Shown here: positions 1 through 64,000 of the stretch, one piece after another
Layout: every line of letters begins with the position of its first letter
Numbering within the stretch: position 1 is the first letter of the stretch
From: a virus
Lineage: Duplodnaviria > Caudoviricetes
Direction: 5' to 3' (one strand)
DNA length: 64,000 nucleotides
Virus record (IMG/VR): IMGVR_UViG_3300014202_000529
Span: 32,001 to 96,000 of that record
Notes under the pieces: generated by a model
Told to the model about the DNA's origin: nothing
The model's input: only the letters and a program-made list of their open reading frames with translations
Database searches by the model: none
Made by a program: the position numbers and the translations under genes

Positions 1-110
1 CCGGTTTCATCGCAGTAATCTACGAGGGTTTCCCAAAGAGATACCTCATTGGATTTGGAACGGGCTTGGATCATGTCACTGAACTGCGCAATCTCACCCC
101 GCGTCGGCAC
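1..110 (-). CDS. T4 gp33-like late transcription coactivator (N-terminal part; runs off window edge)
   Basis: Manual translation from GTG: MPTRGEIAQFSDMIQ...LVDYCDETG, which resembles gp33; follows dsbA as in T4-like phages. Confidence 0.7.
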   Translation of the reverse strand, partial: MPTRGEIAQFSDMIQARSKSNEVSLWETLVDYCDET

Positions 111-397
111 TATTGCACCTTAGCCGTAACCTTGAGGTACAACTTCTCAAACTGTTCCTGTTCCATCTTTTCCTGATCGAAGCTCTGCTTGTAGTGCACC
201 TTGACCAACTTGGAGATAACCTTTGACGAAAGACCCAACTCCTTAGCTAGGGTTTTCTTTGCATCCCTGACATACTCCCTCTCACCTTCTGCGCGAGACA
301 ATGAGTTTGAAGTCTCCTTCAGGGTGTGCATCAACTTCCCTCGCTGTTCTGCTGTCAAACTATCAACGTCCACTGGTTGCTTTGCTGATTTTGCCAT
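110..397 (-). CDS. dsbA: DsbA-like double-stranded DNA-binding protein
   Basis: LKETSNSLSRAEGEREYVRDAKK..KELGLSSKVISKLVKVHYKQ pattern; start MAKSAK after GGGGG SD. Confidence 0.7.
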   Translation of the reverse strand: MAKSAKQPVDVDSLTAEQRGKLMHTLKETSNSLSRAEGEREYVRDAKKTLAKELGLSSKVISKLVKVHYKQSFDQEKMEQEQFEKLYLKVTAKVQ

Positions 398-405
398 AAT
401 ACCCC

Positions 406-1002
406 CTATGTTAGTTTTGGTTGATCCGCATAAAACAAATGCTTCCCGATCTGCCCGACGAACACTTTCTGGTGCATCCATTCTGGTGTCACGTAGTCTG
501 CATGATAGTATAACGCTTTATGTAGTGACATATCAAGCAGTTCTTTTTGCCAATAGTTAATTAGTGCTCTTTCAGCTATTTCCTTCGACTCCTTCCAAAC
601 CTTCCACACAGGTCTGTGTAGTTCTTCCGCACATTTATACGAAAACTGGCAAATTCGTTTGTCCTTTACAATATGAGACTGTTTTATCACTCCGCATACT
701 GTACTGGGATAGCGTTTATTGTATACTCGGTTCACAATGACCATCGCAACTGCTTCTTTACCCAGTTCTGTTTGGTTCGCTGCTTCGTAGTAAATAGCTT
801 CTGCTAAGCACTCCACATCTTTTTTAGTGGTGGCTACTTTGAGTGGTGCTACAAAATGCCGAGTTACATATTTCTGTGTAGAGTATGATTCAAGGGTTTC
901 ATTTGATTCCACAAGAGGAATCGGACCAATTAGAGCCAAGGATACGGAACATACAAGAACTCCACTGAGTTTCATAATCCATTTTAAAACCATTACCACC
1001 AC
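406..1002 (-). CDS. SleB/Hydrolase_2 family cell wall hydrolase
   Basis: CLAEAIYYEA, AVAMVIVNRV..YPSTVCGV, CQFSY, ALYYHADYV, IGKHLFY motifs. Confidence 0.9.
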   Translation of the reverse strand: MVVMVLKWIMKLSGVLVCSVSLALIGPIPLVESNETLESYSTQKYVTRHFVAPLKVATTKKDVECLAEAIYYEAANQTELGKEAVAMVIVNRVYNKRYPSTVCGVIKQSHIVKDKRICQFSYKCAEELHRPVWKVWKESKEIAERALINYWQKELLDMSLHKALYYHADYVTPEWMHQKVFVGQIGKHLFYADQPKLT

Positions 1003-1003
1003 C

Positions 1004-1714
1004 TTATGGGTTTTCTTGATAGTAAGTATCGATGCACTTCTGCAGTGTCGGCAGATACGACTCCTTGTCTTTTACGTATACCACTGGTTTTGGTTCATCT
1101 TCCACTGCCATCAGGATAACCAATTTGTTGATTGGCATCCCAGTTCTCTCTTCGAACATCTCTGCATATGCTGCTGCTTGTACGAAGTAATTTAAGATCC
1201 ATGCTTCTGGTTTTGCTTTAGCTGCTGTCTTAAAATCGAGTATCGCAATGATATCATCCCAGGTTGCTATGGCATCTGCTCTACCTGCAATCCTCAATCG
1301 GTCAGAATACAACCCCTGCTCTACAGCATACACAAATTTAACATGTTTGTCAAGTTCGCGCTGGATCTGTAGGAATAGCTCTTTGGTAGTAGGCATCATT
1401 CCTGCTCTCTCCAGCATAGAAAGACCAGAAACCATGTACTTTTCGCAGATTAAGTGGACCCCTGTACCTCGAACTGCGCCGCGTTTTGTCTTTTTATCTG
1501 CAGCTTCGTTACCAACCCTCTTTCGCCATGCAGCAATTGCGTCTCTTGTGAGGATTTTTGATATGGTAGAAGCCGAGGGGTATTTTTTACCTTCTGGGGT
1601 GGTGTAGACTCTCCCCTCTTCGCTTGTGTCAGAGGGGAGATCATAGGTTAAACTTGGTAGGCTAATCTTCTCAAATTTGGATTTCGTTTCCAGCATCTTT
1701 ATATTTACCTTCAC
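1004..1714 (-). CDS. PD-(D/E)XK exonuclease (T4-like phage exonuclease family)
   Basis: RVYTTPEGKKYPS, RGTGVH, IAGRADAI, ILDFKT, YFVQAAAYA. Confidence 0.85.
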   Translation of the reverse strand: MKVNIKMLETKSKFEKISLPSLTYDLPSDTSEEGRVYTTPEGKKYPSASTISKILTRDAIAAWRKRVGNEAADKKTKRGAVRGTGVHLICEKYMVSGLSMLERAGMMPTTKELFLQIQRELDKHVKFVYAVEQGLYSDRLRIAGRADAIATWDDIIAILDFKTAAKAKPEAWILNYFVQAAAYAEMFEERTGMPINKLVILMAVEDEPKPVVYVKDKESYLPTLQKCIDTYYQENP

Positions 1715-2378
1715 TAATAATAAAGTCTTTCACAAGTGCATTTCTCACAATATCACCATTACCAAATTCTATCTTCGCAAAACACTCCATGTCATCTAGG
1801 ACATTAAGGAAATGATGTAACCCCTGTCGGTCCCTGGATCGTTCTAGGTCGCTTTGTCGATAATCACCACTGAAGATCAATCTTGAATTATCACCAGTGC
1901 GAGTAATGACGGTTCTCAATTCGTCATATGTGAGGTTTTGCATTTCATCGACAACGATAATCGAGTTCTTGAATGTCAGACCCCTCAGATACGAGGTTGT
2001 TGCAAACACAATCTTTTTTCTAGATTTCAATTCTTCGTATGCTGTACCTTTTTCAAAAAGATCCGCACATATTTCTCGATAAGGATCTTCGTAGACTGAA
2101 ATCTTTTCTTTAAGGGTTCCGGGTAAGAAACCAATTTCCCTAGTTGGAACAACGGAACGAATGATAATCACTTGCTCATGTTTGGAGTCTTGTGCAAGAA
2201 CCGCACAAAGCGCCATATGGATGGAAATGTATGTTTTCCCTGTTCCTGCCACCCCATGAAGAATTAAATTGTACCCCTTGTGAAATTCCTTATACGCTCG
2301 GTTTTGGTTAATGGTTATTGGTTTCACGTTTTTGCATGATAAAGGAGCAATCACAGCTACAACTGCTTTGCGTCCCAT
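1671..2378 (-). CDS. phoH: PhoH family ATPase
   Basis: GVAGTGKT Walker A, IGFLPG, YLRGLTF, IVVDEMQN, GDYRQSD. Confidence 0.95.
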   Translation of the reverse strand: MGRKAVVAVIAPLSCKNVKPITINQNRAYKEFHKGYNLILHGVAGTGKTYISIHMALCAVLAQDSKHEQVIIIRSVVPTREIGFLPGTLKEKISVYEDPYREICADLFEKGTAYEELKSRKKIVFATTSYLRGLTFKNSIIVVDEMQNLTYDELRTVITRTGDNSRLIFSGDYRQSDLERSRDRQGLHHFLNVLDDMECFAKIEFGNGDIVRNALVKDFIISEGKYKDAGNEIQI

Positions 2379-2397
2379 GCTTGGCCTTTGGTTAAGG

Positions 2398-2655
2398 TTA
2401 GACTTCTCTGCTCGTTCTGAATCTAGACTCCCTTGATTTTCCGAAATAGTGTTTTTCTATTGGCTTGATGATGTGGTTGATAAAATCACTTGGTGGTTGC
2501 TTAACCCCAAGGGCAACCGGATCACCCACATTCATTTGACGGAATGTCACTTCATAGTCTGGGTTATCCTTTAGAAAGACCTCAAGCGCGGCAATAGTCA
2601 TAAACCGCTCACTCACTTCTCCGGTGGGTCGATGTAGAATATCATACGTTGGCAT
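2398..2655 (-). CDS. Hypothetical protein (MPTY- family typical of T4-like phages)
   Basis: MPTYDILHRPTGEVSERFMTIA..FLKDNPD. Confidence 0.6.
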   Translation of the reverse strand: MPTYDILHRPTGEVSERFMTIAALEVFLKDNPDYEVTFRQMNVGDPVALGVKQPPSDFINHIIKPIEKHYFGKSRESRFRTSREV

Positions 2656-2656
2656 A

Positions 2657-2803
2657 TTATTTCACCTTCACTGCACCTGGTGCATCGATAACCTGCTCAT
2701 ACTCTGGGTTATCTGCTAAAAATTTCTGTAAATCGCTATATGGCATAAGCGGAAGGGCTTGAGGAACACCTTCAGATTTCTTTCGCACTGTAAAGAATGG
2801 CAT
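2657..2803 (-). CDS. Small paralogue of the adjacent gene (48 aa)
   Basis: Manual translation MPFFTVRKKSEG..LQKFLADNPEYEQV; AGGAG SD. Confidence 0.55.
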   Translation of the reverse strand: MPFFTVRKKSEGVPQALPLMPYSDLQKFLADNPEYEQVIDAPGAVKVK

Positions 2804-2844
2804 AATTACTCCTTTTATTTAGTGATTGTCTACAATAAGATCCA

Positions 2845-3501
2845 TCATATGTGAATGTATGGAATTGAATTTGTTGCTTTGTAATCTTCTGTACAGGTTG
2901 ATACGTTGTAGAAGGTGGTATCTCCATGAGAGACAATTCCATACCCCTCATGAATGTGACCAAAGATATGGGCACTTGGTGCATGCTTTTCAATTGCTCG
3001 TAGCAAATCCTTATCACCCACATGAGGATCTTCATTCACATGTGGGCAAGACACCATATCGAGGATTCCATATGGTGGTCCATGTGTAATCAGAACGTCC
3101 ATTCTAGGACCATCGTGCACCATATCCCAAAGTCTTTTACCCCTCTCCCCGCCTCTTGGGTAGTCAAAAGACCAATCCGATGGATCGTAAATCGCCGAGG
3201 TATATGGTGAGCCGAAAAATGTTACCCCATCGATTTCATGGTACTCATGGTCCAAATAGATTGCAGGAAAGAAGGTATCTTTGACCCATTGCCTAGATAA
3301 TGATTCACATGCTCTATCATGATTTCCTGCGATCACAATTTTATGTTTATGTGGAAGAGATTTGAACCAATCCGCAAACTCGATAACATGTTTGGTTTTT
3401 GCTCGCATGGAGAAGTCTCCGGCATGGATCAACACATCCCCATCCGGTATGGTGAGATTCCTATGGAAGCCATGTGTATCTGACAACGCAATGAGTTTCA
3501 T
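2845..3501 (-). CDS. Calcineurin-like metallophosphoesterase
   Basis: SDTHG, HAGDF, IAGNHD, ITHGPP, FGHIHE. Confidence 0.92.
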   Translation of the reverse strand: MKLIALSDTHGFHRNLTIPDGDVLIHAGDFSMRAKTKHVIEFADWFKSLPHKHKIVIAGNHDRACESLSRQWVKDTFFPAIYLDHEYHEIDGVTFFGSPYTSAIYDPSDWSFDYPRGGERGKRLWDMVHDGPRMDVLITHGPPYGILDMVSCPHVNEDPHVGDKDLLRAIEKHAPSAHIFGHIHEGYGIVSHGDTTFYNVSTCTEDYKATNSIPYIHI

Positions 3502-3518
3502 AATATCCTCTACTAAAG

Positions 3519-3646
3519 AGCAGACGGTCTTGCCAGCAACAGGGGTGTTGGAGTTACTAACTAACTTATGTAACACCATCCCAACAGAGCCTACCCCAGC
3601 AAGACTCCGCTACCAGCCACCCTCGATTAAAGGTCTCGGTTGGCTG
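3519..3646 (-). ncRNA. Putative structured intergenic RNA (hairpin plus long irregular rod)
   Basis: CAGCCA/UGGCUG hairpin, then GUCUUGC/GCAAGAC, UGUUGG/CCAACA, GUUAC/GUAAC nested stems. Confidence 0.45.
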
Positions 3647-3649
3647 AAT

Positions 3650-3970
3650 TTAGCTTGATGCAATCATCAAATCTTCTGGTTTCAATTCAACCGGTGGGGG
3701 TTGAAGAAGACCCCTGCTGATAGCGTAAGCTACCATTTCGTCATGGTTCGCTAACGCAAGACTCACAATGTTTCGACCGTTCTTGTTCTTGGTGACCACT
3801 GCACCCATCTTCTTCAAATCCCAGAAATAGGAAGGAAGTTTATATAACGGCATCTGTGGACCTAGCACATCCCCTATTTCCTTGATGGTTACGTTACCAC
3901 CATTTGCAGCGATCAATACGATTAGAATCTTCTCTGCTTGTCTAGGATTCTTCCCTCGTCCTCTTCCCAT
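3650..3970 (-). CDS. Hypothetical protein, possibly winged-helix DNA binding
   Basis: ORF with SD; helix-turn-helix-like pattern VTIKEIGDVLG..YFWDLKKMGAVV. Confidence 0.45.
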   Translation of the reverse strand: MGRGRGKNPRQAEKILIVLIAANGGNVTIKEIGDVLGPQMPLYKLPSYFWDLKKMGAVVTKNKNGRNIVSLALANHDEMVAYAISRGLLQPPPVELKPEDLMIASS

Positions 3971-4033
3971 AACAAATTCCTTCCTGGTTAAAAAGTATGC
4001 GCATTATACAATACTGGTGTGGGGAAGTCAACT

Positions 4034-4261
4034 CTACTTTTTAGACTTCTTCGCTCCCCGTTTAGCCATCTTCTTTTTAAATACTCGAATTTTTTGCGGC
4101 TCTTCTTCTGGTTCAAGAATGCCTACCCGAAAATTGAGTGCAACCCCCTCATCATACTTCTTCACTACACCACCCTTATTCACAAATTCATCAACAAGAG
4201 ACTTGAGTTCAGCGGAAGACATTCCAGGTGGTTCCAACAATTCTTTGTCACTCATTATCAA
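4034..4261 (-). CDS. Hypothetical protein
   Basis: ORF in co-directional gene run. Confidence 0.5.
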   Translation of the reverse strand: MIMSDKELLEPPGMSSAELKSLVDEFVNKGGVVKKYDEGVALNFRVGILEPEEEPQKIRVFKKKMAKRGAKKSKK

Positions 4262-4430
4262 TTTCCTCCCTTTCGTCCGCAGATTGTTGTTCTTTCATTT
4301 GTTGATATTTTCTATTCCCCTCGCACCACGGGCAGCTACCATGATTTCGACAACTGCTATCAAAGGACTTCGCCTTTCGATAGGGTTTTCTTTTTTCTTT
4401 CCCCGATTTAATCGCTTTGTCCAGGCTCAT
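4248..4430 (-). CDS. Hypothetical basic protein (SCRNHGSCPWC motif)
   Basis: Motif pattern common in phage small proteins. Confidence 0.55.
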   Translation of the reverse strand: MSLDKAIKSGKEKRKPYRKAKSFDSSCRNHGSCPWCEGNRKYQQMKEQQSADEREEIDNE

Positions 4431-4587
4431 ATCTTAAGTTCCAATAATAACCAGCCCCATTCTCATTGGACTCTAGGGTACAATGACATTCAGTGCACCC
4501 CACCTGACATGATTGTCTTCCTGTACCAACTCGCACAACCTCTGCTTCCCCACCACAGAAAGGACAGGGTTTAAGCTGCAGCGTCAT
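4408..4587 (-). CDS. Lar-family restriction alleviation-like zinc-ribbon protein (59 aa; missed by ORF track)
   Basis: Manual translation MTLQLKPCPFCGGEAEV...VGCTECH...WNLR. Confidence 0.7.
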   Translation of the reverse strand: MTLQLKPCPFCGGEAEVVRVGTGRQSCQVGCTECHCTLESNENGAGYYWNLRYEPGQSD

Positions 4588-4732
4588 CTTTCTTACCCCG
4601 ATCCCTGTACTCCTTTTGAATCGCTGTTTTCTTTTCGGGAGTCAGTTTGGTGTACTCCGTATGGGTCATATTCTTCTTGAATTCGAGCCAGCTACGGAAC
4701 TGTGCCTTGGTTCCTGTCTTCGTATTCTCCAT
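4571..4732 (-). CDS. Small hypothetical protein ending DDAAA (53 aa)
   Basis: Manual translation MENTKTGTKAQFRSWLEF...KKDDAAA; GAGGG SD. Confidence 0.5.
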   Translation of the reverse strand: MENTKTGTKAQFRSWLEFKKNMTHTEYTKLTPEKKTAIQKEYRDRGKKDDAAA

Positions 4733-4767
4733 GATCCCTCAGTGCTCCGGTATTGGTTAATTATGTA

Positions 4768-4929
4768 TTAATACTCGTCTACCATTCCAATTTCACCCGA
4801 CACGATCCCATCAAGATCACTGTCCAAATCCTCATCGAGAAGTTCATCAAGTTCGTCTAGAGCGTCTTCATCGATCAAGATTTCTTCTTCATCACTACCA
4901 AAAATTTGTTCTCGTTCTCGCTGTGTCAT
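4768..4929 (-). CDS. Very acidic 53-aa protein (22 Asp/Glu), possible DNA mimic
   Basis: Manual translation MTQREREQIFGSDEEEILIDEDALDELDELLDEDLDSDLDG...; GGAGG SD. Confidence 0.55.
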   Translation of the reverse strand: MTQREREQIFGSDEEEILIDEDALDELDELLDEDLDSDLDGIVSGEIGMVDEY

Positions 4930-4952
4930 GATTCCTCCGGTTAATATGGTTA

Positions 4953-5480
4953 CTATTTCATAGAAATTTTTGCGTCGGTAATCATTTCATATGCTCTAGT
5001 CCATAATTGTTTATCCCCCTTTGTTAAAACTTCAAGCAACTCCTGCTTCTCTGGAATGTAAGTTTTTGCAAACTTTGGGTCATACTTCACAATCGTACTA
5101 GTATTTGAAATCAAATCTGCAAGCTTGATCGTTTGCGCTTCCGCTGGTGCTTGTGCTAGATGATCCCGATCTTTCCGCTTGCGAGTCTTACGGTTCCCAT
5201 CGCTTGGTTTACTCACATTGGTCAACCACATCACAAGATCCGTCACACCATCACCAAATTCTTCTCTAAGAACGTCTTCGGTAACCTTGGTGTCTTCGAC
5301 AACATCATGTAACCAAGCTGCTGATATCATATTCACATTCCAATATTGGGTTGTGGCTACGATATCCGCTACTTGTGCCGGGTGGATGATATATGGTTCG
5401 AAGGTGTACTTTCTCACCTGTCCAACTGCAGCATGAGCAGCCGTTGCAAACACCCTCGCTCTCTCTACCAGGTCATCCAT
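4953..5480 (-). CDS. HD-domain small alarmone ((p)ppGpp) hydrolase, SpoT/Mesh1-like
   Basis: AH..Q.RK...PYIIHP, AAWLHDVVEDT, IKLADLISN. Confidence 0.85.
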   Translation of the reverse strand: MDDLVERARVFATAAHAAVGQVRKYTFEPYIIHPAQVADIVATTQYWNVNMISAAWLHDVVEDTKVTEDVLREEFGDGVTDLVMWLTNVSKPSDGNRKTRKRKDRDHLAQAPAEAQTIKLADLISNTSTIVKYDPKFAKTYIPEKQELLEVLTKGDKQLWTRAYEMITDAKISMK

Positions 5481-5513
5481 CTCAGTTCCTCCATCTGTCA
5501 TCTTCATGATCTA

Positions 5514-5542
5514 ACCATACCACCTTACTACCAGATTGTCAA
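5514..5542 (-). promoter_or_regulatory. Sigma70-type promoter
   Basis: TTGACA-17-TATGGT followed by AGATCATGA leader. Confidence 0.65.
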
Positions 5543-5805
5543 GATATCCCTTCCGGCCACACAGAACTAGGAAGTGGGGGGAAGTCTTTCATATACTTGA
5601 GCTGATTTAGCTCTGCAAATTTATGCGCTTTAAAGACATCCAACTGAACCCTAAGTCCAGTATGACAGAAATCCTCATTAATTAGACTGTAATTGTAGAA
5701 TTGTTGTTCTAGAAAGTCTCTTGGGATTTGACCATAGTTCGGAACAGAGTGGGTCATTTCCATTTGGAGGATAGCGATAATTTTTCTACCGTAACAATCT
5801 ACCAT
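5539..5805 (-). CDS. Hypothetical protein
   Basis: ORF downstream of its own promoter (5823-5851, TTGACA-17-TATGAT). Confidence 0.5.
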   Translation of the reverse strand: MVDCYGRKIIAILQMEMTHSVPNYGQIPRDFLEQQFYNYSLINEDFCHTGLRVQLDVFKAHKFAELNQLKYMKDFPPLPSSVWPEGIS

Positions 5806-5869
5806 GATTCCCTCATGATCTAATCATAACATTCAGATGGAGACATGTCAAGTGATGTAAGTTATTGAT

Positions 5870-6109
5870 TTATTTGATAACCTTAACATGATATATCTGA
5901 ACCTTACCGGTTTCATCATCTTTCTCGGTTTTGGTTATTAGTGATATGTCAGCAAGGTAACAGAAACGCTGGAATTCGGTTGAAAACGTGGGGTCATCCG
6001 CGAGTATCACAAGCTCATCATCTTTGTGTAGTGCATTGAGCGCAAGCCGAGTCTTGACGATCGGCATTGGGCACTTCAATCCTCTGCAGTCTACAAGTGT
6101 ATTTTTCAT
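5870..6109 (-). CDS. tusA: TusA/SirA-family sulfur carrier protein
   Basis: VDCRGLKCPMPIVKTR..L, VILADDP. Confidence 0.9.
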   Translation of the reverse strand: MKNTLVDCRGLKCPMPIVKTRLALNALHKDDELVILADDPTFSTEFQRFCYLADISLITKTEKDDETGKVQIYHVKVIK

Positions 6110-6499
6110 AGGTTGGGCTGGAGCCGATTTCTCGGCTCCGTAACTCACACCACACATGGTGGTTGAGCTATCCTTGCAAAAGGGTCTTTCCGTCCTGACG
6201 GTGCTTAATCTGCTCCTGTGTCGCTTGAGCTTTTGCCCTCTCAAGAGCAATCAGATCGATACTCAACTGAGAAATCTGTCTTTCAATATCCCTGATTCTT
6301 GCTTCGATAGAATTAACATCCATCATTTGGCTCATCCTCCCACATGTCGAACCCACTTGATTCAACTTTGTGAGTGCTTCTTGTATGTTTGTTCTTTTTG
6401 CTTCCTCCGCCACCCTTACGAACTTCTTCCTCTCGACCGGTGCGGAACTTTGTCTTGCGAGTCACTTCTAACTCACGACTACCATACATGGTGGTCTCC

Positions 6500-7165
6500 T
6501 TAAAATTTAGTGAATATTTTGTCTGCCAACTTAACCTTCACACCCTCTTCCGCTGTCAGCCAGGCATCGGATGGACGTAAAAGTTTTTTCTCCACTACAC
6601 GCTTACTAATATGGCAGTAGTTAGTAAGCAAACTGTTGATACGATTCCTACAGAACTCCAACTCCTTCATTCCCGCTTGAAGTTCATGCTCCTTCCCTTC
6701 CATGTCAGAATAGAACTGGTGCATCATGATACCAGCATGTCTTGCAAGATATCGATGCCCCCTCTGACCACAAGCGAGGATCAATGCTGCCGCAGACATA
6801 ACGTTACCAATTCCAACCGTCGCAACCGGATACTTTGATGCATGCATTACGTCGATCAACGCGAATGCATTGTACAGATCACCACCACTGGAGTTGATGT
6901 ACAATGTGAGCTGCTTTTTGACTTTCTTTCCTTTAATTTCTTCTTCTGGTTTCACATTTTCTGCAATGATCCACTGAACAGCTTTACCGACTGTATCATA
7001 ATTAATCTCACCTTGCAACAAGTGAGAGTGGTTATTAATTAGTGCTGCTTGGATTGGATCATGGTCTTCTGTTCCGTCGCTGATTACAAAAATTGGTTGG
7101 TTGCCGTGTTGAATGTCAGTATCTTCGGTTGTTGGTTCTGCTGATTTGTTTTGTGCCCTTGCCAT
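6500..7165 (-). CDS. clpP: ClpP-family serine protease
   Basis: LYINSSGG, VMSAAALIL (Ser), IMMHQ (His), DAWLTAEEG (Asp). Confidence 0.9.
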   Translation of the reverse strand: MARAQNKSAEPTTEDTDIQHGNQPIFVISDGTEDHDPIQAALINNHSHLLQGEINYDTVGKAVQWIIAENVKPEEEIKGKKVKKQLTLYINSSGGDLYNAFALIDVMHASKYPVATVGIGNVMSAAALILACGQRGHRYLARHAGIMMHQFYSDMEGKEHELQAGMKELEFCRNRINSLLTNYCHISKRVVEKKLLRPSDAWLTAEEGVKVKLADKIFTKF

Positions 7166-7854
7166 GGATACTCTCCTTGGTAACGTTGCTGAGTTATTTT
7201 GTTCCCTTCCAGAAACATCTGTTTTGTCGCTGCGCTAGTTTCGCCGCCTAATCTATAATTAAGTGTGAACTTTTCGGTACAACTGAAATTAGGGGATGCA
7301 CTCTTCACAGCGGCAAAGAATTGTCGGTCTGCTCCCCATTGCCCATACCAATTATGACCCACTTTCACAGCAAGGTCCCTAGGAATTACGAAACAACCAG
7401 TATCGATGTGATACCGACCACTATTTACAAACGCTTCCCATTTACCAAGACTTTCACAGTTATCTTGGCAGACAAAAGTTCCATCGGGGTCATACACATT
7501 ACGAAGGGTATAGCCCCACTGACTCTTATTTAGAATCTTGCGGAACTCATCGATATAGTTGGGTTCTGCCCAATTATCCTCATCCATGTAACACAAATAA
7601 TCTTCATTGACGAGGAATGACGCTGCAGCATAGACCCTATGACCATACCATCCCTTACCAACATTATTCTCCAAAGAGATTATTTTTATTTTTTGAGTAA
7701 CCCCAACATTGAGGAGAATTTTATTAATGTTAGCAAAGTTATCCCGCCCATCCATCACTATATAGTGTGTGCAATCTTGATCTTGTAAAGACCGCACACA
7801 GGTTGCAAGATAGTCTGTACCAATGGTTGGGGTTATCACAGCAAAGGAACTCAT
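7084..7854 (-). CDS. Glycosyltransferase family 2
   Basis: VITPTIG, HYIVMDG, YMDEDNW (DxD), WGADRQF. Confidence 0.8.
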   Translation of the reverse strand: MSSFAVITPTIGTDYLATCVRSLQDQDCTHYIVMDGRDNFANINKILLNVGVTQKIKIISLENNVGKGWYGHRVYAAASFLVNEDYLCYMDEDNWAEPNYIDEFRKILNKSQWGYTLRNVYDPDGTFVCQDNCESLGKWEAFVNSGRYHIDTGCFVIPRDLAVKVGHNWYGQWGADRQFFAAVKSASPNFSCTEKFTLNYRLGGETSAATKQMFLEGNKITQQRYQGEYPWQGHKTNQQNQQPKILTFNTATNQFL

Positions 7855-8378
7855 TATTTTGTCTCCTCTTCCCCCTCTACCTTCTGAATATTCGTCTTTG
7901 TTGCATTTGGTGTGACTTCCTTTTTCTCCACCACTTCAAACGGCATACCCGGAAATGCTTCCTTGACCAGTTTAGCAGTGAGATATTTTACACCAAGATT
8001 CTTTTGAAGTAAACCTACAAGCAACTTCGCTTCATCTGCATGAAGTGAAATCAGCAATGCATAAAGAATTCTTGCTTCTTTTTTAGGATCTAACTTTCCT
8101 GTTCTCTTGGGGTGTCCTTGAATAAAGATGTACAACCGTCTCATCTCATTGTTCAATGAGGTAATAGATAACCCTGCAGGATCAACTGACGGTTTGTAGG
8201 TTGGAATTGCATGAAGGTCAAACTTAATTCGGGGATTAAACGCATAGTTCAGGAATTCCTTGAACCATACATTGTTATTCCCATACTTTCGAAGTACCTC
8301 AATTCGATGCTCTCGATTGGTCTTCTTGTCGAATTCCTCAAAGATCTCACTAAACAGCACATCCGTATACTTTGCCAT
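7854..8378 (-). CDS. Conserved hypothetical protein of T4-like phages (next to RNase H)
   Basis: LFSEIF..FNPRIKFDL..PTYKP..LH.DEAKLL pattern. Confidence 0.6.
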   Translation of the reverse strand: MAKYTDVLFSEIFEEFDKKTNREHRIEVLRKYGNNNVWFKEFLNYAFNPRIKFDLHAIPTYKPSVDPAGLSITSLNNEMRRLYIFIQGHPKRTGKLDPKKEARILYALLISLHADEAKLLVGLLQKNLGVKYLTAKLVKEAFPGMPFEVVEKKEVTPNATKTNIQKVEGEEETK

Positions 8379-8388
8379 GATTCCTCCG

Positions 8389-9243
8389 TTAAAAATCTGC
8401 CGCTGAGGCAGTCAATTCTTTTAGACCTGAAACAACCAAATAATTAAAAAACTCTGATCGAGTTGCTGGGCGAGTGCTCTCATAATGATTTATAATACTT
8501 GTAGTGATGTGTTCTGGAATCTGACGTAGATCAATGAGGAGTTCATTTCTTTTGTAGTTCTTAAGCATTTCTGCTGTGGTGCAGAATTCCTCTGGTTTCT
8601 GTTGCAGCCATTTAATGACACTGGTTTCTCGTATGGGTTTCTGTCTTCCCCCGCTTACAAATACATCATCTGCAGATAGGATATTTGGTATACCATCCCC
8701 AGAATCACCGCGAATGATATGTTGCTTTAGGGTGAGGTTTGGGGTAAGGTCAACAATTGGGTTCTTGATGAATGGGGACCGTTGCTCCACTGCAGCATGT
8801 GACATCTGTAGTTGCACAAAATCTTTGTCACCAGAAAGGATGAGAACGGGAGACCCCATTGTTTGACGAAGTGTCAGAGACCCGATGATATCATCTGCTT
8901 CTGCGCCAGGGACATCGATAACCTTATAAGGTAGATATGTGCGGAATTCATCTTTCAACGTATCAATGCATGTGAAAATAGACTTCCAATCAAACTGGGA
9001 GGCATCCCTGGACTTCTTTCGATTTGCTTTATAATGTGGGAATTGGTCTTTCCTCCAATACCTATCAGAGTCGAATGCAACAACTACTTCACCAAATGTA
9101 TGTTTATTTTTCTTAACGTTGGAGCGAATTGTGTTCAGAATCATATGTCTGACAAGACTCAATTCTGCCTTGGGCGTCTTTGACATCACAAGGAACTCGA
9201 TTGTGCAGGCATATGCAATTTGACTAAAATCTATAAGAATCAT
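8389..9243 (-). CDS. rnh: T4-type RNase H / 5'-3' exonuclease
   Basis: ILIDFSQI, YWRKD.FPHYKANR, EADDIIG, SGDKDFVQL, GDSGDGIPNILS. Confidence 0.95.
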   Translation of the reverse strand: MILIDFSQIAYACTIEFLVMSKTPKAELSLVRHMILNTIRSNVKKNKHTFGEVVVAFDSDRYWRKDQFPHYKANRKKSRDASQFDWKSIFTCIDTLKDEFRTYLPYKVIDVPGAEADDIIGSLTLRQTMGSPVLILSGDKDFVQLQMSHAAVEQRSPFIKNPIVDLTPNLTLKQHIIRGDSGDGIPNILSADDVFVSGGRQKPIRETSVIKWLQQKPEEFCTTAEMLKNYKRNELLIDLRQIPEHITTSIINHYESTRPATRSEFFNYLVVSGLKELTASAADF

Positions 9244-10022
9244 ATTGTTGCTTTCATGATAAGAGTTTGTGAGTTAATGCGACCAGTAACTTTAGCTTCC
9301 TTTGTACTTAGCTCGCCCAGAAGACCATTGAGCGCACCTTTGCTGAGTTGTATAACCTTGGGAAGAACTACTTCAGGTTTTCTCAGCTTTTTTGCTTTAG
9401 ACTTATCCTTGGAATAGTTTTCTATTGAGCATCGGTTCATCATCAAACCACTATCCGTCTTTGCCACATACTGGGTCAACATTCTCGTTGGGACATGATA
9501 CGTCCATAACACCGAGGCGCCAATAATATCAACTGGATCTATTGATTTCATACCAGAGTCATTGTCACGAATAAGGTATTTGACATGTTTAACTTGTGCG
9601 TCTGGGGAAAGAATCTTCTTTTTTCTTGGTTTCTTAATAACAGGGACGCTCTCTACCCCCTCCACCACAACAGAAGGTTTTGCAACTGGTTTGGGTCTTG
9701 GTGCAACGGGTGCTGGTTTAAATACTTTCATCTCTTGTATTTTGGTATGGAACCACTGCATTGAGCGTTCATCCATCCCAGCGCCGCGAGCCAACATCCT
9801 CGAAACAAACCCAAAGGTTGCAACCTGTGCAGATATCTGTGCATCGGTTACATCTATTTCATGTTCCCTACAGTATTGACGAAGATACTTATGCGAGTGT
9901 TCTTTCTCCCTATTCTGGGAGTACCAATTCAAGGCAAGAACAATCTCAATTTTTTCCAATGGTACTGAGGGTTGAAACCTGGGCTCATCTTTTTCAACTA
10001 ATCTGTCACTTACCCGTTCCAT
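9240..10022 (-). CDS. Conserved hypothetical phage protein
   Basis: ALNWYS, SIDPVDIIGA..LW.Y, KKLRKPE, TGRIN motifs. Confidence 0.6.
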   Translation of the reverse strand: MERVSDRLVEKDEPRFQPSVPLEKIEIVLALNWYSQNREKEHSHKYLRQYCREHEIDVTDAQISAQVATFGFVSRMLARGAGMDERSMQWFHTKIQEMKVFKPAPVAPRPKPVAKPSVVVEGVESVPVIKKPRKKKILSPDAQVKHVKYLIRDNDSGMKSIDPVDIIGASVLWTYHVPTRMLTQYVAKTDSGLMMNRCSIENYSKDKSKAKKLRKPEVVLPKVIQLSKGALNGLLGELSTKEAKVTGRINSQTLIMKATI

Positions 10023-10338
10023 GCGAAAACCTCATATCATAAATGACATTTTCAATCTTTGCTCTCAAGACTTCTACATCACTCTGTCCGTAATAAGCTA
10101 GATTATTTACAGCATTATTCAATTCTATTAGGGCGATCTCTTCTGTGTCAAAATGGTTTGTTGCATAGGAGAATATATGATTTCCAAGGACCGGATCACC
10201 ATCAATACATGAAAAGGTCCACCCCCTACCATGTTTCTGAACCATCTGTTCTGCTAGGTGTCTGGGACCCTTCATCGTCACATGACATTCATAATCCGAC
10301 ATGTTTTTGCCATCCGGTTTTAGATAGTGAATCAACAT
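10006..10338 (-). CDS. Hypothetical protein
   Basis: ORF in operon; likely start MSDYECH. Confidence 0.5.
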   Translation of the reverse strand: MLIHYLKPDGKNMSDYECHVTMKGPRHLAEQMVQKHGRGWTFSCIDGDPVLGNHIFSYATNHFDTEEIALIELNNAVNNLAYYGQSDVEVLRAKIENVIYDMRFSHGTGK

Positions 10339-10792
10339 TCACAGTTCGAATTGTTGTGCTGGTGTCGCTATCGAATGTAACCCGATTGGGGACCATATCA
10401 TCTATGAGAAGACTAACCCTTGCAACTTGGTTTGTGTGACACCAATCATGAAACGCTCCCTCTTTCCCCCTCATCAGTATAAAATCAGATAGGTCATCGA
10501 AATGACACAATTGAACTTTTTGGGAAGCTCCAAACATTCTCCTAACGGGAATAACCTCAGCAATAGAGACCCCCAGTCTATTTTCAAGATCTTCCTGCAA
10601 GAAGGTTTTAAATTCCGCTTCTTCTTCTGGTGTATGTACAGCAAAACTAAATATCCTGACAAGTTCTAACTTACCAAGATCCTTCATGATCTTCAGCAAA
10701 AGCTGAATTGCCCCACATTTTCTAAGGAAAATTGGATTTTTACCCCATGCATCAATGACTGTTTCTTCTAGGTCAATGAAAACATCCATCAT
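10289..10792 (-). CDS. HAD-like hypothetical protein
   Basis: VFIDLEETVI and LLIDD motifs. Confidence 0.5.
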   Translation of the reverse strand: MMDVFIDLEETVIDAWGKNPIFLRKCGAIQLLLKIMKDLGKLELVRIFSFAVHTPEEEAEFKTFLQEDLENRLGVSIAEVIPVRRMFGASQKVQLCHFDDLSDFILMRGKEGAFHDWCHTNQVARVSLLIDDMVPNRVTFDSDTSTTIRTVNVDSLSKTGWQKHVGL

Positions 10793-10796
10793 ACAC

Positions 10797-11159
10797 CTAC
10801 ATGTAAAAATCCATATATGAGTAATTTTTGTCTTCTTTTTCGGACCAAATTGCCGCCATTAAATCCCCCCATGCCCTATATGAGAGGATCATTTGCTTCC
10901 CATCCGAGAACACAGGAACACCTGAACTGTTTTGGTGCTCTTCTCCTGTGGTATGTAAGTTTTTCTCTAAAACCTCTCTCCTCACTGCTTCTAGGTATGG
11001 GTGTGTGGTTTCTAAGAAATGTTTAAGATAATCATTCCACCGATGATTCTCATGTCCTTTAGCATTAAACCAACCACCCATCCAACCAAAACTATCATCT
11101 TTCTCGTCAGCAACATCATCCTCATCAATCCAATCGACAACCCTAATGTCGCTACTCAT
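10797..11159 (-). CDS. Hypothetical protein
   Basis: ORF in operon; SYRAWGDLMAAIWS. Confidence 0.55.
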   Translation of the reverse strand: MSSDIRVVDWIDEDDVADEKDDSFGWMGGWFNAKGHENHRWNDYLKHFLETTHPYLEAVRREVLEKNLHTTGEEHQNSSGVPVFSDGKQMILSYRAWGDLMAAIWSEKEDKNYSYMDFYM

Positions 11160-11427
11160 AATAATCCTCTGCTTTAACTACATTAAAAGTTTCATACTCG
11201 AACCGTTTTAAGTCTCTGTAGAGCATAAACGATTTGGGGTTTCCTGAGAGTGCCCTCTTATACAACCCTAGCTGAGTCTTATTCATTGTCTTCTTATCGT
11301 ACCAACCATTCTGCTGTCTTTCCCTGAAGAGTTTTCGCAGTACATTGACATAATCTAACTCTAACCTAATATCACTGATGGTAAAACAACGAAGTCTGTC
11401 CTTTTCTTTGGCAACCAAGATGTGCAT
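11152..11427 (-). CDS. Hypothetical protein
   Basis: ORF in operon. Confidence 0.5.
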   Translation of the reverse strand: MHILVAKEKDRLRCFTISDIRLELDYVNVLRKLFRERQQNGWYDKKTMNKTQLGLYKRALSGNPKSFMLYRDLKRFEYETFNVVKAEDYYE

Positions 11428-11430
11428 AGT

Positions 11431-12633
11431 CTACCCCTTCATGCAAAGAACCTGTCGGAGTTCTGCAACCACCTTTACAAGATCCGTCTGATCTGACATA
11501 ACCTGATCAATTGACTTATACGCTGCTGGAATCTCATCAATGACCCCCGCATCTTTACGGCAGACAATCCCCTCAGTCTGTTTCGCAACATCCTCAACCG
11601 TATACTTTTCCTTCGCTGCTCCCCTTGACAGGACCCTACCTGCACCATGTGAGCATGAACAGAATGAGTCTTTGTTGCCCAATCCCTCTACGATGTAGGA
11701 GCGAGTTCCCATAGATCCTGGGATAATTCCAAAATCACCCACGCGAGCACGAACTGCCCCTTTGCGAGTGACAATCACATTCTCACCAAAATGGTTCTCT
11801 CGCTCTGCATAGTTGTGGTGACAATTCACTGTCAAAAGTGGTGTAATATCGGGCGCATGGTCCTTATCAGAACCATACAACGCTTCGGACAATGAAGACA
11901 TTGCCAAAGACATCATAAGCTCACGATTCCTCATAGCATAGGACTGAGCCCACTGCAAATCTTGCCAATACTCGTTGAACAATTTATGACCTTCTGGAAG
12001 GTATGCAAGGTCTGGATTTTCTAGCTTGATCATGAATGCTTTCATTAAGTCTTTTGCTCGATCAATGTAATAATTTCCAATGACGTTACCAATTCCACGC
12101 GAACCTGAGTGGAGCATGATCCACACTTGATCCTGGGTATCGAGGCACACTTCAACGAAATGATTCCCCCCACCCAACGTTCCGAGTTGAGCCAACATTT
12201 TGCTCTCACGATCCTTTTGTATTTCCTCTGGTAAACTCTTGAACCCAATCATTCCATGCCAATAGAGGGTGGATAATATGGGGGTTTTGTGTTGGTCCTG
12301 TCCAACCGGAATTTTCTTAGAGAGGATCGAAAATAAATTATCTAAGTTATCATCTAAATCATTGGAATTCAACGGCAACTTTGCTGCCATCATCCCGCAA
12401 CCAATATCAACCCCAACTGCTGCAGGGGAAAGTGCTCCCTTTGTTGCCACAACAGATCCTACCGTAGCACCCTTACCAAAGTGAACATCGGGCATGGCAG
12501 CAACATGCTTGAAAACAAATGGAAGTCCCGCAGTCTGACGTAGTTGTGTCTCAGACTTGGTGTCTACGTTATGAGTCCAGATCTTGACCGGAACTGTTTG
12601 CTTTTCACCTGTTAACACTTTTGCGATTGGCAT
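11431..12633 (-). CDS. rtcB: RtcB RNA 2',3'-cyclic phosphate/5'-OH ligase
   Basis: MPDVHFG, VGVDIGCG, GTLGGGNHFVE, MLHSGSRG, HHNYA, IPGSMG, SHGAGR, DEIPAAYK. Confidence 0.97.
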   Translation of the reverse strand: MPIAKVLTGEKQTVPVKIWTHNVDTKSETQLRQTAGLPFVFKHVAAMPDVHFGKGATVGSVVATKGALSPAAVGVDIGCGMMAAKLPLNSNDLDDNLDNLFSILSKKIPVGQDQHKTPILSTLYWHGMIGFKSLPEEIQKDRESKMLAQLGTLGGGNHFVEVCLDTQDQVWIMLHSGSRGIGNVIGNYYIDRAKDLMKAFMIKLENPDLAYLPEGHKLFNEYWQDLQWAQSYAMRNRELMMSLAMSSLSEALYGSDKDHAPDITPLLTVNCHHNYAERENHFGENVIVTRKGAVRARVGDFGIIPGSMGTRSYIVEGLGNKDSFCSCSHGAGRVLSRGAAKEKYTVEDVAKQTEGIVCRKDAGVIDEIPAAYKSIDQVMSDQTDLVKVVAELRQVLCMKG

Positions 12634-12634
12634 C

Positions 12635-13027
12635 TTAATCCCCTTGGTTATTGATTCCCCTCAGTGTAGCAAACTCCATTTCCCTTGTCAAGTGTTGGTC
12701 ATTTAGCCACGCGAGGTATTTTTTAAGGTCCTTGTTCCGTTGAGTCCAATATTCATCATAGCAAAATTCGTTAAATAGCATCGGTTCAGACAAGATCACT
12801 TGTCCATCCCCATCACACATCATGCAAGGCATATCCGGTAGACCAACATAATCAGGGTCAACACCAGACCCCATACACACTTCACATGTGCCACATGTGG
12901 GTTCGGTGGCACTATATCGACCAGATTGTTCGAACAATTCTTTCAGATCTGTTCGATGGAGTCTAACCCAATCCTTTTCTTGGAGAAGGTCAACTTTAAA
13001 AGACGTAGACATTTCGTACCTTTTCAT
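12635..13027 (-). CDS. Hypothetical protein with DnaJ-like zinc-finger repeats
   Basis: CEVCMGSG, CMMCDGDG. Confidence 0.55.
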   Translation of the reverse strand: MKRYEMSTSFKVDLLQEKDWVRLHRTDLKELFEQSGRYSATEPTCGTCEVCMGSGVDPDYVGLPDMPCMMCDGDGQVILSEPMLFNEFCYDEYWTQRNKDLKKYLAWLNDQHLTREMEFATLRGINNQGD

Positions 13028-13209
13028 AGTGTTCCATGATCCACTTGACCTGGCGTTCCGATAGGGATTTGTGGGCGAACCCAGTTACCGTGTTGAGTAG
13101 TACCACATCATTATGGGTTACCTTTAGATCCTGTTTGTGGTTACTCCATGTTAGTACTAAATCCTTGTCCGAATGCACATCATCAGTTTGCATAATCCCC
13201 CTCCAAAGG

Positions 13210-13626
13210 TTATCGACCACCAACCAAGCTCTCTAGCTCTCTCTGCGCCCATTTCATGTACTCTGCACCTTCATGCGTATGAAAGAAATAATCAACATTT
13301 CCCTGTCTCAGTGTCTCAATCATATAAAGGGACTTTTTGTAGTTTTCTCTCTTCTTTTGTATATCTGCCTGTTCCTTTTGGAATAAGGATATAGCTTTTA
13401 GTTTTTCTGTCTCTTCTTCACAAACCTCATCCTCAAGTGAACTGATCATATTTTGAAGTGATTGTATCTCAGACTTCAGCCCATCATTCTCAGATTTTAC
13501 TGAAACCAAACTCTCTTCTGCTTGTCTCCGAAGCTCTTGAGAAGACCGTAGATCAAGTTTCAGATTATGAATATGATCCCTCAGATCTTCAATCTGTTCG
13601 AGCAGGTTATCTGTTGCTTTACTCAT
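13210..13626 (-). CDS. Coiled-coil hypothetical protein
   Basis: Heptad-rich ORF in operon. Confidence 0.5.
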   Translation of the reverse strand: MSKATDNLLEQIEDLRDHIHNLKLDLRSSQELRRQAEESLVSVKSENDGLKSEIQSLQNMISSLEDEVCEEETEKLKAISLFQKEQADIQKKRENYKKSLYMIETLRQGNVDYFFHTHEGAEYMKWAQRELESLVGGR

Positions 13627-14821
13627 AATCCCTAACCGCTATCCCAACTGGGAAAATCGGAATACCTTCATCCGAAAGGGTTTGGTAACGAACGGTCAAT
13701 TGCTTCCCCATATATGATTTTCTGTTGTTCCACTGCTCTTCTCTCTCTACCATCGTAGCTTTACAGCGGACATCAAATGTTCCATCACCATATACCCCAC
13801 CGGTTTTTGATGAGGTTTGGCAACGAAAGATTGCTTTATGTTCGTCTTTACCCCTTCCATCCTTACATCCAACGATTTCAAATTCTTCATCGACAAAATC
13901 TTTATATTTCTGCAACTGGTTGTCTCGATACTGAAACCGATAAGCGTCATTCGAATCTGAGCGCACAATGGACCCCTCATACCCCTGCTCAACAAATATA
14001 CCATGCATCGCTTTCATTTCTGTCTCGTTCAGAACCACTACAGTTTTAACAAACGAGAGATAGGGGACGTTAAGACTGTTTGGGAGTTTCCCATGCCACA
14101 GGATATACCGCTTCTTAAACCCACCCTCTGAAGACGCTCGATCATAACAATGAAAGTGGACATGTTTCTTTAGTGTGTCAATGTCTGGGGTCTTTTCGTC
14201 CTTAATTGCAGAGATAAGCTGCTGGAAAGTCAAATCCCCATGATTATACATTTCACCATCAAGTATCTCACCATCCTTCATGAAAGAAAGAAACTGAGGG
14301 TTCATGTACAAGCTGAAGTTCTTATAGATTTTTCCTTTCCTGGACCAATAGAAAATATTATCTCCCTTACGCTCAACCAAGCAACGAACACCATTCAACT
14401 TTGGTTGGACGAATGCGGGCCACTGTATATACTTTTTCCGCTCGTTGAATTTTTGTGCCAACATCGGTAGAAGTTTGGAACCACCAACAGAACTTCCATC
14501 ATTGTCCTGTTCGTCTGTACCTTCACCAGACTTAGGAACAACCTCTGAATAATTCTTGTCATACTGCTTCTTTAATTTTGACTCCGCTTCCAAGCATGCT
14601 TGCACGAAATGATCCGTCTCGTTGGAGCGACCGATGTTTTTCCCCTCGGTGACCGTCTGGTGTGAAATCTGCATCTTCCCATTCATTTGACCGTGCTTGG
14701 TGAAAATGACAGAAGAATCCACTTTCCTCTCAACCCAAATCGTCCATACCTTCACCACACCTTTTGAGGAAAGACCATAGAGGATTGGATAGGTGGAAAT
14801 ATCGGGCATATTATTCTCCAT
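13619..14821 (-). CDS. ATP-dependent DNA ligase
   Basis: PMLA, QPKLNGVR (motif I), LDGEMY, GYEGSIVR, KYKDF, OB-fold C terminus. Confidence 0.93.
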   Translation of the reverse strand: MENNMPDISTYPILYGLSSKGVVKVWTIWVERKVDSSVIFTKHGQMNGKMQISHQTVTEGKNIGRSNETDHFVQACLEAESKLKKQYDKNYSEVVPKSGEGTDEQDNDGSSVGGSKLLPMLAQKFNERKKYIQWPAFVQPKLNGVRCLVERKGDNIFYWSRKGKIYKNFSLYMNPQFLSFMKDGEILDGEMYNHGDLTFQQLISAIKDEKTPDIDTLKKHVHFHCYDRASSEGGFKKRYILWHGKLPNSLNVPYLSFVKTVVVLNETEMKAMHGIFVEQGYEGSIVRSDSNDAYRFQYRDNQLQKYKDFVDEEFEIVGCKDGRGKDEHKAIFRCQTSSKTGGVYGDGTFDVRCKATMVEREEQWNNRKSYMGKQLTVRYQTLSDEGIPIFPVGIAVRDYE

Positions 14822-15752
14822 TTTTCTGATGTGTCAGCTCAATGATCTCAAATAGAAGATTATCGCATCTATCTTCATTTACTGTCTCTGGTAGTATGGA
14901 CCGTTCTGATAGTTTTTCCAACGAATCCATTAGTTCTTCAAGCATCGGGGATACATCTTTAAAATGCAGCTCACCGGCTTTTATTTTTTTGAGAAAATCA
15001 ACTTGCTTCAGTGGATAGGTGAAATCACCATCAGTCAAGATGTCCTTGATTTGGTACCCTGCTCGAAATGCATGTGAGATTGCCTTCCAGTCAATTCCCT
15101 GATTGGTTTCTGCTTGTCTTGCTCGCTCTCCAAACATATCAACAAAGTGTTCCACCATATCAACATAATTGGTGGTGGTTGCATTCAGTGTCATCTTCTT
15201 TCCGCAGACCTGGTAAAACTTTCCATCTTCTGATGGTCCACAGTGCTCTCCAACCGGAAGAAGGTTGATGATGTTACCAATCTTCTCTTTGGGGTGCAAA
15301 TGCAATGCTTCGAGAACAAGCTTCGCGTCTGCTAAACGAGACCCCTTGATGCCATATTTTGCTGCCTGACTCTTTGCATACCCAACAAATGAAGAGAGTT
15401 TTCTAGTATAGAAAATGTGTCGTTGTTGGTGTATTAGATCCCATGCGAGGGTTGGTTGTATCCAATATTGCCGGGGTGCATGGAGCATGTCGAGGGCAAC
15501 CGTCTCACCTTTTTTGGCAAGTTCAAAGAAGTATTGGATGGAATAGAATTCCCTATCTGTGTCAGAAGATGTGTTTTTTGCGTGGCTGTGAGACTTGGTG
15601 TTGCAAGAAATGCTCTTTGGTGTTTGACCCAGATACATTTCTCGTTTTGTCGGAAGGAAGACCCCCTTATAATCCTTATCGGATGAGGGGGTATCGGTAC
15701 CATAAAGATGGGACCCAAAAACCATTTCCACTATGATATGCTTGTCATTCAT
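14811..15752 (-). CDS. Nucleotidyltransferase (Pol-beta superfamily; T4 NrdC.11-like)
   Basis: FGSHLYGTDTPSSDKDYKGVF, QAAKYGIKGSRL, DWKAISHAFR. Confidence 0.88.
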   Translation of the reverse strand: MNDKHIIVEMVFGSHLYGTDTPSSDKDYKGVFLPTKREMYLGQTPKSISCNTKSHSHAKNTSSDTDREFYSIQYFFELAKKGETVALDMLHAPRQYWIQPTLAWDLIHQQRHIFYTRKLSSFVGYAKSQAAKYGIKGSRLADAKLVLEALHLHPKEKIGNIINLLPVGEHCGPSEDGKFYQVCGKKMTLNATTTNYVDMVEHFVDMFGERARQAETNQGIDWKAISHAFRAGYQIKDILTDGDFTYPLKQVDFLKKIKAGELHFKDVSPMLEELMDSLEKLSERSILPETVNEDRCDNLLFEIIELTHQKNGE

Positions 15753-15761
15753 GATGTACAG

Positions 15762-15790
15762 AGTATAGCAAGTTCACAGGGTATTGTCAA
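15762..15790 (-). promoter_or_regulatory. Sigma70-type promoter for the NTase-ligase-rtcB run
   Basis: TTGACA-17-TATACT with extended TG. Confidence 0.7.
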
Positions 15791-15811
15791 TAGGACATAA
15801 CGTATTGATAT

Positions 15812-16729
15812 TTAACGAGAGTCACCAGTTATCATTTTGTCTAAGTTTTTGGTCGTTGAAACTTGATTGTATGCAATTTGGTTTGCGTTATACCAACCAA
15901 TTCCAGATATGCGCTTCGATCTCATCACCAACCGAGCATTCCTCTCAATTTGAACTGGGGTGTATTTTACAGAAACATTGTTTTCGACATAATAATTTGC
16001 AACAAGTATGAACAGATCATTGTTGGGCATGTTCACCAAATGTTCAAGTGGAAAGGTTTCAGCGTAATTAAACAGACAGATACCATCAATAAAACCATTT
16101 CCATACCATCCTTGCGGGTCTATACCTTGACTATTTCCAAGATTATGTACACTGTTGGTAATAGTGTATATGGGTACACTGTTACTCACTGACTCTCTAA
16201 TCCGTTGGACCACACTTGACACAATGTCCTTTGAAACTGTTTGCCCTGGTAGTTGTGCGACAACTGAGCGAATGTAATCCACTCCCAGCGCATCTGCACC
16301 ACACAGATCCATACATTCCTTGATGTATGAAATTCTCCAATCAACAAACTTTGTATTCCAAATGTCGTAGTGCGGTGTTGCAACTCTAGATAATATAAAT
16401 TCGGGTCTTATTGGATTTGCTTGGTTGACAATACCAACAAAATTTAAAACAGGAACAACAGAAAATCCACTATCCCGTAAAGTTTCAATAGCACTTCTCA
16501 ATGGGTTGCCACCCAGTGGGGCAAGACGCGAATCAATCGGTGCACAGGTTGACGGCCAGGTTGCTCCTCTTCCATCATCGGCAACCAAAAACACAGTGTC
16601 GATGCCCATACTTTTCCAAACACCAGAGCGAGTGGCTAGTGTTTCTGTATTTGCCCAAGCGGGTATATGGGTTTCGAATACGAATTTTCTTACGCCTCTC
16701 CAATTACTCATACGCCTCCATCTGCTCAT
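15812..16729 (-). CDS. Putative glycoside hydrolase-like TIM-barrel protein (GHL10-like)
   Basis: GIDTVFL, ATWPS, DALGVDYIR, GIDPQGWY..G.IDG patterns. Confidence 0.5.
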   Translation of the reverse strand: MSRWRRMSNWRGVRKFVFETHIPAWANTETLATRSGVWKSMGIDTVFLVADDGRGATWPSTCAPIDSRLAPLGGNPLRSAIETLRDSGFSVVPVLNFVGIVNQANPIRPEFILSRVATPHYDIWNTKFVDWRISYIKECMDLCGADALGVDYIRSVVAQLPGQTVSKDIVSSVVQRIRESVSNSVPIYTITNSVHNLGNSQGIDPQGWYGNGFIDGICLFNYAETFPLEHLVNMPNNDLFILVANYYVENNVSVKYTPVQIERNARLVMRSKRISGIGWYNANQIAYNQVSTTKNLDKMITGDSR

Positions 16730-16771
16730 GTGGTCCCATTCGGTTAGTGTGTAACCTATATTTAGGACGAT

Positions 16772-17002
16772 TTACCAAGAAGCATAGTCACTAAGATCGA
16801 GGGTGTCATGTGTCTTGACGTTCTCAAGGACAACAGAGACACCTATACCGTTAGATCTACTGATGTGATATATAAATTCCCCACCACCAGGGGTTTGTTT
16901 ATTTTGTGACCTAATAAACTTTGAATGTTTCCACTCAAATGATGGTGGAATAAGATGTGAAAGATATTCTGGAATTGTCGGAAGAGCTTTTAATTTCTTC
17001 AT
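16772..17002 (-). CDS. Hypothetical protein
   Basis: ORF after tRNA-Val; LDLSDYASW end. Confidence 0.5.
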   Translation of the reverse strand: MKKLKALPTIPEYLSHLIPPSFEWKHSKFIRSQNKQTPGGGEFIYHISRSNGIGVSVVLENVKTHDTLDLSDYASW

Positions 17003-17006
17003 GATG

Positions 17007-17081
17007 TGGTGGACCCTGTAGGTGCTGCCCCTACTGCCTCCGCAGTGTCAATGCGGCACTCTGCTGGTGAGCTAAGGGTCC
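17007..17081 (-). tRNA. tRNA-Val(GAC)
   Basis: Cloverleaf with CCA; non-canonical T-loop. Confidence 0.85.
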
Positions 17082-17171
17082 GTCTATATTGTGCGTCTAC
17101 TGGTTCAACATCCTCGTTCGCAACGATCTCTTTACTGTCTGCAAATCTTGGCATAATAACCTCACATTATA

Positions 17172-17247
17172 TGGACTCCCTGACAGGACTCGAACCTGCA
17201 TGTCTCTGGTTCGAAGCCAGAGTAGCTTCCATTGCTATCACAGGGAG
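17172..17247 (-). tRNA. tRNA-Arg(TCG)
   Basis: Cloverleaf, GTTCGA T-loop, CCA. Confidence 0.88.
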
Positions 17248-17657
17248 TGTAACACTTTTAACCATTCGTTGTCAAATACACAATTGTCTGGTGCATGACG
17301 AAACATTGGAGCAATTTGCTCATTCTTATATCCAGCAAGACCGCAACCAATACGAGTTACCAAAAACTCCAGTTCATTATTCTGGGATGCAAAAACAATA
17401 AATTCTTTCACATACGTCTCTATGATATCTAAGGGAAGTACCTCTAAGTGGTGTCCCTTTGTGGGAATTGCATAGGAATTCCCTTGCAACCCCTTTCCCT
17501 GCCCATACTTTGCACCGTAATAGGTTCGAGCATGTAGGGCAGCTCCAGCACCATGACGCCCAGCAAGGTTTGACCCAAATACAAATATTTTATGCGTACT
17601 CATAACCATTATCACCATACTCATATGGGACTTTATATTTCCCGTACAAATACCCAC
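17238..17657 (-). CDS. Macro-like phage protein (FVFGSNLAGRHGAGAA family); likely start MSTHK
   Basis: FVFGSNLAGRHGAGAA, SYAIPT, VTRIGCGLAG. Confidence 0.75.
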   Translation of the reverse strand: MGICTGNIKSHMSMVIMVMSTHKIFVFGSNLAGRHGAGAALHARTYYGAKYGQGKGLQGNSYAIPTKGHHLEVLPLDIIETYVKEFIVFASQNNELEFLVTRIGCGLAGYKNEQIAPMFRHAPDNCVFDNEWLKVLHSL

Positions 17658-17757
17658 ATGAACATCTAAATGGGGTATTGAGTGGTCCCTGTGGTGGATT
17701 CGGAAATTCTCTTTTGCATTTGAGACAAATAATAACTGGTGATTCCATGATATTTCA

Positions 17758-17952
17758 TTAACGAGGCTTAAAGAACATCAAAGAATCGGTAGCTTCCTCA
17801 AACATTTCTATACTTATTACACCCTGCAACTGCAATACATGAAAAGAATTCATAAGAAAAATCCACTTCTGCCATTCCAAATCTTCTCTAATTTCCTTGT
17901 CTGTGAAATCTTCCTTATGTCGGAAGTCTCTCTTAATCTCTGTTATCCTCAT
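17758..17952 (-). CDS. Hypothetical protein
   Basis: ORF with GAGG SD between tRNAs. Confidence 0.45.
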   Translation of the reverse strand: MRITEIKRDFRHKEDFTDKEIREDLEWQKWIFLMNSFHVLQLQGVISIEMFEEATDSLMFFKPR

Positions 17953-17971
17953 AGGAACTTCCTCACATGTA

Positions 17972-18046
17972 TGGTGCCGCTAGCAGGACTCGAACCTGCA
18001 TGGTCCCCTTTAGGAGAGGGGTGCATATCCTTTTTGCTATAGCGGC
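17972..18046 (-). tRNA. tRNA-Arg(CCT)
   Basis: Cloverleaf, CCA. Confidence 0.9.
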
Positions 18047-18053
18047 ATGAATT

Positions 18054-18131
18054 TGGTGCCCCCGGCAGGATTTGAACCTGCGTGGGTTCCGCTTAGAAGG
18101 CGGATGCCTTTCCAGACTAGACTACGGGGGC
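18054..18131 (-). tRNA. tRNA-Arg(TCT)
   Basis: Cloverleaf, CCA. Confidence 0.9.
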
Positions 18132-18140
18132 ATATGTTTC

Positions 18141-18231
18141 TGGCGGAAGACAGAGGACTCGAACCTCACCCCCGCATTGAGAGCCCTTCGTTTTCGAGAC
18201 GAGGCGACGCGGCCCGCGCCGTTTATCTTCC
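18141..18231 (-). tRNA. tRNA-Ser(CGA)
   Basis: Long variable arm, G73, CCA. Confidence 0.9.
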
Positions 18232-18236
18232 ATAAT

Positions 18237-18570
18237 TGGTGGAGGTGCGGGGCATTGCATCCCCGGTCCAAAAGTACTCTTGAAGTAGGATCTCCATGCT
18301 AATCAATCATTCTACGATCAACTGTGGATTGATACACGGTTGAAAGTTTTGAGGATAAATCTCGTATTCAGTACACCCCCAACTCCTGAATACCAGTCTG
18401 AATTTACGCCTCCCCACTTACAGACTTACATGAGTTGGCGCGAAGTGCGATTAAGCAGCGACGAGTTCTAGTTCTGCAGCAATTAATTGCTTCCATGTTG
18501 TTAACGGAGCCACGGAACTCCGGCATGCCCTCTCATTCTCCAGTTACCCCTGTCGATACTGTTCACCCCC
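18237..18570 (-). ncRNA. ssrA: tmRNA; tag (A)AAELELVAA*
   Basis: GGGGGUG/CACCUCC-ACCA acceptor with G3:U70, UCGAC 5' motif; tag ORF at 18451-18480. Confidence 0.92.
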
Positions 18571-18575
18571 ATGTT

Positions 18576-18791
18576 CTACTTAGGTTGTGGAATTTCTCTA
18601 CCTGCTTCTAATTCAGCTTCCACCCAGGATTTTGCAACCTCGTTTAGATTATCGAATGCTTCTTGTGCAGTTTCACCTTGAGCAAAACATCCCTCGAATT
18701 CAGAAATGAATGAGAAATACCCACCTTCCTCTTCTGGCACTATCACTCGTCCATACGGTCTTTTTAGAATCTCGTCCACTATCTGATTCAT
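18576..18791 (-). CDS. HicB-like antitoxin-fold protein
   Basis: PEEEGGYFSFISEFEGCFAQGET..EA..NL.E..K.W.EA.LE.GR.IP.P; ORF-track N terminus overlaps tRNA. Confidence 0.85.
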   Translation of the reverse strand: MNQIVDEILKRPYGRVIVPEEEGGYFSFISEFEGCFAQGETAQEAFDNLNEVAKSWVEAELEAGREIPQPK

Positions 18792-18807
18792 AACGTTACC
18801 CCAAATA

Positions 18808-18898
18808 TGGCGGAAGAGGGAAGACTTGAACTCCAATGCTAATGATAGCATCCCATCGCTTTCCAAGCGAGTCCGGCAGCCTCTCCGGTTCCTCTTCC
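18808..18898 (-). tRNA. tRNA-Ser(GGA)
   Basis: Long variable arm, CCA. Confidence 0.9.
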
Positions 18899-19045
18899 AT
18901 TAAACTTGTTCGGCATTCATATAAGTCTTGTCCATCAAAATATATGTGACACATGTATATGAAAGCTGGGGGCAATTAATCTCAGGATCACTAAAATTAA
19001 TCACCCCCGTATGCCCGCTTCCTCACATGGAGGCCGGGTCTGAAA

Positions 19046-19135
19046 TGGCGGAAGACAGAGGACTTGAACCCCATACCCTTTCGAGTACAATCCGCTTTCA
19101 AGGCGGTTGTGTTGACCCGCAACACTTTATCTTCC
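19046..19135 (-). tRNA. tRNA-Ser(TGA)
   Basis: Long variable arm, CCA. Confidence 0.9.
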
Positions 19136-19141
19136 ATATTA

Positions 19142-19216
19142 TGGTGCTCCTACTGGGTATCGATCCCAGTCTTCTAGATTGAGAATCTAGCGACCTAGCC
19201 AGTAGTCTATAGGAGC
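19142..19216 (-). tRNA. tRNA-Glu(CTC)
   Basis: Cloverleaf, CCA. Confidence 0.88.
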
Positions 19217-19220
19217 TATG

Positions 19221-19295
19221 TGGTGGACCGCCGCGGTATTGCGCCGCGTTCCTCCGGTTAAGAGCCGGGAGCTTCACTATTAAAGCTTGCAGTCC
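19221..19295 (-). tRNA. tRNA-Lys(CTT)
   Basis: Cloverleaf, CCA; atypical T-loop. Confidence 0.85.
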
Positions 19296-19325
19296 GTATT
19301 TATTTTAATAATTTAATAGTCAACC

Positions 19326-21161
19326 TTAATGAAAACAAATATATTCTCGTTGAGCATTTGCTGACATTTGCCACCACATTCCTAGTCCACATTGGGTTGC
19401 GCTAGCTGCATCATTAATGAACTCAAATTTCGATGCTTCTATTTCGAAATTATTTGTGCAAATATCATCCGAACAACTTGTCTCAAAATCTACAACAGAT
19501 TTAAACCCAAAGGATCGATACATTATAGGCAAGTGACCATTTGATACTATAAACCTATTCTTTCGTATAGTTTGTGCCCCAACGTTCAACTTATTTGGAA
19601 GATAGAGTGCCGCGTATTCTGCACCAGGGGTATCAAGTCCTCCACAATTTATAAATATATTTTCCTCAATTATATGATTGGAATTTGTAAAGTTACTAGC
19701 ATTAAATGATATGCATGGACTGGTTGTATTGTTTAGAAAAATATTCCGCTTAACAATATTGCCCTGTGAAGGTCCAGCATATCCCTGAAACTCAAGAACT
19801 TGTGAAATATTCTTCTTGGTAAGAAAAATCCCACCAATTCTTTGATTGGTGAATAAATTACCCTCAAGAAGATTTCCATTTCCATTAAACTGTGCGCGTA
19901 CAGTCATATTGACTATTTTATTATTCCGAAACACATTACCTGTTGCTGCATTTAATCTAGAACCATCAATACCAAATGGACGACAATATTCAACAAACCA
20001 CCGACATGTAAATACTGTGTTTGATACAACATTATTTCTAATCGTTGTTGTTCCGCGAAGTGCCTCCACACTAAATCCAGTGTGTTGCCAATCAATAATA
20101 ATTAGATCATGAAACGAGTTATCATGCGACCCTTCAGAGAGAAGAATTCCATCACCAGTTACTCCATTGAATTCGTGTGCGTAGCCGGCGATTGATTCGG
20201 GTAGTCTTGGATCGATATTACAATTAAAAATTTCAATATTCCTTGATTCTGTACCTGTCCCTCTGCCGGTTGAATCTGTGATATACACCCCACGATGGGA
20301 CCATCGCCCAATTTCACAGTCATTTGTTGTTTTTAATCCAAAAATCCGTATATCTGTCGCGCCTAAAATATAAACAGAACCAAGTCCACCACCACCAACA
20401 TTTGGATTTATAATATCAAAAAACTTATTATTTGCCCTCATAAAACAAAGGGCAGAAAACGAACAGGGTACATTGGTAGATGAGAGAGTTTTAACCACCA
20501 TCAATTTTATTGATGGATTTGATGTCGATGGTAAATATAATCGTTTATTGGGGGCATCAAACCACCATCCGCGAACCGGACCATTTGGTGTTGAGGATTG
20601 ACCCAAGAGAGACTTTACCTCAGACTGCATATGTTCAATGTCATTTAACCACACTCTTTTTGGTGGGTTAATATACGATGGTAGAGAAAGGTACCAAACA
20701 CCTTCACTTTCTTTTACCCAGTTGGCAGCCTGCAGCGCCTCGGTTAAAATTGTTTGATTAAGAATTCTACCTGGATTTCTGGGACAATCGAAACGAATTG
20801 TAATATGTCTGTCCGGCGTACCGGATGCAGAGGGTCCGACTAGAAATCCAGTAGTATGTAACCCACACACATAGACTGTATCCCCGGCATCAATTCCTGT
20901 TACTGGAGTCCAATTCAACCCACTGTCGGTTGAATTGAATGCACCACTCCCCCCCAATGATTCTGCGCATTCATATGAGAGTCCATTACCGTTAATGGAA
21001 CACTCTACTTTTGGTCTCACATACCACGTATTGTTGGCTTCAGACCCAACCAATGCTGGTGCTGGCGGATTAAGTGGGGTCCAAGATGCCCCCATAACTG
21101 TATATTGAACAAGAAACAATGATGAGGTTATTATTAAAAATAATATTGACAATAATTTCAT
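19326..21161 (-). CDS. Secreted right-handed beta-helix (pectin-lyase-like) protein
   Basis: Signal peptide MKLLSILFLII, TWYVRP, GDTVYVCG, N/I-rich beta-helix repeats; AT-rich. Confidence 0.7.
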   Translation of the reverse strand: MKLLSILFLIITSSLFLVQYTVMGASWTPLNPPAPALVGSEANNTWYVRPKVECSINGNGLSYECAESLGGSGAFNSTDSGLNWTPVTGIDAGDTVYVCGLHTTGFLVGPSASGTPDRHITIRFDCPRNPGRILNQTILTEALQAANWVKESEGVWYLSLPSYINPPKRVWLNDIEHMQSEVKSLLGQSSTPNGPVRGWWFDAPNKRLYLPSTSNPSIKLMVVKTLSSTNVPCSFSALCFMRANNKFFDIINPNVGGGGLGSVYILGATDIRIFGLKTTNDCEIGRWSHRGVYITDSTGRGTGTESRNIEIFNCNIDPRLPESIAGYAHEFNGVTGDGILLSEGSHDNSFHDLIIIDWQHTGFSVEALRGTTTIRNNVVSNTVFTCRWFVEYCRPFGIDGSRLNAATGNVFRNNKIVNMTVRAQFNGNGNLLEGNLFTNQRIGGIFLTKKNISQVLEFQGYAGPSQGNIVKRNIFLNNTTSPCISFNASNFTNSNHIIEENIFINCGGLDTPGAEYAALYLPNKLNVGAQTIRKNRFIVSNGHLPIMYRSFGFKSVVDFETSCSDDICTNNFEIEASKFEFINDAASATQCGLGMWWQMSANAQREYICFH

Positions 21162-21172
21162 AATTGATACCG

Positions 21173-21250
21173 TGGTGTCCCCGGTTGGATTTAAACCAAC
21201 GATCTCCACCTTCGCAGGGTGGCGTGATATTCGGGCTTCACTACAGGGAC
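21173..21250 (-). tRNA. tRNA-Arg(GCG)
   Basis: CCACC-CTGCGAA-GGTGG anticodon arm, CCA. Confidence 0.85.
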
Positions 21251-21256
21251 GTTAAT

Positions 21257-21353
21257 TGGTGCACCCCCAGTCCTTTAGGGACCATTATATCATCCAACAG
21301 ATTTAGCTCTATCTGTCTATGATGTTTCTTCACCCGCGTCCAGGTGAGGGTGC
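21257..21353 (-). ncRNA. Aberrant tRNA-like RNA with extended anticodon-position rod
   Basis: GCACCCU/GGGGUGC-A-CCA acceptor, CACC/GGUG D-like hairpin, GUCC/GGAC T-like hairpin, long bulged central stem. Confidence 0.6.
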
Positions 21354-21359
21354 TCTATT

Positions 21360-21434
21360 TGGTGCACGGTATAGGTACTGCCCCTATCTTGTCTCGCTTG
21401 TAAGGCGAGTGCATTCCTTCCCTGCCCACCGTGC
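21360..21434 (-). tRNA. tRNA-Val(TAC)
   Basis: Cloverleaf, CCA; atypical T-loop. Confidence 0.85.
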
Positions 21435-21435
21435 G

Positions 21436-21645
21436 TTAGTCGATAATTCTATGGTCTTCGTATATGTCAATTGCTTGCTTTAACTGCTTTCTAATCTCTC
21501 TTGTATTACCTTTTTCAGCAAGCAACTCAATCTCAAGCTTATGTATGCGCTTCATCAACTTCATGCATCCAGGAATAGCTTCTTGTTCACAAGCAATAAG
21601 TTCCTGTCTATGCCGTTTTCCTAGCTTCATCCAATCACTAGACAT
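21436..21645 (-). CDS. Hypothetical protein
   Basis: MSSDWMKL start with GGAG SD. Confidence 0.5.
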   Translation of the reverse strand: MSSDWMKLGKRHRQELIACEQEAIPGCMKLMKRIHKLEIELLAEKGNTREIRKQLKQAIDIYEDHRIID

Positions 21646-21657
21646 AATACTCCACAA

Positions 21658-21734
21658 TGGAGCCGCTTGTTGGACTTGCACCAACCATCTCCACTTTACC
21701 AAAGTGGCGTGTCAACTACCTCTACTTAAGCGGC
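21658..21734 (-). tRNA. tRNA-Thr(GGT)
   Basis: Cloverleaf, CCA. Confidence 0.87.
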
Positions 21735-21751
21735 GTAAACTTATTTATAAA

Positions 21752-22063
21752 ATAGGACAACATGTAAGCGGCGTTCTGTTTACAATCATCATTTCTCTAG
21801 GAGTATCATTACTGATACCCTCAAGCTGCCTACCCGCGAGTTTTGTACGAGCAGTACACTCGCCTATTTGGCATTGCACCAGGTAGAGATTGCCCGTTTC
21901 ACTTCCTCATCATCGAGGAGCGATGAACCCCCTCATTGATGATGATTACTCGTCTCTGTAGCTCTAATCATCAGGTTACCCTGTGTGGTCGTTAACCACT
22001 ACCATGCTCTAGGTGCGCCGACTTTCCTCTAGCTGTGTGCTAGCGATGATTCTGTTGTCCTAT
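21752..22063 (-). ncRNA. rnpB: RNase P RNA (catalytic subunit)
   Basis: P1 AUAGGACAACA/UGUUGUCCUAU; GAGGAAAGUC (CR-I), ACAGAGA, GUGAAACGG, AGAAAUGA, AACAGAA-CGCCGCUUA (CR-V). Confidence 0.93.
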
Positions 22064-22077
22064 AATCTCCTTTCATG

Positions 22078-22154
22078 TGGTACCTGGGGTGGGACTCGAA
22101 CCCACAGGAATCTGTTTTTGAGACAGACATGTTTGCCAATTACATCACCCAGGC
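22078..22154 (-). tRNA. tRNA-Leu(CAA), short variable arm
   Basis: Cloverleaf, A73, CCA. Confidence 0.85.
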
Positions 22155-22336
22155 AATTTTTCTAATACCTTATTCCCCATAATTAAGTTTGCATCAAGAA
22201 CCCTAAGCTCACTTGCGACATTAAATGCGACCACCCAATCTTCCTGAGTCACCGCTTCCTGCAATTCAGATTTTAACCGTTCTCGATTTTCTTCTAGGAT
22301 GTTCACTGCAACTTCAAATGCTCTCCGTTCTGTCAT
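22145..22336 (-). CDS. Small UVR-like coiled-coil protein
   Basis: LKSELQEAVTQEDWVVA...A.ELR. Confidence 0.45.
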   Translation of the reverse strand: MTERRAFEVAVNILEENRERLKSELQEAVTQEDWVVAFNVASELRVLDANLIMGNKVLEKLPG

Positions 22337-22337
22337 A

Positions 22338-22733
22338 TTATACCCCCACAGAAGACTGAATAGCAATGCCAAACATTTTGTGGTGCTGATCAATATAATA
22401 GTTGTTATACTTAGGGACCCCAGATTTACCCGAAGGTCCATCAGCATATTCCATCTCTACTGTTAGAAATGCCCCTTCGGATAACCTCTTAAATTGCATT
22501 TCGGCATTATACTTATAAGTTTGTCTCAATTCGTAGGGGATTCCTAGAGTGTCAAAGAGTATCCTATTTCTCATCCCGCGCTTTGGACAAACGATATGTA
22601 ATTCACCAGGTAACCAATAATCACCCGCTGTGCAACTGTAAGGTCTCACATACCAATGAGTCTGGACCGCTATACAATTCTTGAACATGTGTGTAGAACC
22701 ACAACCACATTGAAATCTTTTGTTCTTGTACAT
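22338..22733 (-). CDS. Hypothetical protein
   Basis: ORF with GAGG SD. Confidence 0.5.
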   Translation of the reverse strand: MYKNKRFQCGCGSTHMFKNCIAVQTHWYVRPYSCTAGDYWLPGELHIVCPKRGMRNRILFDTLGIPYELRQTYKYNAEMQFKRLSEGAFLTVEMEYADGPSGKSGVPKYNNYYIDQHHKMFGIAIQSSVGV

Positions 22734-22749
22734 ATGTCCTCATAATATA

Positions 22750-22828
22750 TGGTGCCGTGGGTGGGAGTCGAACCCACAAGCGAATCGTTTTAAGCGACCC
22801 AGGTATGCCAAATTCCCTTCACCACGGC
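22750..22828 (-). tRNA. tRNA-Leu(TAA), short variable arm
   Basis: Cloverleaf, CCA. Confidence 0.85.
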
Positions 22829-22829
22829 A

Positions 22830-22904
22830 TGGAGCCCAAGTCCAGATTTGCGCTGGATCTTACAGTTTACGAAACTATCGTGCCACTATCAACACTTCAT
22901 GGGC
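22830..22904 (-). tRNA. tRNA-Thr(CGT)
   Basis: Cloverleaf, CCA. Confidence 0.82.
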
Positions 22905-22909
22905 ATATA

Positions 22910-22984
22910 TGGTGGGTTGGCTAGGTACTGCCCCTAGTTCCTCCGGTTAAAAGCCGGGAGCTTCACTTACAAAGCTTACAACCC
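22910..22984 (-). tRNA. tRNA-Lys(TTT)
   Basis: Cloverleaf, CCA; atypical T-loop. Confidence 0.85.
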
Positions 22985-22986
22985 AA

Positions 22987-23125
22987 AATCGCTTGCATTG
23001 CTACCGTTACAACAAAAAGACTGTTACCCACTGTCTCTGATGCATGCAGGGATTCTTCCTCTCTAGAATCAGAAGAATCTATCGTGGATACCGTCTTCTA
23101 CGGAGTTGAACCGTTCCGCAAGTCA
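22987..23125 (-). ncRNA. Circularly permuted tRNA-like RNA 1 (YrlA-like architecture)
   Basis: Order: CUUGC, T arm ACGG-UUCAACU-CCGU, AGAAGAC, insert, GUCUUUU, D arm UUGU-AACGGUA-GCAA, GCAAG. Confidence 0.7.
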
Positions 23126-23141
23126 AAAATATTTCTTACGA

Positions 23142-23217
23142 TGGAGCGGGCTATGGGAATTGCACCCATACGTCCAGGTTGGAAGCCTAGCATGCTGCTG
23201 TTGAACATCAAGCCCGC
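23142..23217 (-). tRNA. tRNA-Gly(TCC)
   Basis: Cloverleaf, U73, CCA. Confidence 0.88.
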
Positions 23218-23275
23218 ATATGATCGGAATTTTAACACATCACCCTACGTCTGTCAATACTATATCGCCAGTTTT

Positions 23276-23350
23276 TGGAGCGGATGGTGGGAGTCGAACC
23301 CACGTGATCTTCCTTGGCAAGGAAGCACATAACCGTTCTGTCACATCCGC
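23276..23350 (-). tRNA. tRNA-Gly(GCC)
   Basis: Cloverleaf, CCA. Confidence 0.9.
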
Positions 23351-23352
23351 AA

Positions 23353-24375
23353 TTAAACTTGATTAATGTGTCTCATGAACTTCTTCGTCTCAACCCACCA
23401 AGGCATATTCTCATCCCAGTCTACCACATCCCAACTACCAGTCCAAATTATCACACCATCTGCAATCTCATGAAGGACTTGAAGCTGCAATGCCCAAAAT
23501 TCCGGTTCAACTAACCTTAACCCATTAGGGGGTGGAAGAGAATTGTGATACCTTGGCCATATAAAAGGATATATGGGTTTATCACCTGCATATCTCCTGG
23601 CTTCTTTAATATTTTCTACCGCGTATCGAACCCAACTATCCCAAGGGTCATTTCTTAGTACATACAAGGATGGTGCAAGAAAACTGACTTTATCCACTAC
23701 AGACTGAACGAGTGCGTTTTCTGACTGCCACCTATTGTATCCACTCACTCTTCGTATTGCTCGATCATAATCCCGACGAGGCAAAAACCCATACATCCCC
23801 AAGTTCATGGTGGGTTTTATTTCCCGCATCCAATCAAAAACTTGGATATGATTCGCTCTCTGTTGCGCCCCAAACTCATCATCCGTATAAAACTGGTAAC
23901 TCTCAATGTCGGTGATAATTGGGGTGTCATCATCATACTGAAGTGCATTGTTTGCAATATTCTTAACTGTTCCCTCATGGGGAAGAGCTAAATGATCCGG
24001 TTGACCATTGAAAAATGTATTCTCGAAATAGATTCGCGCTCGTTTGATGCCATATAACCCCAAAAGATCCGGTTTATTCAGATAGGGGGTTGTGTCGAAA
24101 ATTCTAAACGGGTGCGTTTTAAGTTTTTTTCGGGTCTGTCGGACATCTTGCTCTAAGCTTCTGTCCCACCCCGTACCGTTCCACCGATATATTTTACCAT
24201 CCCGTTGATCGATCCGATGAACCCCTGTGTGTCCTGGGGTTAGGTTTTCTATTTCTCTGTCGCCATATTGATATGCTGCAGTCCAATTTGTCAGTACCGT
24301 TGGATCATTATTCGCTTTCAACCAAAGAACTTTATCATTAGAGTGATAAAATAACTCCCCGTTCCACCTAGACAT
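23353..24375 (-). CDS. Putative glycoside hydrolase-like (hyaluronidase-like TIM barrel) protein
   Basis: IITDIES, GMYGFLP, FLAPSLY, KPIYPFIWPRYH, ADGVIIW. Confidence 0.5.
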   Translation of the reverse strand: MSRWNGELFYHSNDKVLWLKANNDPTVLTNWTAAYQYGDREIENLTPGHTGVHRIDQRDGKIYRWNGTGWDRSLEQDVRQTRKKLKTHPFRIFDTTPYLNKPDLLGLYGIKRARIYFENTFFNGQPDHLALPHEGTVKNIANNALQYDDDTPIITDIESYQFYTDDEFGAQQRANHIQVFDWMREIKPTMNLGMYGFLPRRDYDRAIRRVSGYNRWQSENALVQSVVDKVSFLAPSLYVLRNDPWDSWVRYAVENIKEARRYAGDKPIYPFIWPRYHNSLPPPNGLRLVEPEFWALQLQVLHEIADGVIIWTGSWDVVDWDENMPWWVETKKFMRHINQV

Positions 24376-24525
24376 GTTACTTCTTACACTCTGAGCAAGG
24401 GTACCAGTATCCTATTGTACCATTGACGCAAAGATGAGCATTCATATGATCGAACTCCGCCTCCTTGCGCGATGGCGATTTCTTTTTAGTATTCCTGCTC
24501 ACATGAACCTCCATAATATAATAAA

Positions 24526-24600
24526 TGGTGCGAGGTCGGAGAATCGAACTCCGGTGTCAGGCTCTTCAGGCCCGCGCTTTGCCAACTAAGCTAACCCCGC
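24526..24600 (-). tRNA. tRNA-Phe(GAA)
   Basis: Cloverleaf, CCA. Confidence 0.9.
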
Positions 24601-24604
24601 ATAA

Positions 24605-24682
24605 TGGCTCCGGTCCCAGGGATCGAACCTGGCTCATTCCGCATTAACAGTGCGGCGCACTCACCCTGAGTGCTAGACCGGA
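24605..24682 (-). tRNA. tRNA-Asn(GTT)
   Basis: Cloverleaf, CCA. Confidence 0.9.
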
Positions 24683-24700
24683 ATAATCTCTATTCAATTT

Positions 24701-24776
24701 TGGTAGGGACACCTGGGCTTGAACCAAGTCTTAAGGTTTCAGAGACCTTCGTGCTCCCAATTACACCATATCCCCA
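24701..24776 (-). tRNA. tRNA-Gln(CTG)
   Basis: Cloverleaf, CCA. Confidence 0.88.
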
Positions 24777-24779
24777 CTA

Positions 24780-25106
24780 CTATCGTGCATGTTTAGGTAA
24801 TATTTCAGGGAAATACCTAGGGCACAAATAAACCATCAGTATCACAACAATAATACTAGAACCCCCCAAACCAAAGACCACGGACCAATCCCAATCCAAC
24901 CCCCACCCTCTAATAGTGGTGAAAGTTATAGATTTTCCTATGATAACCCCCAGACCCAACCAAATAGCAAACCAAAGTAACCAATCAGAAACCATAGCAA
25001 CAAACATTCCACAAACAATAAACAATGCTCCCATAGTTTTCCCAACAACCCCAAATTCATCAAGCAACTCATTAAGTTGATTGTCATTCATTACAAAGCT
25101 CCCCAT
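24780..25106 (-). CDS. Membrane hypothetical protein
   Basis: Three hydrophobic segments. Confidence 0.5.
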   Translation of the reverse strand: MGSFVMNDNQLNELLDEFGVVGKTMGALFIVCGMFVAMVSDWLLWFAIWLGLGVIIGKSITFTTIRGWGLDWDWSVVFGLGGSSIIVVILMVYLCPRYFPEILPKHAR

Positions 25107-25608
25107 TAAACCATTTAAAACGTAACTTAACTTCTTCTAGAGCAATGGGTTTATATTCGGTCTGCTCAACACAAACACACACATACCACGGATCATCTAG
25201 AACATTTGCATGTGTGTGACCATGAACATTTGCAACAAATCTTCCCTTACTCTCAGGATGCACTGGAATATGGGATAACAGCATCCTATCGAGAATGTGA
25301 TATCCTCGAATATCACGAAAATGCTTCAGGTAATCGGTGATCTTGAAGATATCATGATTACCCTTAATTAAAACCTTGTCACCATTCAATCGTTGCAAAA
25401 CCGCTAATGCTTTTCTAGCAATAACCACATCCCCCAGGTGATACACTTTATCATTCGGACGGACAACCTTGTTCCATTCCTGGATCATGTATTCATCCAT
25501 TTCCTCTGGTGAATCCCACGGTCTCAGTTTGGTACCGTCATTTCTGAGGAACTTACAGACCCCAGCATGACTAAAATGTGTATCGGCTGTAAGAAATATG
25601 TTACTCAT
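25084..25608 (-). CDS. Calcineurin-like phosphoesterase
   Basis: TADTHFSH, YHLGDV, KGNHD, LSHIP, NVHGHTH. Confidence 0.92.
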   Translation of the reverse strand: MSNIFLTADTHFSHAGVCKFLRNDGTKLRPWDSPEEMDEYMIQEWNKVVRPNDKVYHLGDVVIARKALAVLQRLNGDKVLIKGNHDIFKITDYLKHFRDIRGYHILDRMLLSHIPVHPESKGRFVANVHGHTHANVLDDPWYVCVCVEQTEYKPIALEEVKLRFKWFNGELCNE

Positions 25609-25612
25609 AATA

Positions 25613-25686
25613 TGGCCGGGACACTCGGTAACGCTCCGAGTCCAACTGGTTCAAAGCCAGCTATGCTTCTTTTACACCATGTCCCA
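25613..25686 (-). tRNA. tRNA-Gln(TTG)
   Basis: Cloverleaf, CCA; atypical T-loop. Confidence 0.83.
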
Positions 25687-25972
25687 AAAACTGATCCAAT
25701 CCTTCTTTATTTGCGAGTCTCTTTAACGTTTCTGCATGACACCGTTTTGGTGCACAATGACACTTGAGATTCTTACCAACCAACGGATCTAACCAATTGG
25801 GGTCTTCTTTTAATCTCTTCGTTGCATACTCTTCAAACTCATCACATACTCTGTTGCGTTCCTCAAGAGTATCTATGGTCATTATGAAGGGGTTACCCCA
25901 AGGAGTTGATCGATCCACCAAGACCGCTCGACTCATGACTCCTTCAACATCTCTGATATGGTAAATCTTCAT
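25661..25972 (-). CDS. DUF4326-family protein
   Basis: VDRSTPWGNPF, L.GKNLKCHCAPKRCHAETL. Confidence 0.85.
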   Translation of the reverse strand: MKIYHIRDVEGVMSRAVLVDRSTPWGNPFIMTIDTLEERNRVCDEFEEYATKRLKEDPNWLDPLVGKNLKCHCAPKRCHAETLKRLANKEGLDQFLGHGVKEA

Positions 25973-25976
25973 AATA

Positions 25977-26066
25977 TGGCGGAAGATACAGGATTTGAAC
26001 CTGTGTGGGAGTTACCCCGCATTGTTTAGCAAACAAGCCCGTTTAGCCAGACTCCGGCAATCTTCC
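25977..26066 (-). tRNA. tRNA-Ser(GCT)
   Basis: Long variable arm, CCA. Confidence 0.9.
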
Positions 26067-26073
26067 TCGTCTA

Positions 26074-26148
26074 TGGAGTCGCCGATAGGACTCGAACCTA
26101 CATACAACTGCTTTGCAGGCAGCGACCTAGCCTTTCAGTCACGGCGAC
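26074..26148 (-). tRNA. tRNA-Cys(GCA)
   Basis: Cloverleaf, U73, CCA. Confidence 0.9.
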
Positions 26149-26153
26149 ATATA

Positions 26154-26229
26154 TGGCGCGCCCGATGGGTAACGATCCCACTTCATTCCTGATTGACAAT
26201 CAGGCGTCCATCCTACAGACTCCGAGCGC
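26154..26229 (-). tRNA. tRNA-Asp(GTC)
   Basis: Cloverleaf, G73, CCA. Confidence 0.85.
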
Positions 26230-26243
26230 ATTCTATTATTTTC

Positions 26244-26327
26244 TGGTGGACCATCAAGGAATCGAACCTTGTGGGAATTAACGACTGGTTTACAGCCAGC
26301 CCCGCCTCCATAACGGTCTAATGGTCC
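26244..26327 (-). tRNA. tRNA-Tyr(GTA)
   Basis: Cloverleaf with extended variable region, CCA. Confidence 0.87.
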
Positions 26328-26335
26328 ATAAATCT

Positions 26336-26432
26336 TGGGTGCCTAGGTCCCCGGTTATTTCCAGACTGGGGGGACTCCACGAATGTCTGGCCAGATGTTC
26401 CCATGTCAACACCCTGGGGAACCCGCGACTCT
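26336..26432 (-). ncRNA. Putative ~100-nt GC-rich structured RNA behind its own promoter
   Basis: TTGACA-17-TAGAAT upstream; GGUUCCC/GGGGACC and CCAGAC/GUCUGG stems. Confidence 0.45.
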
Positions 26433-26477
26433 ATTTCAGATTCTAACACACCATCGGGAACATGTCAACTACTAATT

Positions 26478-26567
26478 TGGTCCACCCGTTAGGAATCGAA
26501 CCTAAACGAGGCTCCAATCTAGAGCGAGGGGTTTATAAGACCCCCTTGCCTCCAAGGCGCGGGTGGA
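26478..26567 (-). tRNA. Atypical tRNA with UAU anticodon (allo-tRNA-like; long V arm, tiny D arm)
   Basis: GGGGU-CUUAUAA-ACCCC arm, GCUC-UAGAUUG-GAGC variable arm, GCCU-UGG-AGGC D hairpin, CCA. Confidence 0.75.
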
Positions 26568-26576
26568 TATTTTATT

Positions 26577-26652
26577 TGGTGCCTGTGGTAGGATTTGAAC
26601 CTACACTTGACGGCTTCTAAGACCGTTGACTCTGCCGTTGGTCTACACAGGC
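26577..26652 (-). tRNA. tRNA-Leu(TAG), short variable arm
   Basis: Cloverleaf, CCA. Confidence 0.87.
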
Positions 26653-26657
26653 GATAT

Positions 26658-27116
26658 TTAAAATTTCTTACTGACTTCATTTGAAAGGGGACTCAAGTTT
26701 CCCTTTGCATCCTTCGCTTTCAGTGCAAAGTAATATGTAGCACCTTTCAAGATCCCTGTCAACTTCAATTCTGTTACTAACCCAATTTCAATTGGTGTCT
26801 GATACTTTCCCGGCTCCAGACCCCAATACACCAGATACCCACTTGTTACCCCATCAACCGGTGGAGCCCATGTTAATGTTGCTTCCCCCATAATCACTAC
26901 AGGTGGGGTTGCTGCTGCGATTTCAGCAAGCATTGCATCTTTACCACCAGGATTCGACCATGATTTACCTACAAACTTACCAGAGTGGCATTCATATACA
27001 TTCGACTTATTGTTGTTATGACACCCATATGAATCCAATGCACCAGCATGTGGAAACGCTGAGGAGGCACTAAGGAATAAGAACAATGTGGCAACCACAC
27101 TCACTATAATATTCAT
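26658..27116 (-). CDS. Secreted YHYH-like plus fibronectin type III domain protein
   Basis: Signal peptide, HAGALDSYGCH..YECH, TLTW..P..GYLVYWG..YYFALKA.D..GN.S..SNEV. Confidence 0.8.
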   Translation of the reverse strand: MNIIVSVVATLFLFLSASSAFPHAGALDSYGCHNNNKSNVYECHSGKFVGKSWSNPGGKDAMLAEIAAATPPVVIMGEATLTWAPPVDGVTSGYLVYWGLEPGKYQTPIEIGLVTELKLTGILKGATYYFALKAKDAKGNLSPLSNEVSKKF

Positions 27117-27130
27117 ACATCCTCCGGTTA

Positions 27131-27204
27131 TGGTGGCGGTAGAAGGAGTTGCACCTTCTCAGTACGACTTATGAAATCGTCTGGCTGCGCTTGTGCTTAC
27201 CGCC
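27131..27204 (-). tRNA. tRNA-Met/Ile2(CAT)
   Basis: Cloverleaf, CCA. Confidence 0.78.
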
Positions 27205-27210
27205 TTTATA

Positions 27211-27286
27211 TGGTAGCGGGTTAACGAGTTGCACGTTAAACTCAAGGTTATGAGCCTTGACGGGTCGCTGTCCCCTTCCACCCGCA
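27211..27286 (-). tRNA. tRNA-fMet-like (CAT)
   Basis: Unpaired 1:72, GGCTCATAACC anticodon arm, CCA. Confidence 0.8.
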
Positions 27287-27292
27287 AATTTT

Positions 27293-27420
27293 AAAACTGA
27301 GAGGCCGTGCTTCCGTTACACCACATTCCTACGTTACCGATCTTACTGGTGGCCATCCAGGAGTCTTAATTCATGATCGGTGTTCAGAACAATCGGATTT
27401 GAACCGTTCCTGCCCCGTTA
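27293..27420 (-). ncRNA. Circularly permuted tRNA-like RNA 2 (YrlA-like architecture)
   Basis: Order: GGGGC, T arm CGG-UUCAAAU-CCG, acceptor-like stem closed by an ACCGAUC/GAUCGGU insert, D arm GUGU-AACGGAA-GCAC, GCCUC. Confidence 0.7.
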
Positions 27421-27497
27421 TGGTGCCTCTGGTAGGACTCGAACCTACACTAAACAGGCTCTCGACCTGCCGACTCTGCCAATTGGTCTACAGAGGC
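27421..27497 (-). tRNA. tRNA-Leu(GAG), short variable arm, C33
   Basis: GCAGG-TCGAGAG-CCTGT arm, CCA. Confidence 0.83.
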
Positions 27498-27501
27498 GAA
27501 A

Positions 27502-27579
27502 TGGTCTGGGCGGCAGGATTTGAACCTGCGATTTCTCGCCTCCAAAGCGAGAGGAGTGGCCGGACTCTCCTACACCCAG
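27502..27579 (-). tRNA. tRNA-Pro(TGG)
   Basis: Cloverleaf, CCA. Confidence 0.9.
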
Positions 27580-27587
27580 ATATATTT

Positions 27588-27662
27588 TGGCGCTCCTTGT
27601 GGGTATCGATCCCACTTCATATGCTTGAAAGGCATATATCCTAGCCAGTAGACGAAAGGAGC
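27588..27662 (-). tRNA. tRNA-Glu(TTC)
   Basis: Cloverleaf, CCA. Confidence 0.87.
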
Positions 27663-27670
27663 AAAAATTT

Positions 27671-27744
27671 TGGTGGACCTTGACGGTAACCCTCCGTCCC
27701 CGCCCGGGTGCAAACCGGGAATGCTCGTTCAACACCTAAGGCCC
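27671..27744 (-). tRNA. tRNA-Ala(TGC)
   Basis: G3:U70, CCA; atypical T-loop. Confidence 0.82.
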
Positions 27745-27751
27745 AATACCC

Positions 27752-28005
27752 ACCATTTAACCTCCACGAAGCAGGAGGCACCATCTTTCTGGGGTCCATA
27801 AGGAGAGTCCCAGAAATTAAGCTGGTGGACTTACTTACCGTCTAAGGGTATCTAGTGAACCAATCTAGCCCTTTATCGGCTACGGAGCGATCCACAACCC
27901 CTAGACTACCTCTATCTATGTAACCCCCGCACCACGTCTTTGAAGCCGATCCAATCCAATTTAACGGCGCGAGCGACTTCCTCTAACAATGATACTGAGG
28001 GGTCC
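27752..28005 (-). ncRNA. Putative ~250-nt structured RNA between tRNA-His and tRNA-Ala
   Basis: CUCGCGCCG/UGGUGCGGG, GUCUAGGGG/CCCUUAGAC with GUGGA/UCCAC pseudoknot, UUCUGGG/CCCAGAA, GCCUCC/GGAGGU. Confidence 0.55.
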
Positions 28006-28079
28006 TGGGGTGATCGGTGGGTAATGCTCCCACTTTTCCTGGGCCACAACCAGGCGCATTTCTTTTATGCTACGACCAC
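28006..28079 (-). tRNA. tRNA-His(GTG)
   Basis: Cloverleaf, C73, CCA; no encoded G-1. Confidence 0.85.
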
Positions 28080-28084
28080 AACTG

Positions 28085-28275
28085 ATCCACTATTTTTCAA
28101 GTGGAAATTGTTACCCCTTTACCCCACCGTGCGTAATGAGAACCACCGCAACAAAGGCAGTGGAAGAGATAACTCCATCGATCCGGGTCTCATGGAGCCG
28201 GAAATTGCGGGCATTTGATGGGTAGCGCCCTACTACCTTAGTGCAGTCTTCCTCTTGCGGAGTAGTTTCTGCCAC
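28085..28275 (-). ncRNA. Putative ~190-nt structured RNA between tRNA-Thr and tRNA-His
   Basis: CCGCAA/UUGCGG, CCGG/CCGG crossed with CUCCAU/AUGGAG (H-type pseudoknot); no ORF on the coding strand. Confidence 0.5.
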
Positions 28276-28276
28276 A

Positions 28277-28352
28277 TGGAGCCGCCAACTGGACTTGCAC
28301 CAGCCTATTCCTGCTTACAAGACAGGCGATCAACTATCTGACCCATAGCGGC
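28277..28352 (-). tRNA. tRNA-Thr(TGT)
   Basis: Cloverleaf, CCA. Confidence 0.87.
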
Positions 28353-28403
28353 ATATCTCTTTTAACACATAAACCAACAGTATCGTCATTGACGCATAGA
28401 CCA

Positions 28404-28507
28404 GTGTATTGGGTGCAGGATTTCTGGGATGGTGTGCCCAAAGCCTACCTGCGCTTCTCACGGTGCACCTACTGAGTGTGCTTGGTGTTTACACTAACCC
28501 AATACCC
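28404..28507 (-). ncRNA. Putative ~105-nt multi-stem RNA directly after the HNH stop
   Basis: GUAUUGGGU/ACCCAAUAC closing stem enclosing GCAC/GUGC and GCAGG/CCUGC arms. Confidence 0.5.
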
Positions 28508-28513
28508 CGTTTC

Positions 28514-29047
28514 CTATTTCAATTCGACATTCCAGTACAAGTAATCTGCCCATGTTTCTGGCATCTTGCGCAATCCCAACGTCACTGTTACCACTTGGGA
28601 CCATACTGGTTGCTTAGGTTTCTTGAGCAACTTCATTCCTGCTTGCTCTGGTGTCCTACCCTCTTTCTTAGAGTTACATGGGACACATGCCGTTACAATG
28701 TTCTCCCAAGTCTTCGTTCCACCCTGAGCAACCGGTTTCACGTGGTCAAATGTCAACTCTTCTGATTCAAACTTTTGAGCACAGTACTGGCAATGAAAAC
28801 CGTCCCTAGTGAAAATGTTCAAACGAGTAAATTTCACTGGTGCTTTTCTGCGAAAACGAACCGGAACCAACATCCTCAACACCGAAGGAATCTTCATGCT
28901 AAACGAAATAGAATGGATTTCCTCTTCGTGCTCTTCAATAACTTCTACTTTACCAGTCCAGAGCAAAGTGATTGCTCGCTGCCAATTGACAACTTGTAGA
29001 GGTTCATATGAGCTGTTCAAGAGCAATGTCATATGCATGATAACCAC
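28514..29047 (-). CDS. HNH endonuclease (McrA-like)
   Basis: LLLNSSYEPL, RDGFHCQYC, TFDHVKP..QGG..TWENIVTAC..CN.KK; own promoter TTGACA-17-TAGAGT. Confidence 0.93.
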   Translation of the reverse strand: MVIMHMTLLLNSSYEPLQVVNWQRAITLLWTGKVEVIEEHEEEIHSISFSMKIPSVLRMLVPVRFRRKAPVKFTRLNIFTRDGFHCQYCAQKFESEELTFDHVKPVAQGGTKTWENIVTACVPCNSKKEGRTPEQAGMKLLKKPKQPVWSQVVTVTLGLRKMPETWADYLYWNVELK

Positions 29048-29099
29048 CCTCCAGTTTCCACTACTCTAACACACCACAATTCACTTGTCAACTAGTATT

Positions 29100-29173
29100 T
29101 GGCATGGGATGCAGGAGTCGAACCTGCGCCGGCTGTTTTGGAGACAGCAATGCTACCGTAACACTTATCCCAT
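29100..29173 (-). tRNA. tRNA-Trp(CCA)
   Basis: Cloverleaf, CCA. Confidence 0.9.
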
Positions 29174-29178
29174 ATATT

Positions 29179-29252
29179 TGGTACGCCTCCACAGAATTGC
29201 ACTGTGATCTCCCGCTAATCAGGCGAGGGTACTGCTGTTGTACGAGAGGCGT
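29179..29252 (-). tRNA. tRNA-Ile(GAT)
   Basis: Cloverleaf, CCA. Confidence 0.85.
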
Positions 29253-29261
29253 ATTAAATTT

Positions 29262-29336
29262 TGGTGGAGGCTGGCGGTTCTGCCCCGCCGACTTCTCGGT
29301 GCAAGCGAGATGGTTTCCTAATTAGCCTAAGCCCCC
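29262..29336 (-). tRNA. tRNA-Ala(TGC), first gene of the array
   Basis: G3:U70, CCA. Confidence 0.85.
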
Positions 29337-29374
29337 AAAAAACAAAAAGCCGAAGGGTGTCTCTCCCCTCGGCT
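29337..29374 (-). terminator. Intrinsic terminator immediately upstream of the first tRNA (attenuator)
   Basis: AGCCGAGGGG-AGAGACA-CCCUUCGGCU followed by UUUUGUUUUUU. Confidence 0.85.
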
Positions 29375-29421
29375 CCATCTTTCCGTTTCCCCAGTAGCAC
29401 TGGGGAGTTGTGCTACCGATC

Positions 29422-29529
29422 TTATTTTTTACCTGTTGCTTCATTAATACGGGCGAGTGGTTGCCATCCCATATAAAAGGGTGAATTATGAGTATTGATA
29501 TCTTTTAAACCACCTATAGAACTCTGCAT
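29422..29529 (-). CDS. Putative attenuator leader peptide MQSSIGGLKDINTHNSPFYMGWQPLARINEATGKK
   Basis: AAGGAAG SD, 35 codons, lies between the promoter and alternative hairpins/terminator. Confidence 0.65.
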   Translation of the reverse strand: MQSSIGGLKDINTHNSPFYMGWQPLARINEATGKK

Positions 29530-29540
29530 GACTTCCTTAC

Positions 29541-29569
29541 ATGATACTCGAAAATGATTATGATGTCAA
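29541..29569 (-). promoter_or_regulatory. Promoter of the tRNA array leader
   Basis: TTGACA-17-TATCAT. Confidence 0.75.
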
Positions 29570-29851
29570 CAACTATTTAGCAAACTTAAACTTATTTATA
29601 ATACTTTTACTTTTGTGGTACTAACCCATCGAATTGAAAGCCAAAAATCCTCACATACCTGTATATATATGAAGAATTGTACGATGTTTCCCCATACGCA
29701 AAACACCATTTCCTGAAACTATTGCACTGACCCACGCGCACATACCCATCATAATGTAATTTGGTCATTTGTCACCCCAATTGTCTTAGTGTGGGATACA
29801 TGATAACACAGAATAGATGAGTATGTCAACACCCATTCCAAATACTGATTA

Positions 29852-31108
29852 TTATGCTCGATACTGGACCACTACGCGATGCTGTTCCAAGGTTATTATA
29901 TCAGTTGGTTCAACCACCTTACTGCAGGAGAAATAAACTACCCAATCACTATCAGTGTTGATTGCATGGTTGGTATTGACGTTTGCAGAAGTGCTGCCCC
30001 CATAAAAATTTTGCACTGCGAGGGAACTTATTTGTTGTTGTGTATTTCCACGGTTATAGATGATTCCAGATTGATGGAAGGATATATGATTTGTTGCTGT
30101 GATACTATTGATAATCTGACTAGCAGGGCCCAATGCTCGAATACTTATTATCTTGTTGTTGACTGTTCCCCCCATCGTCCAGGTTGCAAAACACTGGACC
30201 CAACCATTTGGACCCATAGATCCACCCGGCACAGTAACCGTTGCCATCGTTTGGAAACCTGTGGTATTTGACGCCACCACCGGAATGGCACTACTAAACA
30301 CTGCAACAGGTTGGTTGTTTGATAATATTAGTGCCGCATTAGAATGGGCTCTTGCATATTGGTCTGTTGTGTTTGCCACTGCAACTGTGACTACATCTGT
30401 GCTTTGATTTGTGGTGATGCTGATACCATCCCCAGCTACCAATGTCAAAGTGTCTGCATTTGCGTCAGAAACAATATTATTTTGACCTGATACTGAAATA
30501 GTAGAAAAGCTATTGATAGAAGATGAAATGGTTATGGTGTTGTCCGACCCGGACACATCGATACCAGAACCAGGAGAAAGCACAACAACATCTGCATTGC
30601 TCTCTGCGAGCAAGCTTCCCTTATCCTGGATGCCAATAGACGAAAAAGCATTCTGTGCTCTAAGGTTTGCCAAATCAAAAGAAGAATTGGAATGGGCGCG
30701 GGCAAACCCATCCAGTGCTGTTGATGTAACAGTAATGGTGTTGTTCCCCGGATCTGTGGTGATGGAAGTTCCAGTTCCGGGCGTGATTACTAAAGTATCA
30801 GAATTGGATGCAGCAACAATGTTGTTTTGCCCAGACACTTCGATTGTCACAAATGCATCCTGCACTGTGGAATTTGCCTTCTCGAATGCGGCATTTGCTA
30901 CAGTTCTTGCTTCATCATCTGAGTTTCCGTTTGAAATGGTAGTGTTCGCCCCACCAGGTGTTGCTCCATCGCTTAAACGAATAGATCCAGCACCCGGATC
31001 ATAAAACAAATCACCAGGTTGACCAATGAAATTAGTGACTTGCGTTCCACCTAGTTTTTGTACAAGTACTTTATACGTAACGTTGTTCGCCATAATACCC
31101 CCAGACAC
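29852..31108 (-). CDS. Fibre/virion adhesin-like protein, paralogue 3
   Basis: N-terminal GDLFYDP..IRLSDG.TPGG module, repeated DTLTL.AG.GISITT units. Confidence 0.6.
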   Translation of the reverse strand: MSGGIMANNVTYKVLVQKLGGTQVTNFIGQPGDLFYDPGAGSIRLSDGATPGGANTTISNGNSDDEARTVANAAFEKANSTVQDAFVTIEVSGQNNIVAASNSDTLVITPGTGTSITTDPGNNTITVTSTALDGFARAHSNSSFDLANLRAQNAFSSIGIQDKGSLLAESNADVVVLSPGSGIDVSGSDNTITISSSINSFSTISVSGQNNIVSDANADTLTLVAGDGISITTNQSTDVVTVAVANTTDQYARAHSNAALILSNNQPVAVFSSAIPVVASNTTGFQTMATVTVPGGSMGPNGWVQCFATWTMGGTVNNKIISIRALGPASQIINSITATNHISFHQSGIIYNRGNTQQQISSLAVQNFYGGSTSANVNTNHAINTDSDWVVYFSCSKVVEPTDIITLEQHRVVVQYRA

Positions 31109-31121
31109 CTTTCACTATAAA

Positions 31122-32360
31122 TTATGCTCCGTATTGTGCTATTACCGAATACTGTTCTAATGTCACTCGTTCAGTTGCAACCGTTTTAGTCACTGCGAAA
31201 TGGATTTCCCAATCATTGTCAGTATTAATTGTATGGCTAAAACCACCTTCTGAAGAAACCGCACCATAGTAAAACTGAGAAACGGGACCACTAATTTGTG
31301 AATTGACATTGCCCCTATTATGTATATCACCAACCATATACAGCGAAATCTGGTTTGTTGCTGAGAGGTTTGTAAGTCTTGTTCCAGTGGAACTAAGTGT
31401 GCGAATGCTAAGGTCCTTAGCCGAGGCACTTGCATCCATTGTCCACAATGAAACACATTGTACCCATCCATTGGGACCCAATAGACCACCAGGTACCGTA
31501 ACAGTAACAAGCGATTGAGCCGTATTTACATTTGCAGCCAGGGTTGACACCGCAGAGTGTGCGACGATCATAGGACCGGTATTTAGTGCCGCAAATGCAC
31601 CATTCGCATGATCTCTTGCAAATTGGTCAATTGTATTTGCTGCCGAAATAGTCAGAGTAGCGTTCGCTGGATCTGTGGTGATGGATATTCCGTTTCCTGT
31701 TGCCAAGGTCAAGGTATCGGCATTTGCATCTGCAACCACATTATTTTGGCCAGAGACCGCAATGGTCGAAAAGCTATTGATCGAAGATCTGATAATGATG
31801 GTATTGTCAGACCCGGACATATCAATACCAGCACCAGGTGAAAGGATCACACTATCTGCATTCGTGGCTGCAGTTACGTTTCCCTTATCTTCCACTGCAA
31901 TGATGCTGAAAACATTTTGCCCCCTGGTATTTGCAAGATTGAATGCAGAATTGACATGAGTTCTTGCGTATGTGTCGTTTGCTGTTGTTGTGATTGTAAG
32001 AGTAGTATTTGTTGGATCTGTGGTGACTGATACCCCCACTCCAGCACGAATACGCAATATACTTGTGTTAGATGTCGAAACAATATTATTCTGCCCAGCA
32101 ACATTTATGCTGACAAATGCATTTTGTGCAACACTGTTCGATTTCTCAAATGCCAATGCGGCAACAGTGCGAGCAATAATATCAGTGACCTCTGCGCTGA
32201 CTGATGTGCTTCTTCCACCTGGTGTAGATCCATCGCTTAGACGCAGTTCTCCGCGTCCTGGATCATAAAATAATTCTCCAGGTAGCCCGATAAAGTCAGT
32301 GACTTGTCTACCACCGATCTTTTCAATATAAATTCTATAGGTAACATTATTTGCTGACAT
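31122..32360 (-). CDS. Fibre/virion adhesin-like protein, paralogue 2
   Basis: Same architecture as neighbours. Confidence 0.6.
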   Translation of the reverse strand: MSANNVTYRIYIEKIGGRQVTDFIGLPGELFYDPGRGELRLSDGSTPGGRSTSVSAEVTDIIARTVAALAFEKSNSVAQNAFVSINVAGQNNIVSTSNTSILRIRAGVGVSVTTDPTNTTLTITTTANDTYARTHVNSAFNLANTRGQNVFSIIAVEDKGNVTAATNADSVILSPGAGIDMSGSDNTIIIRSSINSFSTIAVSGQNNVVADANADTLTLATGNGISITTDPANATLTISAANTIDQFARDHANGAFAALNTGPMIVAHSAVSTLAANVNTAQSLVTVTVPGGLLGPNGWVQCVSLWTMDASASAKDLSIRTLSSTGTRLTNLSATNQISLYMVGDIHNRGNVNSQISGPVSQFYYGAVSSEGGFSHTINTDNDWEIHFAVTKTVATERVTLEQYSVIAQYGA

Positions 32361-32436
32361 AATACCCCCTAATCACACCCTTCCTTATATTTATGAACAC
32401 AATCCAAACGACATATGTAGAATGGAAGTATTAACA

Positions 32437-33675
32437 CTAGTCTCTATGATTAACAACTACTCGATATTGCTCCAAGGTAACACCATCAGTAGCTACTGAT
32501 TTCGTCACAACAAACAATATGGACAAATCGCTACTGGTGTCAATGGACGATGTTAATTGGTTAACAGAAGCGGTTGCACCATAATGCGCCGATATGCCAG
32601 CCGGGGCAGCAATCTGAGATGATACGTTTCCTCTATTATAAAATAGACCACCCTGGCGAAACCCAACCTGGGTGGAGAGTGTCAATGATGCAATTGCGAA
32701 TCCTGCCGCAGCGTTAAGTCTGATGCTAACGGGCTTATTATTAGAACCATTAGCGGACCAAATTGCTGTACAGTGCACCCACCCATTTGCACCAATCGAT
32801 CCACCAGGAATGATAACGGTGGCTAATGCTTGTGTTGAGGTTGTGACTTCTGCAACAATCGGAACGGCAGAATGTGCAATAACCACTTCATCTGTGTTTG
32901 CTGTTGTGAATGCTTCGTTCGCCCAATCACGCGAAGTTTGATCGATAGTATTTGCTGCAGTAAATGTGATGGTATCAGTGACAGAATTTGTTGTGATGCT
33001 CACCCCATTGCCAGCTACCAAGGTCAAGGTATCGGCATTTGCATCTGCAACCACATTATTTTGACCAGAGACCGCAATAGTCGAAAAGCTATTGATCGAT
33101 GAAGAAATAGAAATAGTATTTCCATCGATGCTCATATCTATACCAGCACCAGGCGAAAGAATCACACTATCTGCATTGGTGGCTGATATGAGACTACCCT
33201 TATCCTGAATTGCAATAGTGGAAAAAGCATTTCCTGCTCTGACGTTTGCCAGCGCATATGCACCATTCGCATGATCTCTTGCAAATTGGTCAACTGAATT
33301 TGCTGCAGATATGTGCAAACTACTGTTGCTGGTGTTTGTGGTAAGCTGAATCCCAGACCCAGCTACAATGACCAGGGTGTCATTGTTTGATGTTGCAACT
33401 ACGTTATTTTGACCAGCAACGTTCAATGTGACAAATGCGTTTTGTGCTGCACCATTTGCTTTGGTTCGAGCACCCGTTGCTCTTGCGCGGGCATAATCAT
33501 CAGAACCATCGATGCTAGTGGTGACATTGACGCCGCCCATAGTAACACCGTCACCAAGACGCAATTCTCCGCTTCCTGGATCATAGAATATCTCACCGGG
33601 GGCCGCAATGAATTCATCATACGGCATTCCACCAAGCTTCTCTAAAAATACCCTGTAAATTACATTATTAGCCAT
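32437..33675 (-). CDS. Fibre/virion adhesin-like protein, paralogue 1
   Basis: Same architecture; late promoter upstream. Confidence 0.6.
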   Translation of the reverse strand: MANNVIYRVFLEKLGGMPYDEFIAAPGEIFYDPGSGELRLGDGVTMGGVNVTTSIDGSDDYARARATGARTKANGAAQNAFVTLNVAGQNNVVATSNNDTLVIVAGSGIQLTTNTSNSSLHISAANSVDQFARDHANGAYALANVRAGNAFSTIAIQDKGSLISATNADSVILSPGAGIDMSIDGNTISISSSINSFSTIAVSGQNNVVADANADTLTLVAGNGVSITTNSVTDTITFTAANTIDQTSRDWANEAFTTANTDEVVIAHSAVPIVAEVTTSTQALATVIIPGGSIGANGWVHCTAIWSANGSNNKPVSIRLNAAAGFAIASLTLSTQVGFRQGGLFYNRGNVSSQIAAPAGISAHYGATASVNQLTSSIDTSSDLSILFVVTKSVATDGVTLEQYRVVVNHRD

Positions 33676-33705
33676 AACCCCCTCATGAGTAAAACTGTAC
33701 TGTAC

Positions 33706-33713
33706 TATTTATA
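33706..33713 (-). promoter_or_regulatory. T4-type late promoter TATAAATA
   Basis: Exact consensus ~30 nt upstream of a structural-like gene; genome has gp33. Confidence 0.7.
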
Positions 33714-34211
33714 CATTCAGGTATCGACCAAAGCACATTTTGTGGTGCTATATTGGCAGGTATCTCTACTTTTCTACTGACCAACCAAGACGCTCAAGAC
33801 CAAAATCTACCACTGCTCTATTCGCTTCCTCTTTCCCAAACTGGGAATTAATTGCACTTAAGGTGAGATTGATGATGTTATGTGAAAATGGTTTCTTTCC
33901 AACAAACCTCACTTCTTTCTTTATTGTAGCTCTCCAATCCTCCAAAGTTTTAGGAATCATAACCCCTCCGATACGAGGAACGGACATCCGTACCAACTCT
34001 CGTCTTCCCATACCGAATCTCAACCCCACTGTCCCTTACCGTCCCACTGCTCACTAGAAGAGTGAATTCCTCTTTAAGCTTCCGTCTCTTTGCGAGGTAG
34101 TTCTTGATCAGTGTAATCGGATTCAGTGATTGTAGGGTCATGCTCTCCTCCATATCCTGTACTTATATGAATGGGATTATGGGGGAATTTCACCCCCATA
34201 ACGGAGTATTT

Positions 34212-35390
34212 CTACTCCTGCTTCAATAATCCTGTTGTGCGCAAATCAACTGCGAGGTCCTTTGCTGCTTTCGCACTCAGGAGTTCCATCATAGACAGTG
34301 CTGCATTACCGTTGGAGCTACTAGAACCGCTCTGGATCATAGGAACAACCGCACCTTTGTAATTAGCAAATGCCGTAGACCATGCTTCTTGTGCTGCAAC
34401 CCATGCTTCCAACTTCTTCTCAAGTGCTCCGTCTGCTTGCATGACCAAACGTCGCTTTGCTGCATCACCCTCACCGATAAGGGTTTGTTGACGTTTATAC
34501 TGTTCAGCTTCTTGAGCTGCCAATTGTGCAACTTCAAGTTTCTGTCTCGCTTCCGTCACCGCTTGAATCTTCTGCACTTCCTTCTCGTATTGAGCTTTTG
34601 CAACGTCTGCTTTACCTGTTGCTTCTGCAGTCAACTTGCGCTGTTCAGCTTCGCGGGTTTGTGCCATCGCAGTTTGAACCTGCATGGTAATATCCTGCTG
34701 TCGCTTGAACTGTTCGGTTACCACAGTGTCATACTCAATGTCACTTGGAGCAAAGTTCACAATCCTGATTCCAAACTCAGACAATGCGGATTGTTCCTGT
34801 CGTTCTGGTTTCCCATCACTATTTAACACAATTTCTGCAACGACTACGGAGCGGAGTTCTTTTGACACTGGATCAACAACAGTAGTCACCCTCTGGGTGG
34901 TACGATAGACCCCATTTTCAATTTGATCTGTGATGTATCGAATCAACTCAGTCTTCTTGGATGCTACAGATTCTTCAGAAGACATGGTTGGACCTGTCAT
35001 GTAAATAACCTTATCAATGGTTGGTTTTACAAGACTGTGCTCGATTGCTTCTTGACTACCATACTTGGTATGAAGATCCGTTAATGTAGATTTTTCAAGC
35101 GGCAACTCCAATTGAAACTGCCCCTTCATGACACCAGTTCCCTTATCGTTGAACTGAATCTTACTGTCCAGTACTGTATTGGAAAGCTTTCGGTAGACTG
35201 TGACTTTACCAAACCCCTGCCACTGGATTCCAGGAGACACAAACCAATTCAACTCTCCGCTTGTTGGATGTTGGACTACCACGATTTCATCGGCATCGAC
35301 ATTTTCAAACAGCATGCCAGAAAGAGCCATGAAAATAAACAACAGCAATGTTACTCCAACTCCTGCTACCTTTGCGTTCGTCGGTGACAT
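34212..35390 (-). CDS. SPFH/band-7 (prohibitin/flotillin-like) membrane protein
   Basis: N-terminal TM helix, SPFH-like domain, AEA-rich coiled coil. Confidence 0.8.
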   Translation of the reverse strand: MSPTNAKVAGVGVTLLLFIFMALSGMLFENVDADEIVVVQHPTSGELNWFVSPGIQWQGFGKVTVYRKLSNTVLDSKIQFNDKGTGVMKGQFQLELPLEKSTLTDLHTKYGSQEAIEHSLVKPTIDKVIYMTGPTMSSEESVASKKTELIRYITDQIENGVYRTTQRVTTVVDPVSKELRSVVVAEIVLNSDGKPERQEQSALSEFGIRIVNFAPSDIEYDTVVTEQFKRQQDITMQVQTAMAQTREAEQRKLTAEATGKADVAKAQYEKEVQKIQAVTEARQKLEVAQLAAQEAEQYKRQQTLIGEGDAAKRRLVMQADGALEKKLEAWVAAQEAWSTAFANYKGAVVPMIQSGSSSSNGNAALSMMELLSAKAAKDLAVDLRTTGLLKQE

Positions 35391-35524
35391 CTTATTTCTT
35401 CCCTTTCTTTGAGAATGGATTTTTCCCCGCTAACAACGGGGCGATGATTTGCCAAGACACATAGGCAACTACAAACAATCCAACCGCATATTCCAATACC
35501 CGCAGGACAACCATAGTATCCTCC

Positions 35525-37039
35525 CTATCTAGTTAACTCATGATAACACTTTTCAATATGCTTGTCAACCACCCCATCAATTCTAGAACGAATTGAAGAA
35601 AGGGTATTCAGTCTCACCGAAAGACCATTACTCAGACCATTATGGAATACTAAATCAAGAAGACCCAACCGCATAGAATCTTCTTTTGTTAATTCGTCAA
35701 CTAAAACCAACCCCCCATTACGATCCTCTACCGCAAGATACCCCTTTGCGGATTTCTTTGTTCCATTGTCAGTTTTGGGGTCTTTAAACACGTGAAGCTC
35801 TTTCCCATCAACATATCCCGCAGTCGCTTTAATTGCCATCCCGAATGTATCCCGCGTCACATGTTGATAGGTGTAGCTCCCGATCCCAAACACAATATTT
35901 GTAGAAGCAAATCCAAGCGACATGAGCTGTCTGCAAATTTCATCTGCTCTCTCAAGTGTGATGGAATCTCCATAGATCATTCCAATATGAGGGTCAAGTT
36001 GTCGATATCCCTTTGAGTTGACCGTTCCACCAAATACCTTCCAGAGCAATCGAGCAGTTCCTTCGTTCTCTGGTGTTCCCAATGGAGCATCAAGATCACC
36101 ACAAATGATCTTCACTGGATCTCCTGAGTCTGGACGAATAACAACCTTTCCATCCCTGGACATGATTTTATCTTTCAGGGTTGGAAGTGTCTCTGTTAAA
36201 ATCTTCCAATAATCCCATGTATCGGAGACGATAGACACAATACCCTTTGGATAGACCTTGCTGATCAATCGATCATAGGTTTCTAACTCAGTTTCCTTTC
36301 CACCAAAACACATCACCGAATGCTCCGTTGCAGCAACAGACCCACCAATCATAGTGTCCCCAATGACTGCATGATAATATGTTTCCAGCATATCAATTGC
36401 AGGGATGGTATCTGTTCCATAAAAAGAGAGTAGGTGTCCTGCACTTGACACCGAAGCACTCTCTAGACTCGTCTGACCACGCATTGAAAAGTCATGTCCT
36501 TGCCACAAGACGAATTCTGGAAGATCGGAACTAGCTGCAGCGTATTTTTCCAACAATTTCCTATACTCGAATGCAATGGTGGCTACTGTAATTGGATGCC
36601 AAAGAACCGTTGACATGAGAGTTTCGAGGAAATTGGTCAACCAAAAGAACTTGGGATTAGTGTTCTCAATTGTTAAAAACGGAACTCTTAATGGGACAAG
36701 TGTTCCCTCTGGGAGTGCTCGGATACTAATGGGGAGATATCCCAGATCATGCAATTCCTCAATGTGGTCCAGTGGCACCGAATCGGGACCCAATGAAGTA
36801 TCAAGCCTTCGTTTATATTTGAGAAGTACTTCCTCTTTTGGTTTATTGAAAAAGTTTTCGTTGAACTCCTCGATCAAATATTTCTTGATAAAGTATTGGA
36901 GACCGAAGAATACAACATGATTCACACCAGGGATTCTAGAGCTTCGCGCCGTCATGTTCGAGTAGACGTACTGAGTATTTTCTGGGTACTGTCTACGATG
37001 ATCGGTTTTGTAGAAATCGCTGTAGTGAATCGGGGTCAT
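35525..37039 (-). CDS. nadV: Nicotinamide phosphoribosyltransferase-like (NadV / Namat of NARP1)
   Basis: DFYKTDH, HDFSMRG, ATEHSVM, SIVSDTWD, IRPDSGDP, YGDSIT, TRDTFG.A.KAT. Confidence 0.93.
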   Translation of the reverse strand: MTPIHYSDFYKTDHRRQYPENTQYVYSNMTARSSRIPGVNHVVFFGLQYFIKKYLIEEFNENFFNKPKEEVLLKYKRRLDTSLGPDSVPLDHIEELHDLGYLPISIRALPEGTLVPLRVPFLTIENTNPKFFWLTNFLETLMSTVLWHPITVATIAFEYRKLLEKYAAASSDLPEFVLWQGHDFSMRGQTSLESASVSSAGHLLSFYGTDTIPAIDMLETYYHAVIGDTMIGGSVAATEHSVMCFGGKETELETYDRLISKVYPKGIVSIVSDTWDYWKILTETLPTLKDKIMSRDGKVVIRPDSGDPVKIICGDLDAPLGTPENEGTARLLWKVFGGTVNSKGYRQLDPHIGMIYGDSITLERADEICRQLMSLGFASTNIVFGIGSYTYQHVTRDTFGMAIKATAGYVDGKELHVFKDPKTDNGTKKSAKGYLAVEDRNGGLVLVDELTKEDSMRLGLLDLVFHNGLSNGLSVRLNTLSSIRSRIDGVVDKHIEKCYHELTR

Positions 37040-37863
37040 ACTGCCCTCCCATCCATTTGTTTTTGATGTTGTTTTGATAACAATGGCACCATTCCCTCTC
37101 TCGTCCACACTTCATCAATAATACCATCAAACACTTCCAGACCCTTAGAAAATATACCATGCGTCACCATGAGAACAATTTTCTTTGGAGCATGATGAAG
37201 TCTAATTTCTTTTGCAATTTCGATGAATGTTCTTCCACCATCACAAATATCATCTACCATCACACAGGTTTTACCGTCTAATTCATGTGCGGGCGCATTA
37301 ACCTTGACTCCGGTAATGTCTCCGGTTTGTGTATTTCGAAGCTTACTGCACTCCACAACCCCCTTAACTTTAAAGGATTCCTTAGAGAGACGATAGATTT
37401 TCTTAAGCGCCCCTGCATCAGGGGAAATGAGAATCACATTATCATCATGGGAAAACCATGAATTCAACATAGGATAGAAAATTGTCGATTGGTGAACGAC
37501 ATACACATTATCTAACAATGCAGGAAGAACATCGGAATGGGGGTCATGTGTTACGACTTCCTCTGCTCCCAACTGATTAATTAACCCACACATCACCTTG
37601 AGCGAAAAACAATCCCCATAATTGGCTACACGATCCTGGCGAGAAAATGGAAAATAGGGAATGATCAATTTATCTATTTTATACCCATGTTGTTTTAGAG
37701 CACTACTCAAAAGTAGTATCTCCATGATCTCCTCAGTGGATTCAAATAACCACTCAACATTCCCCTTATCAGGATATGTCACATCGTCCTCAAGAAGGAG
37801 TTGAACATGCATTTCGCCGGCAGGAAATTTGATTTTCTTATATTTCACAAATGACTTAATCAT
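37036..37863 (-). CDS. Ribose-phosphate pyrophosphokinase-like (Prs / Adps of NARP1)
   Basis: FPAGE, PYFPFSRQDR, DPHS, SPDAGA, MVDDICDGGRTF, VTHGIFS. Confidence 0.92.
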   Translation of the reverse strand: MIKSFVKYKKIKFPAGEMHVQLLLEDDVTYPDKGNVEWLFESTEEIMEILLLSSALKQHGYKIDKLIIPYFPFSRQDRVANYGDCFSLKVMCGLINQLGAEEVVTHDPHSDVLPALLDNVYVVHQSTIFYPMLNSWFSHDDNVILISPDAGALKKIYRLSKESFKVKGVVECSKLRNTQTGDITGVKVNAPAHELDGKTCVMVDDICDGGRTFIEIAKEIRLHHAPKKIVLMVTHGIFSKGLEVFDGIIDEVWTREGMVPLLSKQHQKQMDGRAV

Positions 37864-38146
37864 CTAATTCCTCCAGGTCTTTATCATCAAGTTCACACCA
37901 TCGACAACCAGTACCTAGGGTTTCAGTCATACAGTGCATACAGTGACTACAAAGTGTTCCTCGGATCTCTCCTACTATCCGATGCCCCTTGAACCAACAT
38001 ACAACCAAGTTCCACTTCGTAACGATCCACTCTTGAACCTGCATTGGCACCCATGTTGGGATACCTCTATCAGTGGTCCATCCCAACCACCAATCATCCT
38101 CATCTAGCACTGCCCTGAGTCTAACACCCTTATCCATTATTGTCAA
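37856..38146 (-). CDS. Hypothetical protein
   Basis: ORF in operon. Confidence 0.45.
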   Translation of the reverse strand: MTIMDKGVRLRAVLDEDDWWLGWTTDRGIPTWVPMQVQEWIVTKWNLVVCWFKGHRIVGEIRGTLCSHCMHCMTETLGTGCRWCELDDKDLEELDD

Positions 38147-38765
38147 CTAATCCCTTTGGACTTTCATCCCCCTCAATGGTCTTCTTAAAGAACGAATTTG
38201 CAGCAACATGATAGATAACGATACCCTCTGGCTTCATGAACCCAGGAGCAGCAACGCTCCCATTAAATGCCAAATGAGCAAGGGTTACGTTAATCTCGTT
38301 GGTTGTGAACATTCCATCGTACAATACTGGTACCACATGACAACAGGCAGGTTTATTATCTTCCTTCCAACGATCTGTATTGAATAGAGAAAACCTCTTT
38401 TCCTTCAACCCATACTTACGCTGAATACCTGCGCCCCACCACTCTCCGAAATGTCTTCCTATCCCAAGACCTGTAACCAACTCATCCTTATGTTGGAGTG
38501 CCCAAGCACCAAACCCAAAATTATCACATTTCAACACATCATTCTCGACAAGCCATCGAGAGCGACTGCCCGCAAACAATTTACCATCCTCTGTGATAAG
38601 GAGTTGAGCATTGGTCCCATCAATCTTTTCAGTAACCACACAACGACGAGAAAGCCGTGGAATTTTATTGAATGTTTGAAATTCTGTCTCAGCTATTTTG
38701 CGGAGAATCATTGTATCAATTTCATCCCTAATCGGATCGTCTGTGTTCATGATGTCACCTTCCAT
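38130..38765 (-). CDS. RNA ligase (Rnl2-like adenylyltransferase)
   Basis: TEKIDGTNA (motif I), SRSRW, FGEW.G.GIQ, PEGIVI. Confidence 0.85.
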   Translation of the reverse strand: MEGDIMNTDDPIRDEIDTMILRKIAETEFQTFNKIPRLSRRCVVTEKIDGTNAQLLITEDGKLFAGSRSRWLVENDVLKCDNFGFGAWALQHKDELVTGLGIGRHFGEWWGAGIQRKYGLKEKRFSLFNTDRWKEDNKPACCHVVPVLYDGMFTTNEINVTLAHLAFNGSVAAPGFMKPEGIVIYHVAANSFFKKTIEGDESPKGLVDNNG

Positions 38766-39115
38766 CCATCAGCGGATTGCTCTTCGATAAGTAAATTTTG
38801 TGGTATCATTGATTCTTCTACTCGATCCTCCAAAGACTTCTCACCGCGAAGTTTAGCTGCCATACTACGAGCCCATCTCTGAAATGTCTCAGTCTTCCCC
38901 ATTCGCGCAAATGCTGCTTTTTTGTTTTCTAACTGGGTTCTGAATTCCCTAGATTCTCCGCGAGACCCGGATGGATGGTGAATGATACGCACACCAGACT
39001 CAACCTTATTTTGATTTTGCCCACCCTTCCCACCAGCACGAAATGTCTGGATCTCGCAATCTTTTATAGTCACGCTGAATAGGGGTGTCTTTTTGTTTTG
39101 TTGGATCTTATACAT
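38747..39115 (-). CDS. Peptidyl-tRNA hydrolase domain release factor (ArfB/YaeJ-like, GGQ)
   Basis: FRAGGKGGQNQNKVESGVRIIHHPSG..R.QLENK..A. Confidence 0.88.
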   Translation of the reverse strand: MYKIQQNKKTPLFSVTIKDCEIQTFRAGGKGGQNQNKVESGVRIIHHPSGSRGESREFRTQLENKKAAFARMGKTETFQRWARSMAAKLRGEKSLEDRVEESMIPQNLLIEEQSADGWKVTS

Positions 39116-39331
39116 TCTGCTTCTCCAGAACAATGGCATCGGGTGGTGGGGAGATACAATCAAGCACACATTTTACTTCGCCGGTAGTACGAATTCTATT
39201 CATCAATGCAATGTATTCTTTTGCATAGTGTAAGCTTTTAAATGCTTCTCTCAGAAGATTTTCCGCATTTGCTATATGTCTCTGTGCTAGTTCGTTGCAG
39301 TATGTTTCCATCATAGGCTCCATAATAAAAA

Positions 39332-39619
39332 GTGGGGTGGGGGGATTTCCAGGCCCCCCAACGTTCGTTTGGTGTTCGGTTATTTGGCTACAGAACTCAA
39401 CCCGTTCCGGTTACGGATCTCTGCGTTCTGGGGAGAGTGTCTACTCCCAAGCATTCGTCTACTGGTGTATAGGGAGCTACCGAATGCCTTGCGCTCTACC
39501 AGATTAGGATCTTCTGGTATCCTTCAGCCTTACCTCCACCATTCTACTTGTGCTTTCCCTGGTCCTTTCAGGTACTACGCCTTGACCCTGTAGAATGAGT
39601 CTATCAGCCACACCCCACA
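39332..39619 (-). ncRNA. Putative ~290-nt highly structured RNA with its own promoter
   Basis: TTGACG-17-TAGTAT at 39627-39655; GUGGGGUG/CACCCCAC termini plus U tract; many internal stems. Confidence 0.7.
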
Positions 39620-40302
39620 ATTCAACATACTACCACAGTCACTTACCCTCGTCAACTCTTATTTTCGAGTAATTTAATTTTCTCTCGCAATTCTTGAACG
39701 TACTTCACTATGATAGAGGGGACAGAATATTCCCAACACCCGATCCTGTCAAGATCACCATATCCGTATGTAATTGTTTCATCATCAATGAATGTAGATG
39801 CACAAATCTGTCTACCAGACAAGAACATCACAATACCCTGCTTCATTTTCTTATAATACTCAATCTCGTCTTTCAGAGCCTTATTCTCTTCTTTTAACTT
39901 TTTGAGTGTTGAAAGGATAGTCTCTTCTTTTAGATCTTGCAGCTCTTGTGATGTTGTCATGATACTCCCCAGAGAGTTGCAAGGGACATCCCCAACCCAA
40001 TACCGATCATGAAATAGAAAAAGTAATGTATGGTTCTCACTTCTTCTCCTTTCTATCACAGTTAACATAATATTTCATAGACAGGGTGAATATAACCCAC
40101 CAGAACCCAATTACCAAAACTGTTGCAACCATCGTGCCAAGTTCCTCGAACAACCAACCATAGCCCATCGAAAACCCTGATGCCAAAGAGACGCATACAG
40201 CTATCAGAGCACTGAGAAACATCGAACCGGCATACAACGCTGCAATTAAGAAAAGAGAAGCAAAAAGCTGTTTTGCGTAGGGAAGCTCAGGATCATATTT
40301 CA

Positions 40303-40854
40303 TCATAACCCCATCTCCTCAAGGGTTGCAATGGGTGCACCAAAAGTATCACTCACATCGATGGAAAATCCCTCCATAGCTGGAATACCACATCCAGGCA
40401 AAACGCGGTCCCATACTTCCCTTCGAGCTTCCCACTCCTCGTCAGTTACATGGTCTGGAGGATCAACGTTATTCCAATATCCATACTCTCGAATTCCTGG
40501 CAACTTTAACCATGCTTCAAACCACTTATCATGCTCTGTATATGCGATACCAATAAACCGACCCGAATCAGGAAAAATGGTTACTTTAAAATCTGTGTCT
40601 AATGCTGGTTGCCTGGTGGTCGAGGTTCGCGCTTTACTAGAAAGATCCCACCAAAGGCTATACGCTTTCCTCTTTGCCTCTGCATCCTGAACAGGAAACC
40701 CAGCAAAAGCTGCGGCGACAAACTTCTCCCTCAGCTCTATTGCTCCCTTCTTCCAATACCCATCACGAAACGTATGAACAAGATCCAAAAACGTTTCAAG
40801 ATCACCAAATGAAGTCTGGAATCCATTGTAAATCTTCGTACTCATTATGGCCAC
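40303..40854 (-). CDS. Hypothetical phage protein
   Basis: MSTKIYNGF..EYGYWNNVDPPD..EEWE.R..VWD. Confidence 0.6.
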   Translation of the reverse strand: MAIMSTKIYNGFQTSFGDLETFLDLVHTFRDGYWKKGAIELREKFVAAAFAGFPVQDAEAKRKAYSLWWDLSSKARTSTTRQPALDTDFKVTIFPDSGRFIGIAYTEHDKWFEAWLKLPGIREYGYWNNVDPPDHVTDEEWEARREVWDRVLPGCGIPAMEGFSIDVSDTFGAPIATLEEMGL

Positions 40855-41183
40855 TCCTTCAGTGCTAATGTTAGTTTCTTGGTTATTTTCATAGACTTCG
40901 AGCCAACTTCCAACACAATTGCAGTCATTTCAAAATTGACATCCGGTTCATGAAACGTGGACACCATAACCCCCAACTTCATTGCTTTTCTTGCAAGAGC
41001 TTTCAGCTCCTTTTCGTCCCACACAGAAAGGAAACAGAGGTAGTTGGAAGTCTTATACCACTTAAGATATAACTCAGGAAATTTTGCAGAGAACTCAACC
41101 AATGCATGCATGCCCTGGACTCCTTGGTACCCAGGGGAAAGATCCTTTCTTGTGATAACATATAGATGTTTCGGCTGCTTCAT
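40845..41183 (-). CDS. Pth2-like peptidyl-tRNA hydrolase fold protein
   Basis: LYVITRKDLSPG.Q.VQ..HA, F.EPD...MTAI. Confidence 0.7.
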   Translation of the reverse strand: MKQPKHLYVITRKDLSPGYQGVQGMHALVEFSAKFPELYLKWYKTSNYLCFLSVWDEKELKALARKAMKLGVMVSTFHEPDVNFEMTAIVLEVGSKSMKITKKLTLALKEWP

Positions 41184-41755
41184 TTTAAACTTTTAAACTC
41201 CGAAATGTCTCTCATTTTTAAAATGCTATGGGTCCTAATCCCATGTTTCTGTAAGAGGGTCTGTGCTGCTATAAAATCTTCAGATCTATTCACAATAACC
41301 AACGCATTGCTCACCAGTAACCCCGCTTCCCGCACTGCAGTAGCAGCTTTAATTACCGACTCCCCCGTTGTGAACACATCATCGACAATCACCGCTCGAT
41401 CCTGGGCACGTACCGCCCCCTCAATCGCCCCGATTATTCCCTTTGCACCATGTGTCCGTTGATTTTTTCTAACATAGAACAAACGGGTGTTGGTTTGATC
41501 GGAAATGGATTGTGCAACCGATATCGCCCCAGACTCTAACCCACCAACACAATCAACCGAAAGGTCCCTCAGAAGCCATGCCCCCATTTCCCCAACCAAT
41601 TTTCTTGCATATGGGTATGATAGTAGCCTCCTGCAGTCAACGTAATATGGGCTCTCCTCACCAGAAGACAACAGAAAAGGATGAATGTGGTCTTCTTTGT
41701 ATGAATCAGTTTTATAAAACAGATCTATTAACATGGACTTATAGGTATCGTTCAT
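41180..41755 (-). CDS. pyrE: Orotate phosphoribosyltransferase
   Basis: FLLSSG..SPYYVDCR, GGLESGA, VRK..R.HG, VIVDDVFTTGES. Confidence 0.9.
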   Translation of the reverse strand: MNDTYKSMLIDLFYKTDSYKEDHIHPFLLSSGEESPYYVDCRRLLSYPYARKLVGEMGAWLLRDLSVDCVGGLESGAISVAQSISDQTNTRLFYVRKNQRTHGAKGIIGAIEGAVRAQDRAVIVDDVFTTGESVIKAATAVREAGLLVSNALVIVNRSEDFIAAQTLLQKHGIRTHSILKMRDISEFKSLK

Positions 41756-43027
41756 TGGGACACCAAGGAAACTTTGTTAGCATAATGAGTGAGAAATTCT
41801 TTCGAAAGGACATATTGTTCATAGAGGGGGTGGAATACAATCATGATCTCCCATCCCACAATACCAAACCCAGCTTCAACTGCTTCATGAGTCGCTTCAA
41901 ATTCACACTCACAGACAAACTTCTCTACCGCATCCAATATTTCCTCATTCATGTTGATTATCTCCCTCAAGATCAAGAAGAAATTGTTTAATCTTGGGCC
42001 ACAGGTACGTATCTCGGACTCGCTCAACCACACAACATGATCCCCTATGAATCTCTTCCCACCGTCTGCATTGTCTGCGGTAAAGATCCAACATGCCATG
42101 AAACTCATATAAATTCTGTTCCTTGGATGCCTCTTTATTATATCGGAAGTACCAGAACTTATCAAGGTCTTCTTGCTTCAGATTCTTCAGCTCTTCTTCC
42201 CCCTTCTTGAGGACTCCACCTAAGACTGCATCGATATCTTTATTTGTGACCACAGTAGTGTTTTTCATTCTGGCCTCCACCAAATATGGTACCACACAGA
42301 AAGCAAATGTGAAAAGATTCCAGTAAAAAGAATGATGAAGAAGAGGGTATGGGTGAACAGCGACACCACATTAGCGACCAACAGAAAGAGGACCAAAAAC
42401 TTCACCATGTTATGCAACACCACCCAGCTATCAATGGGCTGCTTCTTTTTACGCTTCATTGTGCTCAATCCTTTTTTACTGTTTCATTGTGGACAATAAA
42501 GAAATGGTCTTCCCCACACTTATAGGTAACCCTCAGAAAATCCCCCTTATCATCTGAAATGGTTGAACAGGCTATGTATGTCTTCCCCCTGAATGAGACC
42601 ATAACCGGGAATGGAAACGACAACCCCAGCACCGACGCATTAGCATGATACCGCTTTTCATCTGCGCAAAGGACACCGGGCTGGTTATCGGGAAACTTGA
42701 CGGAATCCATCAGAACCCTTCCTTCTTCCATGTGTAGAAAATCAAAGCAAGAGAGAACACCAGAATCGATATGATTGCTTCCGTTGTCATCATGTACATA
42801 AATCCCTCTTGCGCGTCATAGGCCGGTAGACTTCAATCAACCTTCAAGAATGCGGTTTCGTATTCCCTTCTTCGCTTGCTCGACCACAATCCTAAACGCT
42901 GCAGTAACAAGATCCTTATCACCGGTAACTATAACCTTGTACATTTCCTCCGGCATCTCACCCGGAAGAACTGGCTCCTCATCAATTGCTCGCAATACCG
43001 CTTCCTTTGATAACCATTTACCAGCCA

Positions 43028-43441
43028 TTATTTCACCAAATTATAAGGTTTATTCCACAACCCAACCGACACACTCACATACCAACCCACATCGAAATAA
43101 TCACTCTGCGAGTCACTGTTATCATGATTTCCTGCGTTCATGGTCTTGATGATCTTTTCCAAAATGTCCTTTGCAACCCCACTGAAATGATCCTTGTACC
43201 AGTACACATTAACATCGATATTTCCCTCTGCAGGTTTCCAGTGTGGATTTCTCAACTCAACATGATCCGCAATCTTCACTTCATTGTAGTTACCAATGAA
43301 ATCCACCGGACCACTTTTAATCTTCATCTGTAATGTGGAATGGTTATCAACACCGAGTGTGTACTTGATACCAGTCCCAGCAAGCACCTTCTTCAACTGT
43401 TCCGCGATTTCCTTTTTTCTCTCTTGACTCATGTATGCCAT
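43028..43441 (-). CDS. Conserved early hypothetical protein (MAYMSQE family), paralogue 1
   Basis: HDNSDSQSDYFDVGWY; first gene after a promoter cassette. Confidence 0.75.
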   Translation of the reverse strand: MAYMSQERKKEIAEQLKKVLAGTGIKYTLGVDNHSTLQMKIKSGPVDFIGNYNEVKIADHVELRNPHWKPAEGNIDVNVYWYKDHFSGVAKDILEKIIKTMNAGNHDNSDSQSDYFDVGWYVSVSVGLWNKPYNLVK

Positions 43442-43529
43442 TTCATCCTCCGTTTATTTGTTTATCTCTTACGTTCTAAGACTATCATGGCATATATAAG
43501 TTGTCAAGTCTCCTAAACCGTCAATTCTA

Positions 43530-43549
43530 CTGTATCCTTTTAGATACAC
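43530..43549. repeat. 20-bp palindrome, copy 1 (CTGTATC-CTTTTA-GATACAC)
   Basis: 22 bp upstream of the -35 of promoter 43479-43507. Confidence 0.85.
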
Positions 43550-43580
43550 TCAACGACTTAGGACACTTGACAAAAATGTG

Positions 43581-44288
43581 TCAAATTCCCAACACCTTCC
43601 TGCAAACCGGTCCAATGCCAAAATCCCTAGAAACTTGATCTGTTAGGGTCTTTTTGCAGTGACCACAACGACCTATCTTTTGACCATACAGCTTCAATGA
43701 CTCTGTTGGATTCATTGCTATCAGTGAAAATATAAAATCCTTTTCGGTTCGATCACGTATTGCGATGTGATTTTCACCACTCAACTGTGACAAAAATACC
43801 ACACCAGCCCATCGACCCTGAACCGGTCTATCAATCTGATAAAACCTGAGTTCACCAGAGGGGTGATTTATTGCATACCGTCCTGGGTTCAAGGTGACCG
43901 TTCTAATTTGTGGTGCAACTGGTGTGTTTACAACGACTTCTTTCTTTTTCCAGGGAATACCCACTAACCATGAAATGGTGTCTGATATGGTTTTGCGAGT
44001 CAATTTGGAAAGGTTGGTCATAAGCTGGTACCGTTGCGTATCAATCAGATCCTTACCCATCACTAAACTTTTGTAGAAATTGATTTGTTTTTCGGTTGGT
44101 GCATCTGGAGTTCCTGTGATTGGGGGTCCAAACTCAGTTACGATACCGGAAATCTCCTGCTTGGTCTTTTCAAGATATGGTGTCAATAAGTCCATAGCTC
44201 CCCCTTTGTTATCCTGTGTTATGCACAAAGTATAATACGGGGTCTCATGTTTGTCAAGTAATCGTAACTTATTGTTATTACTACACAA
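43581..44288 (-). CDS. DUF6011-like zinc-finger protein
   Basis: TEKQINF; C-terminal GRCGHCKKTLTD..S...GIGPVC. Confidence 0.7.
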   Translation of the reverse strand: MCSNNNKLRLLDKHETPYYTLCITQDNKGGAMDLLTPYLEKTKQEISGIVTEFGPPITGTPDAPTEKQINFYKSLVMGKDLIDTQRYQLMTNLSKLTRKTISDTISWLVGIPWKKKEVVVNTPVAPQIRTVTLNPGRYAINHPSGELRFYQIDRPVQGRWAGVVFLSQLSGENHIAIRDRTEKDFIFSLIAMNPTESLKLYGQKIGRCGHCKKTLTDQVSRDFGIGPVCRKVLGI

Positions 44289-46608
44289 TCACGCTCAACG
44301 TTCCTTTGGTTTGCTTATATTCCTCAATGTTCTTTCGATATATCTCTGCAGCCACCCTCATCAGGTTCTCGTTAATGTGTGGTCTTTTCGTCAGATCCAA
44401 CATCACCATTTCATAGTTATGTTGAATCGCATCCTCTAGAGCATCTTTCAAGTATGACAGCGGATCTCTCCCCGCTGGAATATCAATTTCAATGGTGTGC
44501 TTCACGAATCCTTTTTTACTCATCGACTCTTATTCCCCCAATCCGACAAGTACATAGATGAACTCACATCAATATTGTTTTGATAACAGTATCTCTTTAA
44601 TGCAAGCATAAATCCATCAACATTCGGTGCTGTTTGATCACAGATACTCAACATTTTCATTTCTAACCCAGAGTCCTTGCCGATTACCTTGGTCGCTCCG
44701 CGCTCACTTGGTGCATATTCCACAACTGCCACCATGCTCATATCGAGCTTCTTTATTTTCTCACCGAGTGCAAGGAGAACTGGTGCAATTTCTTCGTCGT
44801 AAATCTGTTCTTTGGTTCGTTCTTGTTCCATGTTATTCACCCATATAGATATTCAGTTCGTTCCACCTGACTACCAAACCATGCTTCAAATAACAGCTCT
44901 GGTTTATTCTCTTCGACCCATTCAACTGTCTCATCATCCGCTTCTTCTTGGGTGTCAGTAAACACCATCCAAGAAATATGCACATCATCCTCTTCACCCG
45001 CCACTTCAAACTCTACCTCTCGACCGGTCTGGTTCGTCGTAATCATAATGTATCTTTCTCCTTGAGGAATGGGTACCGAGCTTCCAGTTCCCTCAGATCG
45101 TTTGCTGCGTCACTCACACCATGCCAATCTCTCATTTGTGCCTTCGCGTATAGATACTCGATAAGAGTTTTTCGTATTCTCACCGCGTCCGTTTTAACCA
45201 TTCTTTTCCGCTCGCAACGTTCGCATGATCTTGCGCAACCAACAAAATTGTGAAAACGACAACCGATTACACAGTTCCATTGTTCTGCTCCTTTTTGAGG
45301 TTTTCGAGGACTAACTCAGTAAAATAGATGGATACCCCAGTCAGTGCCACCCGTACATTTTCCCTTGCATCGACCACCTGTGAGAACTTTTCGAAGTTTG
45401 GTTGAAACTGCTCATCAACCAGTTTATCTAACAGCTCTCTTGCTTCAGATAAATGGTTCATCGCTTGCATCACAAGTTGATCATGTCGCATTGTTAAATC
45501 CATTCTATTGTGATGGTCAATTTGTCGTTATGCCCGCATTCCTCACCATGAGAAATCAGCTTAGTGACAATGTGACCGATGGACTTCCCCCATGACTTAT
45601 CGGCAAAATCCTTCTGCTCATTCCCCTCTCGATCACTGTTGAATGTGACTCTAAACATCTCGATTCCCCCTTTGTTGTTCAATCATTACGATATAACCTT
45701 ATCAAAGGGGAATTGGTTTGTCAAATGGAAAATACTCTATGTAAATCAATGAGTTATGGTATGTGGTAAAGGTGAGTTTACCAAATGGTGGGGAAATCGA
45801 TTCCAGTGAACTATAGTTGACCACTATCCACCCAAATTTTCTGGGTCCACGAATTTCTTTTCTTCCGACTCTAACAACCATACACCAAATCTCGCTGCTT
45901 CTGCCTTGCCTAAAATGATTTCATCCTGCCAAGGATATCCCTTAGTAAGTATTCTCCAAATGTGTTGCAACCGGTATTTCCATGCCAGTTTACCCCTACC
46001 GCGAGGTACGTAGACTGACATATACACTTCTCCATCGTCACGATCCCGGCAAACGTGAATCATTTCAGCAAAACATTCACAGCGAATAAAATACTCGTCC
46101 ATAGCTTCTCACTTTCTGAAAAAGGAACTCATAAAATATAGCTTCTTGAAAGTTTTCGCCTTCGCCGCTTTCCATCCCTCATTATATTCATCTGAACGAA
46201 TGCCACGAATAGATTCTGCGAGGCAATCTTGCAACTGCTTGGTCAACAACTCAGCGTACCATTCTGTTCCACATTCCCAATAAAAATACATCACATTACC
46301 GTTGTGCATTTTGGGGTTCGCTTGGATCTTTACTTTGGTTCCTTCTTGCATAAAACTAATCATCGTTGCATCCTCTCCTTCTCTTCTTGGTGGCAGATAT
46401 ACAACCCATATTCTGCCATCAACCCCAACATAACTGCTAACGCGAGTCCTGGGGTCAGTGATTGCAGCCAACTGATATCAAGAACTCCAAATCCCTTTAA
46501 GAGCACCAAAATTACAGTGACCACGTTAACAGGAACGATAGCGCGAAATGCCCAAGAATCTTTCGTTTGCGGGACATCAACTTGCATGGTGCCTCCTAAA
46601 TTAGATGA

Positions 46609-46767
46609 TTAGTTCGGAACAACTATCGTTGCAGATATATGCACATTATCATCGAGTTCCAATTGCGCGGCGCGCTCCAGGGTCTTGAAGGGTTGTTCCT
46701 TTGTTCCCGGATTATTGTCGTTCCCATCATATGAATTTACGTAGTAGGTAGTTGTAAAGCTTGACAT
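46609..46767 (-). CDS. Small protein matching the N-terminal motif of beta-helix enzymes (52 aa)
   Basis: Manual translation TTYYVNSYDGNDNNPGTKEQPFKTLERA. Confidence 0.55.
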   Translation of the reverse strand: MSSFTTTYYVNSYDGNDNNPGTKEQPFKTLERAAQLELDDNVHISATIVVPN

Positions 46768-46778
46768 ATTCCCCCCGA

Positions 46779-47462
46779 TTAAAAATGAAGTCCCAACTCA
46801 ATGCCACTATATGCTCCGTCTCTGAACGTGCTGTCTCTCTGATATCCACCCTTAAGATTTACATTCACTGGACCCACAGGAACACCAACGACCGGTCCAG
46901 TTTGAACTGCATAATATCCTGCATTACCCATTGCCACAACATCCATACCCGCAGATATATATTCACCAGTTCGGTACATACTCCGAATGCGTCCCCAGAA
47001 AAAATTGTCCATTGTCACATAGTTCAGCATTCCCTGTACACTAATTCGTTCCCCCCAATGACCAGCTTCTAGCTGCACAAATGCCCCAGCTCGATTATGG
47101 TCCGAATTGTTGGAATCGACCCTACGACCCGATGCACCAATCATTGCCGCAAATGCATACGATTGTATTTTCTTTTCCAATCCTATTCCTAGGTTCATGA
47201 ACTGGACATCTGTATGGAGTGTTTGTCCACCTTTGTCATGCTCACCATATCCAAATCCACCAGTCAATCCTTGAATAAACACTTGCTCTGATAGATGTGT
47301 TCGAGCGCCTAGGTAACCAAAATACTGCTTATACATGTCACTCTGAAACCCAGTGAACACATCCCCGGCAAGAACAACACTAGGTTGAAGAAGAATCAAT
47401 AATATCACACTTAGGATGATATTCATGGGTGCTGTGTCCTTCTTCATTAGATTTCGTTTCAT
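46779..47462 (-). CDS. Outer-membrane beta-barrel, cellulose biosynthesis BcsS-like
   Basis: Signal peptide, alternating beta strands, WGRIR, G..GY...Q.G, C-terminal GAYSGIELGLHF. Confidence 0.6.
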   Translation of the reverse strand: MKRNLMKKDTAPMNIILSVILLILLQPSVVLAGDVFTGFQSDMYKQYFGYLGARTHLSEQVFIQGLTGGFGYGEHDKGGQTLHTDVQFMNLGIGLEKKIQSYAFAAMIGASGRRVDSNNSDHNRAGAFVQLEAGHWGERISVQGMLNYVTMDNFFWGRIRSMYRTGEYISAGMDVVAMGNAGYYAVQTGPVVGVPVGPVNVNLKGGYQRDSTFRDGAYSGIELGLHF

Positions 47463-50265
47463 CCATCTCTAAAATAGAATGCTCACCTGGTAACAGAACC
47501 TCTGGATTCCTGTTATTATGCCGCAGAGTCACCATGAAGACTTTTCCTCTCCCTTTTTAAAAGGGTCTGTTGGCACTGTGTAATCTTATTTTCCGCTATT
47601 TCTCGACTCTTCGCCCGCTGCATCATTTCGCAGGTCTCTTTGCTTCCATAGTCATAATACATGACTCCACCCTGTGGTGTGACTACAGCGAACCACCAAA
47701 TGAATAGAATAAGTCTTAATCCCACTCTTCTCTCATAGCTTCCTCATATGAACGTATGTAAATAATTAACCTTTTTAGTGGGGTGTAGGTTTTCCATTTT
47801 TCTGCATGCCCGGAAGCGTAGTTCCTCCAATCATATACCCGACTAATCTTTCTCCTCGTAAAATCGGTCTTCAGAAGTTCCCGATCACTGAGGTTGGGAA
47901 CACCAGGAAATTCTGCTGCTATCTCGTCTCGGCTATACACAATAGGTACCTCCATCGCTAATCATCCTCATGGTATGTGTTCAGTGGATCAGCCGACACA
48001 ATCCTCATACAACTTAATTTATTATCTCGCACAGCATCATAGATCTGTTTATACGGATGATCCATCGATGTCTTGTCAACATCAACGGTCCCCTGGAATA
48101 CTACATGCCAGGTTTCCTTCACTAGATCACACCCAACCGCTTTAAAGTTAATGCAAAACACAACAATCCACCGAAAAACGGCAGTATCTTAAACAGGGCA
48201 ACAGACCCGAAATTTCTTGGTGTGGTTATCACAAATGCCAACCCAGTCATAAACACTGCGGCATAACCAAGAGCAAATGTCTCAATCATGATCTCTCCTC
48301 CAATACGTTCTTGGCACCTTCTGCATATTTTAAAAGTGCGTCAGTTACACCATCAAGACGAGCTTCTAGCTCTCCAACTTTCCTCTTAAGGGCTTCAATA
48401 TCCTGCAGAGCATCTGAAATTCTTGAATCTAGGTGTAATGTGGGTTTCATAATATCTCCATGATACCAAACTCCCTGGCGCCTGTCAAGTCTTCTTCAAT
48501 TCCACAGATAATCTTAGAGTCTTGGTGTCGTATCCCCTCTTCTCAAGTTCCTCAATAAACGAAGGGTCAAAATCCCAAGGAAATTCACCAGGTTTCCTAT
48601 CACCAAACTTTGGGTACATTCTCTTAGAGAAGAGCACATTGGATGCTAGATGCCCATCCGGTCTGGATGGATAGCTAATGAAAAAATCATTCTCCTTTTT
48701 GCTCCATCGGACAAGAAGCTTTTTTCTATTGATCCTCACAGAATCCCCCACTTCTGCAACCATCGAATAATCCTAAATTCCAACACATCCATTACACTGG
48801 GCTCCTCAAAACTCTTATCAAAAACATTCACTCGGCAGGTTGTAAAATGTTCACCGCGTATCGTACACCCGCAACATTTTTTCATAGTGCTCCTACCAGT
48901 CAGTTAAGGTTTCAAACTCCCCAGTAACCAAATCCTTCATAATTTTTAGGGGTACACCAGTCACATGCAGATCATTGTCATATTCATAGAGAATATGTGC
49001 GATACCACTATCCTCTTCTAAATCAACCCCATCAACCCACGATACAGGAGTATTAAAAGAATCATAAAACGACCACGACCCCATTCCTTGGGTATAACAC
49101 ACCAACTCTGGATATTTCAATAGGATATTCTTCGCTTCTTGTTTGATATACTCCAACACCAAAACAGTCTGCTTCTTCTGCAAAGCATCAACCTTATCCT
49201 GAATGCTCTTTATTTTCTTATTTGTGTCGCTGTATTCTTTTGCATCGATGTCCATAACATCCTCCAAATGGGTGAGGGGGAAACTGCCGTCATGTTACGA
49301 TTCAATTTTTTCATCCGATATGGTTTCAACGCTTCTACGGGCTTAGTCATGTTATGATGCATGAGATTGCCCTCCACTCCACCACATCAGAAGGAAGCAT
49401 CAAGTCTTGGATGAAGTGTCCTGAGAGTCTTTTAGGTGTTGCCTCCATTCCAAAACAACTTCAGAACCGTCCCCCTCACTTTTCCTTACAGTCCCAACCG
49501 GTTACGTAAAATGACCACACCACCAACAAACCCATGCACCAGAACATACAAGAACCCAAGAGCAACCATAAACTCGATCAGTGCTGTTGCAAACATAACA
49601 CCCCCTCAACCATTTAAAAATGCCCACACCTTCACCCTCATGGGCATAAACTTCCACACATACGGAAGACATATGAAATCGACCAGTAGTTCCTTCATGA
49701 TGGCAACGGGACTCCATTAAAAACGAACTTGTACAGTGGTCTACCATGTGTAGACTTCATGTCATGAAGGGTTACTGTACATTTCCCCTTCCAGGTCTTC
49801 GAACACTCAACAGTCACTCGCTCACCCTTCTCTGGGAGAACTTTGTGCCCTGCTATTTGTTTAAGAATCCTCTGCGCTTGCTCTGCAGTGTAGTATGTTG
49901 TCATCAAATCACCATGAACATTGGTGCATTCCAGGTTGCAACAACCGCATTGTCAACCTGTCGAATCACCTTGGCTTTGTTTACCGCAGGAAACACCCCA
50001 AGAGATTGAGGAATGTGCGCATTGCAACCACCAGACTTCATCGACTCATGATAGGCGAAAACCCACTCCCCCAAAGATTTTTCCGTTGCTTTCCCCTTCC
50101 AGCACATCTGAACCTTCACACCCTGGCTATCAACAAATTCCATTCGGTATTTTGGAGTAATAGAGCGTCCCATCAGTTCACCCCTTTGTTATGTTTGTCA
50201 TTCATCATGATCTGAGTATAACAAAGTCTGCCAGAATGTCAAGTCCTCAAATATATACTTTCTGG

Positions 50266-50285
50266 GTGTATCATTTTAGATACAC
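50266..50285. repeat. 20-bp palindrome, copy 2
   Basis: GTGTATC-ATTTTA-GATACAC, 23 bp upstream of -35 (50237-50242). Confidence 0.85.
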
Positions 50286-51348
50286 TAGTTCCTAGGTTCG
50301 ATTGGATAATGCTGCTGGATCTCGTTCCACAACCGATGATAAAGCTTGTCATAATGCGATTGTGCCGCAGCCAGGACCGCTTTTGCCTCGGTCACCTGAA
50401 CAAGAAGACTATGCACTTCCGTCCTCGTCATCTTATCCATAATCTTCATCCTCCAGGGTATCTCGTTCCGTCAATTGCTCTAGTAAGTCATTGATCGCTT
50501 CTTCTTCGGTCTCACCGGTTCCGCATTCCTTATTAATGCTGTCTGGTGCACCATCATAGGTGTTCTCGTCAATCGCATTCCACCCAAAGTATGGTTGGTA
50601 TGTGGTTTTGATTTTAATCGTTGCCACTGTTATTGCTCCTTTAAGATCTCCTCGATCATTGCATTCCGACTTTCAACCAGCTTCTTCGCCCCCTCTGCTG
50701 CATCCTTCGTCATACTTGCTGTCGTATACATGATGAACATCACTATACCAAGCACCACCCCCGTAATAATCATCCTCATGATTTCACCCCTTTGTTTTGT
50801 TGGTCATTCATCATGATTTAAGTCTACCACACCCGTCCAAATTGTCAAGTCTTATGTGGGTCCCCATATTGAGCATCAAACTGCTTAAAATGATCATCAC
50901 AGATCGTATGACTCACCCGCGTATCGTCTAGGGGTTCCTTGTCCCCCATATCCGCAGGTTTCCCCTCTTGTAGACACCATGCGCATACGAGCTTCATTGA
51001 TTCCCCCTTCGACGGATCTCTTTCGCTTCCGTCACCACCTTGTCAAGTTCCCTCATGAAATGGATTGGAGTCGCGTTATCGGCAACATCAATCAGCTTAT
51101 CCACAAGTGTTCGTAATTGTTCACATTCACAGGGTTCCATTGGCCCTCACTTTTGGGCATTCTTTAGGCTTATCCCCACCAACTCTTTTGGTACCCTCAG
51201 TGCTGCAAAGAACACATCATCTGCTGCATCCGCTTCAACCAAACGCTCTACCCGCTTGACCAACCGTTCACAGTCTAGAACCAATTCTTTTATTTTCGTC
51301 ATATTCATCATGATTTAAGTCTACCACATCCCACCGGTCTGTCAAGCG

Positions 51349-51768
51349 TCATGTTTTGGTGGGTGTATCTTTTTGGATACAGTTACCATTTGCTGCCTTT
51401 CGAGCACTATCAATCCAGTGTTGCAAGTTGTTCAGAGTCGCGTAGTCTTTCGGTAGTGCATTATTATTCATCAACTCAATAATCTGCAGCATCCCGAACA
51501 CATGAGCCTTCAAATGTTCAACCTCATGTTTTGTATCAGTGTCACTAAAATGGCGATTTAGTAAATCGGTATCCTCCGGTCTAGATTTCAATTTAAGACC
51601 TATACTTTCCCCATACGCAACCCATTTGCCTTGCTTGAGAGCACAAAACCCAGCACTCACTGCAGTATGGTTGTAACTCTCTTTTGGAATCGTCCTATGT
51701 GGAATGGTCTCAGGAAATATAATCGGCACCAGATCATCAAACTCAGTCTTCACCACCACATATTTCAT
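51349..51768 (-). CDS. Hypothetical protein coupled to bcsA
   Basis: Overlapping start/stop; PIIFP..I.H, VSAGFC, YGES..L.LKSRPED. Confidence 0.6.
   Translation of the reverse strand: MKYVVVKTEFDDLVPIIFPETIPHRTIPKESYNHTAVSAGFCALKQGKWVAYGESIGLKLKSRPEDTDLLNRHFSDTDTKHEVEHLKAHVFGMLQIIELMNNNALPKDYATLNNLQHWIDSARKAANGNCIQKDTPTKT
51363..51382. repeat. 20-bp palindrome, copy 3
   Basis: GTGTATC-TTTTTG-GATACAG, 17 bp upstream of -35 (51340-51345). Confidence 0.8.
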
Positions 51769-53723
51769 AACAACTCCCTTCGTTGTTGGTCCTGTGCCAC
51801 ATGCGTTTCAATTTGCTGCACTGCAGAGGTTTCTAACTCTGGGTAAACTTTCAACCCGCGTTCATCTTCCCACACTCCACTATGACCAAACAGTAGAGTG
51901 ATAAGTTGACCTTCCACATGTTTCATATCCTCCGAATCAAATTTCACCGACACCCGCATACCATCTAGACGAACAATGGTTGCCATGAGCACAAATACTA
52001 TACCCACATCTTCATCATTAAATGCAACCGGAACCCGCTTCCCCACCAAGAATTTTGGTGACATTGATGTCAGGGTTATTGCTGCACCGGTCATGCTCAA
52101 ATCATACACCTTTCCATATTCTGCACCTATCAGAGCGGGAATGTTATGCAACCCCTGCCGCACATGACGGAATGCACCGCGGCGATGCTCTGTTGGTTGA
52201 GCTGTCCAAAGAGCTGCAAGTACCATCCCCAGATTGATAGTTGCCCAGACCATCGCATATGGAACTCCAAGATGATAATCCCCACTCTGCAATTCAAATG
52301 CACCCAGGATTATACCCAACCCCAACAAACAAGCAAGCACCATCAAAGGATACGTGGGTGCCCACATGCTCGCCCCATGATCCTGCTGCTCACCCTTTGG
52401 GGTAACTTCAAACACTCGTTCTTTTCGAGGAAAACAAATCGACAATGCTGCTCGACACAGACTTGGTGCCATCGCTACTTCATAGATATCAGAAGCAAAC
52501 GGATTGCGCATCCTAGCAACAGAAAGATGCATGGTGGCAATGAGTGCCAGGTACACTGCACCAAATTGTATCACTAGGTGCCACAGATCGGTTGCAACTG
52601 GGGTGATTCCAAACAAAAGCATTGTTAGTGGTGCAACCAACCCGATCATACGAGGAAACCCAAACATGAAGTAGAACATTGATCCAAGATAATCGATCCG
52701 CTGTTGCCACGTCAACCCGCGCTTCAATAACGGATTGTCACCAAAGAACACTTGCATACATCCAATCGCCCACCGCTTCCGCTGCTTCACATACCCATGA
52801 AACGTTTCCGGCATGAGTCCTGCTGATAAGGGTTGATTCACATGGACCGATTTCCATCCCCGCGAATGGAGTTCCATGCTTGTATGGATATCCTCGGTAA
52901 TCGTCTGAGTCATGAAGCCACCAATTTCCAATAGAGCCGATCGGCGCACCAACCCACCAGACCCCGCGAAGAATGCGCTATTGTGTGCATTTCTCCCAGG
53001 TTGCAGGACAGAGAAAAAGAGTTCCTGTTCGTTCTGAATCTTCCGCGATAGCCCAGATTGAAAGATGTCAGGATTATAGAAGTGTTGTGAAGTTTGCACC
53101 ATCGCCACTTTAGGATCACTAAAATGAGGTAGTGTCTCCTGCACAAAGTTTTCTGTGGGTACATGATCCACGTCAAATATTGCAATCACATCCCCAGATG
53201 TTCGAGGTAATGCCGCATTAATATTCCCAGCTTTCGCATGTTGGGGAGTATTGGTCCGGGTGTGATAGCGACACCCCAATTCCTCTGCCAACAGTCGCAC
53301 TGATTCGCGCTTTCCATCATCCAAAATGTGAACAGTGATGGAGTACCGACCCCGCTGCATCAAACAACCATAAACAGTTTGTCTCAGGAGTTCAATGGGT
53401 TCTTGGACCACACAGACAAACATATCCACACTAAGAGGTTCAACCTTGTCCGGTTTGGGGGTTGTATGAAACCCATGCCAAGTTTGAAACGCAAAAAATC
53501 CAAACTGAATGGTCCCATATAACTCTGCACCCCACAAAACAATACCTGCAACCAATGACCACGTTTCATCAGTGGGGATTGTTTCAGTGACACGCCAGAC
53601 CATGTAGCGCACATAGAGCAGACCGCTCAACATCAATGCGACTTTTCGTTGTTTTGATACCACTGCGGCAAAAATTACCATCAACCAAATACCCGTAACT
53701 ACCAAACTCGTCATCATTTTCAC
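51765..53723 (-). CDS. bcsA: Cellulose synthase catalytic subunit BcsA-like (GT2 plus PilZ)
   Basis: LDDG, HAKAGNIN, FDVDH, QTSQHFYNPD, FFAGS, TEDI, QRKRW; TM helices; PilZ RRGAFR and DLSMTG. Confidence 0.92.
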   Translation of the reverse strand: MKMMTSLVVTGIWLMVIFAAVVSKQRKVALMLSGLLYVRYMVWRVTETIPTDETWSLVAGIVLWGAELYGTIQFGFFAFQTWHGFHTTPKPDKVEPLSVDMFVCVVQEPIELLRQTVYGCLMQRGRYSITVHILDDGKRESVRLLAEELGCRYHTRTNTPQHAKAGNINAALPRTSGDVIAIFDVDHVPTENFVQETLPHFSDPKVAMVQTSQHFYNPDIFQSGLSRKIQNEQELFFSVLQPGRNAHNSAFFAGSGGLVRRSALLEIGGFMTQTITEDIHTSMELHSRGWKSVHVNQPLSAGLMPETFHGYVKQRKRWAIGCMQVFFGDNPLLKRGLTWQQRIDYLGSMFYFMFGFPRMIGLVAPLTMLLFGITPVATDLWHLVIQFGAVYLALIATMHLSVARMRNPFASDIYEVAMAPSLCRAALSICFPRKERVFEVTPKGEQQDHGASMWAPTYPLMVLACLLGLGIILGAFELQSGDYHLGVPYAMVWATINLGMVLAALWTAQPTEHRRGAFRHVRQGLHNIPALIGAEYGKVYDLSMTGAAITLTSMSPKFLVGKRVPVAFNDEDVGIVFVLMATIVRLDGMRVSVKFDSEDMKHVEGQLITLLFGHSGVWEDERGLKVYPELETSAVQQIETHVAQDQQRRELL

Positions 53724-53940
53724 TAACCCTTTCTAAGATTTCCTAATGGTTGCCGATTTACTTGGGTTCGATGTAACAGGGTCTTCCTGCTGCTTCGTAC
53801 TCAATCATTCGTAGTTTCGCTTCTTGGTAGGTTACACACTCGACAATCTTCTCTTCAACGCACAATACCCACTTCGCAGTCTTCCCAGCGATTTTTTTCA
53901 TGTTCTCCCCCTTGGTTTTCTTGTTCATCATCATGATCTA

Positions 53941-53993
53941 AGAATACCATATCAACGGATAGTGTCAAGGGGGGTGTATCTAAAAGGATACAC
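53941..53993 (-). promoter_or_regulatory. Promoter upstream of bcsA with palindrome copy 4 (53974-53993)
   Basis: GTGTATC-TAAAAG-GATACAC 5 bp upstream of TTGACA-16-TATTCT; leader AGATCATGATGATGAACAAGAAAACCAAGGGGGA. Confidence 0.85.
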
Positions 53994-54465
53994 TATGTTT
54001 TCGCATCCAGTAGTGGGTGATAAGAGCAGATAGTTCCTCACGGTAAGACAGTGCGTCATGTGTATCGAATACCACATGGATCTGTCTCATACTGTAGGTT
54101 TGTGTTTTGGTGAGCCAAGCATTCATGCTGATAATCGTGACTTCATCATCAGATTTCAGTTTGATCCTCACATACGGACCCTGATGCAATGGTGAAATGG
54201 GTTCATCGAGAGTAATTCCTGCTCCCATGAGACTCATGTTTGTAATGATGCCATGATACCCATTGACCGATACAGAAATACCGGACACGTCATACCGACC
54301 ATGTAATTTAGAGCGTCGGTCTAGATCTGCTGCTTTTCTACGAGAATCGCGCACACTGAGCACCGCGATAGAGCAGAACACCACAACCAACATAGCAATC
54401 ACTATCATCCACATCACACCGTAGATTTGTGTCACAAGTTCCATACGTCCCCCTAATAGATCCAT
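53980..54465 (-). CDS. Membrane-anchored PilZ-domain protein
   Basis: N-terminal TM; DRRSKLHGR and TNMSLMGAG PilZ-like motifs; similar to the BcsA C terminus. Confidence 0.7.
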   Translation of the reverse strand: MDLLGGRMELVTQIYGVMWMIVIAMLVVVFCSIAVLSVRDSRRKAADLDRRSKLHGRYDVSGISVSVNGYHGIITNMSLMGAGITLDEPISPLHQGPYVRIKLKSDDEVTIISMNAWLTKTQTYSMRQIHVVFDTHDALSYREELSALITHYWMRKHSVSF

Positions 54466-54977
54466 TCGGAAATATTCACAACTGCAGATAACTTACTCTC
54501 CGTCTTCACCAACACATGCACCGGCACCCCAATCCTCCGTAGCACTCGAACCACTGGCGCAATCGTCACAAAATACGCATACTCCACACCCAGCGATTTC
54601 AGATCCCTATGGATACTCTTCAACAGCATCGAGACGATAGGAAACCCATCATGACGCACAAATGGATCAACACAGAGACGCGAAACTTCCGCGCTGCTCT
54701 TTTTATTGAATGGGGTGGGCAGCACATCAAGAAAATCTTTTTCGATCATATATTGGTGTTCTTCATGAATCACGCGAGCATACGCGATTGGTGCATCATC
54801 CATATACACCGCGTAGGGCATACACTGTGCATCATATTCATCCTGGTCCTGTCGGTCTGGGGTCTCCGGTATCCAGTGCAATTCTTCAGCGAAAACTTTG
54901 TAGCGCAACCGCATTGCGGCAGGACTCTGCACACCAGACACCACGCGATACATAGGACCGTGCCAGTTAGGTCTCAT
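54453..54977 (-). CDS. LuxI-like acyl-homoserine-lactone synthase (GNAT fold)
   Basis: RLRYKVFAEELHW, DQDEYD, AYARV, EVSRLCV; start MRPNW overlaps the stop of an upstream Cys-rich ORF. Confidence 0.75.
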   Translation of the reverse strand: MRPNWHGPMYRVVSGVQSPAAMRLRYKVFAEELHWIPETPDRQDQDEYDAQCMPYAVYMDDAPIAYARVIHEEHQYMIEKDFLDVLPTPFNKKSSAEVSRLCVDPFVRHDGFPIVSMLLKSIHRDLKSLGVEYAYFVTIAPVVRVLRRIGVPVHVLVKTESKLSAVVNISEWIY

Positions 54978-55131
54978 CTTGACATCGTTTCCTACAGTCA
55001 TCACAACATGCACACATTGTGCCCAGATCGGCATACAGATCTTCTTTGTATGGACAAGTGTGTAGCGTCTTCGAACGGGGATTATCACAATCCCTGGCAT
55101 GCAGACCTGGACACTTCTTTTCTTTCCTCAT
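54967..55131 (-). CDS. Small Cys-rich protein (54 aa)
   Basis: Manual translation ...HTCPYKEDLYADLGTMCACCDDCRKRCQDET. Confidence 0.55.
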   Translation of the reverse strand: MRKEKKCPGLHARDCDNPRSKTLHTCPYKEDLYADLGTMCACCDDCRKRCQDET

Positions 55132-55311
55132 GACTCAGTACTCCACAACGGATGCTGTATACACATACGCATCCTTCCCCTGTGCTTGCGCTTGTTTCAC
55201 ATCACGTTCCGCAAGTGACTTGGACTCGTATTCCTCTTGCATGAGTCCGTTCACAATGACTCGGTAGACTGTGCGGTAGTTTGCTTTTTGCATTCTCATT
55301 GTTGAATACTC

Positions 55312-55659
55312 CTATCGAAGGTAGTTCCACCGTCTTGCATGCAACTCCCTCGGATTCACTGTTGCAATGTTCCCGATATCCGCTTTCTTTTTCTTGTTGT
55401 AATCCGGCACTCCATATCCTTTAATATTGTACAATTCCCCTGTTGCACTTTCAACCAGAAATGCACCAGACCCACCACAATCCAGGTATGCGAACTTTTT
55501 CCCCACCTTCTTCAAGTGCCATCTATCATGGGGATGTGTGAAACCCCTTCGAGCAAAATCCTCAGCTTCCAGCTTGTTCAACTCAACCGCAAGCGCCTCG
55601 ATCTTGGTTGTCAGATGTTCCATGATTTCCCCCTTGGTTTTGTTGTTCATCATCATCAT
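55312..55659 (-). CDS. Early hypothetical protein
   Basis: First gene after promoter 55666-55693; likely start MEHLTT. Confidence 0.6.
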   Translation of the reverse strand: MMMMNNKTKGEIMEHLTTKIEALAVELNKLEAEDFARRGFTHPHDRWHLKKVGKKFAYLDCGGSGAFLVESATGELYNIKGYGVPDYNKKKKADIGNIATVNPRELHARRWNYLR

Positions 55660-55719
55660 GGTCTAATCATACCATAGCTGCCAATCTTGTCAAGGGGTCT
55701 CCAAACACTCATGTTTAAA

Positions 55720-55739
55720 GTGTATCCTTTTAGATACAC
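55720..55739. repeat. 20-bp palindrome, copy 5
   Basis: GTGTATC-CTTTTA-GATACAC, 26 bp upstream of -35. Confidence 0.85.
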
Positions 55740-56338
55740 CGCTACTTCCGGTTAATATAGTAATCGACTACCAGATGGAGTAGGGACATGAATATTGACA
55801 CCCCCGCTAAGGCAAGCGCAATGAGTTGCATCCAACCCCCTCGATCATCATGTGACAATATAAACGCAAACATCAACCACAACACGGCGCGAAATTCCCA
55901 TAGTGTATCCTTACTCATGGTTGTATCCCCCGTTTCATCAATTCCTCAATTGCTTTATTGGACGCTTCATTGACCCCCGCTTCATCTAACACCCGATCTA
56001 ACTTCTCCTCGACTTCCTTCAGTTTCGAAAGAAGGAGTATCAATATTTCATGTGAATTTGCATGATCACGGTTCAGTAAGACTTTAGTTTCAAAACGATA
56101 AAATGCTACATCTTCAAGTGTTCTATTCAATAGAGAGATAGCATCCTGTCGCGTCATCTTCTTCATGCTGGGTCCTTCGGAATCCAGATAGATCTAAGAT
56201 CCGGGTGAATGTGCACCGTTTCACCAAGGACCGTATGATGCCAGTATTGTGCACCATCATAGGAAAACTCACCAACCACTTCCAGAGACCGGTAGCGTTT
56301 TCCAACTTCCATCCCCACCGTTCGAACATAGAGTGCTA

Positions 56339-56743
56339 TCATCGTTTCACCTTCATAATGAATTCGTACCCATCATGTGCTGTTGCTTTATAGGTCCTCA
56401 CAAACCCCCTCGTATTCATGTACACAATCTTGGTAGATCCCATCAACCGCCGCAGATCGATATACCCCTCACTCATGATCGGCACCGGTTCTTCATAGAT
56501 CGACCCGTTTGAGATATCGACCAAGCAAAAGAGTGCCCAGATCTTCTTATCATTCAACGCTTGCGCGATCTCACCCTGCATGAGGATTCGACTGACGACA
56601 AACTCACCATCAGTCAAGACGCGCCTCATTGTGACCTGTTCACCCGATCTCACCCAATACCGCTCCATCTCTCTATCCACATCTTCTATAATTTCTTGTA
56701 GATTTTCGTCTGTCATCACCGCCTCCGATTCAGAGTCTATCAA
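56339..56743 (-). CDS. Hypothetical protein, paralogue of 60065-60463
   Basis: Shared IW.LF.LV..S.G......P.MSEG.ID.R.L. Confidence 0.6.
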   Translation of the reverse strand: MIDSESEAVMTDENLQEIIEDVDREMERYWVRSGEQVTMRRVLTDGEFVVSRILMQGEIAQALNDKKIWALFCLVDISNGSIYEEPVPIMSEGYIDLRRLMGSTKIVYMNTRGFVRTYKATAHDGYEFIMKVKR

Positions 56744-57283
56744 GTGGTAGAGAGCTTGTCAAGCTTATTGTTTGATACATGAGACACAGGTATAGAGAAT
56801 CAACCCATCTTCTCTAGCTGTCACACAGTTCCATCCCTTTGGATACGAATATCTCGCATTGAACCGCAGCATACTTGTGCCCGGCAACCCACCACCATGA
56901 TAAACCATCGTCACCTTTGGACCCATTTCACTTTTTCGGCAGACTGAACAAGTAAAATCTCTGCAGTATGTCACTGTCACTGTCTCGATCTCGGTTTTCA
57001 TAATGTCTCCATGTTAAAAGTTAAATGCCAGATATCGGTTACATGGTATCACCTTGGGCTAGTGGTTTATTTGCCATTATGCGTACAAATAAGACAAACA
57101 CATCCTCTTTGCTTGTTCAAGTGTATCCATGCTGCCGGTCTGCAACAACGGACCATTGACAAGTTTACCATAGCGACCCATCCAAAGTGCATAGACATCA
57201 TAGAGATACCGGTCATTGACTCGATAGATCACTGCGCTTTTATCTGTGGTCTTTTGAAACCAGATTCCCATGTTCCTCTTCTC

Positions 57284-57784
57284 CTATTGCTTTGCGGTAC
57301 ATGCACCGATCAAGAGCTTCAACATGTCCACTCGATTTTTTCCATATACTGGGATGTCCTCGATCCCCATCAATTTAGCACCACTCTCTAAGAGCTGATT
57401 CTGGATCTTAATCAGCTCATGCTCTGCAACAAGTGCTGGGCAATACCCCGCTTGCACATCGTACCCCTGCTCTTTGTGTGCTTTGTCACATGCTGCATAG
57501 TACTCTGTCACCCTGGGGTCATCCGTCAAGTACAGGTCAGAAGGTTTATCGAGGGGCCGTCCGTAATCCGTCATCCCCTTTGTGATGTCGGCATCAACCT
57601 TGAACCCGTAGGTTTCGAAGATTGGTTGTGTATACGAGTCAACATGTTCCCGCACCAGCTCTGCCTGTGCTTGAGCTTTACAGACCATCAACGCAAGTTC
57701 CTTGTTGACCTTCGCCCACAATTTAAACGCAGCGAGTGTTGGTGTCTTCATCGTTTCCCCCTTGGTTTTCTTGTTCATCATCAT
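57284..57784 (-). CDS. Early hypothetical protein
   Basis: First gene after promoter 57791-57818; likely start MKTPTL. Confidence 0.6.
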   Translation of the reverse strand: MMMNKKTKGETMKTPTLAAFKLWAKVNKELALMVCKAQAQAELVREHVDSYTQPIFETYGFKVDADITKGMTDYGRPLDKPSDLYLTDDPRVTEYYAACDKAHKEQGYDVQAGYCPALVAEHELIKIQNQLLESGAKLMGIEDIPVYGKNRVDMLKLLIGACTAKQ

Positions 57785-57833
57785 GATCTAAGAATACCAT
57801 AGGTGCCAGGAAAGTCAAGTATCAAATTTTCGG

Positions 57834-57853
57834 GTGTATCTAAAAGGATACAG
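57834..57853. repeat. 20-bp palindrome, copy 6
   Basis: GTGTATC-TAAAAG-GATACAG, 15 bp upstream of -35. Confidence 0.85.
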
Positions 57854-58301
57854 TCATACATACGCTTGAGGGTGTGTCTCCAAATAGTTCATCTGTTCAT
57901 CGACATCATGACGCTTAATGCTGTTTGGAATCCATGCTCGATAGAATCTCATGTAGCACTCAGATCCACCTTGCCAAACCCCCTCTGGATCATACATGCT
58001 GGTTTCGTCCCACCACTCTAGAAGCCAGCGCCCCTGCATGGTCTTTTTGTGTTTTCTCACCACTCCACCCATTCAACATCTTTTCTCGGTACAATCGCAT
58101 ACACAATGCTCCTCAATTCACCCCACTCCATGATGGTTTCCTGAGCGCGAGCATGTGTTATAGAACTATGCACTGCACGAAGTTGTCCTTCACCGATCTC
58201 CTTGCAGATCAAAAAATCATGATCACTCAATACGGCATAGATGTTGTTTGGTTTGTGCACCTTGATCATCCTGGTTCCTTTCTCTCTATCCGCATGTCCC
58301 C

Positions 58302-58862
58302 CTATGCTGCTACCAACTCCTGATACTGGACCACCGCTTGATTCAATTGATCCTTCAACTCCACAATCTTCTTTTCCAATTCCACCTTCTTGGCATCCTT
58401 CGCGTTCTGTATTGCATCCTCAATCGCCGGATCATGAGCAGTGCATACATAGGGCTTCTCCCATTTCCCTACGTTGACATCAACATACCATCCCACATCG
58501 AAGTAGTCCGTCATCGGATCACTGTTATCATGGTTTCCAATGTGCATGGTATCGATGATCTTCTTCATGACTTCCAGCGCAACCCCAGTGAAATGCTCAT
58601 GATACCAATAATGATTGATATCCATGTACCCTTGTTTGGGCAAAGCTTCGATTGCTTCTTTCTGGTAATCTTGCAACGTATACGCTTTATCCAACATGGT
58701 CTTGACATGGTTACCGATGAAATCAATTGGACCGCTCTTGATGTTCATCACCAATGTGCTGTGATTGTGTACCCCCAAGGTATACTTGAGTCCGGTTCCC
58801 TTGAGTGCCTTCTTCAGCTCCTCAGCAATCTTCTTCTTTTTCTCTTGACTCATATATGCCAT
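58302..58862 (-). CDS. MAYMSQE-family paralogue 2 with C-terminal extension ending ELVAA
   Basis: Clear similarity to 43028-43441. Confidence 0.75.
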   Translation of the reverse strand: MAYMSQEKKKKIAEELKKALKGTGLKYTLGVHNHSTLVMNIKSGPIDFIGNHVKTMLDKAYTLQDYQKEAIEALPKQGYMDINHYWYHEHFTGVALEVMKKIIDTMHIGNHDNSDPMTDYFDVGWYVDVNVGKWEKPYVCTAHDPAIEDAIQNAKDAKKVELEKKIVELKDQLNQAVVQYQELVAA

Positions 58863-58963
58863 CTTTCTACCTCCCTTGTTTATTTCCCTTACATTCTGAG
58901 TCTAGCATATATGCCAATCTTGTCAAGTCACCAGAAACATTAAAAATATGACAATTATTGTCA

Positions 58964-58983
58964 CTGTATCTTTTTGGATACAC
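58964..58983. repeat. 20-bp palindrome, copy 7
   Basis: CTGTATC-TTTTTG-GATACAC, 37 bp upstream of -35. Confidence 0.8.
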
Positions 58984-59185
58984 GCCGTGCCGATTTCACA
59001 ACGACACATTCCCCTGCAGGAACAAGAAATTCCTCACCTGCAACCTTCACATACACTGAGTCAGTCCGTTTTGACATTCCCGAAATCTTTCCGACATAGA
59101 ACCACGGCGTAGTCCATGAACTGAGTGCAAGTCCTGCTATCTTGCATCCCTTTGTAATCGTTTTTCCTAGTGCATCTTTCATGTG

Positions 59186-59466
59186 ATTGCTCCTATTCTT
59201 TTTGATTGTTTCACCATTAGGATGTACACTTGTGATGTTGAATCACCACGCGCATCAACTTCTCAACCTGCTTCTTCCTGTCTTTTTGTTCCTCTATCAT
59301 ACGTTTTAATGAAACTTGTTGTCTATAAATCTCTAGAGCCATGCACTGGACCTGCCGCTCAAGTCCGTCGATTTCTCTCTCATATAGGTCCAACACACCC
59401 TTAGACAACCTATGATCTTTCTGCTTCATCATCTCTCCTATTGCTCCTATTCTTTTTGATTGTTTC
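59186..59466. repeat. 27-bp direct repeat pair (59186-59212 and 59440-59466)
   Basis: ATTGCTCCTATTCTTTTTGATTGTTTC occurs twice. Confidence 0.85.
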
Positions 59467-60058
59467 GCCACTATGATGCATTCTTCTCTCGAAACACCGA
59501 CAACTGTATGTTCTCTTTGACTTCCCGCGAAAGGGTCTTGAGTAAGGGGTCCACGTTCATACGAGTCAACAGGTAATCATAGGTGTAGATCATGCTTGGA
59601 CGGTTCTGAAAACGAATAGTAAACCCACTATATCTCTTATTATGTGTGAATTCTTCAATGATCATGAGACGCCTTCCTCCATGTGTTCAAGGATCTCTCA
59701 GACCTTCTGTATCCGCAACTGATCAACACCAAGATACTTACCAATTGGGAGTGCTAGGACCACTGTGTACCCTGCTTTTGGAAGCTTCGGTATGACCACG
59801 TTCATGTCGCTGAGCAATCGCTGAACCGCAGCGACCACTTGCGCCCGCGTCTGACCGCCATCCAGCTTTCGACCTGCTCCATCTGTAATCACATACCCAA
59901 TCATGATTGCCTCCTAGTGTTCAAAGATCTCAGTATACTGTGGGCACGGCATGCGCTGAGTCCGCTTCCATGCTTCCACCAGAATCCTGATTTCCTTCGC
60001 TACCCTTTTGATCACCTTCATCATGATCAAAGTCTATCATACTGGCAGATAGTGTCAA

Positions 60059-60078
60059 GTGTATCTAATTGGATACAG
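60059..60078. repeat. 20-bp palindrome, copy 8
   Basis: GTGTATC-TAATTG-GATACAG abutting the -35. Confidence 0.8.
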
Positions 60079-60463
60079 TCGCTTCGAACGTCCGCTTCCC
60101 TTCCCACTCTACCAGATACTTCCTTTTCTTCTCCTCCAGTCCCCCCTGATAGGTGACCTTGGTTACCCGCGCTCTCTCGTCATCCCCACCCCTCAACAGC
60201 TTCCTGATGTCAATGGTCCCCTCACTCATGACTGGAATTGGTGCTGCCCAGGTAATCCCGCAGCTCAAGTTGACCAGTGTGAACAGCTTCCAAATTCTCC
60301 GATCTCGTAGTTGACTCTCCATTCTCTTACCAAGAATCGTCAGTGCCACAATGTATGTTCCATGCTCTGCACCCAGATCCACAACGGTGCCTGGGCGTAG
60401 GTCATACTGAGCGATATCTAACCTGATCCGTTTAAACATCGCGTCCATTTCATCCTGTTCCAT
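60065..60463 (-). CDS. Hypothetical protein, paralogue of 56339-56743
   Basis: Shared motif block. Confidence 0.6.
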   Translation of the reverse strand: MEQDEMDAMFKRIRLDIAQYDLRPGTVVDLGAEHGTYIVALTILGKRMESQLRDRRIWKLFTLVNLSCGITWAAPIPVMSEGTIDIRKLLRGGDDERARVTKVTYQGGLEEKKRKYLVEWEGKRTFEATVSN

Positions 60464-60696
60464 GTCTCCAATCCTTCCTTATGAACAGCACCCGTTATCG
60501 GGGAAAATGTAGACCTTTTCCTTCTCTGCTGTGATGTCATAGGATACCGGCACTTCATCATCTCTGAACTTCACATCACGCTCTGCTGCTAGCTGTCTCG
60601 CTCGCTCCTCATCTTGTGCAATGATCACCAACCCTCCATCAGAATGATATTGGTCCGTCAGCTCTTCAACATATTCCCAGATAAAAATCTTCATCG

Positions 60697-61239
60697 TTAT
60701 CCTTTCTGGCATCGATCAATGCGCCACCGATAGACTCGAACTCGATATAATTTTTTCCACTCCTTGAATGGCAGGCCACCGGTTCCACAGTTCGGCTCAT
60801 AGATCTTTCCATCTTCAAACGCAACCGCATGTGCCGTGCGCTTCCCCAATGCGACCCCCAAAATACCCTTCCCATGTAACAAGGATTCAGTGAGGTTCAC
60901 TCGCTTCAACCCCAGAAATGGGGTATCGAATAGTCCAGTCGCAAAGGTAGATCCGGGTTGACCCTGAAATCCATACTGTTTCATCATTGTGTTCGCTGTC
61001 TGAAACCAAGTAAAATCTTGTGTCCCATCCGGTCTCCGTGCTGCAATCGAGGCATGGTATTCCATACCTGCCAGGGTCTCGAATTCTTTCAACAACTCAT
61101 CAACCGCTTTTCCAGTGACCATTGCTAACGAAGTGACCCAACATTCATTCTTACGTTGTTTGAGAGGTTGAATCATCATGTCTCCTTTGGTGTCTTGATC
61201 ATCATGATCCAAGAATACCATAGGTGCCAGAATAGTCAA
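60697..61239 (-). CDS. Hypothetical protein with a peptidase C39-like pattern; likely start MMIQPL
   Basis: Q....CW.TSLAM and HAVAFEDG.IYEP. Confidence 0.45.
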   Translation of the reverse strand: MTILAPMVFLDHDDQDTKGDMMIQPLKQRKNECWVTSLAMVTGKAVDELLKEFETLAGMEYHASIAARRPDGTQDFTWFQTANTMMKQYGFQGQPGSTFATGLFDTPFLGLKRVNLTESLLHGKGILGVALGKRTAHAVAFEDGKIYEPNCGTGGLPFKEWKKLYRVRVYRWRIDRCQKG

Positions 61240-61254
61240 GTGTCAGGTTTTCTG

Positions 61255-61274
61255 GTGTATCTAAAAGGATACAC
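61255..61274. repeat. 20-bp palindrome, copy 9
   Basis: GTGTATC-TAAAAG-GATACAC, 15 bp upstream of -35. Confidence 0.85.
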
Positions 61275-61544
61275 TATCTCCATATGTACGATAATGCGCG
61301 TCCCCTCGCACCCTCCAGGGTTTTGCGGCGACCCATATAGATCACTCGTCCATGTACCTTGGACCCGCTTGGATGGTCAACCATTTCGAACACTCGATAC
61401 ACAAACCCATCACCCTCTTGCAACACATGCGCTCGCCTGTAGTTGCTCACCACATACCACTTCACAATATCGTCCTGTGTATAGACCCCTTCTTTTTGTG
61501 TGCATGGTTCTGGAATCATGGTGCCTCCATGTCTGCCGTTATTG

Positions 61545-62156
61545 TCAAGCAAGAATCACTTCCACATTCCCTAACGCTGTGAACTCTCGACCCCGTTCCG
61601 ACTCGATCCCAACCGACCAACCAAACCGTGTCTGACCTACCCAGAAACAGATCCCGATTAATCCCTTTGGAAGCTTGCGACCCCGAACAATTTTAACCTG
61701 CTTCCCGCGCTCCACTCGCATCAACCGGTCCATCCGCTTACGTTCCTGTATCGCTCTATATTTTGCTTCTTGCATCTCAGCATACTTGGCAGCAATTTCG
61801 GGAGTCGCATCAATCGAAGCACCATTTGGATAGGACCAGCCGCGAGTTGAAGCATAGACCACTCGTTTAAATTCCTGTTTGGCATCATCCCACACAACCG
61901 CGTAAAAGTCCGAGTCATCATATCCATTGATCTCACCGGTATCGACCACACACCCCACATAAGACGTTTTCATATACAGTGGCGAATAGTTGACACATTG
62001 ACTGCACGATTCACCGCGGCCCTCATGCGACCCCTTACCACAAGCATAGGTGTGATGAATTCGCGTAATCTCATGACCTGGGTAATTCTCAATGCACTCA
62101 ACCTCACCAGGGTTCTTGTCATACTCAGCTTTGTCTACCATCATACGAATAGACAT
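61545..62156 (-). CDS. Early hypothetical protein
   Basis: NGYDDSDFYAVVWD, VKIVRGRK.PKG..G..FW; GGAGG SD. Confidence 0.65.
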   Translation of the reverse strand: MSIRMMVDKAEYDKNPGEVECIENYPGHEITRIHHTYACGKGSHEGRGESCSQCVNYSPLYMKTSYVGCVVDTGEINGYDDSDFYAVVWDDAKQEFKRVVYASTRGWSYPNGASIDATPEIAAKYAEMQEAKYRAIQERKRMDRLMRVERGKQVKIVRGRKLPKGLIGICFWVGQTRFGWSVGIESERGREFTALGNVEVILA

Positions 62157-62208
62157 TGTGTGCCTCCTAGTTCAGATCATCTACTTTTTGCGTCATCATC
62201 ATGATCCA

Positions 62209-62614
62209 AGAATACCATACTGGCATGTGATGTCAAGACCCCCTTGACAAGATTTTTTATTATGATAAACTATAATTGATTTTTGAGGGTGAAACCCCCT
62301 AGGGGCGGGTGTGTGTATAGAGTGGTATAAATGACACCATCGACTCTTGCAATTGCAAAAATCATAGGCTTGCAAGTTCCATGCTCACAAAGCCTCACAG
62401 AAGCCAATATTAATTATTTTTAATGTTCTCTCAGTGTACAAAAATGAACACAGTTGACAGGCTTCCATATATTTGGTAATCTGGTATTGTGGAGAAGTAT
62501 ACTCATTGTATCCTTTTAGATACACTCCCCATGTTACCAGATTACCATAACTCCGTAAAATGTCAAATTTTTAATATTTGGTTGACTTGACACTATCTGC
62601 CAATATGGTATGCT
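62209..62614. promoter_or_regulatory. Promoter hub: five sigma70-like promoters on both strands plus palindrome copy 10 (62506-62525)
   Basis: Minus 62209-62236, plus 62244-62271, plus 62454-62482, minus 62539-62566, plus 62587-62614. Confidence 0.7.
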
Positions 62615-62620
62615 TAGATC

Positions 62621-63013
62621 ATGGACAGGGGAGAAAACAAGGAGGCAACCATGAAGCTCATAGGAAAAGATCTCAAGTCCGTAAAGCACATCATTCAAGC
62701 CACGTTCCCTGATTACAAAGGACGTAAGTTCTTCTTGCAACCCAAGGAACGGGCACCCAAGGATCTGAGGAGCTATTGGGATGAGGGGAGCAGAACGTAT
62801 TATGCGTTCTATAACCTGGACACACAGGAAGTGTTACATGTTCATAGCAACCACCCGATGTTCGAAGCGAATCAACCAAGCAAACTGAGGGAGTTGCCCA
62901 CTCATGTGGTCCTGGCAACCTATGCGGTCTATTGTGGAAGGGAAGCAGGGGTGACGTTGTACGCGGATCTCACCAAGCTCATCTTTTCGAATGCAAAGAG
63001 AGCAGGGTTATAG
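62621..63013 (+). CDS. Hypothetical protein; the only convincing plus-strand gene (likely start MKLIGK at 62651)
   Basis: Own promoter, GGAGG SD, FPDYKGRKF..SYWDEGSR..Y. Confidence 0.7.
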   Translation: MDRGENKEATMKLIGKDLKSVKHIIQATFPDYKGRKFFLQPKERAPKDLRSYWDEGSRTYYAFYNLDTQEVLHVHSNHPMFEANQPSKLRELPTHVVLATYAVYCGREAGVTLYADLTKLIFSNAKRAGL

Positions 63014-63325
63014 AGTCCATACTCGAAAGAAGTACCCAACCATGATGGAGAGAAACGCAATGACCAGGTAGTCAAATGTATCCATGTTATTCCTCTCTTT
63101 GGCATGTGCACCATCCGCGGCGCACCGAACACTCATCAATCTTTTCATCGATATTAATGGCAAGACCCTGCCCCATGCGAGCACCATAGCACCGAATAAA
63201 GGTTTGCGCGTCCACCGGTATCCACTCTCGATCATAGCAAACATGACAACTTGGGTATGAGTCTTTGAGGATGTCCTCAATCACTTCCATCATGTTCAGC
63301 AAGCTACGTTGTTGGCGTATGTTCA

Positions 63326-63598
63326 TCATAGCACCCCCAAGGTTCGAAGAAGTCCGATACCATCAATGATAAAGTACGCAACATAGAGAGCAGTAAGTCC
63401 AAACGACCCACGATGCCACGCACCCCCACCAAGCAAGCATGCGGAGATTAACCAACCAATATACGCATAGACCATTGGAGGCGTAGGGGTTGTGAGTGCC
63501 AACAAGATGGACATAGCAATGCCAATCACCAGACCACAGAACTCAACCACAAATCTAATTTTATGGCAATACCAATCCCGGCAGATATATTCAATCAT
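63326..63598 (-). CDS. Membrane hypothetical protein
   Basis: Three hydrophobic helices. Confidence 0.55.
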   Translation of the reverse strand: MIEYICRDWYCHKIRFVVEFCGLVIGIAMSILLALTTPTPPMVYAYIGWLISACLLGGGAWHRGSFGLTALYVAYFIIDGIGLLRTLGVL

Positions 63599-64000
63599 GA
63601 TTCTTCCAATGAGGATTCACCTGATCCATGAGCGCAACGACTTCAATAGGGTTACAGTGACCCTTTGTCAACTTCAATATAAGATGCAATGACATCCGAT
63701 AGGGTAGCTCCAACAGGTGGGCCGCACGGATATACTCAAGAATTTTTTCTTTCTCAACAATGCAAAGCTGCGAGTCCATCACCAATTATCTTTGTTTGGA
63801 TTGGTGTCATAGTGATTCACAAGGTGAATCGCACCCCAAAAGAACCAGAGTGCACCAAATACCCATGCTGCAGTATAGGGATGATCCCATGCAAGCATCC
63901 CGATCACCACCAAGCAAGCAAGTCCGACTGCACCAACTGGTATCCATGCCAATATTGTTAACATTCGTCATACACCCATAGTAAGAAGTATAAGACCAAC

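What the first reader, a model, noticed from the sequence alone, without database searches (positions are those of the whole stretch)
21752..22063. Phage-encoded RNase P RNA inside the tRNA array
Seen: compact (~312 nt) rnpB with P1, the P4 strands (GAAAGUCGGCG with CGCCGCUUA, a compensated non-standard P4) and the universally conserved regions. Known: RNase P matures tRNA and tmRNA 5' ends and is rarely virus-encoded. Inference: the phage supplies its own ribozyme, possibly tuned to its many tRNAs with non-canonical T-loops, and borrows host RnpA.
Basis: partly seen in the sequence, partly recalled or inferred. Interest (0 to 1): 0.75.

Follow-up and report, generated by a model that had tools for sequence, protein, structure and literature searches.

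The report
Phage-encoded RNase P ribozyme gene
A complete 169-kb T4-like phage carries, inside its own tRNA gene cluster, a nearly standard bacterial-type copy of RNase P RNA, the ribozyme that trims the front end of new tRNAs and that cells, not viruses, are normally thought to supply.

Summary
Window 22062..21749 (minus strand, 314 nt) matches Rfam RF00010, bacterial class A RNase P RNA, end to end at 208.1 bits (gathering score 100, E 5e-66). The score is in the range of five chromosomal bacterial rnpB genes (199-224 bits).

The window lies in a complete 168,789-bp virus record with terminal repeats and T4-like genes. Three related phages (portal 77-82% identical) carry the gene at the same place, after tRNA-Leu(CAA) and before tRNA-Arg(GCG). 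Across five phage copies, 47 of 94 base pairs change on both sides and still pair, including 5 of 8 pairs in catalytic helix P4.

The compactness is loss of P13/P14, which was also missing in 5 of 5 short bacterial rnpB genes checked, so it is not phage-specific. No RnpA gene is in the genome.

Not shown: expression, activity, and any tuning to odd T-loops. One complete relative lacks the gene.

Cultured Stenotrophomonas phage DLP6 has an unannotated 249-nt reduced version. This scan noted phage rnpB on other DNA before. My searches found no paper describing one.

The parts
21749..22062 (-). RNase P RNA gene (rnpB), class A, 314 nt, lacking P13/P14. It has P1-P12, P15-P18 and the P4 and P6 pseudoknots.
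   Evidence: RF00010 208.1 bits, E 5e-66, model 1-367. Structure mapped. Covariation across five phage copies.
22016..22024 (-). P4 5' strand AAGUCGGCG (RNA positions 39-47), with the bulged U.
   Evidence: Found at index 38 of the RNA. All 8 pairs are standard. P4 is 100% paired in 5 phage sequences, and 5 of 8 pairs change on both sides.
21766..21773 (-). P4 3' strand CGCCGCUU (RNA positions 290-297), within ACAGAACGCCGCUUA.
21921..21976 (-). S-domain core, coordinates approximate: P10/P11 5' strand, J11/12 (ACAGAGACGAG) and the start of a long P12 hairpin with a 20-nt insert. P12 continues to about 21905 and is followed by GUGAAA and then directly by the P11 3' strand, with no P13/P14.
   Evidence: cmscan alignment.
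21830..21837 (-). L15/J16-15 CGGGUAGG, which holds the GGU motif. That this motif pairs with the tRNA 3' CCA in class A enzymes is recalled knowledge.
   Evidence: Invariant in all 5 phage copies (positions C227-G234 of the first sequence). 28 of 28 tRNA genes encode CCA.
22078..22154 (-). tRNA-Leu(CAA) directly upstream, with a 15-nt spacer to the rnpB 5' end.
   Evidence: ARAGORN. RF00005 61.1 bits. The same neighbour is found in G001, G002 and G007.
21661..21734 (-). tRNA directly downstream, with a 14-nt spacer. I read the anticodon by eye as GGU (Thr). T-loop UGCAAGU.
   Evidence: RF00005 43.4 bits, found with permissive filters. Not called by ARAGORN.
21173..21250 (-). tRNA-Arg(GCG), the conserved downstream marker of the Leu(CAA)-rnpB-Arg(GCG) block.
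17010..29336 (-). tRNA/tmRNA array that holds rnpB: 28 ARAGORN tRNAs, further Rfam-only tRNAs, and a tmRNA at 18237-18570. These are the presumed substrates.

Best explanation
This is a functional, phage-encoded RNase P RNA gene. It was inherited vertically within a lineage of T4-like phages with large tRNA arrays.

Proposed mechanism, all inferred:
- The gene is transcribed with the neighbouring tRNAs as part of a multi-gene precursor.
- Its 5' end comes from 3' processing of tRNA-Leu(CAA), 15 nt upstream.
- Its 3' end comes from RNase P cleavage at the 5' end of the tRNA 14 nt downstream.
- The RNA folds into a class A ribozyme with a complete catalytic domain and a P13/P14-less specificity domain.
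- It binds the host's RnpA protein, because the phage encodes none.
- It cleaves the 5' leaders of the phage's 30-odd CCA-encoding pre-tRNAs and of its pre-tmRNA.
- This makes maturation of the phage's translation RNAs less dependent on the host's rnpB supply during infection.

Shown here: family membership, intact architecture, selection on the structure, conserved synteny, and absence of a phage RnpA. Inferred: transcription, processing, the protein partner, catalysis and the benefit.
For: (1) RF00010 scores 208.1 bits over the whole model. Five chromosomal bacterial rnpB genes score 199-224 bits.

(2) The host record is a complete phage: 168,789 bp, direct terminal repeats (91 bp), CheckV 100%, with T4-like DNA polymerase, tail sheath, large terminase and portal. 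ORFs of more than 150 aa number 118 on the minus strand and 16 on the plus strand.

(3) Orthologues lie in related phage records. G007 has 191.1 bits and portal 82%. G002 has 176.6 bits and portal 77%. G001 has 191.5 bits and portal 77%. All lie between tRNA-Leu(CAA) and tRNA-Arg(GCG).

(4) Covariation was counted on five phage copies, the four above plus L346. Of 443 cells, 89.2% pair, against 33-43% when partners are slid. 47 of 94 pairs change on both sides, against 6-11 when slid and a shuffle mean of 21.4 (0 of 500 shuffles reach 47). P4 is 100% paired, with 5 of 8 pairs changed on both sides. P2 has 7 of 7 and P18 7 of 8. RNAalifold, unaided, predicts P1, P3, P4, P5, P7-P9, P15, P16 and P18, with 37 of 66 pairs compensatory.

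(5) The closest copy is only 77% identical, yet CGGGUAGG, the P5 and P8 cores and the P4 bulged U are invariant.

(6) Substrates fit. 28 of 28 tRNA genes encode CCA, and a tmRNA gene is 3.2 kb away.

(7) No RnpA is in the genome. A review states that bacterial RnpA proteins and P RNAs are interchangeable between species (PMC4919922, passages seen).

(8) No near-identical bacterial copy was found. The best of 301 Burkholderiales genomes is 70-80% identical over 83-170 nt. The four phage copies form one clade (SH-aLRT 99) on a long stem. G+C is 47%, against 62-67% in the nearest bacterial forms. This argues for long residence in phages, not recent pick-up or contamination.
Against: There are no expression data: no sequencing run could be listed. 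There is no biochemical test.

One complete close relative, G008 (178.6 kb, portal 73-75%), has no RF00010 match even at E<=10. The gene is therefore dispensable for this kind of phage.

In DLP6 the homologue scores only 54.7 bits and has lost most of the specificity domain. This could mean relaxed selection in part of the lineage.

Host RNase P RNA is generally regarded as stable and sufficient for T4 tRNA processing (recalled), so the benefit is unclear.

The covariation set has only five sequences. The control notes warn that related sequences can beat shuffles without any structure, although the slid controls and the pair-count measures also support the structure.
Confidence: 0.8

Rival explanations
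1. It is a passenger or decaying relic. A bacterial rnpB was captured together with tRNA genes, is no longer needed, and drifts towards loss.
For: G008, a complete close relative, has no detectable copy. DLP6 keeps only a 249-nt version at 54.7 bits. P12 ranges from 56 nt to almost nothing among copies.
Against: Copies are 23% or more diverged, yet 89% of cells still pair, with 47 of 94 pairs changed on both sides, including in P4. A drifting pseudogene would lose pairing. The score equals that of chromosomal genes. Synteny is kept in 4 phages. Even DLP6 keeps a fully compensated P4, by my reading of the alignment.
Confidence: 0.08
2. It is a decoy or regulator rather than an enzyme. The RNA soaks up host RnpA or competes with host RNase P, redirecting or shutting down host tRNA maturation without needing its own catalysis.
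For: There is no phage RnpA, so the RNA must compete with host M1 RNA for the protein. The benefit of a second catalytic RNA is not obvious.
Against: Parts with no role in protein binding are conserved and covary: the P4 core with its bulged U, the L15 GGU, P6, and P7-P11 with the stretches flanking P12. That pattern fits substrate binding and catalysis. A decoy would be free to lose them.
Confidence: 0.07
3. It is an assembly chimera or host contamination. The rnpB belongs to a bacterium and was joined to phage sequence by the assembler or by mis-binning.
For: The record is from a metagenome. Class A rnpB is otherwise a cellular gene.
Against: The contig closes with direct terminal repeats and is rated complete. 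The gene sits 14-15 nt from phage tRNAs on the strand that carries 118 of the 134 ORFs over 150 aa. Three independent related phage assemblies and the cultured, Sanger/Illumina-finished DLP6 carry it at the same place. No bacterial genome searched holds a close copy.
Confidence: 0.02

Closest known systems
Bacterial class A RNase P RNA (E. coli M1 RNA / rnpB; Rfam RF00010), especially the P13/P14-less forms of Burkholderiales and other lineages
   Same: It matches the full model at 208 bits. It has P1-P12, P15-P18, P4 and P6, and the L15 GGU. P13/P14 are absent as in 5 of 5 bacterial genes examined (Halobacteriovorax, Betaproteobacteria GR16-43, Burkholderiales, Limnocylindrales, Flavobacteriaceae). 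The G-C flip at one P4 pair is shared with 7 Burkholderiales MAG genes. The stretch GUGAAACGGGCAAUCUCUAC is identical to GR16-43.
   Different: It is encoded by a virus and embedded in a tRNA array with 14-15-nt spacers. It has a second flipped P4 pair (GUCGGCG/CGCCGCUU), seen in none of the 89 bacterial genes tabulated. G+C is 47% against 62-67% in the Burkholderiales and Limnocylindrales forms. The genome has no cognate RnpA gene.
Archaeal type A RNase P RNA
   Same: It lacks P13/P14 while keeping the rest of the specificity domain. [quoted passage not shown]
   Different: The phage RNA keeps P18 and the bacterial L15 CCA-binding loop. It scores as bacterial class A, which was the best family of the clan.
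Organelle-encoded RNase P RNAs (yeast mitochondrial RPM1, plastid/cyanelle rnpB); recalled, not looked up here
   Same: A small genome with its own tRNA set keeps the RNA subunit and takes the protein from elsewhere. RPM1 is flanked by tRNA genes and processed from a joint transcript (recalled).
   Different: Those are descendants of endosymbiont genes in a permanent organelle. This one is in a lytic-type virus genome and is dispensable in at least one relative.
Phage-encoded tRNAs and tmRNAs of large phages (e.g. Al-Shayeb et al. 2020, PMC7162821)
   Same: It belongs to the same class of translation-support RNA genes, clustered on one strand. This window holds tRNAs and a tmRNA beside rnpB.
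   Different: That paper's main text has 0 occurrences of 'RNase P' or 'rnpB'. A processing ribozyme is a further layer of autonomy.
Reduced rnpB-like gene of Stenotrophomonas phage DLP6 (KU682439.2:105774-106022) and phage rnpB genes noted earlier in this scan
   Same: The position in the array is homologous: Leu(CAA) ... rnpB, then Arg. P4 is compensated. The phage group is the same T4-like one with terminal repeats.
   Different: DLP6's copy is 249 nt and scores 54.7 bits. About 140 model positions of the specificity domain are replaced by about 49 nt. The window's copy is the most complete and highest-scoring of the T4-like clade.

Membership tests
Bacterial RNase P RNA class A (RF00010) | Covariance-model score at or above the curated gathering score over the full model | tested here: met
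   208.1 bits against 100, model 1-367, E 5e-66. It is the best family of clan CL00002.
Bacterial RNase P RNA class A (RF00010) | P4 pseudoknot with a bulged U, joining the GGAAAGUC... and ACAGAA...GCUUA conserved regions | tested here: met
   8 of 8 standard pairs. P4 is 100% paired in 5 phage copies, and 5 of 8 pairs change on both sides. By my recollection of the universal consensus (GNAANNUCNGNG), the two flipped pairs fall on its variable positions. This was not looked up.
Bacterial RNase P RNA class A (RF00010) | Catalytic-domain helices P1-P3, P5, P6 and P15-P18 | tested here: met
   All are aligned. P6 (GAGCA/UGCUC) was found. Per-helix pairing is 68-100%. P3, P6 and P17 are the lowest at 68-77%, partly because the MAFFT alignment is poor there.
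Bacterial RNase P RNA class A (RF00010) | Specificity domain with P7-P12 and the conserved J11/12 and J12/13 stretches | tested here: met
   alignment. P7-P11 are 88-100% paired. ACAGAGACGAG and GUGAAA are as in bacterial genes.
Bacterial RNase P RNA class A (RF00010) | P13/P14 stacked helices, cited as the class A hallmark against P10.1 of class B (PMC1874661, passage seen) | tested here: not met
   Model positions 160-202 are replaced by 0 nt. These positions are the P13 and P14 hairpins. The same gap occurs in 5 of 5 chromosomal bacterial genes that score 199-224 bits, so in practice it does not exclude membership.
Bacterial RNase P RNA class A (RF00010) | L15 GGU that pairs with the substrate 3' CCA (role recalled) | tested here: met
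   CGGGUAGG is invariant in 5 phage copies. 28 of 28 tRNA genes encode CCA. The pairing itself is not testable here.
Bacterial RNase P RNA class A (RF00010) | Endonucleolytic removal of pre-tRNA 5' leaders, alone or with RnpA | not testable with these tools
   No assay was possible. No RNA run was listed.
Bacterial RNase P holoenzyme (RNA + RnpA) | A cognate RnpA (PF00825) protein gene | tested here: not met
   0 matches at E<=1 in the six-frame search of the whole phage genome, while the control search rings in 10 of 14 genomes. The partner must come from the host, if there is one.

The most novel reading that the evidence does not exclude
RNase P RNA has been a heritable phage gene since before the split of the DLP6-like phages and this clade (portal about 52% identical). 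Within that single viral lineage it forms a natural series of shrinking ribozymes. The window has an almost complete class A RNA (314 nt). G002, and L346 from the unrelated second phage group, have P12-poor forms (about 300 nt). DLP6 has an RNA without most of the specificity domain (249 nt). Every form keeps a compensated P4. The RNA would be released from the tRNA precursor partly by its own activity, and it would work with whatever RnpA the host supplies. That would make these phages a ready-made experiment on how little of RNase P is needed when the substrates co-evolve with the enzyme.
Probability: 0.4. Interest if true: 0.78.

Novelty: new member of a known kind. Interest (0 to 1): 0.62.

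Why it matters
RNase P RNA is one of the few ribozymes shared by all cellular life, and it is treated as a strictly cellular or organellar gene. A complete phage genome carries a near-standard copy, kept by selection and lying next to its substrates. This extends the known set of translation functions that viruses encode for themselves (tRNAs, tmRNA, RtcB ligase) to tRNA 5' maturation.

This copy is the most canonical of its clade, so it is the best candidate for a direct activity test and for complementing a bacterial rnpB mutant.

The cultured relative DLP6, with an unannotated reduced copy, makes the biology testable in the laboratory. One can ask whether the RNA is made, whether it needs host RnpA, and whether its loss slows phage tRNA maturation.

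For annotation, RNase P models should be run on phage genomes, and sub-threshold hits inside tRNA arrays should be looked at.

Tried and rejected
1. Sequencing runs. The look-up of sequencing runs on window:20500-23500 listed none: no RNA holder and no DNA holder. Read laying was therefore not used. This says nothing about expression.

2. BLAST against GenBank phages. The window's rnpB, the L133 copy and the L346 copy gave no match. The DLP6 copy matched only DLP6 itself.

3. Pattern scans of viral contigs.
- The exact 31-mer found 0 matches.
- The 14-15-mers of the two P4 strands gave 97 and 34 stretches. A script kept only those with the partner motif nearby: L076, L080, L106 and L112 were confirmed by RF00010, and L120 was not.
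- A longer pattern gave 4 loci, one of them new.

4. P13/P14 loss as a phage-specific trait: rejected after (5 of 5 bacterial genes also lack them; control with P13/P14).

5. Naming a donor.
- Of its 120 loci, 89 passed my motif filter, and 85 of those, 250-480 nt long, went into the tree.
- blastn finds only short blocks.
- In the quick tree the phage clade falls inside a starred set of 36 rows (20 Chloroflexota, 8 Pseudomonadota, 1 Margulisiibacteriota, 1 Planctomycetota, 6 phage). The tool warns of long-branch and composition problems.
- 55 of 301 Burkholderiales genomes match, at 65-93% identity over 29-241 nt; the best-scoring are 70-80% over 83-170 nt. No other order was searched as a control.
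- Result: a betaproteobacterial origin is a hint only.

6. An attP-like fragment, as in earlier notes e1-5347591 and e1-6133812: rejected, because the gene is full length.

7. The plus-strand ORF 21464..21886 (140 aa) that overlaps the gene: not followed up. It runs against the strand that carries 118 of the 134 ORFs over 150 aa.

8. A custom covariance model of the phage family was not built, because the alignment has 347 columns and the tool's timing rule would probably refuse it.

9. Supplements of papers were closed. S3 Table of the DLP6 paper (tRNA annotations) could bear on whether its authors saw the gap.

10. Literature. Searches, and term look-ups in PMC11143913, PMC7162821, PMC7191817, PMC5349666, PMC6409571, PMC7824862 and PMC13282480, found no description of a phage- or virus-encoded RNase P RNA. 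The phrase search returned 0 papers. Subscription-only papers are not covered.

Full report
WHAT IS THERE.

A search of the whole 64-kb window against all Rfam families puts RF00010, bacterial RNase P class A, at 22062..21749 on the minus strand. It scores 208.1 bits (gathering score 100, E 5e-66) and covers model positions 1-367 without truncation.

The same call finds a tmRNA at 18570..18237 (100.8 bits) and 22 tRNAs. ARAGORN tRNAs, all on the minus strand between 17172 and 29252. A more permissive Rfam run adds further tRNAs, among them one at 21734..21661 (43.4 bits), only 14 nt after the end of the RNase P RNA. tRNA-Leu(CAA) ends 15 nt before its start.

I mapped the Rfam consensus structure onto the 314-nt RNA. 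This gives 81 pairs, of which 78 are standard. Adding the two pseudoknots gives P4 (AAGUCGGCG with CGCCGCUU, 8 of 8 standard pairs around the bulged U) and P6 (GAGCA with UGCUC, 5 of 5). The single-sequence fold energy is -106.2 kcal/mol, z -4.26.

IS IT A PHAGE?

The window is bases 32001-96000 of a 168,789-bp IMG/VR virus record with direct terminal repeats, rated 100% complete. I measured a 91-bp repeat. The genome encodes a T4-type DNA polymerase (phrog_262, E 5e-303), tail sheath, large terminase, portal, SbcC-like nuclease, DnaB-like helicase and ribonucleotide reductase. The window itself holds RtcB, an ATP-dependent DNA ligase and a nicotinamide phosphoribosyltransferase.

The closest named phage by portal protein is Stenotrophomonas phage DLP6 (51.8%), followed by T4-like cyanophages at about 50%. 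RF00010 occurs once in the genome. RnpA (PF00825) does not occur at E<=1.

RELATIVES AND SELECTION.

Motif scans of IMG/VR followed by RF00010 searches found the gene in other virus records:
- G001: 134.9 kb, 286 nt, 191.5 bits
- G002: 176.3 kb, complete, 303 nt, 176.6 bits
- G003 and G004: identical 408-nt copies, 159.5 bits
- L346/G313: 176.2 kb, complete, 300 nt, 179.6 bits

A portal-based search for relatives added G007 (168.1 kb, complete, 330 nt, 191.1 bits). Of the five records tested, G008 (complete) and three fragments gave no match. G008 has none even at E<=10.

G001, G002, G007 and G008 share the window's portal protein at 73-82% identity. G313, G003 and G004 have no portal homologue and so belong to another phage type.

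In the window, G001, G002 and G007, the gene follows tRNA-Leu(CAA) and precedes tRNA-Arg(GCG). L346 and G003 share a different block, Asn-Phe-rnpB-Ser(UGA).

An alignment of five phage copies (window, G001, G002, G007, L346) has 70% mean column identity. RNAalifold recovers most class A helices, P4 among them, and 37 of 66 pairs are compensatory.

On the Rfam-derived structure plus P4 and P6:
- 89.2% of 443 cells pair, against 33-43% when the 3' partners are slid by 1-3 columns.
- 47 of 94 pairs change on both sides, against 6-11 when slid and a shuffle mean of 21.4 (0 of 500 shuffles reach 47).
- P4 is fully paired, with 5 of 8 pairs changed on both sides.

The set is small and the sequences are related, so the shuffle control overstates significance. 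The slid controls and the pair counts point the same way.

WHAT IS AND IS NOT UNUSUAL ABOUT THE RNA.

The 43 missing model positions (160-202) are the P13 and P14 hairpins, as a bacterial control that has them shows. I first took this loss for a phage trait. It is not.

All five bacterial rnpB genes that I aligned have the same gap and score 199-224 bits. These were Halobacteriovorax, Betaproteobacteria bacterium GR16-43, a Burkholderiales chromosome, Limnocylindrales and Flavobacteriaceae. Three of those genomes were checked, and each holds exactly one RF00010 match.

The P4 is also only partly unusual. Of the 89 bacterial genes that passed my motif filter, seven Burkholderiales genes read GUCGGGG/CCCCGCUU. 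That is the same G-C flip at one pair. None has the phage's second flip. The other phage copies show further compensated P4 variants:
- G007: GUUCGGGG/CCCCGGCUA
- L346: GUCCGGA/UCCGGCUU
- DLP6: GUUCGCGA/UCGCGGCUA

By my recollection of the universal consensus, the window's two flipped pairs fall on its variable positions. I did not look this up.

The stretches that flank P12 (ACAGAGACGAG, GUGAAACGGGCAA) are the same as in bacterial genes. I recall these as the T-loop-reading module. The L15 CGGGUAGG is invariant. All 28 ARAGORN tRNAs encode CCA. Nine have T-loops that do not begin TTC. I see no structural sign that the ribozyme is adapted to those loops.

ORIGIN.

No close bacterial copy was found. 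blastn against the 89 bacterial genes gives only 40-nt blocks at 90-95% and 70-73% over 83-176 nt. 55 of 301 sampled Burkholderiales genomes match; the best-scoring are 70-80% identical over 83-170 nt.

In a quick maximum-likelihood tree of 91 rows, the window, G001, G002 and G007 form one clade (SH-aLRT 99) on a 0.62 stem. The nearest bacterial row is the GR16-43 betaproteobacterium, at path length 1.75. The tool flags long branches and composition bias, and the bacterial sample is biased by the search pattern. I therefore treat a betaproteobacterial source as a hint only. The gene's 47% G+C, against 62-67% in those bacteria, fits long residence in phages.

DLP6.

The cultured, published phage DLP6 (KU682439.2) has a 249-nt RF00010 match (54.7 bits, E 3e-17 for the genome) at 105774-106022. 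It lies in an unannotated gap between CDS AAY80_165 and tRNA-Arg(CCG), downstream of Gly(GCC) and Leu(CAA). About 140 model positions of the specificity domain are replaced by about 49 nt, while P1-P4 and P15-P17 align.

The main text of the DLP6 paper has no occurrence of RNase P, rnpB or tmRNA. It reports 30 tRNAs and direct terminal repeats (PMC5349666, term look-up and passages).

If the DLP6 copy is orthologous, as the neighbouring genes suggest, then the common ancestor had a full specificity domain and DLP6 lost it.

HOW IT MOST LIKELY WORKS.

Shown: a class A RNase P RNA gene with an intact catalytic core, kept by selection, in a fixed place in the tRNA array of a phage lineage, with no phage RnpA.

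Inferred:
- The gene is transcribed with the flanking tRNAs.
- Its ends are made by tRNA 3' processing upstream and by RNase P cleavage at the tRNA 14 nt downstream.
- It assembles with host RnpA. A review states that subunits are interchangeable between bacteria (PMC4919922).
- It matures the phage's pre-tRNAs and pre-tmRNA.

The benefit is open. It may be capacity when a 30-plus tRNA array is transcribed at once, independence from host rnpB transcription after host shut-off, or a wider host range. The absence of the gene in G008 shows it is not indispensable.

Rivals are a drifting relic, a decoy for RnpA, and an assembly artefact. Each fits less of the evidence. They are weighed in the rival explanations.

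COMPARISON AND NOVELTY.

The RNA is a member of RF00010 by every feature I could test except P13/P14, which many bacterial members also lack. The new part is where it is encoded.

Eight literature searches and seven in-paper look-ups found no report of a phage- or virus-encoded RNase P RNA. The library lacks most subscription journals, and supplements were closed.

This scan has noted phage-encoded RNase P RNAs on other DNA several times, so within the scan this is a further case. It differs from most of those notes in being nearly canonical rather than miniature or strongly diverged. In addition, I could tie it by synteny to a cultured phage.

VERDICT.

It is a new member of a known kind in an unexpected genome. 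Interest 0.62.

Noticed in passing
KU682439.2:105774-106022 (locus L223:1501-1749): Cultured Stenotrophomonas phage DLP6 has an unannotated 249-nt RNase P RNA-like gene (RF00010 54.7 bits, below the gathering score). Its P4 is fully compensated and most of its specificity domain is gone. It lies 3 nt before tRNA-Arg(CCG).
   Followed up: partly
window 21661-21734 (-), also 17010-17081, 29265-29336, 27134-27204, 23148-23215, 22913-22984 (-): ARAGORN misses several tRNA genes or tRNA-like sequences that Rfam finds with permissive filters (43.4, 45.0, 41.9, 29.3, 30.2 and 28.6 bits). The array therefore holds at least 33 tRNA genes, not 28.
   Followed up: partly
window 17172-29252 (-): 9 of 28 ARAGORN tRNAs have T-loops that do not begin TTC: ATCGATA in both Glu, ATCGTTA in Asp, AGCGTTA in Gln(UUG), AGCATTA in His, TGCAA(C/G/T)T in Met, Thr and Ile(GAU), and TTTAAAT in Arg(GCG). 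All 28 encode CCA.
   Followed up: partly
window 18237-18570 (-): There is a phage-encoded tmRNA (RF00023, 100.8 bits) between tRNA-Ser(CGA) and the next tRNAs. I did not search for SmpB.
   Followed up: no
loci L347, L357, L368, L396, L420 (bacterial genomes): Chromosomal class A rnpB genes of Halobacteriovorax, Flavobacteriaceae, Burkholderiales, Limnocylindrales and a betaproteobacterium all lack the P13/P14 hairpins. In one search most of the 89 bacterial genes have too short a spacing to hold them. P13/P14-less class A RNAs seem common.
   Followed up: partly
loci L133:1501-1908 and L134 (records G004, G003): A 408-nt phage rnpB from an unrelated phage type has an insert of about 140 nt in P12. 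By my reading it also has a G-G mismatch in the middle of P4 (GUCGGGG against CGCCGCUU). Its gene block Asn-Phe-rnpB-Ser(UGA) is shared with L346.
   Followed up: partly
record G008 (locus L155): A complete 178.6-kb close relative (portal 73-75%) has no RF00010 match even at E<=10. I did not check whether it has lost the gene or holds an unrecognisable form.
   Followed up: partly
window 29852-33675 (-): Three tandem paralogous genes of 412-418 aa share an N-terminal match to phrog_36222 (unknown function). One has a weak baseplate-wedge connector match.
   Followed up: no
window 51765-53723 (-) and 11431-14821 (-): The phage encodes a cellulose-synthase-like GT2 glycosyltransferase with a C-terminal PilZ domain. 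It also encodes RtcB and an ATP-dependent DNA ligase near the tRNA array.
   Followed up: no

What the first reader, a model, noticed from the sequence alone, without database searches (positions are those of the whole stretch)
29337..29569. Leader-peptide attenuator gating the tRNA array: a general translation-stress sensor
Seen: promoter, then SD and a 35-codon ORF containing 18 of the 20 amino acids (no Cys or Val). Then come mutually exclusive hairpins: CGGUAGCAC (just after the stop) pairs with GUGCUACUG, or UCCCCAGU pairs with ACUGGGGA. A strong terminator follows, abutting the first tRNA. The freed CUCCCC is complementary to GGGGAG in the terminator 5' arm and loop. Known: this is trp/his-type attenuation logic. 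Inference: a ribosome reaching the stop masks the first segment, so the terminator forms. Stalling at almost any codon (host tRNA destroyed by anticodon nucleases or starvation) allows antitermination and switches on the phage tRNAs. Internal promoters (29.07, 26.45, 23.24 kb) suggest only part of the array depends on it.
Basis: partly seen in the sequence, partly recalled or inferred. Interest (0 to 1): 0.85.

Follow-up and report, generated by a model that had tools for sequence, protein, structure and literature searches.

The report
Twenty-amino-acid test gene before phage tRNAs
A tiny conserved gene that spells nearly all twenty amino acids sits, with a switchable RNA hairpin and a transcription stop signal, directly in front of a phage's tRNA genes, and probably lets the phage tie its tRNA output to how well ribosomes are translating.

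Summary

The whole cassette recurs in 18 distinct uncultured phage contigs, this window included. In all 18:
- the ORF is intact, 32-39 codons long, and ends in TAA;
- a hairpin (S1) with co-varying arms starts -1 to +4 nt after the stop;
- its loop carries a C-rich motif complementary to the terminator's 5' arm;
- tRNA genes follow with no promoter-like site between.

New here: the leader peptides come close to using every amino acid. Of 28 distinct family peptides, 14 contain all 20 amino acids and 10 contain 19. The null mean is 15-16. None of about 790 other ORFs of the same length has 20.

This supports a sensor that reads all amino acids. The window's own peptide has 18 of 20, which is not significant alone (P about 0.1).

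Translation-coupled attenuation of either polarity: about 0.6. The polarity is unresolved.

No publication was found. Unchecked notes of this scan report leaders matched to the downstream tRNAs in other phages.

The parts
29573..29600 (-). Conserved A/T-rich motifs upstream of the -35 hexamer (TATAAATA 29600-29593, CTAAATAG 29580-29573). Role unknown: a second promoter or an UP-like element.
   Evidence: A motif of this kind lies 1-20 nt upstream of the -35 in all 17 relatives whose upstream DNA is held (hand reading). It is not enriched in the window: 4 copies against 2.1 expected and 1 against 1.35.
29541..29569 (-). Sigma-70-type promoter: TTGACA, 17 nt, TATCAT.
   Evidence: 11 of 12 consensus positions. 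A TTGACA-type promoter stands at the same place in the relatives.
29532..29538 (-). SD-like AAGGAAG. It lies within about 3-9 nt of the -10 hexamer, so it is probably absent from transcripts of the adjacent promoter.
   Evidence: Direct reading. L045 has the same tight spacing, 9 nt from -10 to ATG.
29422..29529 (-). Leader ORF: 35 codons plus TAA, with 18 amino-acid types. It belongs to a family of 32-39-residue peptides that use nearly every amino acid.
29392..29418 (-). Switch hairpin S1: arms 29418-29410 and 29400-29392, loop AACUCCCCA 29409-29401. It starts 3 nt after the stop codon.
   Evidence: Arms co-vary across 17 distinct stems: cognate arms -13.2 against non-cognate -5.4 kcal/mol.
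29388..29406 (-). Alternative hairpin S2. The C-rich loop segment 29406-29399 pairs with the G-run 29395-29388. It excludes S1.
   Evidence: -13.3 kcal/mol. An equivalent G-run follows S1 in 14 of 18 leaders.
29363..29368 (-). GGGGAG in the upper 5' arm and loop of the terminator. It is the candidate partner of the C-rich loop, forming the antiterminator pairing.
   Evidence: 5-7 bp complementarity in 18 of 18 leaders, -7.7 to -13.3 kcal/mol.
29337..29376 (-). Intrinsic terminator: stem 29373-29349 (extended stem 29376-29346) and U-run 29348-29337.
   Evidence: A terminator of -13.9 to -22.3 kcal/mol with a U-run is present in 18 of 18 leaders.
29262..29336 (-). First gene behind the terminator: a non-canonical tRNA-Ala(UGC) with a G3:U70 pair, T-loop GGCAGAA and an encoded CCA.
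   Evidence: Rfam tRNA, 41.9 bits. Not called by ARAGORN at any setting tried, where only the second copy at 27744-27671 appears. The same position holds an Ala tRNA in the relatives (hand reading).
29100..29252 (-). tRNA-Ile(GAU) 29252-29179 and tRNA-Trp(CCA) 29173-29100. Together with tRNA-Ala these are the genes that have no promoter of their own behind the terminator.
   Evidence: The next promoter-like site is at 29091-29063.

Best explanation
The cassette is a translation-coupled transcription attenuator at the head of the phage's tRNA array.

Shown:
- A promoter drives a short ORF that is kept open and coding.
- The ORF spells about one or two codons of nearly every amino acid.
- The hairpin S1 begins -1 to +4 nt after the stop codon, so a ribosome on the stop codon must open it.
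- S1 displays a C-rich motif at the 3' side of its loop.
- A G-run sits directly behind S1.
- A near-copy of that G-run (GGGAG) forms the top of the terminator's 5' arm.
- tRNA genes follow the U-run with no promoter between.

Inferred:
- If the leading ribosome reaches the stop codon in step with RNA polymerase, S1 cannot form. The adjacent G-run then captures the C-motif (hairpin S2), the terminator folds, and transcription stops.
- If the ribosome is delayed at any codon, for want of any charged tRNA, S1 forms. The adjacent G-run cannot reach into its own hairpin's loop. The exposed C-motif pairs with the terminator's GGGAG as an H-type pseudoknot. The short terminator stem is spoiled, and polymerase reads into tRNA-Ala, Ile and Trp and onward.

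The output is more phage tRNA when decoding is slow. I put attenuation of either polarity at about 0.6. The figure given here is for this polarity alone.
For: Layout. The cassette is present in 18 of 18 distinct family members (24 of 123 loci hit; de-duplicated).

ORF.
- It has no stop in frame in 18 of 18. The other frames carry 1-5 and 0-4 stops. All 18 end in TAA.
- pN/pS is below 1 in 23 of 26 pairs with 45-99% identity.

Amino-acid coverage.
- Of the 18 leaders, 8 have 20 types, 7 have 19, 2 have 18 and 1 has 16.
- The null mean is 15.1-16.5, and P(20) is 0.001-0.011.
- The property is kept across four groups that share only 20-38% identity. Random substitution of 60-80% of sites would leave 19 or more types in only 3-16% of trials.
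- Among 807 ORFs of 32-39 codons in all loci, the 7 with 20 types are all this family.
- Of 11 further members from an independent library, 7 have 20 types, 3 have 19 and 1 has 16.

RNA features.
- The gap from stop to S1 is -1 to +4 nt, and S1 has 8-12 bp in 18 of 18.
- The arms co-vary.
- The loop is complementary to the terminator 5' arm in 18 of 18.
- The length of the C-run tracks the length of the G-run in 13 of 14 CUCCC-type leaders (hand count).
- A G-run lies behind S1 in 14 of 18, giving S2 energies of -7.5 to -13.3 kcal/mol.
- The C-motif always abuts the 3' arm, with 0-2 nt on its 5' side. This is the geometry of an H-type pseudoknot (the rule is recalled).
- In the GNRA-loop group (six leaders) the core terminator stem is about 8 bp by my reading of the table (which also counts flanking A-U pairs), so the pairing would cover most of it.

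Context.
- No promoter-like site lies within 177 nt after the U-run in 18 of 18, and tRNAs lie there.
- The element is single-copy in the 168.8-kb genome.
Against: - No expression or ribosome data exist. The RNA-run search found only the tRNA part.
- The antiterminator is 5-7 bp, and the pseudoknot cannot be scored with the tools at hand. With a recalled pseudoknot penalty of about 9 kcal/mol it would be only marginally stable against terminators of -14 to -22 kcal/mol.
- Nested folding with the first 14 nt masked pairs the C-motif with the terminator arm in 15 of 18 leaders. That is read-through when the ribosome is on the stop, the opposite polarity.
- Four leaders, one lineage, have no S2.
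- A general stall sensor does not need the invariant Trp or the LNT and EC motifs.
- In the window and in L045 the promoter would give a nearly leaderless mRNA.
- The alignment-based covariation counts were weak: 58.8% of cells paired, and controls slid by +2 or +3 reached 54%. RNAalifold found only 5 pairs. Both ran on poorly registered alignments.
- Only three tRNAs strictly depend on read-through, because later promoters exist.
Confidence: 0.35

Rival explanations
1. The same attenuator with the opposite polarity. With no ribosome nearby, or one stalled early, S1 forms, the terminator folds and transcription stops. A ribosome that has read all codon kinds and sits on the last codon or the stop opens S1. 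The C-motif, together with the first bases of the 3' arm, then forms an ordinary nested antiterminator helix with the terminator's 5' arm, and polymerase reads through.

The phage would make tRNA only while all twenty amino acids are being decoded. That would be a phage-borne analogue of stringent control of stable RNA.
For: - With 14 nt masked and RNA present up to the terminator loop, the minimum-energy fold pairs the C-motif with the terminator arm in 15 of 18 leaders.
- These helices score -6.1 to -18.6 kcal/mol, the classical range.
- In L013 the helix is 10 bp, covers the whole 5' arm, and uses bases that are free only when S1 is open.
- The four leaders without S2 fit this model.
- Unmasked, the loop is unpaired and the terminator arm is not paired to it in 14 of 18.
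Against: - The conserved G-run behind S1 (14 of 18) has no role here and would compete.
- In the window, L014 and L017 the masked fold gives S2, not the antiterminator.
- The C-motif is never part of the S1 stem, so S1 does not truly hide it.
- The model needs the ribosome to dwell on the stop, yet all 18 use TAA, which I recall as the efficiently read stop.
Confidence: 0.25
2. There is no switch. This is an ordinary small early phage gene with its own promoter, a stabilising hairpin and a leaky terminator. The first tRNAs are made by constitutive read-through. The terminator only sets the ratio of peptide mRNA to tRNA precursor, and RNase P cuts at the U-run/tRNA junction.
For: - Phage early regions are full of small genes with their own promoters. 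One example is the 53-codon ORF with its own promoter just upstream.
- The peptide has conserved residues, like a functional microprotein.
- The terminator is far more stable than any alternative fold.
- No experimental data point to switching.
Against: - It does not explain why peptides of 32-39 residues keep 19-20 amino-acid types while their sequences diverge and the rare residues change position.
- It does not explain why the S1 loop motif, the G-run and the terminator GGGAG stay mutually complementary while the stems change.
- It does not explain the fixed gap of -1 to +4 nt from stop to S1.
Confidence: 0.22
3. The terminated transcript of about 190 nt acts mainly in trans. It would be a dual-function small RNA whose C-rich loop binds G-rich ribosome-binding sites or a protein, and the peptide would be a by-product or a second product.
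For: - The conserved C-rich loop sits on a stable hairpin next to a terminator. From recall, this is the layout of C-rich-loop sRNAs.
- Attenuator-derived sRNAs are on record: rnTrpL, PMC6614838 (search listing and abstract only).
Against: - The loop's best conserved partners lie in cis, in the same leader.
- The leaders' own SD sequences are mostly AGGAA and do not match the loop.
- It does not explain the amino-acid coverage.
- No target search was done.
Confidence: 0.08
4. The peptide is an arrest peptide. The invariant Trp, 10-14 residues before the C-terminus, would sit in the exit tunnel when the ribosome reaches the stop. There it would hold the ribosome in response to a small molecule, as in TnaC, and so keep S1 open.
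For: - Trp is invariant in 17 of 17 aligned peptides.
- By hand count, it lies 12-13 residues before the end in 14 of 18 leaders.
- This spacing resembles the Trp12-Pro24 spacing of TnaC (recalled).
Against: - There is no conserved C-terminal Pro and no conserved Asp four residues after the Trp.
- The constant spacing may simply reflect homology.
- It gives no reason for the amino-acid coverage.
Confidence: 0.05

Closest known systems
Multivalent leader-peptide attenuators of amino-acid operons (thr, ilvGMEDA; also trp, his, leu, phe)
   Same: A short translated leader on the same transcript. Overlapping alternative hairpins end in an intrinsic terminator directly before the regulated genes. 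Leader composition mirrors what the operon supplies.
   Different: - The regulated genes are tRNAs of a phage, not biosynthetic enzymes.
- There are no runs of regulatory codons. Instead there are about one or two codons of nearly all 20 amino acids.
- The first hairpin arm lies after the stop codon, not inside the ORF.
- The antiterminator is a short pairing between a loop and the terminator arm.
- No Rfam leader family matches.
Leader-ORF attenuators that sense general translation inhibition, such as bmrB-bmrCD of Bacillus subtilis (PMC4191407, search listing and abstract only) and erm and other resistance leaders (recalled)
   Same: A leader ORF reports the general state of translating ribosomes rather than one amino acid. 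The output is read-through of a terminator.
   Different: Those systems respond to drug-stalled ribosomes and control resistance genes. Their leaders are not reported to sample all amino acids. There is no sequence relation.
The long tRNA array (trn operon) of Anabaena sp. PCC 7120, induced under translational stress (PMC8421152, passages read; PMC10272220, abstract and outline)
   Same: A supernumerary array of many tRNA genes whose expression is tied to the state of translation. rtcB is associated with it, and the window also carries an RtcB-like gene at 11431-12633.
   Different: Control there acts at the promoter, through direct repeats and the repressor TrcR. The words leader, attenuat- and terminator do not occur in the main text of PMC8421152. 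The supplements were not seen.
Codon-matched leader attenuators before tRNA blocks of other, mostly giant, phages, noted earlier in this scan (e1-5618024, e1-5381190, e1-6032651 and others). These are AI notes, mostly unchecked and not published.
   Same: A tiny ORF spelled in the amino acids of the following tRNA block, then a switchable terminator, then tRNAs.
   Different: Those leaders match partial tRNA blocks. Here a single leader heads one array covering 19 or more amino-acid types and is itself close to complete. I found no sequence look-alike among earlier findings.

Membership tests
Ribosome-mediated (leader-peptide) transcription attenuators, trp/his/thr/ilv type | A short translated ORF in the leader of the regulated transcript | tested here: met
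   The ORF is intact in 18 of 18. The other frames are closed, except one frame in L061. pN/pS is below 1 in 23 of 26 pairs. Translation itself is not shown.
Ribosome-mediated (leader-peptide) transcription attenuators, trp/his/thr/ilv type | Runs or strong enrichment of codons for the amino acid(s) that the operon concerns | tested here: not met
   There are no runs. Instead there are 16-20 amino-acid types in 32-39 residues, and 27-32 distinct codons.
Ribosome-mediated (leader-peptide) transcription attenuators, trp/his/thr/ilv type | An intrinsic terminator directly before the regulated genes, with no promoter between | tested here: met
   A terminator with a U-run is present in 18 of 18. 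No TTGACA-type site lies within 177 nt after it in 18 of 18, by a simple consensus scan only. tRNAs follow.
Ribosome-mediated (leader-peptide) transcription attenuators, trp/his/thr/ilv type | An antiterminator that shares bases with the terminator's 5' arm | tested here: inconclusive
   Complementarity of 5-10 bp is present in 18 of 18. It is short, and in one polarity it needs a pseudoknot.
Ribosome-mediated (leader-peptide) transcription attenuators, trp/his/thr/ilv type | A first hairpin arm that the leader's ribosome can mask | tested here: met
   S1 starts -1 to +4 nt after the stop in 18 of 18. Unlike in trp, it lies behind the stop and not within the ORF.
Ribosome-mediated (leader-peptide) transcription attenuators, trp/his/thr/ilv type | Read-through depends on translation of the leader | not testable with these tools
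   No RNA data hold the leader.
Rfam leader and riboswitch families, including T-box | A match to a curated covariance model | tested here: not met
   Between 28900 and 30000 only the tRNA model passes its threshold. Every other match is far below its gathering score.
TnaC-type arrest peptides | A conserved Trp about 12 residues before a conserved C-terminal Pro, with an Asp four residues after the Trp (recalled) | tested here: not met
   Trp is invariant and lies 10-14 residues from the end. There is no conserved Pro or Asp at those places.

The most novel reading that the evidence does not exclude
A family of uncultured ~170-kb phages measures the cell's capacity to decode all twenty amino acids with a single 32-39-codon ORF that uses nearly every amino acid. 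It uses the ribosome's progress through that ORF to set transcription of its own near-complete tRNA set, whichever the polarity. Together with the codon-matched leaders noted elsewhere in this scan, this would make leader-peptide attenuation a general, unpublished way for phages to control tRNA genes. Selection for amino-acid completeness would be a new signature for finding such sensors.
Probability: 0.55. Interest if true: 0.9.

Novelty: new variant of a known kind. Interest (0 to 1): 0.8.

Why it matters
It is known that phages carry tRNA genes. How they regulate them is largely unknown.

A leader that samples every amino acid would be the first attenuator built to read the global supply of charged tRNA rather than one amino acid. 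It would link phage tRNA output to host starvation, to phage-induced tRNA loss or to tRNA-cleaving defences.

Amino-acid completeness in a peptide of about 35 residues is a simple, searchable signature. The polarity question can be settled in a cell-free system by omitting single amino acids.

Tried and rejected
- blastn of the leader region against GenBank phages found no match. tblastn of neighbouring proteins gave only distant hits: Synechococcus phages S-CAM7 and S-CBWM1, Virus Rctr197k and Myxococcus phage Mx1, all at 58% identity or less over parts. The host is therefore unknown.
- An exact search for the S2 hairpin in viral contigs gave 0 hits.
- The closest relative found first (L004 = G001) ends inside the terminator, so only its 3' arm and U-run could be read.
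- RNAalifold on the MAFFT alignment found only 5 pairs, at -1.93 kcal/mol.
- The covariance-model alignment gave weak pair counts: 58.8% of cells paired, shuffles 51.5%, slid controls up to 54%. I judge both alignments mis-registered, because of bulges and varying loop lengths. I relied instead on single-sequence folds and a comparison of cognate with non-cognate arms.
- I tested whether the 5' arm of S1 pairs with the lower terminator arm, as it does in the window (UCGGU with GCCGA, -7.3 kcal/mol). This is not conserved: cognate -5.0 against non-cognate -4.7 kcal/mol. Rejected as a family feature.
- TATAAATA and CTAAATAG are not enriched in the window. The late-promoter reading of the conserved upstream motif stays a guess.
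- Pfam gave no family for 17 peptides.
- RNA runs: five runs held 4-6% of the sampled words. I laid four of them. All covered only 29259-29337, the tRNA-Ala-like gene, with unrelated flanks. This is no evidence for or against expression of the leader.
- Literature searches found no paper on a leader ORF or attenuator before phage tRNA genes, and none on an all-amino-acid leader. Supplementary Figure S9 of PMC8421152 (promoter mapping) was not seen.
- A resemblance of the peptide's C-terminal part to a known arrest motif, recalled from memory, was not pursued.
Full report
ANATOMY.

The window is bases 32001-96000 of a 168,789-bp virus record with terminal repeats. ARAGORN finds 28 tRNA genes between 17172 and 29252, all on the minus strand. 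At relaxed thresholds they cover 19 amino-acid types; I did not find Val.

Reading the minus strand upstream of the array, the elements come in this order:
- TTGACA (29569-29564), 17 nt, TATCAT (29546-29541).
- AAGGAAG.
- ATG at 29529, then a 35-codon ORF ending in TAA at 29424-29422.
- 3 nt, then hairpin S1 (29418-29392).
- A G-run.
- A purine-rich spacer.
- The strongest terminator-like site of the 16.5-kb region (29376-29346), with UUUUUGUUUUUU running to 29337.
- At 29336, with no spacer, a tRNA-Ala(UGC)-like gene. Rfam scores it at 41.9 bits; ARAGORN misses it at default settings.
- tRNA-Ile and tRNA-Trp, and only then the next promoter-like site (29091-29063) and an HNH gene.

No Rfam leader or riboswitch family matches. 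Only 11 nt separate the -10 hexamer from the ATG, so this promoter would give an almost leaderless mRNA without the SD.

RELATIVES.

No GenBank phage is similar at the DNA level. I reached relatives through the HNH gene that follows tRNA-Trp.
- Its homologues at 66-92% identity lie on contigs of up to 178 kb.
- I therefore fetched DNA around HNH relatives from viral contigs (32 loci) and from metagenome contigs (the best 80 of 422).
- An nhmmer profile of six leaders hit 24 of 123 loci. These are 18 distinct sequences, the window included.
- More distant HNH loci (L021-L030) have no such element.
- The element occurs once in the window and once in the whole genome. The next hit has E = 0.16-0.28.

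WHAT IS CONSERVED.

All 18 leaders have the following features:
- A TTGACA-type promoter.
- An ORF of 32-39 codons.
- A gap of -1 to +4 nt between the stop codon and a hairpin of 8-12 bp.
- A 6-9-nt loop whose 3' side is C-rich (CUCCCC, UCUCCC or ACCCCG).
- A terminator of -13.9 to -22.3 kcal/mol with a U-run.
- tRNA genes behind it (Ala, Ile or Asn, and Trp).
- No TTGACA-type site within 177 nt of the U-run.

The S1 stems differ: there are 17 distinct arm pairs. Each 5' arm fits its own 3' arm (mean -13.2 kcal/mol) and not those of the others (mean -5.4 kcal/mol). About 19% of non-cognate combinations are as good as the weakest cognate one, by my reading of the matrix mostly between close relatives. 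The alignment-based counts were weak. I attribute this to mis-registration, but it remains a negative result.

THE ORF IS CODING AND USES NEARLY EVERY AMINO ACID.

Coding evidence.
- Frame 0 has no stop in 18 of 18. The other two frames carry 1-5 and 0-4 stops.
- All 18 ORFs end in TAA.
- Indels are in frame (alignment).
- pN/pS is below 1 in 23 of 26 pairs with 45-99% identity. It is 1.0-1.24 in the other 3.
- Only Met1 and one Trp are invariant. LNT and EC motifs recur.

Amino-acid coverage.
- Of the 18 leaders, 8 contain all 20 amino acids, 7 contain 19, 2 contain 18 (one is the window's) and 1 contains 16.
- Windows of real proteins from this phage average 15.1-16.2 types. P(20) is 0.004-0.011.
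- The four sequence groups share only 20-38% identity, yet each has members with 20 types.
- Starting from a complete peptide and substituting 60-80% of sites at random leaves 19 or more types in 3-16% of trials.
- Rare residues change position between groups. Cys, for example, sits near position 16 in two groups and at position 5 in another. That is what selection on the set, rather than on sites, would produce.
- Among 807 distinct ATG-ORFs of 32-39 codons in all six frames of all loci and the window, 7 have 20 types, and all 7 are this family. Of 22 with 19 or more types, 13 are this family.
- A profile search of 1.84 billion proteins gave 14 hits, 13 of them family peptides. Two are identical to sequences I already held. 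Of the 11 new ones, 7 have 20 types, 3 have 19 and 1 has 16.
- Codon diversity is high as well: 27-32 distinct codons, with P at or below 0.05 in 13 of 18.
- These counts are not corrected for shared ancestry beyond the simulation.

THE RNA SWITCH.

The loop motif is complementary to the top of the terminator's 5' arm and its loop (GGGAG, GGGGAG or CCGGGG) in 18 of 18 leaders, at -7.7 to -13.3 kcal/mol.

The length of the C-run follows the length of the G-run. Loops with four C go with four or more G in 7 of 8. Loops with three C go with three G in 6 of 6. This is a hand count and covers few independent lineages.

A G-run that looks like a copy of the terminator motif lies at or just behind the 3' arm of S1 in 14 of 18. 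It gives the alternative hairpin S2, at -7.5 to -13.3 kcal/mol. One lineage of four leaders lacks it. The energies of S1, S2, the C-motif/terminator helix and the terminator fall in the range of classical attenuators.

POLARITY.

I modelled a ribosome on the stop codon by masking 14 nt and folded the RNA up to the terminator loop.
- The C-motif pairs with the terminator arm in 15 of 18 leaders.
- It pairs with the nearby G-run in 3 of 18 (the window, L014 and L017).
- Unmasked, S1 forms and leaves the loop free in 14 of 18.

Three conserved features favour it.
- The G-run directly behind S1 can reach the C-motif only when S1 is open. That suits a decoy that restores termination when the ribosome arrives.
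- The C-motif always lies in the loop and never in the stem.
- It abuts the 3' arm with 0-2 nt before it, the geometry of an H-type pseudoknot (recalled rule).

Against it stand the shortness of the pairing and the lineage without S2. I weigh the two polarities at roughly 55:45. I put attenuation of either kind at about 0.6.

RIVALS.

- A plain small gene with a leaky terminator explains neither the amino-acid completeness nor the three mutually complementary motifs.
- A trans-acting RNA is possible as an additional function.
- An arrest peptide is suggested only by the invariant Trp 10-14 residues from the end. The other marks of TnaC are absent.

KNOWN AND NEW.

Leader-peptide attenuation and leader ORFs that sense general translation stress are established. 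Induction of a long tRNA array by translational stress is in print for Anabaena, but there it works through promoter repeats and the repressor TrcR. The main text of that paper contains no mention of leader, attenuation or terminator (PMC8421152, passages; PMC10272220, abstract and outline).

Five full-text searches found nothing on leaders before phage tRNA genes or on all-amino-acid leaders. Earlier notes of this scan describe codon-matched leaders before tRNA blocks in other phages. They are unchecked AI notes. The present case fits their pattern, with a complete array and a near-complete leader, and it adds a quantitative test. None of them is a sequence relative.

LIMITS.

- The host is unknown.
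- There are no expression data.
- The promoter scan is a simple consensus match.
- The statistics carry shared ancestry.
- The window's own leader is among the less complete ones.
- In nested models the window's leader folds into S2 whether or not a ribosome is present, so the family evidence is stronger than the evidence from the window alone.

Noticed in passing
window 29262-29336 (-) and 27671-27744 (-): There are two tRNA-Ala(UGC) genes. The first has T-loop GGCAGAA and is missed by ARAGORN at default settings. A stretch identical over 79 bases lies in contigs of two public runs with unrelated flanks. Two metatranscriptome runs hold it with 2 differences. This tRNA therefore circulates outside this phage.
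   Followed up: partly
window 29573-29600 (-); same place in L013-L062: A motif like GTTGTATAAATA or TTTGCTAAATAG stands 1-20 nt upstream of the -35 in all 17 relatives with upstream DNA. From recall, it resembles the T4-type late promoter. It is not enriched in the window.
   Followed up: partly
L013 ~4662-4745, L017 ~4520-4720, L018, L019, L061 (between terminator and tRNA-Ala): Several relatives carry a structured spacer of 85-200 nt behind the terminator. It has a recurring CGTCTAGTCAACG...CTGAGACTGACTA.CTCAG block. The spacer is absent from the window, where the tRNA abuts the U-run.
   Followed up: no
window 29607-29768 (-) with promoter-like site 29829-29800: A 53-codon ORF with its own TTGACA-18-TATCAT promoter lies just upstream of the leader cassette. 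It has no PHROG match.
   Followed up: no
5' UTRs of the leaders in L017, L018, L056, L060, L061 and others: A conserved ACAGTCGAGAAC-like block lies between the -10 hexamer and the SD in most relatives. The window and L045 lack this stretch and have only 11 and 9 nt between -10 and ATG.
   Followed up: no
window 11431-12633, 13619-14821, 35525-37108 (-): An RtcB-type RNA ligase, an ATP-dependent DNA ligase and a nicotinamide phosphoribosyltransferase flank the array. rtcB is co-regulated with the Anabaena tRNA array (PMC8421152).
   Followed up: no
window 29852-33675 (-): Three tandem paralogous genes of 412-418 codons lie upstream of the cassette. Only their first ~45 residues resemble a Synechococcus phage S-CAM7 protein. 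TATAAATA stands 30 nt before the first of them, at 33713-33706.
   Followed up: no
L016, L019, L020 (between tRNA-Ile and tRNA-Trp or before tRNA-Ile): Some relatives carry extra protein-coding insertions inside the first tRNA group. The order Ala-Ile-Trp-HNH is therefore conserved but interrupted.
   Followed up: no

Follow-up and report, generated by a model that had tools for sequence, protein, structure and literature searches.

A conserved, elaborately folded 287-nt RNA of phages that probably represents an uncatalogued non-coding RNA family

Background

New large and intricate RNAs are rare, and RNase P, tmRNA, riboswitches, OLE and ROOL/GOLLD have each opened new biology. GOLLD and ROOL occur in phages near tRNA genes, and phage T4 encodes, together with its tRNA set, the small stable RNAs species 1 and 2 (rnaC and rnaD) of about 120–140 nt, which lie inside the tRNA cluster. 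T-box leaders are multi-helix RNAs of about 250–300 nt with a K-turn, a UGGN element and a terminal helix before a U run; NCCA 3' ends are recognized through base pairing by their UGGN bulge and by the GGU in the L15 loop of RNase P. K-turns are also found in several riboswitch classes, and for bacterial Y RNAs the operon layout rsr-yrlBA-rtcBA is known. GOLLD and ROOL are described as ornate bacterial RNAs (bioRxiv 10.1101/2024.12.08.627333), and a bacterial Y RNA is described as encoded together with RNA-repair ligase genes (PMC4201824).

The locus described here lies in a stretch of 64,000 nucleotides of a phage of the Caudoviricetes (positions 32,001 to 96,000 of IMG/VR record IMGVR_UViG_3300014202_000529), referred to below as the window. 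This phage is rich in genes for RNA repair, translation and counter-defence; its accessory genes comprise 28 tRNAs, a tmRNA, an RNase P RNA, RtcB, an RNA ligase, a release-factor-like GGQ protein, PTH2 and NARP1-like NAD+ genes. On balance, the locus probably encodes, as a free-standing gene, a stable non-coding RNA of elaborate fold that acts in trans and belongs to an uncatalogued family.

Results and discussion

Position and flanks of the RNA gene

The RNA is encoded on the minus strand and its two ends pair with each other in helix P1 (Table 1). The original prediction had both the strand and the coordinates of the RNA and its promoter-like site right, and its observation that the coding strand holds no open reading frame is borne out by many stops in all three frames of the RNA strand. 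The GC content of the RNA is 51.5%, compared with 43.9% for the window. In comparison with relatives, conservation ends where the RNA ends. Between the RNA and the GGQ gene lies an ORF that lacks conservation (71 aa in the window, an unrelated 68 aa in L004, absent from L227), a search for relatives of the upstream 138-aa ORF found none, and no second copy of the RNA was found in the phage genome.

Table 1. Features of the RNA locus in the window
Feature	Position	Strand	Remarks
RNA gene	39332..39618	-	287 nt; 14 helices, P1–P14
Sigma-70-like promoter	39627..39655	-	TTGACG, 17 nt, TAGTAT, TG upstream; 9/12 matches
P1 5' strand (GUGGGGUG)	39611..39618	-	pairs with 39339-39332; 7/8 pairs compensatory in 7 sequences
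P2 (GCU/GGC) around hairpin P3 (GACUC/GGGUC)	39579..39608	-	compensatory: P2 3/3, P3 5/5; P3 loop AUUCUAC at 39596-39590
Hairpin P4 (CCUG/CAGG)	39558..39572	-	3/4 pairs compensatory
Candidate pseudoknot partner GUAGAAU of P3 loop (J4/5)	39541..39547	-	7 bp here; shuffle frequency 0.004
Long arm P5-P6-P7	39371..39540	-	compensatory: P5 3/4, P6 3/3, P7 3/5
Hairpin P9/P10	39449..39489	-	invariant internal loop GUA opposite AGA; invariant GGUAGCU ... ACCAGUAGACG
Hairpin P12/P13 with predicted kink-turn	39391..39430	-	read from 7-member alignment; tandem GA 39421-39420 opposite 39398-39397
Terminal hairpin P14	39340..39359	-	6/6 pairs compensatory; stacked directly on P1 3' strand
P1 3' strand (CACCCCAC)	39332..39339	-	followed by UUUUUAUU at 39331-39324
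RtcB gene	11434..12633		

A dedicated promoter had been proposed, and a promoter-like site is indeed present in the window, with its -10 element ending 8 nt ahead of P1, but comparable sites, 7–8 nt before P1, occur in only three of the seven family members (the window, L004 and L227, the last with 11 of 12 matches); by the same rule none was found in L112, L262 or L108, and that of L211 is weak. The three members with such sites are close relatives of one another. The 8-bp terminal helix and U tract of the original prediction both stand, as P1 covaries and its 3' strand is directly followed by the U-rich run. This run is weak in L004 and L227 and a simple scan called no terminators at the RNA, so that some read-through of transcription into the downstream genes is likely.

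A covarying fold

Already in a comparison of two sequences of 70% identity, 18 of 68 pairs are compensatory. In the alignment of all seven members, 93.3% of 526 pair cells are paired, a value that none of 500 shuffles reaches (70.6 ± 1.3), and 56 of 79 pairs have changed on both sides, against 10–18 when the partners are slid by 1–3 columns; this alignment was fitted to the model's own structure, so that the counts lean toward that structure, and the seven sequences are related, so that the shuffle control overstates significance. The homologue collection recommended with the original prediction comprises seven distinct members with strong covariation. On the minus strand 457 of 480 cells pair (47 as G-U), whereas the opposite strand has 416 of 480 paired, and since G-U pairs are tolerated on one strand only, the minus strand is the RNA strand. 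Taken singly, the sequence has a folding energy no better than expected by chance (z -0.66, equalled by 21 of 100 shuffles), which together with the lack of called terminators means that the support for the fold is comparative, not thermodynamic.

These data also bear on the reading that the locus yields no RNA at all but is either a decayed gene or a stretch of DNA conserved as an origin, a packaging site or a recombination site. The chance-level folding energy and the long open frames on the opposite strand would fit it, but such frames are expected because the sense strand is purine-rich, and from the window to L004 they do not keep their register. The compensatory changes, the G-U cells tolerated on one strand only and an RNA-library contig limited to the element (see below) all speak against this reading, which is disfavoured and in our view extremely improbable.

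P1 is present in all members and measures 8–11 bp. The P5-P6-P7 arm closes a multi-helix junction that bears P8, P9/P10, P11 and P12/P13, and three stems recognized earlier recur here: within UACCAGA/UCUGGUA the pairing UACCA/UGGUA is P8 (5/5 pairs compensatory), GCAUUCG/CGAAUGC is P9 (6/9), and the GGGAG/CUCCC part of UGGGAG/CUCCCCA is P11 (3/5). Other elements of the original prediction had to be revised. AGCC does not pair with the 5' UGGCU but with an internal GGCUG, forming the covarying helix P7, and the supposed pseudoknot between a CUCCC loop and GGGAG consists simply of the two strands of P11. The stem CAUUCUAC/GUAGAAUG, thought to be nested, crosses the well-supported hairpin P3 and therefore cannot nest; it could at best form a pseudoknot, between the P3 loop and J4/5. 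This candidate pairing has 6–7 bp in three close relatives but no more than 4 bp in the remaining four members, where it does not exceed shuffles, and 0 of its 7 pairs are compensatory.

The invariant elements of P9/P10 are identical in five of the seven members and replaced in L112 and L262, and P10 is without any variation among those members of the seven-sequence alignment that have it. The sequence of P12/P13 follows the kink-turn pattern of a C-stem, a 3-nt bulge, tandem sheared G.A/A.G pairs and then a non-canonical stem, with AAC/GUU as the putative C-stem, GCA as the bulge and GA opposite GA as the putative tandem pairs. By sequence pattern this consensus occurs in six of the seven members, L211 being not alignable there, and the 3b.3n pair (columns 254/315, beside the tandem GA) is non-standard in four of six members, as expected for a K-turn. 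A gene for an L7Ae-type K-turn binder was found in none of the four member genomes.

Hairpin P14 (6–7 bp, loop of 6–9 nt) carries the loop motif UGG(A/C)A in all seven members, and a hairpin of this type occurs once in the 168,789-bp genome. Its position raises the question of mimicry: P1 with the stacked P14 might imitate the acceptor/T arm of a tRNA or tmRNA, the RNA might enter translation or tRNA processing, and NCCA 3' ends might be bound by base pairing with the UGG(A/C)A loop. The way in which the hairpin abuts the 3' strand of the terminal helix, the invariance of the loop motif, and neighbours that include tRNA and ribosome-rescue genes (L211 adjoins tRNAs) are consistent with this. 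The dimensions of P1 and P14, however, are not the 7 + 5 bp with a 7-nt T loop of a tRNA; there is no G3.U70, encoded CCA, D arm or conserved tag frame; no tRNA, tmRNA, T-box or RNase P model matches; and the phage has a real tmRNA. We consider such a mimic quite unlikely.

Comparison with known RNA families

A search of the whole window with the 4227 Rfam families at gathering thresholds gave no match for the RNA, and at E<=10 positions 39200-39800 and the loci of four other members gave chance-level matches only (blv_FSE 15.8 bits, OxyS 12.8, SCARNA7 12.7, manA 14.3). This bears out the impression, gained by eye in the original prediction, that the RNA is no tmRNA, RNase P RNA, T-box or common riboswitch. 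For tmRNA (RF00023) there is no match at E<=10 in the same regions; P1 begins with G-C, U-A, G-C pairs and is not followed by CCA in any of the seven members. All possible tag frames contain many stops, and the sole short frame after the 5' hairpin lies in paired P5-P8 and, on our reading of the alignment, ends differently in the window and in L004. The bona fide tmRNA of the phage is found at window positions 18237-18570 (100.8 bits). Likewise, the models for RNase P RNA (RF00010/RF00011) do not match the RNA, and a genuine class A RNase P RNA is found at 21749-22062 (208.1 bits). No model for a T-box (RF00230) or riboswitch matches, the seven members have five different downstream contexts, all 14 helices are kept, and an alternative pairing was not seen. 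A tRNA with a group I intron is not indicated either: neither ARAGORN nor Rfam calls a tRNA or an intron, P1 is longer than an acceptor stem at 8–11 bp, a D arm is lacking, and the P14 loop has G instead of C at the position of T-loop C56. The test for a viroid-like RNA gave one permuted contig, no match to a self-cleaving ribozyme family, and an element that is DNA-encoded in seven loci.

The seven distinct members all come from phage or metagenome contigs. Among cultured phages (INPHARED), blastn with four members gave no match. Of the 37 stretches with the P3-loop 14-mer, 36 were searched with the model and gave no new member, the matches being short ones to the 14-mer itself only; the one left out, L105, lies in the L004 contig. 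The P14 hairpin pattern (99 stretches) gave no members among the 80 listed, and the pattern GGGAAAG...GTAGAA (three stretches) no new ones. In bacterial genomes of 185,579 species, the invariant P9/P10 pattern was found in seven stretches, none of which is the RNA, in a scan that covers exact carriers of the motif. These stretches, and several of the metagenome ones too, look like chance or coding matches. A published catalogue of phage csRNAs gives 8495 IMG/VR candidates with lengths of 29–151 nt (PMC10690425); at these lengths none can be the whole 287-nt RNA, while a sub-hairpin may be among them. The claim of novelty is made at the level of an RNA family.

Gene neighbourhoods and a possible role in cis

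In the window, L004 and L227 the RNA precedes the GGQ gene and shares its strand, and in L262 it lies upstream of small ORFs and PRS/NAMPT-like genes. The latter genes are found downstream on the same strand in five of the seven members (the window, L004 and L227 by synteny; L262), which are related phages and therefore not independent evidence, although these genes may have a link with the RNA. Elsewhere the surroundings are different: in G001 the RNA is about 130 kb from the GGQ gene, in L211 it lies beside two tRNA genes, and in the 64-kb phage G054 it is located within an exonuclease/Sak4-like recombination module. G054 gave no NAMPT-like, PRS-like or GGQ match in tblastn with the G000 open frames, no RNA ligase in a Pfam search, and no RtcB; what it shares with G000 is limited to tail-fibre-like domains, a ribonucleotide reductase and a protein of 182 aa (6 of 897 open frames match). 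On these comparisons, the RNA is a unit that moves between unrelated phage genome contexts.

The original prediction had offered, besides a new RNA class, a cis-switch controlling ribosome-rescue and NAD genes. In this reading the RNA would be a leader (riboswitch or attenuator) in which a ligand-dependent P1 and the U-rich run terminate transcription before the GGQ, RNA-ligase and NAD+ genes. It would fit the position directly upstream of the GGQ gene in three members, the PRS/NAMPT-like genes in L262, the U-rich run after P1, and the putative K-turn, an element shared with several riboswitch classes; in L227 the GGQ gene begins just 37 nt past the RNA, which leaves room for a cis role there. 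However, the RNA is present in just 4 of the 55 whole records that have a GGQ homologue, and its occurrence in unrelated contexts (G001, L211, and G054, where GGQ, RNA-ligase and NAD genes were not found) makes a switch for this operon unlikely. Moreover, all helices are kept in every member with no competing anti-terminator pairing seen, about 280 nt far exceeds known aptamers, no riboswitch family matched, and the RNA-library contig stops at the ends of the RNA. We therefore regard a cis leader as very unlikely.

None of RNA ligase, RtcB and RNase P RNA is a co-occurring partner in all four member genomes: RtcB and RNase P RNA are each present in three and RNA ligase in two. A PolyA_pol match was below threshold and seen in G005 only.

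An RNA-library contig and the possibility of a circular form

In a soil metatranscriptome (run X1), a relative is present as a single 327-nt contig with a depth of 14.2 that spans 39338-39616 without flanks, whereas contigs from DNA runs (55 and 150 kb) extend past the RNA. The contig is circularly permuted, consisting of RNA positions ~26–281, 19 extra letters, and then positions 3–55; the 30 letters at its start and the 30 at its end fall on identical positions of the window, which implies a closed path of about 297 nt in the k=31 assembly. The 19 letters at the junction resemble a second P14 hairpin including the family loop motif; the junction lacks the P1 3' strand, and the letters adjoin the RNA in none of the seven DNA loci. 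The contig points to an abundant RNA that exists as a discrete species and may be circular or tandem, as read from one contig of one run of an RNA library; such libraries can also contain DNA, and contigs cannot reveal RNA ends. Four sequencing runs contain just a small fraction (0.05) of the words sampled, and stretches without coverage say nothing on absence.

The RNA could accordingly be the precursor of a circular or tandem RNA, in which P1 brings the ends together for ligation by RtcB, the RNA ligase encoded nearby or an enzyme of the host, the active species being a viroid-sized circle of about 297 nt. Apart from the permuted, self-overlapping contig and its second P14-like hairpin, the presence of RtcB in three of the four member genomes and of an RNA ligase gene two genes downstream of the RNA in the window points in this direction. 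Yet the junction is not a simple 3'-to-5' join, given the missing P1 strand and the extra letters; the same contig would result from an artefact of the library or the assembly, or from a tandem dimer gene whose tips were clipped; and there is a single contig from a single run. Furthermore, G054 has neither RtcB nor RNA ligase, and no self-cleaving ribozyme family matched. We hold this form of the RNA to be unlikely. A more specific version, to which we attach little probability, is that the gene is the template of a closed or multimeric RNA of about 297 nt, made by RtcB or Rnl and serving as an exonuclease-proof decoy or scaffold, whose UGG(A/C)A loops (two when closed) capture tRNA NCCA 3' ends or a defence or processing enzyme.

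Proposed role and significance

The new non-coding RNA class of the original prediction is the part that has gained ground, through the covariation among seven members, the lack of Rfam matches at E<=10 and an RNA-library contig confined to the RNA. We propose that the RNA is a protected scaffold or decoy that acts in trans instead of on adjacent genes. Protection from exonucleases would come from its paired ends and terminal hairpin, and the invariant loops (the P9/P10 internal loop, the putative K-turn and the UGG(A/C)A loop of P14) may bind a host or phage factor, most plausibly one from the RNA-processing, translation or defence machinery that is targeted by the accessory genes of this phage.

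With 14 covarying helices, a predicted K-turn and invariant loops resembling binding sites, the RNA is noteworthy in itself. It is a mobile unit found in unrelated phages that have tail-fibre domains in common, and in large phages it lies amid genes for tRNAs, ribosome rescue, RNA repair and NAD+ reconstitution, where counter-defence and host-takeover functions cluster. In the soil metatranscriptome it seems abundant enough for an assembly of its own, possibly as a circle. Should it turn out to be a decoy, a ribozyme or a circular RNA, the tools of phage-host conflict would be enlarged by one made of RNA, and if it is none of these it would still be a well-supported orphan RNA family for Rfam. 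If the closed-RNA reading were true, it would be the first circular structured non-coding RNA encoded by a DNA phage.

Comparison with described systems

Like YrlA, the RNA is probably stable, has paired ends and a tRNA-like module, and is encoded with RNA-repair ligase genes, but it occurs in a phage genome without Ro60/TROVE (no such gene was found in G000, the control search being positive in 2 of 14 control genomes), matches no Rfam Y RNA and is about twice the size. With T-box leaders it shares a long multi-helix architecture, a K-turn, a conserved UGGN-like element and a helix followed by a U run; it differs in having no T-box sequence, no downstream aminoacyl-tRNA synthetase or amino-acid genes, and a variable context. 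T4 species 1 and 2 resemble it by description, as small stable phage RNAs, and differ in their length of about 120–140 nt and their place inside the tRNA cluster. GOLLD, ROOL, raiA and OLE resemble it as orphan non-coding RNAs with a covariation-supported multi-helix fold; these families are held by Rfam and do not match, they measure roughly 200–800 nt as compared with 287 nt, and the present RNA has paired 5' and 3' ends and is very rare, with seven members found. The resemblance to tmRNA is one of layout: the ends form a terminal helix with a hairpin stacked on its 3' strand, shortly past the 5' strand comes a hairpin that may form a pseudoknot, the anticodon arm is replaced by a large inserted domain, and the RNA is phage-borne and adjoins ribosome-rescue genes.

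The RNA locus and its surroundings

The source record is complete (168,789 bp, with direct terminal repeats), and the genes around the 287-nt RNA are almost all on the minus strand. The promoter and the 8-bp terminal helix with U tract that were originally predicted are present: TTGACG and TAGTAT, 17 nt apart, precede GUGGGGUG, and the exact complement of this octamer, CACCCCAC, is followed by UUUUUAUU. The predicted absence of an ORF on the RNA strand also holds, as there are many stops in all three frames between the two P1 strands; the GC content of this stretch is 51.5%, compared to 43.9% in the window. Folding of the single sequence was not better than that of shuffled sequences (z -0.66 for the RNA strand, -0.97 for the opposite strand) and a simple terminator scan gave no call at the RNA, so that comparison was needed to decide between chance and something more.

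Immediately upstream are genes for a PTH2-like hydrolase and a phosphoribosyltransferase, and nearby downstream those for a release-factor-like GGQ protein, an RNA ligase, a PRS-like and a NAMPT-like protein. Between the RNA and the GGQ gene there is a 71-aa ORF with no evident ribosome-binding site and no PHROG or Pfam match. It is not conserved, since its place is taken by an unrelated 68-aa ORF in viral locus L004 and by none in metagenome contig L227. It is probably not a gene, and the more likely start of the GGQ gene is the ATG at 39115, behind GGAG. Opposite the RNA there are antisense open frames, and L004 likewise has one of 88 aa; their register is not conserved, and their length can be ascribed to the pyrimidine-rich antisense strand. 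A gene caller could take such frames for genes.

Features of the window and, where indicated, of the whole phage record (G000)
Feature	Position	Strand	Remarks
Repair gene set (RNA/DNA)	11434-16729	-	
RtcB-type ligase	11434-12633	-	E 2e-141
ATP-dependent DNA ligase	13622-14821	-	
Nucleotidyltransferase	14814-15752	-	
Dense RNA gene cluster	17172-29336	-	
tmRNA	18237-18570	-	100.8 bits; adjoins tRNA-Ser
HicB-like ORF	18579-18866		inside RNA gene cluster
Class A RNase P RNA	21749-22062	-	208.1 bits; full length, compact (314 nt), 43-position model stretch absent
tRNAs, Rfam alone	23148-23215, 29265-29336		
tRNA-Ile(tat), ARAGORN alone	26478-26566		89 nt
HNH endonuclease	28517-29047		inside RNA gene cluster
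Three tandem paralogous genes	29855-33675	-	412-418 aa; each matches only first ~55 residues of phrog_36222
PRS-like and NAMPT-like genes	35525-37863	-	adjacent; 275 and 527 aa; Pfam and PHROG matches
Small RNA ligase	38130-38765		additional to repair set
71-aa ORF	39108-39323	-	starts 8 nt past U run
Antisense open frames	39295-39593	+	70-74 aa (~98 codons stop to stop)
P1 3' strand, CACCCCAC	39339-39332	-	
P1 5' strand, GUGGGGUG	39618-39611	-	
Promoter-like site	39655-39627	-	with TG; ends 8 nt before GUGGGGUG
Four tandem fibre-like paralogues	G000:C1:1-7837		outside window; 600-755 aa, repetitive N-termini

Relatives of the RNA

Relatives were gathered in four steps, i.e. from GGQ loci, with a covariance model, by P9/P10 motif scans and by profile search. 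Of 68 viral loci surrounding a GGQ homologue, a single one (L004, on a 168,076-bp contig) has the RNA in the same place. The two RNAs are 70% identical across 304 nt, with the similarity ending at the ends of the RNA, and between just these two, 18 of the 68 predicted pairs are altered on both sides with pairing kept. The covariance model made from this pair gave full-length matches in the 176-kb phage G001 (98.1 bits), where some 130 kb separate the RNA from the GGQ gene, and in the complete 64-kb phage G054 (93.9 bits), which lacks a GGQ gene and was reached through a motif scan. Two metagenome contigs, L227 (277.8 bits) and L211 (80.4 bits), came from scans for the invariant P9/P10 motif, and a profile search of 477 collected loci (3.9 Mb) added L262 (= L351; 118.4 bits). 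A GGQ homologue is present in 67 further phage records; 53 of these were searched whole (4 + 49), and the RNA was found in two, G005 and G001. The family is rare, with seven distinct members. No match was found in 50,697 records of cultured phages, and none of seven stretches with the invariant motif in bacterial genomes is the RNA.

Covariation and fold

In the seven-sequence alignment, which was fitted to the model and consists of related sequences, 93.3% of 526 cells are standard pairs, compared to 70.6 +/- 1.3 for shuffled columns (level reached in 0 of 500), and 56 of 79 pairs show changes on both sides, compared to 10-18 when partners are slid by 1-3 columns. Compensatory pairs occur in all helices (e.g. 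P1 7/8, P3 5/5, P8 5/5, P14 6/6) except P10, a 3-bp helix without variation. The RNA is assigned to the minus strand because G-U pairs fit it better: 457 of 480 cells pair (47 as G-U), versus 416 on the plus strand.

P1 closes a first junction bearing P2/P3, hairpin P4, the long arm P5-P6-P7 and terminal hairpin P14, which in the modelled fold is directly stacked onto the P1 3' strand; the long arm leads into a second junction bearing P8, P9/P10, P11 and P12/P13. P12/P13 has the exact kink-turn consensus in six of seven members (C-stem, 3-nt bulge, tandem G.A/A.G, non-canonical pair), and P9/P10 has an invariant GUA/AGA internal loop with invariant flanks in five. Every member has UGG(A/C)A in the P14 loop, and a P14-type hairpin with this loop occurs once in the genome. 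Four of the six helices originally proposed are right. UGGCU/AGCCA is replaced, as AGCC pairs instead with an internal GGCUG, and CAUUCUAC/GUAGAAUG is no nested stem, since it crosses P3 and could only be a pseudoknot; three close relatives have 6-7 bp of it, the other four members 4 bp, which does not exceed shuffles, and no compensatory changes occur.

No Rfam family matched the RNA even at E<=10, while the same tool readily detected the tmRNA, RNase P RNA and tRNAs of this phage. Together with the covariation in seven members, this bears out the suggestion of a new ncRNA class. The RNA lacks G3.U70, CCA and a conserved tag frame of tmRNA; as an intron-bearing tRNA it would lack a D arm, and its P1 is 8-11 bp; defining features of T-box or riboswitch leaders are missing, and the genome has no Ro60 gene to go with a Y RNA. 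The elements given in excerpts of a phage structured-RNA candidate catalogue from 2023 (PMC10690425) are all 29-151 nt long, and a sub-hairpin could figure in its supplements. The locus forms a distinct transcript unit that is conserved, strongly structured and non-coding, and the RNA represents a genuine structured RNA family of phages, so far undescribed.

Genomic context

The GGQ gene lies downstream of the RNA in the window, L004 and L227. In L262 the RNA is followed by two small ORFs, with PRS/NAMPT-like genes behind them, and in locus L112 by a homologous small ORF; tRNA genes lie upstream in L211, and in G054 the RNA is within an exonuclease/Sak4-like annealing-protein module. The originally proposed cis-switch for ribosome-rescue and NAD genes is not supported, given this variation. 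The differing neighbourhoods and the unconserved 71-aa ORF point to a self-contained mobile RNA gene rather than the leader of one operon, which fits a gene moving between phages. A clean separation of cis and trans is hampered, however, by promoter-like sites in only three of seven members, all close relatives, by a weak U-rich run in two, and by the next gene of L227, which begins 37 nt past the RNA.

Tail-fibre-like domains, a 182-aa protein and ribonucleotide reductase are all that G054 has in common with G000; searches of G054 for an RNA ligase, RtcB and RNase P RNA found none. The C-terminal half of the four fibre-like paralogues is common with one G054 protein (G054:C1:26776-28368; 22-31% identity), which hints at a common host range of these otherwise unrelated phages. 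Judging from the common fibre domain, phages carrying the RNA perhaps have related hosts.

A permuted contig from an RNA library

A minor fraction of the sequence words of the region occurs in four public sequencing runs. A soil metatranscriptome yielded a single 327-nt contig matching the RNA (depth 14.2, 15 mismatches, 6 gaps), which spans 39338-39616 and includes none of the 130-180 nt flank on each side, whereas in DNA runs, contigs of 55 kb and 150 kb have a diverged copy and extend past it. This RNA library, which may contain DNA, includes a relative of the RNA as a unit whose bounds correspond to those of the predicted RNA. The contig is permuted: RNA positions ~26-281 come first, followed by 19 letters absent from the window and by positions 3-55. 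The first 30 and the last 30 letters of the contig map to the same window bases, as expected from a ~297-nt closed path in a k=31 assembly. The extra letters stand in place of the P1 3' strand and resemble a second P14 hairpin with the family loop motif; none of the seven DNA loci has such a second hairpin near the RNA. Possibly the RNA is circular, which is conceivable given the phage RtcB and an RNA ligase encoded two genes away, although G054 has neither; tandem units with clipped tips, or a library or assembly artefact, are also possible. This contig is the lead most worth pursuing.

Other RNA genes, possible role and NAD+ link

Rfam identified 22 tRNAs in the window and ARAGORN 28, with differing lists. 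The window also encodes PhoH. RtcB is found in three of the four RNA-carrying genomes, as is the RNase P RNA family, including two related large phages and not the 64-kb one. The phrases 'phage-encoded RNase P' and 'viral RNase P RNA' were not found among the best-ranked literature of a phrase search, so phage-encoded RNase P RNA may be little known.

We consider a free-standing, trans-acting ncRNA of a new family the somewhat favoured reading. The paired ends and terminal hairpin would protect a stable RNA, and the invariant loops would bind a partner, most plausibly from host or phage RNA processing, translation or defence. This class of partner is proposed because of the RNA's company in large phages: a tRNA set, tmRNA, RNase P RNA, RtcB, RNA ligase, GGQ and PTH2 proteins, and the PRS-like/NAMPT-like pair. 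A decoy or scaffold role for such a trans-acting RNA is rather unlikely. In a search for a partner, L7Ae and TROVE were absent, and all four genomes have in common only fibre domains, the 182-aa protein and ribonucleotide reductase.

The PRS-like and NAMPT-like genes, which could encode an ordinary PRPP synthetase and NAMPT, resemble the Adps and Namat pair of NARP1, a phage NAD+ reconstitution and counter-defence pathway (PMC12774641, PMC13586617, bioRxiv 10.1101/2024.02.11.579819).
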